Shown here piece by piece: positions 1-64,000 of a stretch of DNA of 64,000 bases. Numbering within the stretch: position 1 is the stretch's first letter; every line of letters starts with the position of its first letter. The notes beneath the pieces were generated by a model. The model had not been told where the DNA came from. It made no database searches and worked only from the letters and a program-made list of their open reading frames with translations. The translations under genes were made by a program, and so were the position numbers. Source of the DNA: Octopus sinensis (Eukaryota); assembly GCF_006345805.1 (NCBI RefSeq), contig NC_043011.1, positions 9,424,001 to 9,488,000 on the forward strand. Direction: 5' to 3'.

Positions 1-392
1 GAGGCAGTCTTCAAACTTGCCTATGTGGTTTGGAGCATCCGGTGGGCAATATGTATTGCATATGACTATATTATGTTGTCTTATGTATACAATTAAAGTG
101 TCACATACCGAATTTGAGTATGATCAGTAAGACCTGGGGTGTGAGGTCATCCCGGATGTATACAGCAACTCCACCATGGCTCCTTTCCCTTCTGTCTGTT
201 CGTAGTATGGCATAGTTTGGTACATGTACTTCTGCGTCCTCTATATCAGGGCTGAGGTGAGTTTCCACGAGTTCTATACATAGGGCTTGATTGCATGCAG
301 TAAGATCTCCCAGGAAAGAAATTTTGTTTTTATTTTGATGCAAAAGGTCCCCCAATATTTACTAAAAGTATTAAGGTGACGGCTGTGCAGGC
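1..392 (-). mobile_element. CR1/L2-like LINE ORF2 N-terminus (APE endonuclease fragment), degraded, continues off window start
   Basis: Minus-strand translation gives LILLVNIGG..QNKNKI..LVETHLSPDIEDAEVHVPNYAILRTDRRERSHGGVAVYIRDDL..NIVICNTYCPPD. This matches typical LINE endonuclease motifs (ETHL, R.DR...GGGVAVY). Contains frameshifts. Confidence 0.85.
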
Positions 393-393
393 G

Positions 394-1661
394 ATATATA
401 TATAATATATATATATATTATTACATATATATATATATATATTACATATATATATATATATATATTACATATATTACATATATATATATATATTACATAT
501 ATATATATATATATATTACATTATATTATATAATATATTACATATATTAATATATTATATATATATATATATTACATATATATATATAGTATTACATATA
601 TTACATATATAATATATATTACATATATATAGATATATTACATATATTACATATATAATATATGACATATATAATATATATAATACATATATATATACAT
701 CTATATATAATATATATTACATATATTACATATATATATATATATTATACATATATTATTATATTACAATATATATATATTACATATATATATTATATAT
801 ATTACATATATTACATATATATATTATTAACATATATATATATATATTACATATATATTATATATATTTACATATAGATATATATATATTACATATATAT
901 ATATATATATATTACATATATAATATATATTACTATATATATATATATTACAGATATTACATATATTATATTATATTGACATATATATATATATATATTA
1001 CATATATATATCTATTACATATATTACAATATTAATATATTACATATATTACATATATATAATATATATTACATATAGATATATATATATATATATATAT
1101 TAGTACATAGATATATATATATATATTACATATATATATATATATATATTACATATTTACATATATAATATATTACATATTTACATATATATACTATTAC
1201 ATATATTACATATATATATATATTACATAATTACATATATATATATATACAACATATATTACATATATAGAATATTACATATATTACATATATATATATA
1301 TTACATATATTACATATATATATATATTACATATATAGTATATATAGATGACATATATTATATATTACATATATTACAATATATAGATATGACATATATA
1401 TATATGATATATTACATATATTACAGTATATATATATATATTACGATATTACATATATTACATGATATATATATAGAATATTATTCATATATTACATATA
1501 TATATATAGGACATATAGATATATATAGATACTATATATAGGATACATATATATATATATATATTATTACATAGATAGATATTACATATATATATATATA
1601 TATATATATATAACATATATATATATACATATATATATATTATATATTACATTATATATAT

Positions 1662-1692
<31 letters not shown>

Positions 1693-1803
1693 TACATATA
1701 TATATATATATATATATACAGCATATAATATATATATATATAATATATATTACATATATTAATATATATTACATAATATATATATTACATATATATATTA
1801 CAT
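394..1803. repeat. Long degenerate (TA)n / ATATATTACAT low-complexity satellite
   Basis: About 1.4 kb almost entirely A/T, with recurring TATTACATA. Confidence 0.95.
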
Positions 1804-3358
1804 ATCATCATCTCATCATCATCATCATTTAGCGTCCGGTTTCATGCTAGCATGGGGGGGACGGTTCAACTGGGGTCTGGGGAGCCGAAGGCTGCACCAG
1901 GCCAGTCAGATCTCTGGACAGGTTTTCGACAGCTGGATGCCCTTCCTAACGCCAACCACTCCGAGAGTGTGGGGGGTGATTTTATGTGCCACCGACACAG
2001 GTGCCAGACGAGGCTGGGCGAACGGCCACGCTCGGATGGTGTTTTAGTGTGCCACCGACACAGGTGCCAGACGAGGCTGGCAGACGGCCACGCTCGGATG
2101 GTGTTTTATGTGCCACCGACACAGGGCCAGATGAGGCTGGCGGACGGCCACGATCGGATGGTTTTTGTTACGTCCCCAAAGCACGGAGGCCAGTCTATGG
2201 CGGTACTGGCTACGGCCACGTTCGGATGATTTTCTTTGTGTGTCACCGGCACTGGTACCACAACGATACAAATTCCATTTATGTTCATCTATTTTGATTT
2301 GTTTTGATTTGATTTGATTTGATTTGATTTGATTTGATTTTCACTTGCCTCAACAGGTCTTCACAAGTGTCACAAGAAGGAAGGTATGCATAGGTGGACT
2401 GTCTACGAGTCGCGGTCTTCGATGGTGTCTTTATGTGCCACCGACACAGGTGCCAGATTGGCTGGCGAACGGCCACGATCGGATGGTTTTCTTGTGTGCC
2501 ACCGGTACTGGAACCACAAAGATACAAATTCCCATTGATGTTCATCTATTTTGATTTGGTTTATTTCACTTGCCTCAACAGGTCTTCACAAGTGTCACGC
2601 GTGTCACACACTTGCTCAACAGGTCTCCACAAGTGTCACACACTTGCCTCTGCCTCAACAGGTCTTCACAAAGTGTCAACACACTTGCCTCTGCCTCAAC
2701 AGGTCTTCACAAGTGTCATAAGAGGGAAGGTAAGCACAGGTGGACTGACTACGTCGCCGGGTCTTTGGATGGTGGTGGTGTTTTTTTGTGCCACCGACAC
2801 AGGGTGCCAGGTGAGGCTGGCGAACGGCCACGATCAAGGGTGTTTTGTTGTGCCCACAGCACGGAGGCCAGTCGACGGCCACGTTCGGATGGTTTTCTTG
2901 TGTGCCACCACCGGTTACTGGAACCACAAATTACAATCCATTGATATTCATCTATTTTGATTTGTTTGATTTTCACTTGCCTCAACAGGTCTCTTCACAA
3001 GGGTCACACACTTGCTCAACAGGTCTCCACAAGTGTCACACACTTCCTCTGCCTCTGCCTCAAGGTCTTCACAAGTGTCACACACTTGCCTCAACAGTCT
3101 TCACAAGTGTCATAAGAGGGAAGGTATGCACAGGTGGACTGACTACGTCGCCGGGTCTTCGATGGTGTCTTTATGTGCCACCGCACAGGTGCCAGATGAG
3201 GCTGGCGAACGGCCACGATCGGATGGTGTGTGTTGTGCCCACAGCACGGAGGCCAGTCGATGCGGTACTGGTTACGGCCACGTTTGGGTGGTTTTCTTGT
3301 GTGCCACCGGCACTGGTACCACAAAGAATACAATCCACTGATGTTCATCTATTTTGAT
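1802..3358 (-). mobile_element. RTE-related SINE with (GAT)n tail plus tandem array of internal units (array 1)
   Basis: Starts catcatc..tttagcgtccggtttcatgctagcatgg (tail on minus strand) and contains gatgcccttcctaacgccaaccactccgagagtg. Followed by ~60-bp modules and three larger units starting tcacttgcctcaacagg at ~2341, ~2566 and ~2972. Confidence 0.85.
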
Positions 3359-3635
3359 TATATATATATAGTATATATTATATATATATAGATATATAGA
3401 TATTATATATATATATATATATTTATATAGATATATATATATATATAATATAAAATATATATTATATATATATAATATATAATATAAAGTATATATATAA
3501 TATATAATATATAGATATAATATAAGATATATATATAATATTATAATAATATATATATATATATATAATAATATATATATAGATAATATATATATATATC
3601 ATATAAATATATTATATATATATAATATATATAAT

Positions 3636-3672
<37 letters not shown>

Positions 3673-3753
3673 TATATATATAGTATATATATAGATATAT
3701 ATAATATATATATATATTATATATATATTATATTACTTATATAATATATATAA
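3359..3753. repeat. (TA)n-rich microsatellite
   Basis: Nearly pure A/T dinucleotide repeat. Confidence 0.95.
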
Positions 3754-5372
3754 CACAATTCAGCAGTAGGCCCCGATAGGTTCCCTGCTTGTGTCCTGAA
3801 GGTGTGTCGACACCAACTTGCATCTCCCCTGCTAATCTGTGGAGAAACTCACTGGATGCTGGCTATATTCCAAAAACCTTCTGTCCAGTCTGTTGTCCCA
3901 GTTTTCAAAAAGGGAAACAAGTCCCTTGCAGTGAATTACCGTCCGATCTCACTCACCTCACATATCATCAAGGTATTTGAGAGGGTGGTGAGATCTTGAA
4001 TAACCCAATTTCCTGGAAGCAACAGACGGCTGATCTCCAACCAAATGGGTTCCGTAATGGAAGGGACTGCCTAACGCAGCTCCTGCATCACTTGAGGACA
4101 TTTTGAGAGCTTTGGGGAGAGGGCTCCAACACCGATGTCATCTACCTGATTTCAGTCAGTAGGCCTTCGACAGGGTCGATCACAAGATCCTATTGAAAAA
4201 AACTATCCAAATTGGTGTCTCTGGAAAGTTACTGAAATGGATAAGTGTTTCCTGACAGACAGATCTCAACATGTTGTAGTTGAAGGGGTACAATCAAGCC
4301 CAGCCAGCCACACAGTCGTAGTGGCATCCGCAAGGCACTGTGCGGGCCCACTTCTTTTCATCATTTACATTAATGACATTAATGACATCAACAAGCACAG
4401 CAACATAAAAATCTTTGCAGATGACTCCAAGTACAGAAGGTCATAAATGAGGCGAGTGACCGGACATGCCTTCAATCAGATCTACTGGCTGTTATCCAAT
4501 GGCAGTAAAAAACAATATGCTGGAACGAGGATAAATTTGAGCTAATCCACTTTGGAAAAGAGGATGCCCTGAAACTCCCATACTCCCTTCCTCAGATGAA
4601 ACTCTCACAGTGTCCAACAACATCAGAGACTTGGGAGTAATGTGGGCAACAACATAACTGGGCCACTCATATAAACACCAAAGTTGACATGGCCCGCAGA
4701 ATGTGTTTCCTGGATTCTCAGAACTTTCAGTCGAGAGATATCCACACCATTATCCTTCTCTTCTCCACTTTTCCCGACCCCACCTTGAATACTGTGGTCC
4801 ACTGTGGTCTCCCACACAATACAAGGTATAATAAAAGTTGAAGCACCTCAAAGGGCATCACAAAAAAGATAGATGGCATGACAGGCCTCGACTATTGGGG
4901 TCGACTAGAAAAGCTAAAAACTCTATTCTCTCCAACGTCGTCGTGAGCGCTACATCATCATGAATGATGTGGAAAATTTTCCATCAGCATTGCCCAAATG
5001 ATGTTGGCATCCCTTTAAGGTACATCCAGGCTTGGGCCCCGTGCCATCCGCCCAACCAAACAAAATCGCACTCTCATCTCATAACAACATACGGCACAAT
5101 TATTTCACCTCAATGGCCCCGCTCTCTTTAACATTACACCAAAACACATTAAAACAGAAACTGACCCTATAGGGTTCAAGAAGTCTTTGGACAGATTCCT
5201 CAAGAAATCCCAGATAAACCCCCTACACCCGGATATGTCTCTGTAACAATAACTCTCTACTGATGGGGGGCCATAGTGCCCAAATTCTGACTTGAAAGAC
5301 TTCACCAGGGTTGCTATTAAGTTAGACATGGCCTGGGCCAATAATGGCCGAAACCTGTCAAAGTGTCAAAGT
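3754..5372 (+). mobile_element. CR1/L2-like LINE 3' half (reverse transcriptase and 3' end), frameshifted
   Basis: Translated pieces: GPDRFPACVL; VVPVFKKGNKSLAVNYRPISLTSHIIKVFERVV; GFRNGRDCLTQLLH; DVIYLDF..AFDRVDHKILLKK; FLTDRSQHVVVEG; GPLLFIIYINDI; KIFADDSK. Ends in a short gtcaaagt repeat before the TA tract. Confidence 0.93.
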
Positions 5373-5577
5373 ATATATATATATATAATATATATATATA
5401 TATCTTATATATATATATATATATATATAATTATATAGATATAATATATATATATAATATATATTACATATATATTACATATATTATATATATATATATT
5501 ACACACACACATATATATATATTACACCACACAACACATATATATATATTACACCCACACATATATAATATATATAT

Positions 5578-5621
<44 letters not shown>

Positions 5622-5630
5622 TACATATAT
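5373..5630. repeat. (TA)n/(CA)n microsatellite
   Basis: Direct reading. Confidence 0.95.
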
Positions 5631-8600
5631 ATATGTCAATCTCGCTACATACATATACACATACAAGAACACTCTTATAATTGAATATGTCATTTTCCAT
5701 GCTACATAATCAGTTGTTCAATTAACTGAATTATCTATTTATTGATTGGAAGTGGTTGAGTATTCCAAAGACTCCTATTCTGAACATATTCCTTACTTCC
5801 AATCAGTGCAACCCAGGCTGGGTCAAAGTCTTCCTACATACAAACACTATAGAATCTTACTCAGATAGTTCTATACAGCACAAGCTGTACAGTGGGATTG
5901 AACCTGCTGCTGCATCCATTACACACATCCCTAATTAGGGTAATTAATCTAGATAAGAAATACAACAATTGTTGCAGGGACTGCATTGGGTCATAATATA
6001 AATGGTAGGATAGAATACAGTCTCCAGTCAACTTTCATCTAACTAACACCTTGAATCCAGCTTGTCTTTGCTTCAACATGTTCTACTTTACTAAGATTGC
6101 AGTATGTGATTTGAGGAAGATTTGGCTGCTATTTCTATAAAATCTGGAGATTGTGAAGAAGTTCCCTTGTTGATTTATAATATATAGACGTATAAATAGC
6201 AGCAAACGAGTAGGGTGTAAAGGACATTAACATTGTATACTGATGTAAACTGACTTCAAGATGTTGTGGGGTTTGTTGAAGGAAAATATTGGAAATTCAC
6301 ATAAAAAAAGTAGAGATCATGTCTTTGTTTACTAAATATGACATCTGGTTTCCTCCTCATCATCATCATCATTGAACGTCCAGTTTCCATGCTGGCATCG
6401 GTTATGGTTACTAAACATGAAATATGGTTGTAGTATGATGACAGTATGAAAAAACTTCAGCATCATCAATGCTATGGATGGAGGAAACTGATGAAGAATC
6501 AAGAATATTAAAAGTATAAGAAAACAATTTAGACTCTAAGAAACAAAAGATTGGTTAATGCAATGATAAGTTTATCATTATTGGTGGTAGAAGTTATTCC
6601 ATAGATGAAAACTAATCTAACCCCTTGGTGATGTTGTGTTACAATGGGCAGCATCTCAAGTAAGGAATCAAAGAGAAGGACAAGAACTGTTGATTGGTCA
6701 TTTCTACAGATTTTGTAAAGAAAAAAACTTGAAAAAAAAATCAGTTTGTTATCTGAAGAATGAATAGAAAACATTGATTGGAATGATTGTTGAAAGACAT
6801 AATGAATGTAATTGGGAAATTATCCGTAGTTGGGTGAAGTAATAAGAATAAATGATGGTGTTGCAGAGACGTCACACTGGCCTAGAGGTAGGTAGGGTTT
6901 ACAGACTGAGGATCAGGTTGGAGAATTAGAAAGAAATTCTGTTTGGATTTTGAATAACACCTGTGTAAATCCATTGCGTGGAAGGAAAAGATGGAATGAT
7001 GTGAAGTGGAGGAAATGACTAGAATTAAAAAATGGGAAAGTTAAGCAACAATGCTGAATAATTATATTGATGACTGGAATGATAAGTCTTTCAATCAACA
7101 AATGGAATTTGATTGTTGTAAAGGAATAAGAAACTCTTGGCACCCTGGTATCTGTTTGGTTCACTGTGGCTGCTTCAATTATAAACAATGATGTTGATGG
7201 CATTTTACCATGAAATAGTGTGGAGATGAAAAATAAATGGTAAACCGAAGCCAATGATATTGATTTGTTTTATCCTGGAAAAATGGACAGAGTAGATCCT
7301 GCTGGGATTCTGATTGGAAACAGAGAGATATGAGATTATTAACATTGGTAAAGTCTGGTGCTCTACCAATTCTAATGTTGGACTGGCAGCAGTAGTGATA
7401 GTGGTGGTAGTAGCAGCAGCTGTAGTGGTGGTAGTTCTAGTAGATGGGAGAATGTGACAAAATAGAAAAATATTCATTCAAAAAATAATATCAAAAAGTG
7501 TTAAAGAAAATTAATAAAGTACCAACAAAGAAACAAAGATGATGGCATGCAGATATTTTCTCAGTGAAGCATAAAATGGAAGGAGAAAGTTTTTAGGAAA
7601 TGAAAGTATAAACATAAACAAACGGTAAAGGGAAGACAAATCTTGTGAACTCGTATGTCTAGAATTTCTCGACTGTAAACGATTTACATTTTGGCTTTAG
7701 ATTTCCTTCTGTACCGTTTTGCTGGCTTTATTATTTCATTCTCCTTCTAAAGGACACAGCTGATTTAAGTTTAAATATTTTGTTTAAATATGAGAATATA
7801 AAGACATTGCAAGTAAGAAGTTGCAACTGTATCCAAATCGCAAAGGGAAGCCAATTGTTAGTTTATAGTTATTACTGTCCTAAAAACATGTCACACAGTT
7901 GGATTAAATTTTTTTTCTTTACAGTTAATCAAAGGGATAGACTAATTAGATAACGAACGACATTGTTTAGTGGCATGTCAGTGAGTGAGGCTACCACATT
8001 GTCTTGTGGTGTGTTTGTGGCAATACCTACCATTGTTACTGAGAACGTTGCTTGAAGTGAAATGGACTTTTAACTGAGGAAACATTTCTCTTATTTGTAT
8101 TAATGCTATTGAAACACTGAAATGGTGATTATCAAAGGCCAGTTTCAAATGAATTGACTTTCTTTCAAAGATGCTGTATTTGCAATTGTAACAAGCAAAG
8201 GTTGATGATATTGTTTCAATATCTAGTCTAGACATTTCATTTATCAATCTGAGAAAGAACTAAACGCATAATGCTGATATTGTAGAGACGTTTTATAAGA
8301 GATACAGCATCTGATGCTTTGATTGCATTTATTTCACCTCTGTGGGTGGATGGGTGGGTATGAGTGAAAATACATATTTCTTCAGTTTTCTTTCTTTGAA
8401 AAGACCAGGAATGCTAGTGGGGGTTGCAGTGGTGGCTGAAAGGTCAAGTGTATTTAAACAACCTGAGAATAAGGACATTATTAAGGTTGTTAAGAATAGT
8501 TGATTAAAAGGTCAAAAATCTGTTGGGTGGAAATACACACACACACACACATTTATCTATATATATAATGGCATATGCACAATAATGAGGGCTTAGGGCA

Positions 8601-9787
8601 GATTGTGGTCAAAGTACATTGTTGTCTTGTAGTGAAACATGGCCACCACCAAATGTAGAGGATATGTAAAGTTGGGCAGAAACAAAACGAGCATTTTTCT
8701 CTGGCTTAGAACAGCAACACCTGTTCTTCTCCAACTGAGCTTCAAAGGTAGTTTCATGTGTGGCTCAAGAGAGTCTAAACACCCAGTCTTCAGTAACATG
8801 GCATAGTTAATGGTTTCTAACATAGCACACACCACCACCACCACCACCACTTCTACTGTTACTACTACTACTACTGCTTCTACTATCAGCTTGTTTACTG
8901 CTACCACTGCCACTATGACCCACACCTGACACAGTTAATGTAAAACATTTCATGAACATATTGGATATATGAAAACGGATAAACATCACAACATCGTTTC
9001 TTTCCATCAATAAAACTGAACATTTCATTACTGTAATAGAAATGGTGTTGGTAGTAGTAGCGGTAGTAGCTGTAGTTGTTGTTATTGCTCATGCTATTGT
9101 CCTCATACACTCTGATGTCTGTGTATGTGTGTGGTACAGAAATTCCATAAAGGAAATGAAAATTGTATTGAATTGCAATATTTATGAGTCTGTTGCTTTC
9201 TAGGCAAACAACAACAACAACAACAAATATCTATTAATAATAATAATAACAATAATATTTTTTCAATTCACCCATCATATTTCAGCTTTAAATTTTGATA
9301 AAAGCCTGACTTTAGCTGATATTACTAAATAATGGGTTTATCTCTTTACTCCGATTGTCCATATAATGGTAATTTCAGACATGGAATGGTTTATATGCTG
9401 TGATTGTCTGTAAACCAGAAATATATGATGAGCAGTGAAACTGTGCGGTTCCAAAAGAGTGAAGCCATTCTGCTATGGTAATATTGCATCACAGAAGATA
9501 TTGAGGAAATGGTGTTCTTTAAGGGGGGTTTTTGGCTGTTCTAACAGAGTCACATGACCATCAGGGTCTGAGGTGAAACTGCATCAGTTTTTTAATATTT
9601 GTTTTGACAAAAATAACTCATAATGCAAAAGCAGCCATAAACATAGTGAAATTGTCACATGTAAAGTGGGGGCTATGCCTGTCACATGTGGTGGTGGTTG
9701 TGGGGCTGTCACATGGGGAGTGTCGCTTAATGTTTGGACTTCACAACACTTTACTTGTTTTCATATATGTTTTATTTATATATCGGT

Positions 9788-10200
9788 GCAGGAGTGGCTG
9801 TGTGGTAAGTAGCTTGCTAACCAACCACATGGTTCCGGGTTCAGTCCCACTGCGTGGCATCTTGGGCAAGTGTCTTCTGCTATAGCCCCGGGCCGACCAA
9901 TGCCTTGTGAGTGGATTTGGTAGACGGAAACTGAAAGAAGCCTGTCGTATATATGTATATATATATGTATGTGTGTGCATATGTTTGTGTGTCTGTGTTT
10001 GTCCCCCTAGCATTGCTTGACAACCGATGCTGATGTGTTTACGTCTCCATCACTTAGCGGTTTGGCAAAAGACTGATAGAATAAGTACTGGGCTTACAAA
10101 GAATAAGTCCTGGGGTCGATTTGCTTGACTAAAGGCGGTGCTCCAGTATGGCCGCAGTCAAATGACTGAAACAAGTAAAAGAGTAAAAGAGTAAAAGAGA
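9788..10200 (+). mobile_element. tRNA-derived SINE with CORE-like centre, near full length
   Basis: Head ggagtggctgtgtggtaag (A-box-like) and gggttcagtccc (B-box-like), then gtggcatcttgggcaagtg (CORE-like), an internal TA/TG tract and a (gtaaaaga)n tail. Partial copies occur elsewhere in the window. Confidence 0.85.
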
Positions 10201-12806
10201 TACCTTAGAAAAAAAAAAGTACCTCTTTTACTTTTGGTGAATGTCTGTGCAGATCGCTTTCTTCTTCTATTACTACTACTACTACTATTACTACTACTAC
10301 TACTACTACTACTACTTCCACTCCAGCAGTTCACTAACTATTTCAATGTATTTCTATGTCTTTATATTGTATGTGTGCTTCTGTGTGTGTTTGTATGCAT
10401 GTATTTGAGTACTTAGTGGTGTGTGTCTGTGATTAGATTTGCCTGTTTAAACTCTTGTTTTCCCTTATTCTGCTTTTGTTACGTACATACATATGTGCAC
10501 ATAAACATGTCACCTTACACCATGCTTCATATCTCATCATGTTTCAAGAAAGCTGGTTATTCTTTCCCCCTCTACGACTGACAAACCTCCACAACCTGTC
10601 CAAGATTTTATTTTTCCCTCTAAAAGATTTTTAACTGCATTAAACTTATCATTTGCTGCTGCTGGATCATAGTAAAGAAGGGGTTACAATCAGGGGTGGA
10701 GATTGCTTCTCCCTCATGGATTTGATAACAAAATGTTGAGGCAGATTTCATAGACTGCAAAGACTCTTGAACCAGCGCTCACGAGGACAACACAGTCCAG
10801 TCTCAAGAGCTGCTTATACTCAGAGGATTTAGATTTAATTAAGATTAAAAAGATCTCTAGCTATGTTTATTGACTGATCTGAAAATGGTGAAGCAATATT
10901 CCAATTTGGAAGGGCTTGGAAAGGACCATTAGGCCTGTGAATCTTTTGAAGGAGGTCAATTTGGGGGAGTGTTTATTGACCCCACATAAATTACATATCT
11001 GCTGACATGTAGTGTGTGTATGTGTATATAAATGCATGTGTGTGTCACATGTTGACATGTAGTATACATGTCACCTATTGACTTAATATAGTATATATTT
11101 GTTGATGTGTAGTGCGTGTGTGTGTCAGCCCCGTGCTGACATGGTATATATGTTGTATGTTGACAATAATGGTTTTTATCATATTCTAATATGAAACAAA
11201 TTACCAACCGACCGACTGACCAGCTGCAATAAATTTAGTTTATTAAAAAACAAAAATATATAAAAATAAAAACACAAAGGAAGGTTATGAATGCAACAAC
11301 TGATCTACATCTGATGACACATGCTTGCAAAGGGTTAAAGAGCATGCATGACAACACATAGGATTGAAACCCTGATGGCACTTAGAACAATGCAAGAAGG
11401 TTTATTGCTAAGCTGACTAAGAAGCTTTCCCATATGACAGCAAACTTTATTATTATTATTATTATTATTATGAGGATGGATGGCAGAATGGTGGATGCTT
11501 GACAGAATGATTTGCAGTACTTGGTTGGGTCTCTTTAAATTCTGATTTCAGATATAAGTTTGAACCGTTGTCCTTCATCCTTCAATACTCTCTGTAGAAG
11601 TTTGCATTATTTCGTTAGGGTGAATGGAAGAAGGATTTTAAAAAAATAATACAACCCCCCGCCCATATAAATCCATTCAGTTACATTTGCTTCTGTTTGA
11701 AGAGTTTCCAGCCCAAATAATGTAAAGAAAATTCCCACTCGATAATTGAACTGTGAAAGATGGTTTATAGGATTCAGTAGCATTGTGGTTCATTAAGAAC
11801 TGGAAGTCTGAGAGTCTTAGATGCTCTTGTAACCAAATATCATTATTTGTCATCATTCATTAACACCACTTTCCATGCTATAAGGGGTGAGAGCATGAGG
11901 CAATGCCCTCCTACACTGACCAGGGCAAAGGTCATTTGGAGACAATGTCCTCCTACACTGGCCAGGGCAAAGGTCATTTTTGATTATTGTGTTTTGTGAG
12001 GTGTAGACAAATATTTCCTTACAAGTGGTAAAAAGTTTGAAAGTAATAATAATTATAAATTTATGATTAAAATATTTGAGTCACTTTGTTCTGAGTGATG
12101 GAGAAAGTTTTTGGGCTGTTTCAAAAACTGAAAGATAATGTTTCACAGACTAATATATTGTTATGCTAGATAATTTATTTTAATGATAAGAGATGGAGAA
12201 AGAAAGTGTCTTTTATTGATGAAAATGAGCTGGAATTTGTTGATCTTTGAGTTAACACTAAAGAGTCAACCTAGATCCATTCCTGTCTACATACAGAAAC
12301 TACCAACAAAAGGGCAGAGTTTAGTGACAACTCATCAGGAACTCTCCACCAATATGTGGGCTTTGTAGTATTGCATGTTGGTTTAACTAGATACCACTTC
12401 TGCAACAGTCATCTTAAATGTTTGAGTCAAATATTCCCTTTTAAATTTCCAGTTGTATTCTTTAAAATCCTATTTGTGATATCACTAGTTAACCCTGAAA
12501 AACAGACTATTATTATCAGTATGGCAGCATTTCTGGGCAACTGGAGACATGATGGAGTTGAAGAGTCCTTAGTAAAGAGATGTTAAATAGTCACCACTGA
12601 TAGAACTGTTTGCTATAGTAATAGTAGTGGGGGGGATGAGGAGGATGAGGAGGGGGCAGTGAAAATAAACGCAAACCCAAACATGCAGCAAAATAAAAAT
12701 GAAACAAAAAATTAACAATGAACTGGCACCAGACTATATAGCTACTGCTAGACTGGGTAGGGGTCACTGCTGCCGGTGAAAGGCTGCAGGTGAATAGGAT
12801 GATTAC

Positions 12807-12860
12807 CTCACACCGAGCCGGAACATATCTGTAACTAGGTACAGTCCGTTGTGCTTCTTT
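12807..12860 (-). CDS. CASK: CASK exon, PDZ end / PDZ-SH3 linker, copy B (KEAQRTVPSYRYVPARCE), phase 0-0
   Basis: Acceptor tttctgtcattccag, donor GAG|gtaatc, 54 nt. VPSYR....CE matches the CASK exon that follows ...LQKML (recalled as [23 protein letters not shown] in human). Confidence 0.8.
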
Positions 12861-12960
12861 CTGGAATGACAGAAATTGACAAGAAAGGTGCTTCAGAGAA
12901 AAGGGAAGTGAACAAGAAAATAAAGAGGATATAAGCAGTCTCAGATAAGGAATAACATAC

Positions 12961-13056
12961 CTCTTTGGGGTTCAAACTCTGGTCGAATTTGTCACTGAAG
13001 TACCAGGAGGAAGCTGATGGGACAACATTGAAGCTGACGGGGCCTTGTAGAGATTT
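12961..13056 (-). CDS. CASK: CASK exon, PDZ terminal strand, copy A (KSLQGPVSFNVVPSASSWYFSDKFDQSLNPKE), phase 0-0
   Basis: Strong acceptor ttatttttctattttgtcag, donor GAG|gtatgt, 96 nt with an open frame. K..QGPVSFNVVPS aligns with the CASK [12 protein letters not shown] strand. Confidence 0.7.
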
Positions 13057-13879
13057 CTGACAAAATAGAAAAATAATAAATGAATTAGGTTAAACGTGAA
13101 ATACAGAAGATGATACACACAACATAAGTTGTCTTTAATATGATTTAATTAAAATCGTGTTGGAGTATTGCATGAAATATTTCAGTGAAAATGTCAGTTC
13201 AATGACATGGGGGGGGGGGAGAAATCAAGGTTTTACAGTAATTATTCAAAAACTAAAGAGAATTTAGCAATCAAAACTATTGATCTGCAGAAAACATTGG
13301 TAAGTTATTTCATTACTTAGCCTCAGGTTTATACGTATATTATAGCTAATATATAACACTCCAGTTCGAACTTTATTATATCTGGTCATTTAAAAATCAA
13401 TCTGAAATCATTTACAATGGATTTCATATTAAATAATATATTTTACATCAATCAGTTTTGTTTGTACTAACTGAAGGCTTTCAAAATTCAGCTATGAAAT
13501 TCTCTGTCACTGTCTCCATGATATAAACGGCTATAAGGCACCATGTTTAATATATTCACAAGAAAAGCCCTATATCTGACTGGTAATCCCCATTTCTTTA
13601 TTGATCAACTTACAATGATTATTCAGATCTAATCTATTCGTTATTTGTAATTACATTCTACACAACTTGTTACAATGTTTGTCTCTTTGAAATCCCTACA
13701 TTGATTGAAATCAATACTTCTTAACCCTGTCATCAAACTTAATCCTTTCAAATTCCATCTAAACATCATCAATTTTATCGATTCCCCACCCCCATTCTGA
13801 CCTCCTGATTGTAGAGGAACACCTTATGGTCAAGTGTCTTGAAAACATTAAATATATTTATATTTGTGACAAAACTATT

Positions 13880-14050
13880 GAAAAGGTTGCAAGATGCAAT
13901 GAAAATTTTAGGAAAATAAAAGGAAGAAATAACTGGAAATTTTACCGGTGAGTGTGTTACATAATAAGGCACAAAAATAAAATGACTCTCCCCAGACACA
14001 ACGGAATATGCTTCAACACATGAACTCATATAAAGGATCTTGCAAACCAA
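13880..14050 (+). repeat. Dispersed repeat family (ggttgcaagatgc...gacacaac..aatatgcttcaacacatgaactc), class uncertain
   Basis: Clearly related copies at ~41520-41690 (same orientation) and ~40285-40405 (partly inverted). Confidence 0.7.
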
Positions 14051-15187
14051 ATCCAAAAACGAAATACTTGTGACAATTATATAGGAAAATACCATGTATG
14101 ACATTATGGAAGTGACTCTATACTATCTGTTTTATGTCTGGAACAATCCTTGGCTCTCTTTGATATATTTGGTGGATTTGGGGTAAAAATGTAATAACAC
14201 TGGTAGGATTCCTGGTTGTTGAAAAATATTGGAAAGAAGAATTGGGGAATAATATAACATGAGATAATATTGGGAAGATGGAAGAATGCTGCAGATATAT
14301 TTTGTGGTGTTATATAGAATAAAACAGTTTCCATTGACAACAAAATTCAATTTGTCTACATTCTACACAATTCTAACAAAACTCTCTTCCATGATGCCAA
14401 ACTACAAGAGTTAATAATTGTAAGAAAGTTTCAAAGAATGGCTGTAAGTTTGTGCTTAAAAATCACTTGATTCCTCAAATTGTTTTTGGCATGTGATTTC
14501 TGCGATAATTATTGATTACTAGGAATGGAAAATATCTAAGAATGGAACCAAGTCCATTTTTAAGGAAATCTAGCAGACGATATGAGAACTATAATAATAT
14601 TTGTAGAACAAATAGCTTGAGTAAAATAAACTGAGCTGGTAGTGGTCATGGTGGTTGTATTGAATTGGTGGTGGTTGTAGTGGTAGAGGTTACAGGGTTG
14701 GTGGTGGATGTAGTGTGGTGGTGGTGGTGTTTATAAAAGTGCTTATAGTGAAGTGGTGGGATGGTAATATTTAGTGACAGCGATGATAGTAGTGGTGGTG
14801 ATAGTAGTAGTAGTATTGCTAGGAATGGGGTGGTGGTAGCAGTGGTGCTGGTTGTAGTTTTAACAATCCCAAAAGATACATCAGCCATTTATTATTCAAA
14901 TATCCACAATATTCAATGGTAAACGTTATATGAATGTTATTGTTATTATTGGCCTTGAGCCGAAATCAGAAACCATTCTCTTTTATTACATTCTCTTTTA
15001 TTTATGTGTTATTCAATCAATACGACCGGTTGCAAGGCTTTCAGATCACAATCATAGACTTCTCAATAGAGTTCAACATTCATTAGCTACTGTACTCAAT
15101 AGGAAGCTATATCTTACATTAGAGCACAGTGACATACATTCCACAGCAGAGTACAATGACATTTAGTATGTATCACTATAGAATGCC

Positions 15188-15494
15188 GTGGAGGCGCAAT
15201 GGCTAGGGCAGCGGACTCGTGGTTGTGGGATCGCGGTTTCGATTCCCAGACCAGGCGTTATGAGTGTTTATTGAGCGAAAACACCTAAAGCTCCACGAGG
15301 CTCCGGCAGGGGGTGGTGGCGATCCCTGCTGTACTCTTTCACCACAACTTTCTCTCACTCTTTCTTCTGTTGGCCTGTTCGCTTAACCAGTGGGGTGGTG
15401 TCACTTGAAGGCTAAAACAATGTGAAGCGCATTGTGACCAGCGATGTGTAGCAACATCTGATAGCCTGGTCGATCATGGTGATAGTCACGGTAG
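15188..15494 (+). mobile_element. tRNA-derived SINE, near full length, with 12-bp TSD
   Basis: Head ggaggcgcaatggctagggcagcggactcg..cggtttcgattccc (A and B boxes). Flanked by ctatagaatgcc (15176-15187) and ctataaaatgcc (15495-15506). Confidence 0.85.
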
Positions 15495-17283
15495 CTATAA
15501 AATGCCATACCAGGGGGGACAAGCACAGTTTGGCCACACAGAAACACACTTTTAGCTTGATTATTTTCCTGTCAAAATACATTTTTCCATGGAAAATTAT
15601 ATACATTTGAAAGTTCAAGATGTGAACTTTCTTCTCAAAGAATTCTGATCAACATCCAACATTTACATATCAAGCCAGGGTCCCAGGTACTTTAACCTAT
15701 TCACAAGGTTGGTCCCTTTTTTGACTGCTGAATAGTAGCTCCCATTCTAGTGCAATGTACTGAAGTGATATAACTCAATTTGTGTTGAAACTCACATAGT
15801 CATGAAGAGAGGACATTTTTTTGCTTTTTTCCAAATATTTAGTTGGAGCAGAATGTTAAGAAATGGACGTACTAACCACTAAGTAAACACATGTTTCTAT
15901 AAAAACAATGTACTCTATGGATGTACTCTAAGGAGTCTTCTAGAGCCCAAAATTAGCATTGGACTCGTATTGAGAATGTTGTTTATTCTCTCTCACTGTT
16001 TTAACATGTGGAGAGTGAGGTCTAAATTTTACTTAAAGGATATTCTTGTACATGTAAAATTTGGTTTTCTTTGTGAAAAATTGGTTAAATTTTGCCAATA
16101 GGAATTATGAATATTATTCTGTAGATTATTAAAGTCAGATGTGGTGAATATCTTTTGTTTTTCCGATTTTGAATTTACAGTTGGACAATTTATGGTAGTG
16201 TTTGCATATTTGTTTTGGGTTTTTTTTTTGTTTTTGTTTCTCCTGCTGAGGAATTTGCAAATATTTTTGATGTCTTTAATTTATATATTTTCAAGCTAAA
16301 ACAAGGAACTAGTTTTCAGATTTTGTTTGTTATTTAATGAAGGTCTACATGTAATTCTGAGAAAGGTACCAGGTGGTCATTGGTTGTGCTAGAAACAACA
16401 GCTAAACCTCCCTTAAATCACACACCTTTCCATTTGAAAATATTTTCAATTTTCTTTTTTTTTTAACCAAAAAAGCTTCTCCCATCGTTTTTAAGTGTAT
16501 AACACAAAACAAATTGGTCTGAGGGCTGGTAGAGGGAAGAGAGGGGATGTTTGGGGAAAATATTTTTTTCAAAAATTTTTTTCTATAAAAAGCTTCTTTC
16601 CCATCCTTTTCAATACTGCAAGGAACAATAAATTGGAAAAATCCCCATCAAATTTGGAGAAAATTCAATTTATGTTGAGATTTATTTACAAATGTGCTAA
16701 AATTCAAGTCCCTGTGCCTTGTACATTTGGATTCAGCTGGGTCTGAAAACATCACAAAACTAACTGGCCGTTACACATAACAAAATAGGCTTTCATAAAT
16801 ATTTTTTAAATTGTTGAAACAAAATATTTCCATTCCAAAAACCTGTAAAAAAACATAGGCAACTGCTATACCCCCATGGTCACTATAAATTTGTGTAACT
16901 TGAAGATTAATATCCCCTCAATTTCAAAGATATGACATCACAAAGACGGCTAATTATTCATTTAGGCCAATGAGGCAAGATTTTGACCAATCCACTGACC
17001 ATTCAAACCTTCATATTTCCTAAAATATTCCTCTGAATTTCACAAATGAAGTATCAAAATGTTTCTTTTTGGATTCTCTCCAAGAAAAAGTAGAAATTAC
17101 ATTTAAATATTTTAGAAAACCTTTAGTGATACCTACATGTAGTCCAAAACAGAGTAAGACATACCACTTCACAGTAAAGGAAACTTTTTCTATCCCATCA
17201 GAGTTGTATTTAATGTTGTATATAAATCCTGAATTATTACACCTTGTTGGTGACATACAAAGAGGACCCAGTCCATGCTGGAC

Positions 17284-17420
17284 TAATAAAGGGATTAGCT
17301 GTAGAAACTCAAATTGGTGTTTGGTGCAGCCTTCTGGCTTGCCTGCCCTCAGTCAAACCATCCAACCCATGCCAGCTTGGAAAGCAGATGTCAAACAATG
17401 GTGATGATGACGATGATGAT
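17284..17420 (+). mobile_element. RTE-related SINE 3' fragment
   Basis: agctgtagaaactc..ccaacccatgccagc.tggaaagcagatgtcaaac followed by a (GAT)n tail. Confidence 0.75.
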
Positions 17421-20400
17421 TAGCCAACCATACTGCTAGTTTTATATATTATTGTTTTATTGTCTCCTGTCTGCTACTAACCACTCACCTATGAAGTAGG
17501 GACTCGTAGAACCTATTTAGTTCAGACCGGCAAACTGGATCAAGCTAGTTAGGTACCTTAGTCATGGCCGCACAATCAGTCAAACAAACTGGATCAAACT
17601 AGTTAGGTCCTTTACTCATGGCCATAACACAACAGGCCTTACTAGTAAGATCTGGTTTTACAATCACAATTAAAGCAGAACTTTAATCTCTCAACTAGTT
17701 TGATCCTGTGCAAAATGCTGCTGTGATGCTCTGCGAATGGTGCCAATAGAAAAAGGACAATGTTTGAAATTAATTAAATAAACTAATTAGCTACTAAATA
17801 TAAATGACTGAATTAATTGCCTCATTCTAAGAGTTTTCAAGATCAGCTCTACAAGTGATAATTTATCATTCAGTGAAACCGATTTTTAGATATTGAGTGA
17901 TTGTTAAAGATATTTAATATATATTTAGTGATCTGCTGTAATGGAGACTGTAACACAAATGGGTCTATTTTAAAAGAAAGGAGATGTTAGTATCTGAAGA
18001 GGAATAAAAGGGGCTAAAGTGACACAATTGTTACGGTGCTAATCAAAATGCTTGATGGCATTTTTTCCATCTTTGCATTCTAAGTTTAAATGCTGCTGGG
18101 GTTCACTTTATCTTTCATCTTTTCGTGGGGAGTCAATGAAATAAGGGCCAGTTGAGCACTTGGGTTGATGTTGTCAACATACCCTTTCTTTTGAAATTGA
18201 TGACCTTGTGCCAAAATTTGGAACCAATATCTTAATAGGAATATAATTATACCTCACAAGGATTTCTAAAATAAGCTCACAAGGAGAACACAGCTGAAAA
18301 AAATTCCCCCAGTACAAGGTGGATAGTTGTTATATTGATATTTTTGGTGAATAAATGAGAAATATGAACACAAGTGAAGTTAGAAAATAGACATGTAACA
18401 CATGACGGCAAAGTACTCAATGGGTCAGAGGCATTGAGATATGATCAGTATTTATCCTGAGATAAGATTATCTAGTCTGTTAGTTGCTTTATCTGAGAGT
18501 TTAGGAATATGGTGCCAACTGCTTAAGTATTCTTAATATGGACGTTTTAAACTCAAATATCTATTTTTAAAGGTTTTTTTCTCTTTCTGCAGCTCAATCA
18601 ACTTCCGTATCCTTAGTAGAATCACTTTTACTTGACATTCCACTTTCATCACTTACACTGCCTCTCTCTAATTTAAGGATCTCTCTATTTCAACAGTCTT
18701 ATCTTTTCTCTCTTCCCTTATAAGGTGAAAGTACTAGATTATTGACCACAACCTCACAGGATTAAATCCTACTGTAGCCTCTACAAATTTCATAATTCTA
18801 CTTTCTCTTTGTCCATCTGAACAAATAAATTTTACCAACCAATGAGCAAGCCTGTATACTAGTAATATCAGCTAAATCTTCCTTGAAGAACACCTTACAT
18901 TTTGATAAATAACAAAGGCACTGTATAATATAATCCTAGACAGTGTCTAAATAAAAGACCGTATGACCATGACTGTCATACCTTCAGATGTAGTTGATCA
19001 GGGCTGACCAAGGGTTAAAAAAAAAACAATAACCAGTTTCACTTCAAGGTTGAACAGATAGTGTTAAGAAGGACTGCAAAAACAATTTCTCCATCAAATA
19101 AGTCATCCATGTTGACTTGGTCAAATAGATGGAAAATATTAAAAGAAAATATTTCTCTTCAAATAAAATCAAACAAATAAAATTTCAGTTGTTTTAAACA
19201 AAGCCATTTTAAGAATCAACAAATTGAATTGTTTTTTTCTATTTACACTGTTTGCCATCAATTATTCCTTGTTATCATGGATATATATGTGTTTTTCAAA
19301 TATTTTTCATATTTAGATGTCCATTTTCCAGCTAACTAAACTGTATTAAGAGTGGAATCAATTTTATTTTTAACCTTAAGCATGAAAATTCTCCTCTCTC
19401 CATCGTACATGAAATTATTTAACTGATATTTGCTCACAGTGACCAAAATTAGATTCCTTGAATTCTAATTATCTGGTTTTTCAAGTATTCACAGAGTTAT
19501 GTTTCAAGCTATGAGCTCCACATAAAGGGCTTCAGTAGAACCGAACCCCTGACCAATGTATCTAGGGGTGCAGTGATTTGGTCCAGTTCACTAATAAACA
19601 AAATGAAAATAAGCAAACAAGAAAAACAAGTCCCAAACTCACTGTGAGGAATTAAGTTTTCTTATTTGAACAACAACAAATAGTTTTAACATTACATAGT
19701 TGTGTGGTTACCACACACACACATTCTCTGGGTGTGCCATTCTAAAAAGACATTTGCCTGTTGTCTGTAAGTGAACCACATGTAACAGCATTGTGGAAAG
19801 AGTTATAAAAATATTGTCTGCAGTTTGATAATAATACTTCCTTGAAATTGCTGTAGATTTTAATATGAGAGAGAGGGGGGAGAGAGAGAGAATAAAGAAA
19901 GAGGGGAAGGGGGAATCTTGTGTTAATGTTTTTATCTTAAATGTAACATCGATAATGTTGGTTACTTGAAAAAAAAAAAATCACAACAGAGAAGAGTTGA
20001 AGGAATTTGGCAATGAGGTGAACTGTTGTATGGTTGAAGCTATTAAAGAAAACTAAAAAATGGCACAAATAAAGAGATATTGAAAGTAAAATGCCTTTAA
20101 AAATCTCCTTTTGGAAGTAGTTTTTTGAAAATAACTAGATCAATATGAGAGTAGCATTGCCAATATTATTGATAGTCATAGTAGATATGTCTGTCTGTCT
20201 GTCTTTCTACTCAATATCTCGGCGGCAGCGGTGATAGGAGAGAACTTATAAACTTTAGCAGTTCTTCCTTGCAGGTTAAAAGTTTTTAAAAAATGTTTTT
20301 GGAAGAATCAAAAGTCAAATTAGAAATGAAAGAAGAATAAAGAAATAAAAAACCCAAATGGTACCAATTGTATTATTAATAACAAAGTAAAGATGGTGAA

Positions 20401-20540
20401 GTTTCTACAGTATTGGTAAATAGGGAAAAAATAACCAAAACTACATGAGAAATAAACATAAACAAATTTTGAAGCTCAACAAATTAAATTTCTTTTTCTA
20501 AGACAAGCATAGATAGAGCTAACAGGAATATTATTCCAAC

Positions 20541-20576
<36 letters not shown>

Positions 20577-20584
20577 TTTATTAT

Positions 20585-20800
20585 AGTGGTGAGCTGGCAG
20601 AATCATTGACACACCGAGCAAAATGCTTTTTGGCATTTTGTCCATTTTTATGTTCTAAGTTCGAATTCTGCCAAGGTTGACTTTGCCTTTCATATCCCTT
20701 TAGGGTCAATAAAGTACCAGCTGAAAACTAGGGTTGATCTAATTGATTTAACCCCTCCCCTCAAAATTTCAAGCCGTGTGCTTATAGCAGAAAGGCTTAT
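20585..20800 (+). mobile_element. tRNA-derived SINE with Meta-like central domain
   Basis: ggtgagctggcagaatc..ttctaagttcgaattctgcc..gactttgcctttcat..gggtcaataaagtaccag. Same family as 36110-36344 and 61074-61304. Confidence 0.75.
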
Positions 20801-20960
20801 TATTGTTCTATGCTGGCATGGTTTTTACAAAAGCTGGTGAGGCTGGAGAGCTGTACCCGGCTCTAATGTCTGCTTTGGAATGGTTTCTATGGCTGGATGC
20901 CCTTCCTAATGCCAACCACTTTACAAACTGTAGTGGGTGCGTCTTATGTGGCACCAGCAA
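20801..20960 (-). mobile_element. RTE-related SINE, degraded
   Basis: ggctggatgcccttcctaatgccaaccac..gtagtgggtgc. Confidence 0.7.
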
Positions 20961-23900
20961 TAGCAGAGTCACCAAATAACTTGCAAGACAAAAAGCTGAG
21001 TGAGGGAGTGAAACCAAGGGAAATGGCTGTGTGCCGGGTGAAAGGTTACAACATAACACAGGGACAGGAGTAGTTGTCTCACTACAGAGGAGATACTTGG
21101 CTACCCCTGTAGGACAAGGAAGGAAAGGAAATGGTGGGGGGGAGGGAGGAGAGAGAGATAGACAGTCAGTCAGAGTGAAAGAGAGAAGTAAATCCTACTC
21201 AATCTTAATGTCTATTTCAGTTGGAAATGTGAGGACAAAATCTTCAATACAGCACTAAAACTGTGTCATCTTTGAAGCCAACTTTTGTCAAATCTAAACA
21301 CTAGGTTTTCTGGATCTGTTTTTCAGCTTTTTAGCCTCAGAAAATCTTTTGCTGTTGTTGTTTAACTCTAGGTCAGCTTCTATTGAGCAAAGTAAAGGCA
21401 TTCCAGCCATGGACATTTTTCCTTATCGCCAGGGATAGTGTATCTCTGACTACATCAGCCAATGGCCTACCTTTTTTAAAAGCTAGAAGGATGTTGGAAA
21501 TTTAGCTGCAATTTCTAAGTGATGTCCATGTTGGATATATTTAGCATATGTTACAGATTATAGATTATGTAAAATTATATAAGCTATAACACTTGGTCAG
21601 TTTTGGTCCAGTTAACTTATTATTAATTTATTAATGTTGTTTTGAATTGATCATGCATTATCTCATAGCATCAAGATTTTGATGATGTGATTGTTCATTT
21701 TTAGAATGGCATTGTAGGGTGAGTGTGAGAGGCTGGATCTGACTGGTTTGAACTTAAAACAGCTTCAGGTCAAATCTGACTAGTTTAAATGCTAAAGGTT
21801 TAAAGCAGTAATCATCCAGTCTTTTATTCATAAATATTATAAATTGAGGGAGATTTAGACACTATTTCAAGCAGGTTGAGCGCTGCATGGATTCTTTTTT
21901 TTTTTTTCTTATTAGTTTGGGAAAGCCTTTATCCTCATCTGATGTAAGAACTCCCTAGTGAAACATTTCCATGAATCCAAAGCACCCCACTATCACCCCA
22001 CCATTGTTTACCAAACAAGAGAAAGAAATGTTGTAAATATATTTGTGAAATAAACATTATGCTAATGAATAAAGGAAATTCTATTCAAAGAGTTGAATTC
22101 AATTATGGACAATTTATTTGGTGAAAATGTCGTTAGTAAAAAAATGGTTTTAGGAATAAATTTCTGTTTGTTTTTGAGGTTTCTGTAATTTATGTTAACA
22201 AACATTTTGAAAAATTCTTTGTATGTCCTTGTGATGGTGTTGCTGTTGGTTTAATTGGTTAACTGTTCTGTATTATGACAATAAACACACACACTTTTAT
22301 TGAGATATCAACAATTTAGAAATGTAATTAAAAAAGAACCATTAAAGTCGAGAGTTAAATTATCAGATATTTAATTTCTCTCTCATTATTTTTCTGCTAT
22401 TTTTTGTCTGTCTGCCTCTCACTCTGCTTTCCTCGGTCTCTTTGTCCCCACCCTCCCTTTTTCCTACACACACACATTATTTTTGGGACCAACCCCAAGC
22501 TGAAACATACTGTATATACTCATACACTACTTACAACACTTCAAGCACACAAAAATGTCTACATGCACGTTAATATATATGTATACACACATCAATGCAT
22601 AGATATACACTGACTCTCGCTTCGCTTTCTACGTGATTCAAACAAACTATAAACTTGGAATCAACAATCTGTATTTTCAACACGTTTTCTCCTCATTACT
22701 GAATATTGTTCACTGCTTTTTTTTTTCTGGCCTTCCTAACCACATGTGGGAATTCATGTAGCAGTAACATGCGGCATCAACAGAATTATTGCAACAATTT
22801 AGTGGCTGAGTGAATGAAATATTAGATTAGTAACCAATGAGCTGTCAGTTTATATCTAATGTAACTGATCGATATTGTGTTTGTGAACAAGACACTTGAT
22901 TCTACATGCCTTATTCAATCTTTCCCTCCAAAGTGGACTCCAGGCTTTTCTGGAATACTTTCTGTTAATAAACTAGAAACTTTTCACATGATGAATACAA
23001 CAGAAATCAGAATTAACTGTAAGTTCTAGGAATTTGTGTGACTCATGAATGGATTTCTCTTTTTTGGTTGTTACCTATTTGTTTCTAGACTATACTAGTA
23101 ACGGTTGATTAGTAGACAGAGAGAGTGGAACATGAGGAAGCAACAAATTAATGTCTTACATCTTCAGATTTATAAATTCCCAGGTGAAACAGTCATAGCT
23201 AACAGTGCAGAAGGGCATCCCCGTTCTGTATTACTGGTACATCATAGTTTAATATAAAGACTGGAAGCACAGATTTATATTTGGACTAAGGCCCTTTACT
23301 GACATTTCACAGACACACTATTGAAGACTAGCAAGTTAGCTTATGGATGTAAATTAACAAATGGAAACCTCATTCTTGAAAGCTTCCACAGAAACTATAC
23401 TTCACTCTTTTTCTTTCTCTCTTTCAGAATTGTAATTTATCACAACATTACAGTCCATTACAGAATAAACCTATAGGTTTTAATGACTGCTGTAGGCCTT
23501 AACATACAGTGCTGGCTAAAATCTCTAAATATATTATATGGGCACAGTAGAGTACTGTAAAGATTCTTTTTTTCATATTTATATCTGTCGTAACAGCTTG
23601 ATTGTATGTAATAGAATGATGTAAACAGCTTGTCTATATGTAGAATATCTTTGTGAATAGTTAAAGAAGGAAACAGATTAGTTCCAATCCTGTTTTGAAT
23701 TTTCATCAGTGACTGAACCCTACTTTTTAACTATTCACTGAGACCCTGTCCATTAGAGGCTGGAGTAAATCAGAGCATTTTGTTGTTCAACAAAGAGGAT
23801 ACACATTCTCTAAGGCAATCCCAATGCAAGATTCAAAGTAATCCAGCTAATCTCTCTTTCTCTTTTATAATCAGCGTTTACATGTGCGTGTATATATATA

Positions 23901-24029
23901 TATTGTAAAATATACAGTATTTATAATTTGTATTCAGGTAGAGTGTTTACATGTATCTATATCATGTATAATATATGTTGCTTATATTGTATAATCAGAC
24001 TCTTTTTACGTATATAACCAGCCCACTTA

Positions 24030-24452
24030 AAACTACCTTGGATCGTAGGGTGACATGTTATGCTTGTGGAGACCTATTGAGTCAAGTACATCAACATCAA
24101 AATCAAATCAAATGGAAATTGTAGTTGTGACCCCTGTGCCGGTAGCACGTAAAAAACACCATCCAAACGTGGCCGATGCCAGTGCTGCTATGACTGGCTT
24201 CCATGCCAATGGCGCATAAAAAGCACCATCCGATCATGGTCGATGCCTGCTCCTCTGGCCAATGTGCCAGTGGCATGTAAAAAACACCCACTACACTCTC
24301 GGAGTGGTTAGCGTTAGAAAGGGCATCCAACTGTAGAAACACTGCCAGATCAGATTGGGGCCTGGTGCAGCCTCCGGCCTTCCCAGTCCCCAGCCAAACT
24401 ATCCAATCCATGCCAGCATGGAAAATGGACGTTAAACGATGATGATGATGAT
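24030..24452 (+). mobile_element. RTE-related SINE, long form
   Basis: gagacctattgagtcaagt..(aaatc)n..ggcacgtaaaaa-type modules..gttagaaagggcatccaactgtagaaac..ccatgccagcatggaaaatggacgttaaac(gat)n. Confidence 0.85.
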
Positions 24453-24944
24453 TGTACAATATCTATTGTCTATATTGTATATCACACAGTGTGTTACCAA
24501 TGTGTCTATCTATTGTATAACATATAAAGTTTATATATTGTATAATCAGACAGGGTGTTCAGAGCTGTCTGTACAGTATTGGCTAAGAGTCTGTGGAACC
24601 GTTGTTTAGTTCAGTAATACAAGCATTGCAGCCCATTAATGTTAACACATCAGTGATTGATTGATTCTATTGCAATATCAATAGAAAGCGGTCGTAACTA
24701 CTTTTGTTCATTAAACTAAAATATGACAACACTGCTTGTGTGTGGACGTTCGTTTCTACACCAGCCAGGGAGACACTTGTAGTTTGTTCCAGTTTCATCA
24801 GACTTAATAAGATAAAAAATATATATTTCTATTTTTAGGATAGCAATCTATTTTAAGTAACCTTTCGAAAAAAATCTGGAACTTCTTCACCACAGATTCA
24901 ACAGTTTGTGGTAGATAGTGTCAATGTGTTGAGGTATGTGGAAT

Positions 24945-24946
<2 letters not shown>

Positions 24947-24980
<34 letters not shown>
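24947..24980. repeat. (GA)n microsatellite
   Basis: Direct reading. Confidence 0.95.
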
Positions 24981-24983
<3 letters not shown>

Positions 24984-25981
24984 TGTTTTTACTTTAATAC
25001 CGGAAGTAGAAAACTCAAAATGTTAATTCTTTATCCATGTTTAATATCAAAGACAACAGTTAGGATTCATTATCTTGTTTTGGTTTTAAACCTGTTGTTG
25101 CAAATATTCAGCTGGGTTGGCTCGGTTTAGTCAACAATGCTATTCACATATCTCAATCTTCTAACAGCTTCTGCAACGTTCAATAATCACAGCTCTAACA
25201 TTACTACTACCCCCCCTCCTCCTCCTCCAAATTCCAGGTCATATCTCATTTCTAATATACATCCTTAGTAAAATCTCTCTGAAATCATTGACCATCACAT
25301 TTAAAAAGAAGTGATGACAGTAACACATTTTGATCCTAAGACTGACTACAAGGGGCTGAACAACAACACCACCTCAAAAGCTCTGATACCTGCAACTTAG
25401 TGAGGGAGCTTCTGTACTTTTCCAATCAGCTAAAATTAGCAGCCAAACATCTGAAAAACAAGTTGTACAACCTCAAGTAGAGGAAGGTTACAGTAGATAA
25501 TATAGTTCTAAATGATCTTAAAGGATGGTCACAGATGCAATGTGTTTGGTCTTTGATCACAGCTGATCAGGGTTAAGCAACAACAACAACAACATGCTCT
25601 GATACCTCCCACCCCACCCATTCACCTAACAAAATGACACTGTAGAAGTAGTAGCAGTAGTAGCAGCAGCAGCAGCAGCAGCAGAATGTCGGAGCTAGAG
25701 TCAGCAATGACAGAATTAAATCTGTCAATAAAAGTGAGCGAAACAAAGAAATGAATATATATATAATATACATACATACATATATATATATATATGTGTG
25801 TTGTCTTATATCAACATTCATATATTATTTTATATTAATATTCCATTCACATTCTGCCATAAACTTTGTACATTTCACTCAATTATTGCTGCTTTGTTGT
25901 TATTTTGTTACATCTAATATTATTTTTGCTTTCATCTTGTGCTTCAATGAATATATAAACATACACACACACATACATACA

Positions 25982-26012
<31 letters not shown>

Positions 26013-26400
26013 CACATATGTGATATAAATATATATCATAAATGGGATGTGTATATTATATATGAGTTTATTTCGTTAGCCGATGCCTTCTGCCGTTAGC
26101 TCAAGATTCCCAAATGTTCACTCAGTTGTACAGTTATGTTGATCTCGACACCAACATGGCCGTACGATTGAACATTCATGCAACTTGAAGCTGTGGGAGA
26201 AGGCATTAACTGGAATTAGTATATACTCTACATCATGTATTGAGTGCTTTTAGTTTTTCTCTTCTTCATTATAAACGATATCTTTGTGTAAGTAAAAGTG
26301 TGCATGTGCAAATATAAATAAACACACACAGACACACACACCTATATGTATGTTATATGCACATGTGTGTATGAATAGATATGTAGCTACCCACATACAC

Positions 26401-26436
<36 letters not shown>

Positions 26437-26532
26437 ATATATATGCACACACACACACACTGCATTTTAACACTAATCATGTTATATTTAAAGAAAGTTC
26501 TAGCTTGTTAGTGTCACTACACATGCAACGTA

Positions 26533-26577
<45 letters not shown>

Positions 26578-26888
26578 CACATGTATAGGGGCATCAAAGC
26601 CCATTGCATGTACACACAAACATTCCCAACACTCATACACAAACAACTTCAACAATAAAATAAAACTATATTATGTCAGTCAGTTCTAATGGCTTCGCAA
26701 TGGAAGCTCTTTCTTTTGCAATATTTAAAAAAGGAAATAAAAAGTAAGAAAAAAAATCTCTACAAAATGGCAAATTTTATTCCCTGTCTTATCAATAGAG
26801 AAATCTACTTCAATCACCCACCTCCAGCTTATTCCAGGCACTGCTTTCTCATTTCTATAAGGTAATACCACAACAAATAATAATAAGC

Positions 26889-26889
<1 letters not shown>

Positions 26890-26926
<37 letters not shown>

Positions 26927-27220
26927 GCTTATATATTTATTTATATATTTATCTATAAAAATATATACATATATATGATGACGATGATGATACATATATT
27001 TATATTATTATTTATATATACATGTATATTATACATTTATTTATACACATACACACATATACACCTACCTATATTAATACATATATGAATTTATGTATTT
27101 ATTCATATGAATGTTTGTATATAGGAATTAATTCAGCAGGGTGGCACTGTAACAAAAAAGCATAATGCAATAATATACATATACATACAGTTGTATATAC
27201 ATATATATATACACTCGCAA
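26890..27220. repeat. TA/CA-rich low-complexity tract
   Basis: Direct reading. Confidence 0.85.
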
Positions 27221-27589
27221 ATGTATATGTCTGTGAGCACATTAAATGCCTAACAAATATTTAAGTTGGCATGAAATGGCATCACTAAACTCCAAACCAG
27301 AAATCAACGTTGGATAATGACGAATTCAAACTGAAGAATTATGACAACAAGCACTGCCAGTTTCAATAACTTTCATTACTACATTTCACATTAATGCTGC
27401 TGCTGCTGCTGCTACTACTACCACACCACCACCACCACCTCCCACCCCAATAATATTGCTGCTGCTGCTGCTGCCGTTCTTGCTTAAATAAATTTATTAA
27501 TATTTTCAGTTTCCAGAAATGTTTTCTGCATTATTGGAATAATTGAAATAACCAAAACATTGAAATAATAACCATGTTATAGTATTAGC

Positions 27590-27723
27590 ATGGCTCTGTG
27601 TGTGTGTGTGTGTGCATGCGTGCACACACACACACACATATATATATATATGTACATATAATTATGATAATAATAATGTGTGTATATGTATGTATATTTA
27701 TGTATTTGTATATGTGTGTATAT

Positions 27724-27767
<44 letters not shown>

Positions 27768-27848
27768 ATGTGTATATATATGTATGTATATATATGTGTA
27801 TATACATATGTATGTGTATATATATGTATATGTATATATATGTATGTA
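27590..27848. repeat. (TG)/(TA) compound microsatellite
   Basis: Direct reading. Confidence 0.9.
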
Positions 27849-29715
27849 TCATCATCATCATCATTTAACGTCTGCTTTCCATGCTAGCATGGGTTGGACG
27901 GTTCAACTGGGGTCTGGGGAGCCCGAAGGCTGCACCAGGCCAGTCAGATCTGGCAGTGTTTCTACAGCTGGATGCCCTTCCTAACGCCAACCACTCCGAG
28001 AGTGTAGTGGGTGATTTTATGTGCCACCGACACAGGTGCCAGACGAGGCTGGCGAACGGCCACGCTCGGATGGTGTTTTTATGTGCCACCGACACAGGTG
28101 CCAGACGAGGCTGGCGAACGGCCACGCTCGGATGGTGTTTTTATGTGCCACCGACACAGGTGCCAGACGAGGCTGACGAACGGCCACGATCGGATGGTGT
28201 TTCTTACGTGCCCACAGCACAGAGGCCAGTCGATGCGGTACTGGCTACGGCCATGTTCGGATGGTTTTCTTGTTTGCCACCGGCACTGGTACCGCAAAGA
28301 TACAAATTCCATTGATGTTCATCTATTTTGATTTGATTTGATTTGATTTGATTTTCACTTGCCTCAACAGGTCTTCACAAGTGTCACAAGAAGGAAGGAA
28401 GGTATGCACAGGTGAACTGACAACGTCCCAGGTAGGGGCCACGGGTTATGGCCTGACTAGTCTTGCCGTGTCTTCAGATGATGTTTTTATGTGTCTCCGA
28501 CACAGGTGCCAGATGGATGGTGTTTGTTACGTGCCCACAGCACGGAGGCCAGTCGATGCGGTACTGGCTACGGCCACGTTCGGATGGTTTTCTTGTGTGC
28601 CACCGGCACTGGTACCACAAAGATACAAATTCCATTGATGTTCATCTATTTTGATTTGATTTGATTTGATCACTTGTCTCAACAGGTCTTCACAAGTGTC
28701 ACAAGAAGGAAGGTATGCACAGGTGGACTGACTACGTCCCAGGTAGAGGCCACGGGTTATGGCCTGACTAGTCTTGCCGGGTCTTCGGATGGTGTTTTTA
28801 TGTGCCACCGAAACAGGTGCCAGATGAGGCTGGCGAACGGCCACGATCGGATGGTGTTTGTTATGAGCCCACAGCACAGAGGCCAGTCGATGCGGTACTG
28901 GCTACGGCCATGTTCGGATGGTTATCTTGTGTGCCACCGGCCCTGGTACCACAAAGATACAAATTCCATTGATGTTCATCTATTTTGATTTGTTTTGATT
29001 TGATCACTTGCCTCATCAGGTCTTCACAAGTGTCACGAGAAGGAAGGTATGCACAGGCGGACTGACTACGTCCCAGGTAGGGGCCACGGGTTATGGCCTG
29101 ACTAGTCTTGCCGGGTCTTCAGATGGTGTTTTTATGTGCCACCGACACAGGAGCCTGATGAGGCTGGCGAACGGACATGATCGGATGGTGTTTGTTACAT
29201 GCCCACAGCACGGAGGCCAGTCGATGCGGTACTGGCTACGGCCACGTTTGGATGGTTTTCTTGTGTGCCACCGGCACTGGTACCATAAAGATATAAATTC
29301 CATTGATGTTCATCTATTTTATTTTGATTTTCACTTTCACTTGCCTCAAAAGGTCTTCACAAGTGTCACAAGAAGGAAGGTATTCACAGGTGGACTGACT
29401 ACGTCCCAGGTTGGGGCCACGGATTATGGCCTGACTAGTCTTGCCGGGTCTTCGGATGGTGTTTTTATGTGCCACCGACACAGGTGCCTAGTCTTGCCGG
29501 GTCTTCGGATGGTGTTTTTATGTGCCACCAACACAGGTGCCGGATGAGGCTGGCGAACGGCCATGATCGGATGGTGTTTGTTACGTGCCCACAGCACGGA
29601 GGCCAGTCGATGCAGTACTGGCTACGGCCACGTTCGGATGGTTATCTTGTGTGCCACCGGCACTGGTACCACAAAGATACAAATTCCATTGATATTCATC
29701 TATTTCGATTTGTTT
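27849..29715 (-). mobile_element. RTE-related SINE plus four head-to-tail ~316-380-bp units (array 2)
   Basis: SINE tail at 27849. Three 61-bp modules at ~28016, 28077 and 28138. Units start tcacttg.ctca at ~28354, 28670, 29003 and 29337, each ending in a (tttga)n-type tract. Confidence 0.9.
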
Positions 29716-29789
29716 TATGTGTATATATGTATGTATATGTATGTATATATATATGTATGTATGTATATGTATATTCATGTATGTATGTA

Positions 29790-29997
29790 TGTGACCATGT
29801 GTGTATCGTTGGTGATTTTTTCCCTCCGTCTTCCTTTCCTTGGATCTTTCCTTTTCCTATGTTTCTGACGAAGAGCTCCGCTTGAAACGTTAAATCGTCC
29901 TCCTTCTTTCTTTCCTGAGCATCCAATAATACTATACTTGTTCCACGTCCTCGTGTTGTTGTGTTTTCTCTTTGTGTTTTTATGTTTGGATTAACTT
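29790..29997 (+). repeat. Putative Penelope-type pseudo-LTR fragment carrying a hammerhead motif
   Basis: Pyrimidine-rich ~200-bp unit between microsatellites that contains the hammerhead core below. The PLE assignment is inferred from the known PLE-hammerhead association. Confidence 0.55.
29861..29895 (+). ncRNA. Minimal type I hammerhead ribozyme motif (palindromic stem III, dimer type)
   Basis: gttt-CTGACGA-a-GAGC-tcc-GCTT-GAA-ACGT-T/aaat. Stem I is guuu/aaau, stem II is GAGC/GCUU, stem III is self-complementary ACGU, and the cleavage triplet is GUU. Confidence 0.7.
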
Positions 29998-32801
29998 TAA
30001 CTATATATATATGTATATGTATGTATATATATGTATGTGTATGTATATGAATATAGGTATCAAGTTAGAGGGGTTTAATACCTCTAAAGGATAATTAAAT
30101 CCAGAGTCGCTCCTGGCTATTGGCTGGGTGGGTACGGTCTTTTGTAAGATTCTACGGTGGCAGGTAGTTTGGTTGGTAAACCGGAATGTAGGTTATATAA
30201 GAGTAAAAAAATGGATATAATAACAATGGGAAACCCATGGTTTACTCTGGCATGTCTTTAATTAAATTGGTAAGAAAGAAGTAAGAAGCAGTGATGAGGG
30301 TGGCATTTACGATCGTTTTGATTTACTGGAGTAAGTAAATTTCTTCAGAATGCAAGTATGGATAGATGCATTGATTAGAATGTGAAAATGATTGATACAT
30401 ATGTGATGGTAATGTAAACGAATTGGTAATTCTTACACTGAAATTTTGTTCTTGCACTGGTAAATTCGCTGGGTAGAGGTTTGCTTGTGGTTGATTGGTT
30501 AGTTTCGTTGGGTAATCAACTTTATTGATGTACCTGATGTGACCCAGAGCATAAAATGGATGCAATACTAAGATGTTGAACAGAGTCCCACACATAAGGT
30601 CCAATAGCAGGATGGGTCAAAATGAACATTGCACAGAAAGTTTAATACCAAATCCATATTCTTATTACTTGTGTAGTGTGTGTGTACATGCGTGCGTGTG
30701 TGTATAAAACATAGGAATGTAATCAATAGAGTATGATTGTGTATGTGATGCTGAAACTTCACAGATCATTAATTAACAGTTGATCAGAGATCATTCATTA
30801 ACTTTTTGTTTCCAATCTTAGGTTGATAACAAAGAAAGGGACATAGGATGGGTCTTTGAAAGACAAGCTGACAAGCTAACAAGCTGACTGAGCAGATTTT
30901 GATAGGATAATCAGACTGAGACAAATCACTGGATATTGCACTAAAGAACAGACAACAGCAGAGTATAATTAAAATATCAGATTGGCTGATAATAAATTAA
31001 AATTCTTGTGTTTCACAGCCATATAAACTCCTTTAAACATCCAAAGAAGTAACTTTTTCAAAAAGTTGGCCAAAGTTTGTTTCTTTCCAGAATCCATTCC
31101 AGTTGCATTTTAGATAAAAATGAAACATTCTGCAACAAGCAACTCATCACCAGCATCTTTCTTGTCACTTAAATCTATCTTGTTATCTCTACCTAATTCC
31201 CATGCATTAAATAAAAGGTTTGGGCTACGAAGTTCTTGTAGGCATGCTTTTAAATATTTACTTTGCAATTTTGCCCATTATCTTTGGATACCCCTCTTTG
31301 CTACTTATATTCCAGTGCTTGTTACACTGCAAAAGTTTTTTCAGGAATTTACTTTTTACACCTTCCTCTCCCCAAAATCAATCGACTAGACTGCAAATCC
31401 ATATTTTACTTTCAACTGAACTTTTCCAAATTTCTTTTCCGCTTCCCAGGTTTTGGCCTGATTCCTTTTAATCTTTCTTCTGCTTTTAACATTCAACCAT
31501 TTTTAAACTTTGTCTTTGATTAATAATTCTTCACACATATTTTTATTTCATTTTATTAATTGCTAGTTTATTCAACACACATATCTTTCTCTTTGACTGG
31601 AATAATCTCTGTGTCTCTCTTTTAGTTCATTCTTTCATTTACATTTTGAGTACAATGGCTGCATTGTTATCTTCCAGCCCATTATTAGATTGTTATTCAA
31701 ATAATGTTCCATTATACGCTTTATGTTGTTCCATCACCCAATAATTTCCTGATGATTGGAAAGGAAAAACTCTGAGTAAAGTTTTCTGAAGTTCCCAGCT
31801 CTGATAAAATAATACATAGAAAAGATTGACCCTATTAAGAAGTTTGCTTCACTAGTACATGGTTTTGGGTTCAATCCTACCGTGTGGCACCTTGAGCAAG
31901 TCTCTTTTACTATATTCTCCAGCTGAAGCAATTTGCATGTGTGTCTTTTATATTCGTGCTTCTCTGAAAGCTAGTGAATGCCAAGGGATCATCAAATCAT
32001 CCATTGGCTCTGTACTTTGAAGGAGATGTGGAGTAAGAGACCCCCTTACATGAGTGACAGGTCAAGGTTCAGTGACAATGAAGGGCGTCCAATTGTAAAA
32101 CAATGCTTCTATAATATTTTCATGTAACTCATGTAAAACTGATGCAAAAAGAATTATGAAGCACGTGTATGTGTGTGTATGCATTTGCATATATGTATGT
32201 GTATGAAACCATGTATGGTCACAACCAAGTCAACCGAATAGAAGAATATATTGACTAGTTATGTGTAACACTCTCTCTTTATATATATGTGTGTGTATGT
32301 GATTTTCTGATCGAACCCAGATGTGATTTTATGTCTGACTCTGGAAAGATATGGCCAAGTGTGTCACTACGGAAGATTATATGCTAAAGCGAATAAGTTG
32401 TATAAGTACGCTGAAGAGAGATATGGGCAGCTCTGATGGTTAAGTTAGATATGAATGAAAAAGAGGAAAAGTAGAAGACTCATCAGGAATATTTGCTGAG
32501 ATGATGTTGAAGATCATAAGCTAATTGTTCACCTAATTCATTGCTTATTAAACAGTATTCAATAGCATGATGTTAGGTCATGGAAAGTCTTTAAAAAATA
32601 TCAGGGTAAATACAAAAAAATTGTAAATATTAAGTACTGAAAACTAAAAATGGTTTATTGAATAAAAAATGAGTTAATAATTTCCTGTGGCTGAAATAAT
32701 CTATTTGTAATTTTGGATAAAATATTTGAAAATCATGTTTTGATATGTTTTTTTTTTCTTTAGCCACAAAATGCACAGAAAGATTTCTTCTCTAAATTAC
32801 C

Positions 32802-32832
<31 letters not shown>

Positions 32833-33204
32833 CAACTCATAAAAATATATGGTTTGGGAAGCAGTGTGTTTACGAGGTAATGTAAAGAATATGCAGGGAT
32901 TGGTGCCACCGCAAGACCATTGTCAACAGTTGTGATGTAGTGGAACAGTGTAGTTGTGGAGGTTTCTTAAAATTGATGATGTAAGATGATTTCCAATGGA
33001 AATAGCAGGGAGATCTAACTTAGAAGAGGACTGGAGGAATTTAGAGATTTTGTAGTCTGGGTTTGTATTGGGCCTCATAAGGAAAGCAAATATATTCTTA
33101 ACTAAGAACAAACTCACTTGTCTTTGTTGATCCAAAGAAATGTGAAACATTGATGAGAAATATTCAAGATGTATATCAGGTGAGGTCTGTATAAAAAGTT
33201 AGCA

Positions 33205-33440
33205 TAGAAACCTTACAGGTGTGTGTATATGTTTGTGTGTCTGTGTTTGTCCCCCAACATTGCTTGACAACCAATGCTGGTGTGTTTATGTACCTGTAAC
33301 TTAGCAGTTTGGCAAAAGAGACCAATAGAATAAGTACTAGGCTTACAAAGAATAAGTCCTGGGGATTGATGTGCCCCACTAAAGGCGGTGCTTCAGCATG
33401 GCCGCAGTCAAATGACTGAAACAAGTTAGAGATAAGAGGT
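33205..33440 (+). mobile_element. 3' half of CORE-like tRNA SINE
   Basis: Closely matches ~9965-10180 (tgtttgtccccc..gcttgacaacc..ggccgcagtcaaatgactgaaacaag). Confidence 0.8.
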
Positions 33441-35019
33441 GTTCATCAAATTGCTTTCTTCACTCACTAGGGTTCACAACTTGTTTCTTTTTATTAAGTT
33501 CTGTTGATCAGAACAAAATATGTTGAGGATCTGCAGTCAAAGCTCCAAACCTGGTTCAGAATCTTTCAAGAGTGTGTAACTAAAAAAATTGAGACCCTGG
33601 TTCCACAGTTTCTAAGCTTGTTTCACATCAAATCAAGGTTACTTAGTATCTTGATCAGAAGTTCTTAATCTGTTTTATTTTGTAACATACAGGAGATTCA
33701 GTAAAATTACAGCTACACTTCAAATGGAAAATTTTTAAAATAATTGCTTCACAAGTTTAATATTTAAAACTACAGAGAAAACTTTAGTTTATAAACACAT
33801 TTGTTTTTTAAGACAGTCAAACCATGGATTTTCTATCAATAAAATTTATATGCCAATTTGTTTTTTTTTTGTGCATACCTGTCATGCTTAAAGAAATTGT
33901 TGAAAGAAATTTTGTTGCTTAAATAAATACTTTTAACTAGATTTCTTGTAATTTCTGGAAGAGATTTGAAATCCCCACCTAATTGTTGTATAACTACTTC
34001 TCAACACCCATGCTTAATGGGCCACCAAAGCAGTGACAAGATCAAGGAGAAAATTAAGATATTTTGATGTGTGTGTCAAGCAAAAGAGAGAGTGAGTGGC
34101 TGATAGGTATTTGAATTCCTTTCTATGATTGGACTGAAATTGACCCCTGGCTATCAAAGCCCCCCCACCCCCCCACCCCATATATTTGTTTTAGGTCTTC
34201 TACCCATTTGAATTAGGCCATACACCAGATAACAGGTTCTGAAATTTAAATTTTGAATTTGTTTTAATTATAAAATTATTCCTCAGCTAAAAAACATCTT
34301 TTGCCTTTCAAATACAATCGTTTCTTACTCTTTCTATATTTTTTGTTACAATTTCTCTGTTTTGGTCAGGATTTTTTCAATTTCTTTTTTACTTGTAACA
34401 ATGGACGAAAGCATTAAAAAAAAAATGAAATTCATAGAGCCTAACAAAATCAAAAATATTAATTCTATTTTTTTCCATTCCTTAATGGAAGAGCAGAGTA
34501 TGAGAGAGATTTGGCTGTTATTTCTAGCAAATTGAACAACCACATATTGTTCAATTGGCTCATTTGTTGATGTCTATAAGTAAATAAAAACTAAAAGTCA
34601 CACACACACACACACACATGTATGAATGTATGTGTGTGTGTGTATGTGTGTGTGATAAGTGCCACATTGTGGAAATAAACAACTCTGTTTCTATATTATT
34701 TATTAAGTTAGAATTTCTCTGTTTTGGTCAGGATTTTTTCAGTTTCTTTCTTCTTGAATCAAGCAACTGACAAAAGCATTTAAAAAAAAATGAAATTTAT
34801 AGAGCTGAGCAAAATCAAAACTATTTATTCTATTTTTTTCTTCCTTTTAATTTTTACTTTCCTACTTTATAATTATTGTATCCTATATACTGTGTCCTTT
34901 GCATATTCGGTGAGTATTGCAGAAATACTTTCATCGTTTCAGCAAAAACTGTCTACATTCATTTATGTTTTTCAATTGATTCACTCTGAATCATTTTGCA
35001 GATTTATTGTTTTAATAAC

Positions 35020-35300
35020 ATCATCATCATCATCATCATCGTTTAACGTCTGCTTTCCATGCTAGCATGGGTTGCACGATTTGACTGAAGACTGGCGAAC
35101 CAGATGGCTGCACCAGGCTCCAGTCTTGATCTGGCAGAGTTTCTGCAGCTGGATGCCCTTCTTAACGTCAACCACTCCGAAAGTGTAGTGGGTGCTTTTA
35201 CATGCCACCAGCATGAGGGCCAGTCAGGCGGTACTGGCAATGACCTCGCTCGAATGTTTTTACACATGCCACCGGCACAATCGCATGAGGGACACAGCAC
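35020..35300 (-). mobile_element. RTE-related SINE
   Basis: (cat)n gtttaacgtctgctttccatgctagcatggg..gatgcccttcttaacgtcaaccac. Confidence 0.85.
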
Positions 35301-35949
35301 GAGAGTCAGTGAAGAAGGAGAGAACGGTTGTGTAAGGAGCAGTGGGTGGAAATAAGGAACCAAAATCATGTGAGGATGAGACAGAAGAAATTAAATAAGC
35401 GAAGAGGAGAGGGAGCGTATCCAACAGCACAGGAGGGGGGAAATCAGCAAACAAATGAGCCAGGGCCAAAGAGGAGTGAATTTTCAAAATGAAGGAGATA
35501 GAGATCAATGGAATCAAGGACACGAGTCAAGAGCAAAGGCAACTGTACTCAAAAAATGTGAGAAACAGAGCTGGATCTCTCTCAGTATACCAGCAAACCA
35601 CAAAATTGCACCAGCCAGCATCACCACCACCACCACCACCTCCAAGCTCATCATATAAGTAATAAGTATGCATGAGAGTGTTTGTGTCTGCGTTTGTCCC
35701 CTCACCACCATTGCTTAACAACTGATGTTGGTGTGTTTGCGTCCCTGTCACTTAGCTGTTCTGCAGAAGGAACTGATAGAATAAGCACCAGGCTTACAGG
35801 GAATAAATCCAGGGGTCAATTACTTCGAATAAAGGGTGCTGCTGCAACATTTACGTTTCAGTTTGCATAACTGAGATATTTTGGTTGGATTATAAAGTTA
35901 TCAATTTTACACTTCTTTCTATATTCTGTAATTGTCGCAAAATACTTTT

Positions 35950-36344
35950 CTACTATAGGCACAAGTCCTGAAATTTTTGGCGGGAGGGAACCAGTTGATT
36001 AGATGGACCCCAGTACATAACTGATACTTAATTTATCGACCCCAAAAGGATGAAAGGCAAAGTCGACCTTGGCGGAATTTGAACTCAGAACGTAGCGGCA
36101 GACGAAATACCTATTTCTTTACTACTCACAAGGGGCTCAACACAGAGAGGACAAGCAAGGACAGACAAACGGATTAAGTCGATTATATCGACCCCAGTGC
36201 ATAACTGATACCTAATTTATCGACTCTGAAAGGATGAAAGGCAAAGTCGGCCTCAGCGGAATTTGAACTCAGAACATGACGGCAGACGAAATACCACTAA
36301 GCATTTCACCTGGTGTGCTAACGATTCTGCCAGCTCATCACCTT
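35950..36344 (-). mobile_element. Two Meta-like tRNA SINEs joined head to tail
   Basis: Complete copy at ~36110-36344 (tggcagaatcgttag A-box, gagttcaaattcc B-box) fused to a 5'-truncated copy at ~35950-36110. Confidence 0.85.
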
Positions 36345-36599
36345 TAACTGTCACAATATAGAAATATTTCTCATGGCATCAGCAAACAATTTACAGATGA
36401 TTACATTTTTTGAATTTTCCATGAATTTTTCACAGGCCCAACTAGTGACCTTAATTATAATATTAATAATGTATAGTGCACCTAATGGCATCTCGTAGAA
36501 CACCAGTGGGCTAGGGTACACCAACGTGAGAACCATTGTTTTACATGTTTGGAACCTTCAATTCAACTTAATTACAGTTGCCTACTTGCACATCGAAAT

Positions 36600-37070
36600 C
36601 AAATTCGATGGGTGGCATCCATGTTAGTGGAGCACTAAGAGCACCATCCGAGCATGATCGTTGTTAGAGTAGCTGATTGGCTTCTGTGCCGGTGGCACAT
36701 AAAAGGCACCATTTGTGCGTGATTGTTACCAGCATTGCCTTCACTGGCACTTATGCCTGTGGTACGTGAAAAAAAAAATTCAAGCAAGGTTATTGCTAGT
36801 GCCGCTGGACTGGCTCTGTGCAGGTGGCATGTAAAAAACACCATTTGAGCGTGGCCATTGCCAGTATTGCCTGACTGGCCCTTGTGCCGTTGGCATGTAA
36901 AAGCACCCACTACACTCTCAGAGTGGTTGGCGTTAGGAAGAGCATCCAGCTGTAGAAACTCTGCCAGATGAGACTGGAGTCTGGTTCACCAGACCTCAGT
37001 CAAATCGTCCAACCCATGCTAGCATGGAAGGCGGACATTAAACGATGATGATGATGATGATGATGATGAT
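36600..37070 (+). mobile_element. RTE-related SINE, long form with several structured modules
   Basis: Repeated ggcac.taaaa..gcacca modules, then ggttggcgttaggaagagcatccagctgtagaaac and a (GAT)n tail. Confidence 0.85.
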
Positions 37071-37346
37071 GTATATAGTTATGGTATATTCCGTTAGGAA
37101 GTTGCTGAGTACAAGATAAAGCTCGTCTACCCTCAGAATTACCCAATACTATCTGGTAGCATTATTACATACTTCCATGTTTATGTTTGAGTATTTGTTG
37201 TGTGAGAATATAAAATTGAAGAAACTGGAGTCAACATGAAGGAGTTCAGTTGGGGAGTTATTAAAACAATAACTGTCCAACGGTACTCCTTGTTAATTCC
37301 AATTTCTTCAATATATGGATATACATTTACACATAGATTACATGGG

Positions 37347-37384
<38 letters not shown>

Positions 37385-37810
37385 AGACTGTATTTCAAGT
37401 GGTTAGCATTAACAGCAACAAGAATACTTCATGCTGTTGTAATTCATTTGAAATTACTACTCTCTATTATTTATAGATTTCCATTTTCACACACACACAC
37501 ACAGATGACTGCATAAATATTTGTTTAGTCAGCAACAAAACGAAGGTTATTTAATATTAATTACTATCAGATATTGATGTTTGATGAGTTCTTTTATAAA
37601 AGTTCTTCTGAGCAATTGAGTATGAACAAAGGGTTAGTGTCTGTCTGGAGCAGACAACATGTGTGTGGTGGTGTTAGTCATGGACATGAAGGTCACTTAA
37701 GAGTCTGGAATTGATTCCTATGCATCCTGTTTTGTTTTGTGCAACAAGGACTATAACTTAATTCATACCTGATAGAATTTCAAAACTGATTGTTGCTGTC
37801 AATAAAAGTT

Positions 37811-38150
37811 TCATCATCATCGTTGTTCAACTGTGGTTGAGACAATGGAATTTACTGTTACGCCAGACCTCACGATCCATCATAGCATTACGGAGGTCCC
37901 ATTGCTGGATGCCTGTATCCTTGGAGATTACATCAGGGTAGGAGAGTGTGCACCCTCTGGTATCGCGAGCAGATGGCTTCCAGGGGAGAAGAGTAGAAAT
38001 TACCTCGTTTTCAGCTCTATAACAATGTCCAGCAAACTGGACTCTTCTACCTTTCACAAGAGATGACACAGGTTGTAATTTCCCATATATTTGTACTTTG
38101 GTTGGATGACGCTTCCACAAGAGATGTTGAGCTCTCATAAGGAGGCATTT
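37811..38150 (-). mobile_element. RTE-clade LINE 3' end (C-terminal ORF fragment)
   Basis: QIYGKLQPVSSLVKGRRVQFAGHCYRAENEVISTLLPWKP..GCTLSYPDVISKDTG..LRNAMMDREVWR followed by a (GAT)n tail. Typical RTE-clade C-terminus. Confidence 0.8.
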
Positions 38151-39019
38151 TTTAAACGTCTCATAAACGTTTAAAAAAAGAAGAGAGAAAAGATTTTCTA
38201 CTATTTCTTGCTTTCCTCACTTTTAGGGGAAGTCTTTTGGCCATTCAGCAGCATCATCCTAAGTTTACAAGAACCTCAATAAAGAATTGACCAATTACAT
38301 TTGCCATATTATGTGATTGACGATTGAGATATCATCTGCAGATAAGATGACTTACCAGAAATAGCAGTCAAATCTCTCTCATATCACACCATATCATCTC
38401 AGATAAGGACATGCTGGAATGTAGGTCCTGATAGCCAGAAAAATTAAATAGTCACAGCAGAAACTTCTTTGATCACAGGTCTACTTGACCCAAACTGACC
38501 TGGGGCTAAACAACTTGTAACATCTCCATTTAATAGTAGCTGATCAATGTTGGGTGGTTGATTGGTTTTTCCAGTCACACTTTACATTGTATAGAGAGAG
38601 GGAGGAGAGTAAACGAGAGATGAGAAGTGGAGGATGAATGCACATGCTTTATAGATTCACACAGGGAAATGAATAAGTAAACGCATTAGTATCAGATACT
38701 GAACATCGTTATTATTATTATTATTATAAGAGATTACTGTTTTCATGTTGCAACAGCATGACATAGTTAATTTACAAAGGCAGTATCATAGAAAATAAGA
38801 TATTTGAAATGTATAACGAATTTGCAATTATTTTTATATTTATTGTTCTCTTTCATAAACATTCAAATAGTTCACTTGTTTGCATTTTGAAATGAAGAGT
38901 CAACTGGTAAATTACTTTCACTCTCTCTCTCTCTTTCTATCTATCTCTCTCACACACACACACACACACGCACAAAAGTTTGAACACCGAAAGTCTGGCA
39001 GTTCCCTCTCTTTGCTTGA

Positions 39020-39790
39020 CTTTTGGCTAGACATCACAGAAGAGGGAAGGGAAAAATTGACATAATGTTCTACCGAAAGTCATCCTGCCTGGACCTCTTC
39101 ATCTATTACAAGTTGGCCCTCCCCATCAGGGCTAAGATCAGCTACGTACATAATGAAATCACCTGAACATACAAGAGATGCAGCAACAGTGCCAGCCAGG
39201 TTGCACATGTTGCTTAGTTCCTGAAGGTACTCGAAGCCAACAGAAACCCAACATCTATTGTTAACTCCATAAGCAAACACAAGTCAAATGAACATTGTAA
39301 TAGGGATCTCTCTAAGACCTGCTTCTTTGAGAATTCCCCACTTTAATGAGAGGACCACTTCTGCCATTGACAAGGCCATCTGCAGGGAAGGCCTCAACAT
39401 CCTACTGGTCATTAGGGACTGTCCCAATGTAAACACTAATCAAAGAGATGGTCATGTGCAGAACAACAACAACCACAACCCTGCTGCACAGAGGCAAACT
39501 GCACTATTCACAACACAAACATGTGTCTCTAGACATACGTAGTTAACCAGATATTACATCAGTTGCACAATCTGACCACTCAGATTTGAATAAAGGAGCA
39601 CCTCACTACTGACGTGCCTTCCTTCTGCAAACAGCCAAATGCAGCAACACCACCGAAGGAATGGATGCTTGCATACAAGCCTCAGAGAGGAATGCAAGAA
39701 ATCTTCATATCAAAGAAGTTATATCGATCCACTGCCTCAACCCAAAAATCAATAGTCAATTGGAGAATGGGCTGGGGGCTCCTAGGAATA
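39020..39790 (+). mobile_element. Penelope-like element relic: RT thumb and GIY-YIG endonuclease region
   Basis: Across frameshifts: FWLDI..MFYRKSSCLDLFIYY..PIRAKISYVHNE (PLE thumb-like); YYISCT..QI*IKEHL; ERNARNLHIKEVISIHCLNPKINSQLENG (GIY-YIG C-terminal pattern). Confidence 0.7.
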
Positions 39791-40559
39791 CATCACTGTG
39801 ACTATGACTAACATACACCACCACCACCACCTCCACACCACATCACAATGACCATAACCAACAGATGCAGTTTAAAATAGTGAAATCTAGGTATCATTGA
39901 CTACTTTCTTATGAAATATAAATGTTTTTTTTTTTGAAAAACTTTTTGCATTTTTAGATGCTTTCCTTATTTATATCTTCCTTCATTTTCTACTTCAAGC
40001 AAACTGCAATGTTCTTATATATCTTATATATATATATATATATATATATAATTATTTGCAGGGAAAAATTCAATTTAGAAATACTAAATCACCTTTCAAA
40101 AAATATAATATATATATAAAAATAGTGAAATTTATGTATCACTGACTACTTTCTTATGAAATATAAATGTTATTTTATTTTTTTGAAAAACTTTCTAAAT
40201 TATTAGATGCTTTCCTTATTTTATATATATATATATATATATAAATTATATATACATATATTAATTATATATATATAATTTATATATATATTGTTGTGTC
40301 TGTGGAGAGTCATTCTCTTTTATTGCCTTATTATTTAAGACCCTCACCGGTAAAGTTTCCACTCATTTACCATGAAAGAGGTTGCAAGATGCGACGAAAA
40401 TTTAATGAACACACATACATACATGCATAATGCACTTACGTGTATGCATACATACATACTTACATGTGTATGTGCACACACACTGACCCACACACATACA
40501 TAAACAAACAAAAAGAATGCAGCTCAGATAACAGATAGAGTCAATGACTAATGAAAAGG

Positions 40560-40990
40560 TTGCAAGACTCAATGACACCTGTGCAGGTGGCAAGTAAAGA
40601 AACACCTTTTCGACCCTGTGCTTGAGGAGACCTATTGAGTCAAGTACACCAACATCAAAAATCAATGGAAGTTGTAGTTGTGATCCCTGTGCCAGTGGCA
40701 CGTAAAAAGCACCATCCGAACATGGCCGATGCCAGCGCCGCCTTGACTGGCTTCCGTGCTGGTGGCACGTAAAAAGCACCGACCAATCATGGCCTTTTGC
40801 CAGCCTCCGGTGGCACGTAAAAAGCACCCACTACACTCTCAGTGTGGTTGGCGTTAGGAAGGGCATCCAGCTGTAGAAACACTGCCAGATCAGACTGGAG
40901 TCTGGTGCAGCCTCCTGGCTTCCCAGATCCCCGGTCGAACTGTCCAACCCATGCTAGCATGGAAAACGGACGTTAAACGATGATGATGAT
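40560..40990 (+). mobile_element. RTE-related SINE, long form
   Basis: gaggagacctattgagtcaagt, ggcacgtaaaaagcacc modules, ggcgttaggaagggcatccagctgtagaaac and a (GAT)n tail. Confidence 0.88.
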
Positions 40991-41470
40991 GTGTGTGTGG
41001 GTGTGCATGTGTATATGTACATGTATGTAGACAAATGGATATGAAAGTGAACAGATAGACATACAGACAGATAGGTACATAGGTAATAAGAACAGACAAG
41101 CACACACACACACACACACACTTCACTTCACACAAGAACACATATGGAGACACACATCCATACATATAGACACAGTACATAGTCATAAAAATTCATTCAT
41201 ACATACACACACATTCAGACATGCACACTCAATGAGACAGAGGTACACGCACACATGTATAAAAATACACAAACACACAAAAACATGAATATGAAGAATA
41301 CATACACACATACAGACATACATACATACATACATACGTACATACATACACACATACAGACATATATACATATGCACACACACACATACATGTATACACA
41401 CACTTGCATGCATGCATACATACATACATTCATGTGTATATGCACACACACACACACACACTGACCTACA
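40991..41470. repeat. CA/TA-rich low-complexity tract
   Basis: Direct reading. Confidence 0.85.
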
Positions 41471-42368
41471 AGGAAAGAAAAAGGCAGCAACTCAGATAAC
41501 GGACAGTCAATGACTATTGACTAGGATGCAAGACGCAACAAAAACTTAATAATAGGAAAAATGAAAAAATGAGTGAGTGGAAACTTTACCAGTGAGTGTG
41601 TTAAATAATAAGGCACTAAAAGAGAATGATTCTCCTCAGACACAACAAAATATGCTTCAACACATGAACTCACGTAAAGAATCTTGCAAACGGTATATAT
41701 ATATATATATCCCAAACGGTATATATATATATATATATATCTCAAGGGTTGAACAGAAAGAACACAAGGAGAAAAAGTTAGAAGAAAGTAGAGCAAACAG
41801 AAAACTAGACAAAAACTTATCAGACAGAGAATTTAGGCAAAGACAGAATACACAGAATATTCACAGCTGATTTCCTCATCAGTCAATGACACAAAATATC
41901 ATAGTAGTTTCTCGCCATTTGGCATTAAGACCACCCAGTTTTGGAGGTACCAGTGCTCTTATTAAGCTCTGGGGAAAAGTTAACAAATGTATATTAAGAC
42001 AGAAACAAACATTATATAAATACAACAGAAAGAATTATGCATATGTAACTGCACGAAGCCTTACGGCTGTATACGACAGAGGAAAAAGAATAATTATAAA
42101 TGTAGGACAAATTCAACAGAAAGAGCTTTGCAGTTATTGACCAAACTTAGTTGGGTGGCACAAAGATAAAATGGAGAAAGTCCTAGAAGACATTGCAGGA
42201 GCCCAGACCAGCAAAGGCAGGTTGCACTGGTCACGTGGTAGGAGAGAGAAAGTGTTGTAGAGAAGAGAGGAATTAAGGAAATAGAGAGGGGAAAGAGGAG
42301 GAGACAGAGAGGGAACAAAGGAGCAGAGGGACTGGAGGTTAAAAGATACACACACACACACATTGGTA

Positions 42369-42399
<31 letters not shown>

Positions 42400-42706
42400 T
42401 ACTGGCTTTGTGGATAAAGATGTTTGGTTACAGACAAGACAGTAAGGTAGATGGAGGTTTCAGTCTCAGGTAGGGATTAGTGATATGATCTCATTTAGTT
42501 TTATTTTTCTCTAGAGATGTCTTAAAAGGGGGAAGAAAAAAACACAACCAGTATGGGCCAAGCTGAACACCCTAACCACAAGGCCATGCACTTTCATGGC
42601 AAAGTCAGTAGAGTGATGGGTTGATTTCCATTTATATCCTGGGTTCAAGTCCTGCCAAGTCTAGCTTAACCTTTCATTTTTCTGGGGTCAATAAAATAAA
42701 GTATGG

Positions 42707-43102
42707 GCCATGACTGCTGTGGACATGCATAAGCTCGCAAGGAATGAATCCAGTATGATCCGATGGATGTGTAATGTCAGTGTGCATACTCGACAGAGTG
42801 TAAGTACTTTGAGAGAAAAGTTGGACCTAAGAAGCATCAGATGTAGTGTGCAAGAGAGACGACTGCGCTGGTATGGTCATGCGGTGAGAATGGATGAGGA
42901 TAACTGTGTGAAAAAGTGCCACACCCTAGCGGTTGAGGGAACCTGTGCAAGAGGTAGACCCAGGAAGACCAGGGATGAAGTGGTGAAGCATCACATTTGA
43001 ACATTAGGTCTCACTGAGGCAATGACTAGTGACCGAGACTTTTGGAAATATGCTGTGCTTGAGAAGACCCGGCAAGCCAAATGAGACCATAACCTCGTGG
43101 CC
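42707..43102 (+). mobile_element. RTE-clade LINE 3' end, little decayed
   Basis: MHKLARNESSMIRWMCNVS..LREKLDLRSIRCSVQERRLRWYGHAVRMDEDNCVKK..EGTCARGRPRKT..AMTSDRDFWKYAVLEKTRQAK*. Contains the RLRWYGHV and RGRPRK motifs. Confidence 0.9.
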
Positions 43103-43189
43103 ACACACACACATTTTTGTACTGTATATATGGGTCCATCTGGACAATGAAGGATTCTTGTTATTATGTAGGGTGGTTTGTTGGTAGAA

Positions 43190-43570
43190 TCTTTGGAATG
43201 TAAGACAAGACAACTTGTAGTATTTCTTCCAACTCTTAATGTTCAGAGTTCAAATCCCATCAAGGTCAACTTTGCCTTTCATCCTTTCAGGGTTGATGAA
43301 AATAAATTCCAGTTGAAAACTGGAATTCACGTAATTGGCTTATCCTCTCCCTTAAAATTGCTGGCCTTGTGCCAAAATCTGAAGCCAGTATGGTGATGAA
43401 TTGATTGAACAAAATGCTTAGCATTTCTTCTGGCTCTCTACATTCCAGGTTCAAATTCTGTTGTGGTCAGCTTCACCTTTCAGCTTTTCAGGGTCAATAA
43501 AATAAGTACCAGTGGAATACTGGGGTTAATGTATTCGACTTCTTGCTCCCCTTAAAACTACTAGCTTTAT
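43190..43570 (+). mobile_element. Two degraded Meta-like SINEs in tandem
   Basis: gagttcaaatccc..ttgcctttcatcctttcaggg and ggttcaaattctg..ggggtcaataaaataagtaccag. Confidence 0.65.
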
Positions 43571-45519
43571 GCCAAAAATTAAGAAGAAATATTATTATTT
43601 TTATTAGTGGTGGTGGTATTAACATGGTTGACTCTCTCCAAGACATAAATTAAAAAGAAAATGTCTTCAATATCACTTCATTAAATTTTGCAAATGAATT
43701 TAAGAATAATTTTAGATGGGAAGAAAAAAGTAGCTGACCTCAAAACACACACACACACACTTCAGTTTCTAATTCTTAAACATTTTTCTCATTTTCAAAT
43801 AGCTTCTTGCTTTAAAAAGAAAGAAAATATGAAGATTCAAAAAATAAACTCTCTGTTCAATAGTGCCATTATATTGATTTTTTGAGAGCCTTAATTTGAA
43901 ATTCATATAAAAAAAAATATCCATTTCTCTTGTTTTCCTACATCCCAGTAATGGAATTCCACCATTGACATTTTTCATTCTTCGTTTTAAAATGGATCTA
44001 AGTTATTAACTGAAGATAATTACTGGAAATATGGAATGTAATTAAGAAGAATGAAGGAAATAAAAGCTAGTCATTACTTTAATTTTTTTAGTTTTTTCAA
44101 AGTTTTTTCTATCTATTGTGAGGTGAGAGTGTTTGAGCCCCAAAACCAGGTGGTTGGTGGTTCACACCTTTGTAATAAACATAGGCTTCTTCTAGAGTAA
44201 GAATGGTTGTGTGGTTTAAAAAGCTTGTTTCACATCCATGTGATTCCTGGTTCAATTTTACTGAGTAGCCTTCTGTAAACTTCTTCTACAATAAGCACAG
44301 GTTAATCAGCGTGTTGTGAGTGACAGTAGATGGAAACTATAGAAGCTTGTGTGTGTACAGACAAAAGAGGAACAGATCAGTTAAAATCACCAGTAAACTG
44401 GTATATTTATGCATAAATACTTTGTGGTATTTATTCCTCCCGAATTACACAACCAGTCCCTTGTTGCTCTTGCTGTCAGAACTAAAACAAAGCACTGAAT
44501 GAAAAATTGGAAATCTGTAAGCATAAAGGTGATTCCTCAAAAATGTTTGATAGGAAAATAAATATACTTCATTGCATCATATCACCACTATGTAAACGAT
44601 GTCAGGCAACTCACCTGAAGACCACCTCACCTATAATTAAGACCAAAACAATCTTGCTGTTTCTTATTCGGTTCTGTACTTTGCACTACTTGCCACAATT
44701 ATTACAGCCAAGGGGCCCTGTTTCTTCAGTTTTAACAATCAATGCTAATATCTTACTATTGTTTTAATCCATGCTCTTCCACAATTTAATTTTCCACATT
44801 TGTACATTACTGAAGTCACCTCTAATTGCTAGTGTCTGTATAATGATAGTTTTAATTACCTGTTGTTTTTTTTTTTTGAATAAGTAGCTGTTAGTGGGGT
44901 ATAGAAATATATTTAAGCAATAACGATTCCTTAGTCATTGGAAGCATTAGCTAATTGAAGAAATTAACTTATTTGTAGCTGCCAGTCAATGCATTAATGC
45001 TAGCTCCAAGTTAAGAAAGTTGTTGATTATTTCTATACAAAATGTCTATAATTCATTTAACAATTAAAATTCTAAATTTCTGGAATGTTTCATAAAAATT
45101 CAATAAAATTTGAGACTGTCAATTCACGAAACCCACATTTTAAATCACTTAGGATTCAAATGATAGGTTTTCCACATTCAAATAAGTCACAATAACTAAA
45201 GATTTTCAACCTGGAGAAAAATTTCAGCACAAATTAACAAAATTTTATGTTGATGTAACACTTCTCTCATCGAGTGAGTCTGGAGCTCCTGGTTCACAAG
45301 GGTACCACACTGAACATTTCATCTTCATGTAGTGTATATGGGGTAGTTCAGGGCAGTACATTCTCATCCTCCCTCTACCTATAGCAGGGATTGAACTTAA
45401 CACTACAAGCTATGATTGACTTGCTGCACCAAGCCGCATAGACACTATAGAACTATGTTGTGTCTAGCTTGTGGTAACTATTTACAGCTAACTGGACTGG
45501 GCCATTTGAGAGTCTTGTG

Positions 45520-45700
45520 TGCTGGCCATAGATGACTATGGACAGGTCATAGAGGATGATAGACATGCTATATAGACTGTAGACATCGCAGAAACAATGG
45601 TGAGTTGGCCATAGTGGTTTATGGACATACCACTGATGCTGGACATTACCATAGATGATGATGGACATACCAAAGACACATCATAGATGACCTTGAATAT
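45520..45700. repeat. Degenerate ~19-bp minisatellite (ccatagatgactatggaca-like)
   Basis: Recurring catag...tggaca units. Confidence 0.55.
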
Positions 45701-46602
45701 AAAAGAATGGTATAATTCATGGAACTCTCCACTCAGGTGCCCTGCCAGATTAACCAATAATGCTCTTCACTTTCTACAATGAAAGCTAAAGTTATGAAGG
45801 GTTTCCATAAGCACTTATCACTTGGGAGAATGTTGATAAAATCAAGTAAATATTTATGGTTATTGATTATCGAACTGATTAACTGGTTTATTAGTATTTA
45901 GAGAAGGAAGGAGGAAGACACTTTAGAGAATGGTTATGGAAAATAAAAGGGTGGGGAGATGTCCAAGAATGGTTGGAAGAATATAACAGTTTTATCAAAA
46001 AGACAAGCAGAGCAAAAGCCCATTGCATTATGGGGTATGGTTTAGATTCATTTCATTTTGGGAGAGATCCACTTTATCAAAGAGAACATGATTTGAAGAA
46101 ATAGTGCCACAGAAAATAACTGCATCTTGAAAAACAGTTTATTGAGTTTTATGATTTGAGGGAGTTTTAATTAGGGAATGTATTCTTGTAAACTCACGTC
46201 TTTTATATATATATATATAAATGTCTGTTTTGGTTAATTTGGGAGTCTAACAATTAATTAGGTTTGAGCTGGGAAAGATTTCTTTCAGTGAATCTTACAA
46301 AGATTAGGCCTTGTGTGCCTATGTGGGTTAGGAAAGAACAACCATTTCCAGGATGTACTCACTGTGGAACTGAATTTAGAACTGATAGATTGTATGTGTC
46401 TACAGAGTTTAGAACTGTTTAGATTAGTTGATCTCTTTATGGACCCTGCTTACATAAGGGAACACACTGTGCCATAAGAGTCCACAGTGTCTAGAATCAA
46501 CATTTAGCTATAAGTCTCATTAAACACAACTCAAATAAAACTGTATAATTAACAATTTTTAAAGAAATATATTTGTTCCATTAGAAGTAAATAGTCTCTT
46601 AC

Positions 46603-46688
46603 CAACATCCTTTGTAACATTTCCACTGTTTTATTGCGAACACTAAATCCATTGATTTCCCGTATTTCATCTCCAACATGGAGTGTGC
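46603..46688 (-). CDS. CASK: CASK exon, PDZ core ((G)[28 protein letters not shown]), phase 1-0
   Basis: Acceptor ttctctcttccag, donor TTG|gtaag, 86 nt. Near-identical to [28 protein letters not shown]. Confidence 0.96.
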
Positions 46689-46844
46689 CTGGAAGAGAGA
46701 AAGAAGGAATCTTCAAGCTAAGCATGAAAGGAGAGAGTGAAGGTGTTGGAATTCCATGGCCAAAGATCTTACAGTAATCATTGTTCCATTCAAGTATAAA
46801 AAAAGTAGTTTTCAATGGTTCACTTATCAACCATACACACTTGC

Positions 46845-46881
<37 letters not shown>

Positions 46882-48204
46882 TTACATTCACAGACATCCA
46901 CACACATATATCAACATCATCATTTCGTGCCAGCTTTCCATACTGGCATGAGTTGGAAGGGTTGAACAAGTTGGAATCAGTTGGTATTTGAGAATACTGC
47001 TCAGATACATATTACACACACACACACACTCCACACACTCCACACACACACACACACACACCACACACACACACAATGATACACACTATTATACACATCC
47101 ATAGAAACATAGTTGCACAGTATCTTCCTTCCTCCTTTCCTTTTCTCCGAAGAACAACATTTAGAACAAAACAAAGCTTTTCTAAAGACCTGTTCTTGTC
47201 CTCATTCCACTTTGACTCTAAAATGGTAAAAATGTGTTTTCTTTATTGTCTTCTGTTTTTGTTAATAATCTTGAATTTTCACCACACTGACATGACAAAC
47301 GCAACATTCTTATTCGGATGACAGTCAATCCACTATTTAACACACACATTCACACACACTTATGCACATTCTCTGCATCCCAGGAAATCTAGTCAATATC
47401 TTCAAATCTTCAACCCTACATCCAATTCTTAACATCTAATCAGGCACTAATCCTCCCCCTCTCTCCCAATACATGCAGTTGTGTTCTCCTCTGCCCAACT
47501 CTCCATTTTCTAAACACACCCCTTTTACACATCCAGAATTGTTTATCTTCACACTTTATATACTTTTCTTAGATCCTTATTTTCCAGGAATCTATTTCAC
47601 CAATGTTGTCTTCTAACTCCAACTGACAACCATTCCAACTGTAACCTTTACTTGACCCAGGTCTTCCCCCCATTCTTTGATGATCAAAGAGGCACAATGT
47701 GCTGCTCCACTGCACAATATAAAAATATAAAAAATAAAAGCATTTGTGCATCAGCTTGGCAGCGACTCCCCACCCCACTCCAACCACCTTTGGCACTGCC
47801 CCTGCCTCCTCCCCCGGCCTCATAGCTATGGGTGCTGACAATTACAGAGGAGATAATTCTTCATTGAATTAGTACGGAATTAGTTTTGAATAAAGGAACC
47901 ATAATTAATATCATCATCATCATCATCATCATGGTTTTCACATCCACTTTTCCCAGCTGGCATCAGTTAGATGGAATCTGTTGCAGCAGATTTCCTACGG
48001 CTGCATCCTCTTTCTGTTGCCAGACTTGACCTGTTTTCCAGTAAGGAAATTATTTCCCTTTGGCTGGACACATTTCCAGGGAGGATCATAAAACAAACAA
48101 TGCTACTTGTTTGGCAATGACACTTCTTTACAAATATCTTGTGATGTCAAGTCGAGGGGACACACACACACACACACATACTTGCTTACATACATACATA
48201 CAAC

Positions 48205-48345
48205 AATGGGCTTCTTTCAGTTTCCATCTACCAAATCCACTTACAAGGCTTTGGTCTATCCAGGGCTATAGCAAGACACTTTTTCAAAGAGCTGTGCAGT
48301 AGAACTGACTCTGAAGCCATATGATTGGGAAGTAAACCCAGCGCA
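48205..48345 (-). mobile_element. CORE-like tRNA SINE 5' fragment
   Basis: Reverse complement of the 9788 head (ttctttcagtttcc.tctaccaaatccact.acaaggc.ttggtc). Confidence 0.65.
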
Positions 48346-49444
48346 TGCCTTGTATAACAGATGGATATTACTAAATCTAACTGAGTTGATTTTTTTGAAA
48401 AATCACTGCAAATCTGTGATTCGATCAGCCAGCTCAGGAAATATGTAGAACAATAATGTTTTTGCCATTTCTGCCAATTTAATCTCACTGGAAGGAAATA
48501 TTTCTCTGAGTCTGAATTATAGACTGAAGAATCTTAATTTGAAATAACAAAACAGGTCACCTAAATAACAGAAACCATAAAAGACACGAGCAAAAAGAAA
48601 CAAAAGTTCTTAAGAGGAAAATGGTTTGCTGAAAGAGATTTTGGCTATAATTATTTATTGATGGTGACTGTTGCATCAAGAAAGCCAGGTTGATATATAT
48701 TTTCTGTTTGTCTAAGAAATTAGGGAAAAAATTAATTTCGTCTCCATGTATTTGAAAATAAGTGTTGCTGTATTTTGTGCAGAATGTTGATTAGGTAATT
48801 CCAAAACTATCTTTCAAATAAGTATTCCAGAATAAGTTGAACCAACATCCTGACAGCTGTCAAGAAATAAGAACTCAATGTTATGAGTTTTGGTTAATTA
48901 AATCAGTTAAGTAGAAACATTTCTTGTCACCATGTTGAGACAACAAACTGTTGGTCTACTATTTCCTTTTGTTTTAATATTAATATCTTCAGAGATTCAT
49001 CCTTTTCTCACACTCCAGAAACATCAGTGTGTGTGAGTATACGTATATGAATTGTAGTATCCAGCAATCAGGTTCGTTATGTTTATTACAAACCATTCAA
49101 ATAAGTTAGGATCATGTCAGTGGTCCAAGGTTGTTCTTAACAAAGAAAATCTGTTTCCACTACTTACAACATACATCTATACACAATAACGTAGAGATAC
49201 AGTTTTGTGTGTGTGCCTGCATATATAACAGGCATCTACACATGATGTTAGATGTAAATTAACAATTTTCCTGTTACTTTAAGGTTTTTAACCGGAGACA
49301 CATTCTTTAAAATAGTAATTTGACAGAGAATTTAGTTAGAATTTATTGACAATATTTTTACTAAATGTGTTGAGTAACTTATATTTTGTAACAACTATTA
49401 CTACGACAAAGAAGCATAAAAGCATTACATATATATATATATAT

Positions 49445-49540
49445 CTAGCACAGCCTTCTGGCTTGTCAGTCCTCAGTCAAACTGTCCAACCCATGCCAGC
49501 ATGGAAAGCGGATATTAAACGACGACAACGATGATGATGA
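49445..49540 (+). mobile_element. RTE-related SINE 3' fragment
   Basis: cctcagtcaaactgtccaacccatgccagcatggaaagcggatattaaacga..(gat)n. Confidence 0.8.
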
Positions 49541-49973
49541 TATATATATATCATCATATATATATGATGATTTAAAATAACTGAACAATATTTTGAAAAA
49601 TGAACCTGAAGATGTGTTGATACAATTACAGATCTGATGCTTACATATATTCTGATCTCCCAATACAGAAACGCGTGTAGTTCCTTTCTAATTATAATTT
49701 GAACTCAAGTAAGTACTAACTAAGGTAGTATATTATATGCCCTGCTATGGTAAGCGTTTGATCCTCAAGTAATATTTCTTGATGTGCATATAAATACCAC
49801 GAGTTTTCCATCATAAATACTCTTTATGTTCTTTTTGCATTATCTGAAATGGAATACCCACAAATCTAATAACTGAACTATGATATATATATATATACAC
49901 ACATACATACACATGTTTTTTTGCATTGGTTCTTTATGAGCACTCCGTAAATAGCCCATACTTTCTATAACAT

Positions 49974-50004
<31 letters not shown>

Positions 50005-50424
50005 AAGAGAGAGAGAGAGAGAGAGATTTGAACATTTGACCAAAAACCTATGCTTTGGACTTGAACACAAGACCTCATTGTTTGGAAGCAAATATCTTAA
50101 CCACTCATCTATCTATCTATCAGGTTGTGTGTGTGTGTGTGTGTGTGCATATAATCTCCAGATGTGTGAGGAGCTGTTCTACAATGAGGTGGGGCAATGT
50201 CTAGAGTGGAACCAACTCTTATGTGATTCTGAGTCTGGAAATGCTATTATCAGAGCCACATGCACATGTGGCATATATGTACACATACCTGCATGCACAT
50301 ATACACACTGGCAATAAATCTAATAATCCCTTGTGAAGAATATGTGATGTTCTTAATGGCAGAATGGGAGATGCAGAGAGGGGGGGGATCAAATGTGAGA
50401 ATGTTGGAGTTAAAGATGACATAC

Positions 50425-50503
50425 CTTGCCGATGAATCATGCCACCATGCATGATTCGTGCCACTAAGCAACGGCCCTCTTCATTTACTTTTAAGGTAAT
50501 ACC
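50425..50503 (-). CDS. CASK: CASK exon, PDZ N-terminal half ([26 protein letters not shown](G)), phase 0-1
   Basis: Acceptor ttataatttcag, donor AAG|gtatgt, 79 nt. [13 protein letters not shown] is diagnostic of the CASK PDZ, and the exon joins in phase to both neighbours. Confidence 0.96.
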
Positions 50504-51366
50504 CTGAAATTATAACGATGATGATAATAATTTTTAACTGTAGTATATGAAAAATAATGGTAACAATAACAACAACAATGATAGTACTCAACTCTGGAAT
50601 TTGGTCGCAACTTTAATGTGAGAAATGTGCTTGATTAAATTTGGTAAAGTGTTTTATAGAACCCAGATAAACACAAGTTAATTCTTCAATCACATGGTTT
50701 TTGATTGAGTGCCACTTCAGGGCATTTTGGACAAGTTGCCTTCTTTTACAGCTCTGTAGAAGTGCATACTTTAGGAAGCCCACATCTACTCTCAAGGCAA
50801 TGATCAACCAGGAGCTATAACAGTAAAGATATCCATGGTACTGTGTAGTGGGACTGAACCTGAAACCATATGGTTGAAAAGCAAGCTTGTAAACCCTACA
50901 GTTATGAAGAATGCCTTGCTTAAAATGAACCATTCTAAGAAAACAAAGAATCTATTCACTTATAATCACAAGCAATGTAAGAATATATTTAGTTTTATTG
51001 TAAAAGAACTTGGAGAGTTGATGGTCCTTGGTCCAGAGAGCAGGTGCTAAATATTTGTTAATTACATGTCTAAACTTCTGAGATGAATTATCTCAGTAAT
51101 TAAGATTTCACTGGCTATTAATCTCATCTGTTAATATTTCAATTTGCTTGGTCTCTTGTCATCAAATATCAGATTTCTGAATCTGTATCTCCCCACTTCA
51201 GTCAATTTGGAGTCAGACTTTGAACCTTTGTTTCTAATTAATGAGTAAAGATGTTTTAATCCATCTCACCACCACCATTGGGATTACTTTAATTATTATG
51301 GTGGATTGTTTTTAAAAAATTTTCCAAGAAAATAATTTCCTTATATAAGAAAACTGCATTAATTAT

Positions 51367-51697
51367 TGCAGCGTGGATGGTGTTTATAAGCCATTTAATA
51401 AACACACAAAAAACGTTAGATTCACTTCAACATTTCAATTTAATTTGTCAAAATATTTTCGTCGCTTTGAGACCGCGACCTGTTCACTGACAAAACTTCA
51501 TACTGCATCTCAGTGAACAGGTCGCGGTCTCAAAGCGACGAAAATATTTTGACAAATTAAATTTAAATGTTGAAGTGAATCTAACGGTTTTTGTGTGTTT
51601 ATTAAATGGCTTATAAACACCTTCCACGCTGCAATTGTTTTCGTTCCAGCACACGATCTCAGATCAAGTCACTGGCTATGCAAGTACATCTCCATAA
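51367..51697. mobile_element. Foldback element: 126-bp inverted arms, 19-nt loop, 62-nt unique end, 12-bp TSD
   Basis: Arms at 51365-51490 and 51510-51635 differ at three positions. Flanked by the direct repeat tgcattaattat at 51355-51366 and 51698-51709. Confidence 0.85.
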
Positions 51698-51801
51698 TGC
51701 ATTAATTATATTTGAAGACAATTCTTCTTTTAAATCAGTTAAAAACAATAACCAAAATGTAAAAACTAAATTAAATCTTTTCACTTGATTTAACAACTTA
51801 C

Positions 51802-51993
51802 CATTGGTTCGTCTGCATTTTTTTGAAATTGAACCAGTCGAACACGGGTGACATTCTCCATGTCTATGTCCCCATCGGAACTATCGGCATCAGCATCGCC
51901 ATTCATGTATGGTTGTTCTGGGGGCGGGGTCACTCGGATAGCTTCTTCACCATAGACTTCATGAGCAACAACATCATGGGCTTGTAATAAACC
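51802..51993 (-). CDS. CASK: CASK exon, end of L27 domain 2 and linker into PDZ ([64 protein letters not shown]), phase 0-0
   Basis: Acceptor ctttttttctag, donor ATG|gtaag, 192 nt. [20 protein letters not shown] and [20 protein letters not shown] match CASK. Absent from the ORF track because it has no early ATG. Confidence 0.97.
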
Positions 51994-53167
51994 CTAGAAA
52001 AAAGAGGATAAAAAGAAAGTGAAGAAATTTATCCTAAGTTAATTAGAAATTAATTACAAAGTAAATAAAAGAGTAGTCATGATTTCATCACCTTCAAACA
52101 AGAAAATAAATTTTCTAAAAACGGTGGATGATGCCAGCATATTGCTCACATTGGTGAACCTTGTTATTCACCAGACTGGCTACAGTGGCTTTATTCCATA
52201 AACATAATTATGTACACGACGAAGAACAGGATCAAGATGTGTGTGTGTGTCTGTATCAGGTTGGCTTTACTGGTTTAATTCTGTCTGTATATTGAGTTGA
52301 AGTATTAGAAATGTAAGAAACCAAATTATTGAAATATATTTAGGCAAGATTAGGAATTTGTCAATCCACCCACACCCACACACAAGATTAATTCCGTAAG
52401 AGGAAGTCAATGACTTCAGCCAAAAATCAAAAGTACAAAAGTGTGTTGTCATGACAACAATAAAATCACTGAAGGATTGATAAATCATTGGAGCTGACCT
52501 GCAGCAACAATAGGTGTAGTAGTAGTAGTAGTAGTAGTAGCAGCAGCAATATTATTGGGTCAGTGCCATACAACCACAGTCTGACAATATTCTGACCACC
52601 ATTCCAGACAGAATTATTAACTTCCAACAAAAAAAAACAAAAAAAACAGAACAGATAATTCAATTATCTGAGGATACTGGAATGTGTGACCCTCACTTAT
52701 TGGACATCTTGGTGGATGGAATGTACTGGGATCACTCAAGATATTATTGCACCTGTGTAACATTGTACCATCCTACACTCAAATCATCACACTGTACCTC
52801 ACTCAACACTCACTCATTACACAGTTGCACCCCTACAACACAGTGCCACCCTACCCCCACCTGTCCCTGCAATACGCTAACAACCAAAAACCATGGAATA
52901 AACCCATACTAATGAAATGTAACAGTTTAATTTATTTCCATTAAATAAAACTGGTTTAGTAGTGATGGTGGTGGAGGCGGTGGTGGTGGTCAGTCTATCT
53001 ACCTGAAAATAGCCACTGTCCACAGCCGAGTTCCCAGTTCCTTATGTTATCTATCAGGTTGTAGTTATCATCGTCATCACTTCAACCAACAATACCACGA
53101 CTGTCCAAAATATCAAAATTCATAAAATTTTAAGGTTTTAGATGCAAGGGAAATGAAAAGTTCTTTT

Positions 53168-53715
53168 CATCATCATCATCATCATCATCATCATCGTTTA
53201 ACGTCCGCTTTCCTTGCTAGCATGGGTTGGACGATTTTGACTGAGGGCTGGCAAACCAGACGGCTGCACCAGGCTCCAATCTTGATCTGGTAGAGTTTCT
53301 ATAGCTGGACGCCCTTCCTAACGCCAACCACTCCGAGAGTGTAGTGGGTGCTTTTTATGTGCCACCAGCATGGGGCCAGTCAGGCGGTACTGGCAATGAC
53401 CTCGCTCGAATGTTTTTACACATGCTACCGGCACAGGCGCCAGTAAGGCGACGTTGGTAACAATCACGCTCAAATGGTGCCCTTTTACGTGTCACCGGCA
53501 TGGAAGCCAGTTGGCTGCTCTGGCAACAATCACGCTTGAATGGTGCTCTTGGCACCCTACTAGCATGGGGCTTGAGTGCCAGTAAGGGGATGCTGGTAAT
53601 GATCACACTCGAATGGTGCCCTTTTATGTTCCACTGGCTGGTTAGCCGCTCTGTCAACGATCACCCTCGTATGGTGCTCTTTGCACCATACGGATGCCAG
53701 TCGTCGAATTTGATT
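53168..53715 (-). mobile_element. RTE-related SINE, long form
   Basis: (cat)n cgtttaacgtccgctttcc..cccttcctaacgccaaccactccgagagtgtagtgggtgc plus several modules. Confidence 0.87.
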
Positions 53716-54109
53716 CTTTTGTCTTTAAATATTAATAAACAAAGCAAACAAAAACTTTAAAAATTAGTAAATGATATTGTTGACAAAATTATTCTGTAAA
53801 TTTGTAAAGAGATATTGTGTGCGCACATGTGTGCATGCGTGTGTGTGAGTGCACGTGCGTATTCTTGTGATCTTCACTTTTCCATGCTTGCATGGATTGG
53901 ACAGAGTTTGTTGAGGCATATTTTCTATGGCTGGACACCTTTCCTGTTACCAACCGTCTCCTTTTCCCAAGCAAGATAATATTTCCTTGTGGCCAGACAT
54001 GTTTTTGCAGAATATTGGAAATGAATGACACTGCTTGTATGACGGTGATACTCATTTACATCTCTCATGCAATATCAAGACAAGGGGGCACAAGCATATA
54101 CACACACAT

Positions 54110-54275
54110 ATATATATATGATGGGCTTCTTTCAGTTTCTCTCTATCAAATCTCATTACAAGGCTTTGGTTGGCCTTGAGCTATAGTAGACACCTGCTCA
54201 AGGTGCTACGGAGTGGGACTGAACTTAGAACCATGTAGTTGGGAAGTAAACATCTTACCACACAGCCATTACTCT
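54110..54275 (-). mobile_element. CORE-like tRNA SINE 5' fragment
   Basis: ..gagtgggactgaac.tagaaccatgtagttgggaagtaaacatcttaccacacagcca is the reverse of the 9788 head. Confidence 0.7.
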
Positions 54276-55709
54276 GCCTGTGCTCTCACATACATCCTAC
54301 CAGCATGTTCTGCCACATTTAACACCTTCATTAGCAAGATTCTAACAATAGTAAAAATAATTGTGTAGAATTTGAAATTAGACAATTAATTCTGTGGAGT
54401 TAATAACAATGTTATGCCCTGGTCAATTAAGGAATGAAGTAATTTAGTTGGTACTTCCACTGGCCCTTCCTACTGGTCCTCAACAAAAATGATACAACCC
54501 TATTAACAGACATTTGTACATTACTGCATATACTCTATACACACTTTCTGACAAGTTGTGGTGCACCTGAGCACTGTATACTATAATTTCATTATTATAT
54601 TATTATTATAACTCAGCCTAAAGGATTCGATAGTTTAGTCTAGTGTGAAGCTTTGTATTACCTTAATGGCTAAACAAAGTAAATAATAATTCCTTATACT
54701 AAAGGGTACAAGGCCTGAAATTTCTGGGAAGGGGCTAGTCAATTATGTTGGCCCTAGTGATCAACTCCTACTTGTTTTATCACCCCTGAAGGGATGAAAA
54801 GTAAGACTGACTTCAACAATATTTGAACTCAGAAAGTGAAGACAAACAAAATACCAGCATGCTAATGACTCGGCCAGCTTTGTTGTCTTAAAAGTAGTAG
54901 TAGTAGTAGCAGCAGCAGCAGCTGTAGTAGTAAATAGGTCAGTTTGTGAAAAATTGGATGCAACACTTTAGACAAATTGTAGAAGCATGTGTTATTTGTC
55001 TGAAAGCTGTAAAGGAAACTAGTAAAAGAAAAATTTTGAGGGATTTCAACAATGCACAGACCAACTATCATTGTACTTTCATCCATTTGGAAAGAAGAAG
55101 AAGAAGAAGGGACTGGCATCGTGTAATGGGTTCATTTCAGTGTAATTGTATTGGAGTTATTTAAGTGAGGTCAGTTTCTCACACAAACAATGGATTCAAA
55201 TTTAGGAAAATATTAAGTTAATAAAATAAACTTATGGCTAAACCAATAATGCTATTATGTAACGGCAGGGATGTTATGTTAAACTGCTAATATCGACACA
55301 TCAGTAGCAATAAGAAACAGCTCTGTGCACACAGTTTATACAATAGCGTCAGTTGTTTGATAATAATCTATATTCTGACAAAGAAAATAAAGCAAAATCC
55401 ATTAGCTTAATAAATCTGTCTATATATGATTGATGAGGTAGTTTTAGGGGGTCGGTTTTCCCATAAAACATCATTACAGATATAACAGTTTGAAGACATC
55501 TTCAGTTTTCTTTGGAGAAAATGGTAAATAGGCATGAAGTCAGCTGAATTAGTTACTGAGTTGGTTTGTTGATATTCTGAGTTCAAATCCTGAAAATGTT
55601 AACCGTGATCTTTTATCTTTCTAAGCTCAAAACGATAGATACCAGTTGTATATTGGAGTAAATTCCTGAGACTGTATTGTTCTCACAATAATGATGGAAA
55701 TATAAATTG

Positions 55710-55820
55710 TAATTTAGAGATTGCGTTAGTCTTACTGGCAACACGATTCAAGTGTTACTGGTTTAAAACCAGTAACACTTGAATCGTGTTGCCAGTAAGA
55801 CTAATGCAATCTCTAAATTA
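55710..55820. repeat. Near-perfect 111-bp palindrome (55-bp arms, 1-nt centre, 1 mismatch)
   Basis: taatttagagattgcgttagtcttactggcaacacgattcaagtgttactggttt-a-aaaccagtaacacttgaatcgtgttgccagtaagactaatgcaatctctaaatta. Confidence 0.95.
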
Positions 55821-58272
55821 TTCCTGTAATTTTGGTTATTTTGCAAGGTTCAGTGTTTCTACATTTTAAAAGAAGTGGAGAAGTTTGATAATGGTTAGGA
55901 GATTTAGCTGCTATTTTTAGAACATTGATCAACTACATAGAGGCTCTGTCATTTATTATTAGCAATTTGTATAACTTACACAGTTGTAGCCACACACCAA
56001 ACTGAAGTTGTCCTAAAGTATTATCCTGTAAAGGACAACCAGTATACCATGGGGCATACAACACTGAGAGGAATAATGCTGGATATACAGGGCAGACGCA
56101 CAACAGCAGATATTCAAAACCAGGGGCAGCTCAGTACTGCAGCACCCCTTATTTCCACTCGATATTATCAATAACATTCAATATAACGAGTCCTTTTTTT
56201 TCTTTAATTCTTTCTTTATACTTCTACATTATACAATCTTTAAGCTTAATGTCAGTAGCCATCCACTAGTTTATGAAATAAAATACAAAAACCCTTCTAT
56301 AGAACTGTGTGCTTCTCAGTTCCAGTGACGTGGTGTTTGGTTGTTGTGTGCATGCTCACATGTCCGAGATAGGAAGCTTCACATTAAGGAGAGAGAGAAA
56401 GAGACAATACTGTGTGGAACGACAGTGCCGGCCCTAGTGTTCCAGTGAAAGGAAATGTTTCTTTTGGACTCAGCGTGTGTTGTGCTTAAAAACGTGTTTA
56501 TATTCTTGAATGTGATAAAGTGTAGGATTAGATTATTATCCTGCTTCCAGCTTCAGTGTTGCTCCCAAGATTTGAAAATTAGGGCACAGTTCCCCATTTT
56601 ATTTTGTGATTTAGGGAGGACTTTTGAAAAACAAGGGGGAATTTATGGCAGTGTTCAGTGAACAAATTAAACACACTTCTCGGCAATGGCTAAAACGTGA
56701 ATTGATCAAGTCTATGTATAAATTTTCTTTTAATCTGTTTGTTTCCTTTTACGCAATATTAAAACAATGGCTGAAAATTTTCTGAAGCAGGACCCCAACT
56801 AATTTTATCTATGAGCTGCCACTGTTCAAGACACAGACAAGTATAACATGATGCTTTCCCTAAACTCCTTTCCTACAATTTAGTTCATCAATACTTTTAC
56901 ATTTGTTTTTTCCTATACTGCTATGGTTTGGATCGATCAACATGGTCTGAGTCAGTTCTTATCAGGAGTACCTGCTCTTCAAGCTGGAATATAGACCCAC
57001 ATCTCAGTTTTCAGCATGCTTTCTATAGCTGAAAGCCCTTCTCAACATTAACCACCCTACAGGGTGTACTGAGTGTATTTTATCGTTGTACCTGCACCAA
57101 AGGGGTTATTTTATCATTAGAAAAACAAAAGAGTCCTCGAATGTAATTAAGATTAAGAAGTCTTTGCCTTAACCAATTACAACTTCCCTAAACAAAAGTT
57201 AGCATGTACGAGGCTTGATTTAATGAGAAATTCCATAATTTAATCTTTTAGTGAGAGTGGGAGGTAGGGTCCATGATCTTTCCAGGGCCTCTGAAGGTAG
57301 TGGGAGAGAGATAACTATGTATTCTTAAATTGGATGGTTGGCCTGAATGCTTGCAACCAAGCATCTTCCTTCAAAGCTATCCAAGGACCTGATGTGAAAC
57401 AGAGTGGCACCTCATGTCTACCACTGAGGTAAGGCATGAGAAGATTTGAACTCAAAATGAAAAGGGCTGAAACAAATACAAGGGTTTCAGTTCAATCTCC
57501 TTGCAGTTCTGCAAGTACCAACCAATCTACCAGCATCAGGATTGGTCGGTACCTTATTAACCTTGGGGCAAAGTTGACCTTGGTAGAATTTAACTTAGAT
57601 GGCACCTATTAAGATTAAAGGTCATGTTATATAGAAAAGTACATTGAAGTACAACAGGTTTAAGCCTTACTAATAAACCAATTGTATTGTGCCGTCTTGT
57701 GAACATGGCATATAACTTTAATTGCCTCAGTTTGTGTGGATGACAAACCAACTTCTACTCTGTACTGTTAGGTTTATTACTAAAATGACTACATTAGCTG
57801 TTAAAGAACAAATTAATGCAACACATAAAAAAGATGATTCTAAAAATCTATGTTAGCATATAAAAGGCTTGTTGTATGTTAATCTGCAAAATATTCAACC
57901 ATATCCAGTTCTTTTATGTTAGCATAAAGAAATAACTATCACCAGAAATACGGGGAGGATAATGAAAAGAGAATTGAAATAAAGAGGGAGTCTTGGAGTC
58001 TATTTTGAGTTACACTTTGAACTTTTGAATGTTATGCTATTAATTGTAAATTTAATAAAGCGGCAATCTTTCAAACTTGTTTTTCATTTTACAAACATGA
58101 ATAAATGAACAAACTTCAGTTTGGTTCCAAGAAATAAAAAATTTTGATGCCTAAAATTCTTTCATCAATATTTCTTTAGTGAAACTAGAATTCAATCAAA
58201 TGAAGGATCTTGATATAAATTACTGATTACTAAGTTTGCCTTAGATGAACATATATGTATGTGTATATATAT

Positions 58273-58310
<38 letters not shown>

Positions 58311-59063
58311 ATCAATAATAATAAAGGGTAAAATTAATTAATTAATTAATAATTAATAATTCCACCAAGTAGTATTCGGCATGTTAAAAGGACCATTTTC
58401 GGTAAACTTAAACAATATTTTTTTATAATTATGAGTATAATAATAATTAAGGTTCAGCAAAAAATTTGCTTAACCACATACCGAACTTTAGAAATAGCAG
58501 CCAAAAAACTTAGCTATTTCTTCTACTATAAGAAGCAACTCCTAGATAACAAATACTCAAAACAACCCACGTAGGCATACACACACACACACACACACAC
58601 ATTGATTCTTAAACTTGCCTCAAATGATGGGTCATCTTATATATATTGACACAATTACTGTATATTAAGGTTATCTCCATAACCAGTGGTGGAGTGGGAT
58701 ACACATTTGATATTTAACGATGTAAAAAGAAAAATGCTACAGCCATCACTCAAGAGTGAGTGTGACTATAGCAGGTACCTATATAGTGGCAAGCTCTCGT
58801 AGGTACCTGTTTGGTTCAGCCAGTCTTGCCTCAGAGGAACATTGAAGGTGTAACAGTTGCAGGGAGGTGAGGAGGCTGCAATATTACTAGACTGGTATTC
58901 ATTCCTTCTGAGTAAATTGGAACAACTGAGTATCAAACACATTGCTCAAGGACACAATGTACCACTCAATCCAGGAATTGAACCAAGAACCTTATGACTA
59001 TGAGCTGAACACCCCAGCCAATGGGCCACCTACCTTCACAGAACTATCAATATTATTACTATA

Positions 59064-59447
59064 TCCCTATATATATAAAGCTGAAGTTGTCTGTGTGTGG
59101 CAGGTTTGGTAGCCTTCAACTAACACTATCTCCTCCGAGACCCTGTGGTGCAAGTTGACCAAAATTGATAGAAGAAGGCTTGTTCTTCCTTTCGTAGAAT
59201 AAAAAATTCAAATTGGGCCATGTTAGCACCAAAAATTATTTACATCAAAAAGGTGCTTTTTTTCTCTGAAAATCCCTATTTTTTACGAGTTTTTGACTGC
59301 TGTGTCGCCATTTTCCGGTGTATTTCAACCAGAAAAATGTTCACTTAAAGAGAATAAGAAGCTACATAATGCAAAATTTTTACTTTTCAAAAATTCCAAT
59401 TCTAAAGGGTCGAAACAAACCCGAGCAACGCCGGGCGATACTGCTAG
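59064..59447 (+). mobile_element. Non-autonomous Helitron
   Basis: 5' TC(cctatatatataaa) after an A, subterminal hairpin cccg-a-gc-aac-gc-cggg (59420-59435), 3' CTAG followed by T, and no TSD. Confidence 0.8.
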
Positions 59448-60611
59448 TCTTAATTAAAGTTGTTCAGTAAATGAAGAACTATACTAACTACAGTATCTTA
59501 TAGAACATCTTGAGATAATTTCTTTGGTGTAAGATGGCTTAGTCTTATTTTCCATTACTACATGCCTCCTCCTCCCCTTCCTCACTGTAACATAACCACT
59601 GCCACCACCACCACCACCACCACTATCATCTGCTCTACAACTATGGCATCCTCCTTAGAGCATTGTGTGTTCCACCTTTCCAATTTACATTGTCAAATTA
59701 GTGACCTGCAACAGACATTGATACAGACAAGGGGAGAAATGTGAGCAGAGTAGTTCTCCACTCCAATACTGACCATCACAACAGGTTCAGACAACAGTGT
59801 TGGTTGTAGTACCTAGGGTAGGGAATACTATTATTAGTGTAAAGGAACACTTGCAGTAGTGTAAAGAATAAAATGGCATAGTGCATATACTAGAGTACAT
59901 GATAGAGTACACAGTATTACAGATAAAAAGTACTGAACACTGCATATGGTATCTAGGGAGTACCTAGTATTAGAGATCCTGGTAGATAGAGTACACAATG
60001 GAGTTCATGATAGCACAGCTGGCAGATTATAGAGAGTATCACAGGTAATAAAGCAGTTCACAATGTTATTAATGATATTAGAGTACATAACATTACAATA
60101 TTAGAGATGAACTAATTTTGGGACCATTTCTCCCATTTAGTGCGATATCTCCTTGTTCTTAGTGATTTCATTAAATGAGGGGTCACTTTGTCTATCATTA
60201 GAGGCCTATCCCTATTTAGTGGGATCTTGAGGGTCTCATTTCTTGCTAGGACAAGGAACCTGGTGATAGGATGAAAGGCTGACTTCAGTGAGATTTGAAC
60301 TTAGAGTGCAGAGACTTGCAACAATCACTGCAAATTATCCAAGCGAATGTTCAAGCATCTCCGCTCACATTTCCCCGTCTTTTATGTTCTGAAGACAATA
60401 AGGAATATTTGACAATTAATTTTTTTCAACTTTGACTGACTTTTAAGTTTCCTGATTAAATTGAAGTTTATGACATTAATGATAAATGGTTTGAGTTAAT
60501 TACTGGAGACTTGATTTGGTAATTAACTGAATCCCTGCTTAATTAATTAGTAATAAGCTGTGACAAGCTCAGACTATCAGTTTCATCTTCATAAACAATG
60601 TATAAATCCCA

Positions 60612-60780
60612 GACACACATATGCAGCCAATTTCCCATGCACACATACACATGCAGCTACCCCCTTCTGCACACACATACACATGCAGCTACCCCCTTCT
60701 GCACACACACACACACAGTCACACCCTATTATACACACATTCAAGCACATAACCACTTGCTTCTACACACACATACACGC
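60612..60780. repeat. ~33-bp minisatellite (cacacatacacatgcagctacccccttctgca)
   Basis: Two near-identical units and several degenerate units. Confidence 0.75.
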
Positions 60781-61035
60781 AACCACTCCCTATCATTCCT
60801 ATCACTCATCCATCAGATGTCCGTCAATCAACCAGGTCATGCTTAACCTGTTGCTTCGTTAGCTTCTGTTCCATTAATCTTCAATTTAAATATATTTCAC
60901 TTCTAGATACAAAGATGACATTTTGTGTCAGCAGATGGACATAATTTGATGACTGACATCAATTCACTAATTACTGGATTATATAGTTTAATTGATTCTG
61001 TGATTTGAGCACCAGACATTACTGTCTTTATTCTT

Positions 61036-61069
<34 letters not shown>

Positions 61070-61073
61070 TATA

Positions 61074-61304
61074 TTTCTTTACTACCCACAAGGAGCTAAC
61101 CACAGAGGGGATAAACAAGGATAGACAAACAGATTAAGTCGATTACATCGACCCAGTGCATAACTGGTACTTTATTTATCGACCCTGAAAGGATGAAAGG
61201 CAAAGTCGACCTCAGTGGAATTTGAACTCAGAATGTAGCGGTAGACGAAATGCCGCTAAGCATTTCGCCCAGCGCACTAACGTTTCTGCCAGCTCGCCGC
61301 CTTG
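61074..61304 (-). mobile_element. Meta-like tRNA SINE, full length with TSD
   Basis: ggcggcgagctggcagaaacgttagtgcgc..gagttcaaattcc..gactttgcctttcatcctttcaggg. Flanked by acacacacactata at 61060-61073 and 61307-61320. Confidence 0.88.
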
Positions 61305-61809
61305 ACACACACACACTATAGTCTAAGACAGAACCAGGACATAAACTGAAGCTCAACTCTGCTGGAAGTTGAACTTGGAATTGTGGGGTACCAGAATATA
61401 AATCCAGCATTTTAAACTGACTTGCTGCTCTGCTCTGTCATTTGCACTCCACCACCAACACTACCACCACCACCAACATTACCACCACCACCACCACCAC
61501 CAACACTACCACCACCACCACCACCACCATCACATGAATATTCCAGTCCATATTTAATCTGCAGGTTTCATTCACAGGGGTGATTTGGTTTAACATTCTA
61601 TGATTGTGATACCAACAGATATTTCTTACCATTTTAGCAAACATTAGAGTTAAAACAGGTCCAACTACAAATAAACATTTTGGACATGGGGACAGCATTG
61701 TCTCCTTATCTTTTCAAGACATATTGATATGATTTGAGGGATATTTGGATGTTATTTCAAGCGAATCATTGAGAATTCTTCATTGTTTAGTGTTGTTATT
61801 GTTTTATTA

Positions 61810-62290
61810 TGAAGCCAGAATCATTACCATGTCAGACAAAAAGGTTAGCAATATTTTGCCCATCTTGACATTCTGAGTTCAAATTCTGGTGAGGTTAATT
61901 TTGTCCTCTATCCTTTTGGGGAGGATAAAATAAGCACCAGGGGTTAATATAACTGACTAACCCCCACCCCCCATCACCACTCAAATGCCAGACCTTGTGC
62001 CTGTAGAACAAAGAATTATTGTTTTATTAGACCCCAGTCTTTGTGGATAATGCAGCTCATTACTGAATTAAAATAGGAGTTGGCAAAAACTGGTAAAATC
62101 ATTAAAGCATCAGATAAAATGCTTTTACGGCATTTGTTCAGATTCTTTATCTTGTAAAATCAATTACCACGGAGGTCAACTTGGTCTCTCATCCTTCTTG
62201 GATCTATAAAGTACCAGTCAAGTACTGGGGTCAATTTAATCAACTACTCCCCTTCACCAAATTTTGAACTTGTACCTTCTTTAGAAACTA
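61810..62290 (+). mobile_element. Two degraded Meta-like SINEs
   Basis: ctgagttcaaattctg..ggataaaataagcaccag and ggaggtcaac..aagtaccagtcaagtactggggtcaat. Confidence 0.6.
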
Positions 62291-62299
62291 TTATTATTG

Positions 62300-62339
<40 letters not shown>

Positions 62340-64000
62340 CATCATTATCATTATTATGGTTAGTCTCTTCTGGAGGATTTTCAGGCCAGGGATTAGAGCA
62401 GATAATTTCTGAATATATTCTACTCTGGCAGTACTATCAAGGGGCACTATTAGGGCAGGTAAACTCACCAGGCAGGGAAGTGCTGCTACTGGGGAGACTG
62501 GGTTGCATCCAAAGCTACAAAACAGGGCTGCATGCCCTCATGCAGTGTCCGAGTGTTGCTGAGTCGTAGAGTTATTATGAACAGCTGTTGTTGCATGTCT
62601 GATGGATCCAACAACCAGCTGAGTCCATCTTTATAATCAAGGTGATCAATAGGACTCCTTGATTGACTGTGATTAGAAGCTCCTCCTGTATCAGGAAGTC
62701 TGCATTAGCCCTGTATTCACATATTTTGTATACTGTGTTATATATTTCCATCTCATTTCTCCTCACTTGGTTTTATGCAACCCTACCGGCCAAACACACA
62801 CTGCTAGTAATTTTCTTGTACAGTGCCACCTCATCTGGGAATAGAATCAGTCTTTACAAACTCTACACCCACAGCAATATGCAATACGCTCCTCACTAGA
62901 AATCAATAATAATTACATGAACAGAATAAATAGATGTGATATTATCAAGTCCGAGATTGAATTAATTACCAGTTTTTAATTAAAATGTTCATAATGTGTT
63001 AAATCACAATTTTTGACAAATCTAATGAATATTAAATAAGTATTAATTATTGAGTAGATTTTAAAAATTTTGAAACAAGAAAAAAAAAAAATTAAATCTA
63101 TTTTGAAATTAGGTTTAACAATGAGGAAATATTTCTGATAAACCCAAGATTTTTGTAATAATTATTTCTATGTATATTTTGTAACTATTTGAACATGGAG
63201 GAAATATTCTAGAAACATTTTTATTGATAACTTTCTTTGGTAGACAAGAGTTAACTAGTTTGTTTCTTTAGAAAAAACCCCAAAACAACTGAAAACCCTG
63301 AAGGTCTAAGATGTAGTGGATGATTCTCTGACCATTATTTGCAGCTGCTTCAATTTGGTTCAAGTTCTGAAGAGATTACTCATGGTACTCCAAGATATTC
63401 CACATGATTTTAACTTGATACTCCATAATATTCACTCATTAACAGCAGCTTAAAACTTAACATTTTATGTCAGTTAATAATTAATGCACTTATAATGGGA
63501 GACGGGACTTGATTTGGGTCTAAATTACAGCAAATTGGTTCTCCAATTTGGAATGAGTGCATAGAAATCTTTTTAATTCGGTATTCATCATCATCATCAC
63601 CACCACTACCAACAACATCACTGTTGTCGTCACCACCTCCGCCGCTGCGACCATCATCACCATCAGAGAGACTGAGGCAGAAGATGGAGGAATTTAATGA
63701 GTGCAGTGAGATCAATGAAGGAAAGAGAGGCTGGAGGGTAGCAGGGAGGTAGAGGGAAGAGGGAAAGCATTCCAGAAGGGAAGAGAGGGGTAGGAAGAAA
63801 AGCTAGAGGGCACCCTAGAGACAGGAGGTGTTGGGTGGCGTAGTGGGAGGGAGTGTGCCGGTTGGTAATAGATTAGGATCAATATAACACATGAGAAGGT
63901 GGTGGCGGTGGGGCTGGGGAAGTGATGGAAGTTTTGGAAGGGTGTGAGTGTGAGGATAGAAAAGCGAGGTAGGAGATGAGTTTGATGGGGAACCCATACG

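What the first reader, a model, noticed from the sequence alone, without database searches (positions are those of the whole stretch)
12807..13056. Tandemly duplicated PDZ-terminal exon in CASK: two phase 0-0 paralogous exons 100 nt apart
Seen in sequence: exon A (13056-12961, KSLQGPVSFNVVPSASSWYFSDKFDQSLNPKE) and exon B (12860-12807, KEAQRTVPSYRYVPARCE) both begin cag|AAA, end GAG|gta, contain a VPS motif, keep frame and have good splice sites. Established (from recall): human and fly CASK finish the PDZ domain with one short exon of the form R/K-E-x-RGS-[IV][15 protein letters not shown]. Inference: that exon was duplicated and the copies split its job. A keeps the last PDZ beta strand (G-P-V-S-F-x-V-V-P-S) plus a new 18-aa tail; B keeps VPSYR..CE, the link into SH3. 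The isoforms A, B and A+B would differ in PDZ integrity and in PDZ-SH3 spacing. This matters because PDZ-SH3-GK acts as a coupled supramodule in MAGUKs and CASK binds neurexin through it. It could be a lineage-specific splicing switch in a synaptic scaffold.
Basis: partly seen in the sequence, partly recalled or inferred. Interest (0 to 1): 0.8.

Follow-up and report, generated by a model that had tools for sequence, protein, structure and literature searches.

The report
Ancient paired PDZ-end exons in CASK
The two neighbouring exons at the end of the CASK PDZ domain are real, old duplicates also found in a sea slug and several other invertebrates; here the usual copy has lost the five codons for the last PDZ strand, so the unusual copy must supply it.

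Summary
Observation confirmed. Exon A (13056-12961) and exon B (12860-12807) lie on the minus strand, both phase 0-0 with good splice sites, 100 nt apart, after CASK PDZ exons at 51993-46603. No other PDZ-terminal exon exists in the window.

Interpretation partly supported. A and B are paralogous, but the pair is not lineage-specific. The same order (PDZ-3, long A-type exon, canonical 23-aa B-type exon) occurs in the gastropod Elysia chlorotica and at least three unidentified invertebrate genomes; two more show the A-type only. Flatworm, vertebrate-, insect- and annelid-like loci have only the canonical exon. A-types resemble each other more than same-species B-types (0.50 vs 0.38), so one old duplication is likely. 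A's tail is not new: DKFDQSLNPKE matches ERFENNNTKE and ERYENNNHKE.

What is special here is B. It is the canonical exon's ortholog with one clean 15-nt deletion removing T-L-K-I-V, the strand core. Only A can complete the PDZ; it aligns ungapped to the solved human CASK PDZ.

I infer A is obligatory and B is appended or optional as linker. No RNA data or other cephalopod genome was reachable, so isoform usage is untested.

The parts
51802..51993 (-). CASK exon covering the L27-PDZ linker and the start of the PDZ ([25 protein letters not shown]...[14 protein letters not shown]). The acceptor position is inferred.
   Evidence: tblastn with recalled human CASK, 72% identity, E 7e-19; splice context.
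50425..50503 (-). CASK PDZ exon 2 ([26 protein letters not shown] + 1 nt); ends in phase 1.
46603..46688 (-). CASK PDZ exon 3 (G)[28 protein letters not shown]; donor TTG|gtaaga, ends in phase 0. The position of this intron is conserved across animals.
   Evidence: panel of 80 loci.
12961..13056 (-). Exon A, the A-type PDZ-terminal exon (96 nt, phase 0-0). Bases 13056-13015 encode KSLQGPVSFNVVPS, the end of helix alpha-B plus the last beta-strand. Bases 13014-12961 encode the A-type PDZ-SH3 linker ASSWYFSDKFDQSLNPKE.
   Evidence: ungapped alignment to human CASK PDZ 6NH9/1KWA; AF2 strand F87-V90; orthologous A-type exons in L081, L037, L082, L084, L085, L087.
12861..12960 (-). The 100-nt intron between A and B (gtatgt...ttccag). 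It is pyrimidine-rich over its 3' 70 nt. Retaining it shifts the frame into a stop codon.
12807..12860 (-). Exon B, the ortholog of the canonical 23-aa PDZ-terminal exon, reduced to 18 aa (KEAQRTV^PSYRYVPARCE). The 15-nt deletion junction lies between 12840 and 12839 and removes the equivalent of T-L-K-I-V.
   Evidence: single 15-nt gap and identical donor TGTGAG|gtaatc against the L082 B-type exon.

Best explanation
**Shown.** An old tandem duplication of the exon encoding the last PDZ beta-strand plus the PDZ-SH3 linker of CASK produced two forms.
- The A-type exon is 27-32 aa. It has G-x-[VI]-[ST]-[FL]-K-V-x-P, a 13-18-aa tail, and mostly ends in KE.
- The B-type exon is canonical: 23 aa, [RK][DE][14 protein letters not shown]-x5-C-E.

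Both persist in the same order, each with an intact strand, in the gastropod Elysia and in several other invertebrates. In this (octopod) genome B has lost 15 nt, which is the strand core T-L-K-I-V. It keeps its frame, both splice sites, KEA at the start and PSYR..CE at the end. It lies only 100 nt after A.

**Inferred for other species.** Because each copy encodes a full strand, the pair is probably used as alternative, probably mutually exclusive, exons. These would give two versions of strand F and a short (11 aa) or long (about 20 aa) PDZ-SH3 linker.

**Inferred for this genome.** A is the only sequence able to complete the PDZ, which is otherwise about 80% identical to human. A should therefore be included in all functional CASK mRNAs. 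B has most likely become a linker cassette spliced in after A:
- A then B then SH3 gives one strand, a 38-aa linker and the canonical ...CE junction to SH3.
- A alone may also occur and gives a 20-aa linker ending ...KE.

Changing linker length would tune how the PDZ couples to SH3-GK in the PSG supramodule that binds neurexin-type ligands.

**Confidence by layer.** About 0.9 for the ancient pair and for B's deletion. About 0.8 that A is obligatory. About 0.5 that B is spliced in after A.
For: 1. Paralogy. A's first 14 aa are the outlier match to the canonical strand. B is the top HMM hit and aligns globally as KEA-[5-aa gap]-VPSYR..CE.

2. Conservation of the pair.
- Elysia L081: A-type 43796-43876 and B-type 45791-45859.
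- L082: A 11723-11815, B 14860-14928.
- L084: A 13057-13149, B 13513-13581.
- L083: candidate A, plus B and SH3.
- L087: A 2918-3010, B 3891-3959.
- L085 and L037: A-type only before the contig ends.
- All are phase 0-0 with AG/GT.

3. One old duplication. A-A identity across species is 0.50, against 0.38 for A-B within a species. B-B is 0.69, and B against single-exon species is 0.70. Column 11 is V in 8/8 A-types and I in 11/11 B or single exons. There is no nucleotide similarity between A and B.

4. A's tail is conserved. tblastn of window A against L082 gives 40.6% over all 32 aa. The tails are DKFDQSLNPKE, ERFENNNTKE and ERYENNNHKE.

5. B's deletion. There is a single 15-nt gap against L082 B, with the same acceptor context and the same donor TGTGAG|gtaatc. 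The B-types of all five other pair species are 23 aa.

6. PDZ integrity.
- The window with A aligns ungapped to solved human CASK PDZ through ...VVPS.
- Pfam PDZ is covered 2-80/81 with A, as in the canonical control, and 2-76/81 with B only.
- AF2 places a strand at F87-V90 of A (block pLDDT 73). With B only it gives no terminal strand (block pLDDT 45) and a weaker strand A.

7. Splice competence. A and B have polypyrimidine fractions of 0.80 and 0.75 and donors GTATGT and GTAATC, comparable with the constitutive exons. The 100-nt intron has room for a branch point.

8. Precedent. Human CASK varies the same linker with cassette exons 19 and 20 (PMC8208546). The PSG supramodule is required for neurexin binding (PMC12666738).
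Against: - No transcript evidence of any kind. The protein and contig collections held nothing sharing words with A, B or the junctions.
- No second cephalopod could be examined, so the age of the 15-nt deletion is unknown. It could even be an allele or an assembly error.
- The Elysia gene model that joins the A-type exon to IYVRA is a computational, partial model.
- The AF2 models are mediocre: mean pLDDT 61-62, Foldseek TM about 0.52 to CASK PDZ.
- Pfam bit scores hardly differ between isoforms.
- The hosts of L037, L082-L085 and L087 are unidentified.
- The octopod origin of the window rests on my recall of an octopus SINE.
- Co-inclusion of A and B could be sterically blocked if B's branch point lies upstream of the long pyrimidine tract.
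Confidence: 0.55

Rival explanations
1. A and B remain strictly mutually exclusive here, as inferred for other species. The A-only mRNA encodes normal CASK. The B-only mRNA encodes a CASK whose PDZ lacks strand F, a regulated 'PDZ-off' scaffold that cannot bind neurexin-type ligands but keeps the CaMK, L27, SH3 and GK interactions.
For: The pair descends from exons that each encode a full strand. The A-B intron is short (100 nt), and its 3' 70 nt are pyrimidine-rich. The branch point could therefore sit near A's donor and block A-B splicing, as in tropomyosin exons 2/3 (the mechanism is from established knowledge). B keeps intact splice sites.
Against: A truncated PDZ is likely to misfold. AF2 gives no terminal strand and destabilises strand A. 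Both exons are multiples of 3, so nothing such as NMD penalises double inclusion. A branch-point-like TTCAC lies 48 nt from the acceptor and 52 nt from the donor, which is compatible with splicing.
Confidence: 0.17
2. Exon B is a decaying relic. After this lineage switched to the A-type exon, B lost its strand and is no longer spliced in. A alone links the PDZ to SH3, as in the Elysia gene model.
For: The deletion removes the structurally essential part of B. An A-type exon joined directly to the SH3 start is what the Elysia model shows. A's terminal ...KE|gt resembles other A-types that presumably splice to SH3.
Against: B keeps an open frame, a good acceptor, a donor identical to that of L082 (TGTGAG|gtaatc), and the motifs KEA, PSYR and CE. 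It is about 70% identical in nucleotides to a deeply diverged ortholog outside the gap. A disused 54-nt exon would be expected to lose these. A very recent loss of use cannot be excluded.
Confidence: 0.18
3. One reading: a lineage-specific duplication in cephalopods, followed by partition of the ancestral exon's two functions between the copies.
For: Within the window alone, A holds the strand and B holds VPSYR..CE.
Against: The same A/B pair exists in Elysia and in other invertebrates, with both copies complete. A-types group across species. A's tail is shared with other A-types. A and B show no nucleotide similarity.
Confidence: 0.03
4. The duplications arose independently in several lineages, and the A-type features are convergent.
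For: Both Elysia copies share LPSL where others have VPSY, which hints at a lineage-specific origin or at gene conversion. PDZ exons of CASK do duplicate repeatedly: PDZ-3 in Elysia and in the scorpion.
Against: A-A identity across species (0.50) exceeds A-B identity within a species (0.38). Column 11 separates the types perfectly (V in 8/8 against I in 11/11). A precedes B in every case, and the A-types share tail motifs.
Confidence: 0.07

Closest known systems
Human/mammalian CASK cassette exons 19 (69 bp) and 20 (36 bp) in the PDZ-SH3 linker (PMC8208546)
   Same: Same gene and same region: alternative, frame-preserving exons that change the length of the PDZ-SH3 linker inside the PSG supramodule. 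The A+B linker here (38 aa) falls within the human range (23-46 aa).
   Different: The human exons lie after the PDZ-terminal exon, are not copies of it and never touch the PDZ fold. Here the alternative exons are duplicates of the PDZ-terminal exon itself and include strand F.
Tandemly duplicated, mutually exclusive exons in general (e.g. tropomyosin exons 2/3; surveys by Kondrashov & Koonin 2001 and Letunic, Copley & Bork 2002; cited from established knowledge, not retrieved)
   Same: Adjacent paralogous exons in the same phase that encode the same structural element and are conserved over long evolutionary time. In Elysia, L082, L084 and L087 the pair looks like a textbook case.
   Different: In this window the two copies differ in length (96 vs 54 nt) and one has lost the shared structural element, so it cannot substitute for the other. 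Mutual exclusivity is untested, and NMD cannot enforce it because both exons are multiples of 3.
PALS1/MPP5 PDZ-SH3-GK supramodule (PDB 4WSI; Li et al. 2014, as cited in PMC12666738)
   Same: This is the structural framework in which PDZ-SH3 linker length and the PDZ C-terminus matter for ligand binding. The window's PDZ matches these chains.
   Different: No alternative PDZ-terminal exons are described for it. It serves only as the functional context.

Membership tests
CASK (MAGUK p55-type scaffold) gene | PDZ domain highly similar to CASK, preceded by the L27-PDZ linker | tested here: met
   72-83% identity to recalled human CASK over three exons. Best PDB hits are human CASK PDZ, E 4e-40. 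Database hits are named CASK.
CASK (MAGUK p55-type scaffold) gene | CaM-kinase, L27, SH3 and GK domains in the same gene | not testable with these tools
   These exons lie outside the 64-kb window. No SH3 exon occurs in 1-12806.
Tandem exon duplication | Adjacent exons of the same phase, both homologous to one ancestral exon | tested here: met
   Both are phase 0-0. A matches the first 14 aa of the canonical exon and B its whole length minus 5 aa.
Tandem exon duplication | Both copies retained in other species, indicating selection on both | tested here: met
   Pairs found in Elysia L081, L082, L084, L087 and, with a weaker A, L083.
Mutually exclusive exon pair | Exactly one of the two exons is present in each mature mRNA | not testable with these tools
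   No transcript data for this or any pair-bearing species.
Mutually exclusive exon pair | The copies are interchangeable: similar length, same structural element | tested here: not met
   In the window A is 96 nt with the strand and B is 54 nt without it. The feature is met in the other species (81-93 nt against 69 nt, both with a strand).
Mutually exclusive exon pair | An enforcing mechanism (steric donor/branch-point clash, frame or NMD penalty, competing RNA pairing) | tested here: inconclusive
   There is no frame penalty because both are multiples of 3. The 100-nt intron has a branch-point-like site 52 nt from the donor, which permits splicing, but a more upstream branch point cannot be excluded. 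RNA pairing was not examined.
PDZ-SH3 linker cassette exon (human exon 19/20 type) | Frame-preserving exon encoding only linker between the end of the PDZ and the start of SH3 | tested here: met
   Met for exon B. It is 54 nt. All of it lies after the strand in the alignment to the canonical exon, and it has low confidence (pLDDT below 50) in AF2.
PDZ-SH3 linker cassette exon (human exon 19/20 type) | Optional inclusion | not testable with these tools
   Needs RNA data.

The most novel reading that the evidence does not exclude
An ancestral mutually exclusive exon pair has been converted in octopods into two consecutively spliced exons. Deleting the redundant beta-strand from the canonical copy resolved the structural conflict of double inclusion. 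This made the non-canonical A-type strand obligatory and created a long PDZ-SH3 linker, comparable to the vertebrate one, by a different route. That would be a documented transition from mutually exclusive to co-included exons in a core synaptic scaffold, and convergent with vertebrate linker expansion.
Probability: 0.35. Interest if true: 0.65.

Novelty: new member of a known kind. Interest (0 to 1): 0.5.

Why it matters
CASK binds neurexins and other adhesion molecules through a PDZ that works only when coupled to SH3-GK. Human disease variants show how sensitive that module is (PMC12666738).

A conserved pair of alternative exons that swaps the last PDZ strand and doubles the PDZ-SH3 linker would be a natural switch for ligand affinity or supramodule geometry in molluscs. 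I found no description of it in the held literature.

The octopod state is also a clear case of exon turnover after duplication. The canonical copy is crippled and the divergent copy has taken over an essential structural role. It offers a natural experiment on how much linker the PSG module tolerates. The finding is solid but incremental, because tandem exon duplications are common and the splicing outcome is untested.

Tried and rejected
- **Close relatives or transcripts of A/B.** A word-index search with the end of PDZ-3 + A + B gave no candidates. An exhaustive HMMER scan of 1.84 billion representatives with A+B gave only four chance hits to long repetitive proteins, for example a plakin-repeat-like protein. 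A metagenome scan using A- and B-specific peptide patterns found nothing A- or B-specific from close relatives. A profile of PDZ-3 + A-type returned only genomic read-through ORFs; these nevertheless led to the useful long contigs.
- **Read-through hits.** The 98-100% coverage hits of the first search are insect intron read-throughs, not A/B homologs.
- **P0002.** This spliced, B-only transcript was considered as evidence that A is skipped. I rejected it because its closest genomic relatives (L029, L039) have no A-type exon.
- **Identifying the source.** Looking up an ORF from the window found nothing on record.
- **Papers.** The Aplysia/Octopus scaffold paper has no held supplements. Literature searches for a CASK mutually exclusive pair found nothing relevant.
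- **DNA and repeats.** DNA-level A-B similarity and repeat or transposon context were both negative.
- **dN/dS.** Not attempted, because the species are so diverged that the exon flanks are at alignment-noise level.
- **Elysia artefact.** An assembly artefact was considered for the extra PDZ-3 copies and rejected. The copies are 88% identical with diverged flanks, and no N run lies in the interval.

Full report
**1. The observation.**
Reading 12600-13300 on the minus strand shows both exons exactly as described.
- Exon A, 13056-12961, encodes KSLQGPVSFNVVPSASSWYFSDKFDQSLNPKE, with splice context ttttgtcag|AAA...AAAGAG|gtatgt.
- Exon B, 12860-12807, encodes KEAQRTVPSYRYVPARCE, with splice context cattccag|AAA...TGTGAG|gtaatc.
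- They are separated by a 100-nt intron. Retaining it would shift the frame into a stop.

A tblastn probe with human CASK (recalled sequence, used only as a probe) places three upstream CASK exons on the same strand: 51993-51802, 50503-50425 and 46688-46603. The last ends ...LQRML|gtaaga in phase 0. No SH3 exon lies in 1-12806. The window has no Ns. No other exon resembling RGSxTFKxVPSYR occurs in any of the six frames.

**2. Is it more than chance?**
- A position-specific score from the first 14 residues of canonical exons ranks the start of exon A first among 59,519 positions. It scores 35.7, against 23.1 for the next hit. The maxima of 40 Markov-shuffled windows averaged 23.0 +/- 2.3 and never exceeded 28.2.
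- An HMM of the canonical 23-aa exon ranks exon B first (E 0.016, profile positions 12-23).
- B aligns globally to the canonical exon as KEA-[5-aa gap]-VPSYR..CE, with a score of 47 that none of 2000 shuffles reached.
- A and B show no nucleotide similarity beyond chance, and the region is not repeated elsewhere in the window.
- Splice signals of A and B are as good as those of the constitutive PDZ exons.

**3. What other animals have.**
Spliced homologs (P0002, fly P0025 and others) and about 20 genomic loci recovered from metagenome assemblies give the baseline. The phase-0 intron after ...ML is conserved and is followed by a single 23-aa exon, [RK][DE]xRGS[IV]T[FL][14 protein letters not shown]|gt. 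The flatworm Schistosoma margrebowiei has the same arrangement (L088).

A subset of organisms has two exons, always with the A-type first:

| Organism / locus | A-type exon | B-type exon |
|---|---|---|
| Elysia chlorotica (gastropod), L081 | RELKGSVSLRVLPSLASPKSEHLAQKE, 43796-43876 | KEARGNIVLQILPSLRIFVPQCE, 45791-45859 |
| L082 | KSLRGTISFKVIPSQRAVIPRERFENNNTKE | [23 protein letters not shown] |
| L084 | KSLHGSVTFKVFPNIDAPLIDQPDTITAMQE | [23 protein letters not shown] |
| L087 | KTLKGHVTFKVQPHATSGLFAQQHMNNNHKQ | KDARGNVCLKIVPGHRNSPAHCE |
| L083 | weaker candidate, RSEGLIVLKVIPHPNSYLCEQSQYLYPPSK | B-type, followed by SH3 |
| L037 | A-type 240 nt after PDZ-3 | contig ends first |
| L085 | A-type about 2.2 kb after PDZ-3 | contig ends first |

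All these exons are phase 0-0 with AG/GT. Loci with a complete PDZ-3-to-canonical intron from vertebrate-, annelid- and insect-like organisms, and L086, contain no A-type exon.

**4. One duplication or many?**
Over the 14-residue core:
- A-types from different species are 0.50 identical.
- A and B of the same species are 0.38 identical.
- B-types are 0.69 identical to each other and 0.70 to exons of single-exon species.
- Column 11 is V in all 8 A-types and I in all 11 B or single exons. Column 3 is L or V in the A-types, against A in the B-types.
- Tails after the core's final P-x (PS in B-types) are 13-18 residues in A-types (mostly ending KE) and exactly 9 ending CE in B-types.

The window's A tail is homologous to other A tails: DKFDQSLNPKE, ERFENNNTKE and ERYENNNHKE, with 40.6% identity over all 32 aa to L082.

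This favours one old duplication. B is the ortholog of the canonical exon, and A is a faster-evolving sister copy. The window carries an abundant SINE that I recognise from memory as octopod (recall, not a database test). If that is right, the pair predates the gastropod-cephalopod split.

**5. What is special in this window.**
Against L082's B-type exon, the window's B aligns with a single 15-nt gap:
- L082: ...GCACAAGGCAGTGTA[ACACTGAAGATAGTG]CCTAGTTAT...
- Window: ...GCACAACGGACTGTA[---------------]CCTAGTTAC...

The acceptor context matches and the donor TGTGAG|gtaatc is identical. The deletion removes T-L-K-I-V, the core of strand F. All five other B-types are full length. The A-B spacing (100 nt) is also the shortest seen; the others are 363-3044 nt.

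**6. Consequences for the protein.**
- With exon A, the window's PDZ aligns ungapped to the crystallised human CASK PDZ (6NH9, 1KWA) through ...VVPS, and KSLQGPVSFNVVPS lies on [14 protein letters not shown].
- Pfam PDZ is covered 2-80/81 with A, as in a canonical control, but only 2-76/81 with B alone. Bit scores are nearly equal, so this is modest evidence.
- AlphaFold2 with a 23-sequence alignment places a strand at F87-V90 of exon A (block pLDDT 73). Everything after VVPS has low confidence.
- The B-only construct has no terminal strand (block pLDDT 45) and a weaker strand A.
- The models are mediocre: mean pLDDT 61-62. Foldseek's top hits are CASK PDZ structures, but with TM about 0.52. 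I use them only qualitatively.

**7. Mechanism.**
*Shown:* an ancient, conserved A/B pair, and strand loss in B in this genome.

*Inferred:* where both copies are complete they are probably used alternatively. That would give two versions of strand F and a short (11 aa) or long (about 20 aa) PDZ-SH3 linker.

In this genome the rest of the PDZ is under strong constraint, with about 80% identity to human. Functional CASK must therefore include A. B keeps its frame, its splice sites and the KEA/PSYR/CE motifs. It is about 70% identical in nucleotides to a deeply diverged ortholog outside the gap, so it still looks selected.

A and B are two small exons 100 nt apart, flanked by introns of 33.5 kb and more than 12.8 kb. 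Under exon definition they would most naturally be recognised together. I therefore favour A then B then SH3, possibly alongside A then SH3, with B acting as a linker cassette. The resulting 38-aa linker is in the range human CASK achieves with cassette exons 19 and 20. The PSG supramodule, whose geometry depends on this linker, is required for neurexin binding.

*Rivals.* Two cannot be excluded without RNA data:
- strict mutual exclusivity, with a PDZ-defective B-only isoform;
- B as a decaying relic.

A third, independent duplications in each lineage, is disfavoured by the comparisons in section 4.

**8. Limits.**
- No RNA data and no second cephalopod genome were reachable.
- Most pair-bearing contigs come from unidentified hosts.
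- The Elysia mRNA model is computational and partial.
- I found no description of this exon pair in the held literature. Genome annotation pipelines may nevertheless already list such isoforms.

**Verdict.** It is wrong about lineage specificity and about the novelty of A's tail. This is a new, conserved instance of tandem alternative exons in CASK, with an unusual octopod twist, and its splicing outcome remains to be measured.

Noticed in passing
L081 (Elysia chlorotica RQTK01000273.1) 42776-45272: The PDZ-3 exon is present three times: 42862-42948, a partial copy at 43011-43073, and 45176-45262. Copies a and c are 88% identical over 183 nt. Their flanks have diverged, and the exon differs at only two synonymous sites. 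Each terminal exon (A-type, B-type) is therefore preceded by its own PDZ-3 copy, which may form two alternative two-exon modules.
   Followed up: partly
L089 (Centruroides sculpturatus KZ495658.1) 37266-37352 and 37615-37701: Two diverged tandem copies of the CASK PDZ-3 exon lie 263 nt apart (..VSVANQSVDTLQKML and ..VSVADQSIDTIQKML). This looks like a separate tandem exon duplication in a scorpion. The terminal PDZ exon was not reached (the locus contains gaps).
   Followed up: no
L083 5784-5849: A partial extra copy of the PDZ-3 exon ([22 protein letters not shown]) lies 4.3 kb upstream of the real one, inside a region with retroelement ORFs. It is probably a pseudo-exon.
   Followed up: no
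L037 700-848; also P0127-P0129 and P0133: In these organisms PDZ exons 2 and 3 are fused, with no intron at ...HRQ|GTLHV. The window, Elysia, L082-L084 and L087 keep that intron. This could be a useful marker for grouping the unidentified hosts.
   Followed up: no
window 9860-10200 (+), also about 33387-33409 and many pseudo-ORFs (e.g. 1852-3357, 27881-29885, 40402-40827): There are multiple copies of a SINE-like repeat. The copy at 9860-10200 matches, almost base for base, the abundant octopus SINE I know from memory and ends in (AGTAAAAG)3. This supports an octopod source for the window.
   Followed up: partly
window 11897-11979: A 42-bp tandem repeat (2 copies, 92% match) lies in the intron downstream of exon B. 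No function is apparent.
   Followed up: no
P0121-P0124 (representative search with A+B): The only hits to the A+B peptide in 1.84 billion representatives are multi-stretch matches to long repetitive proteins, for example a 6874-aa plakin-repeat-like protein matching ..DQSLHPKLLSAERAVTGYRDPY... I judge them chance or compositional matches, not homologs.
   Followed up: partly
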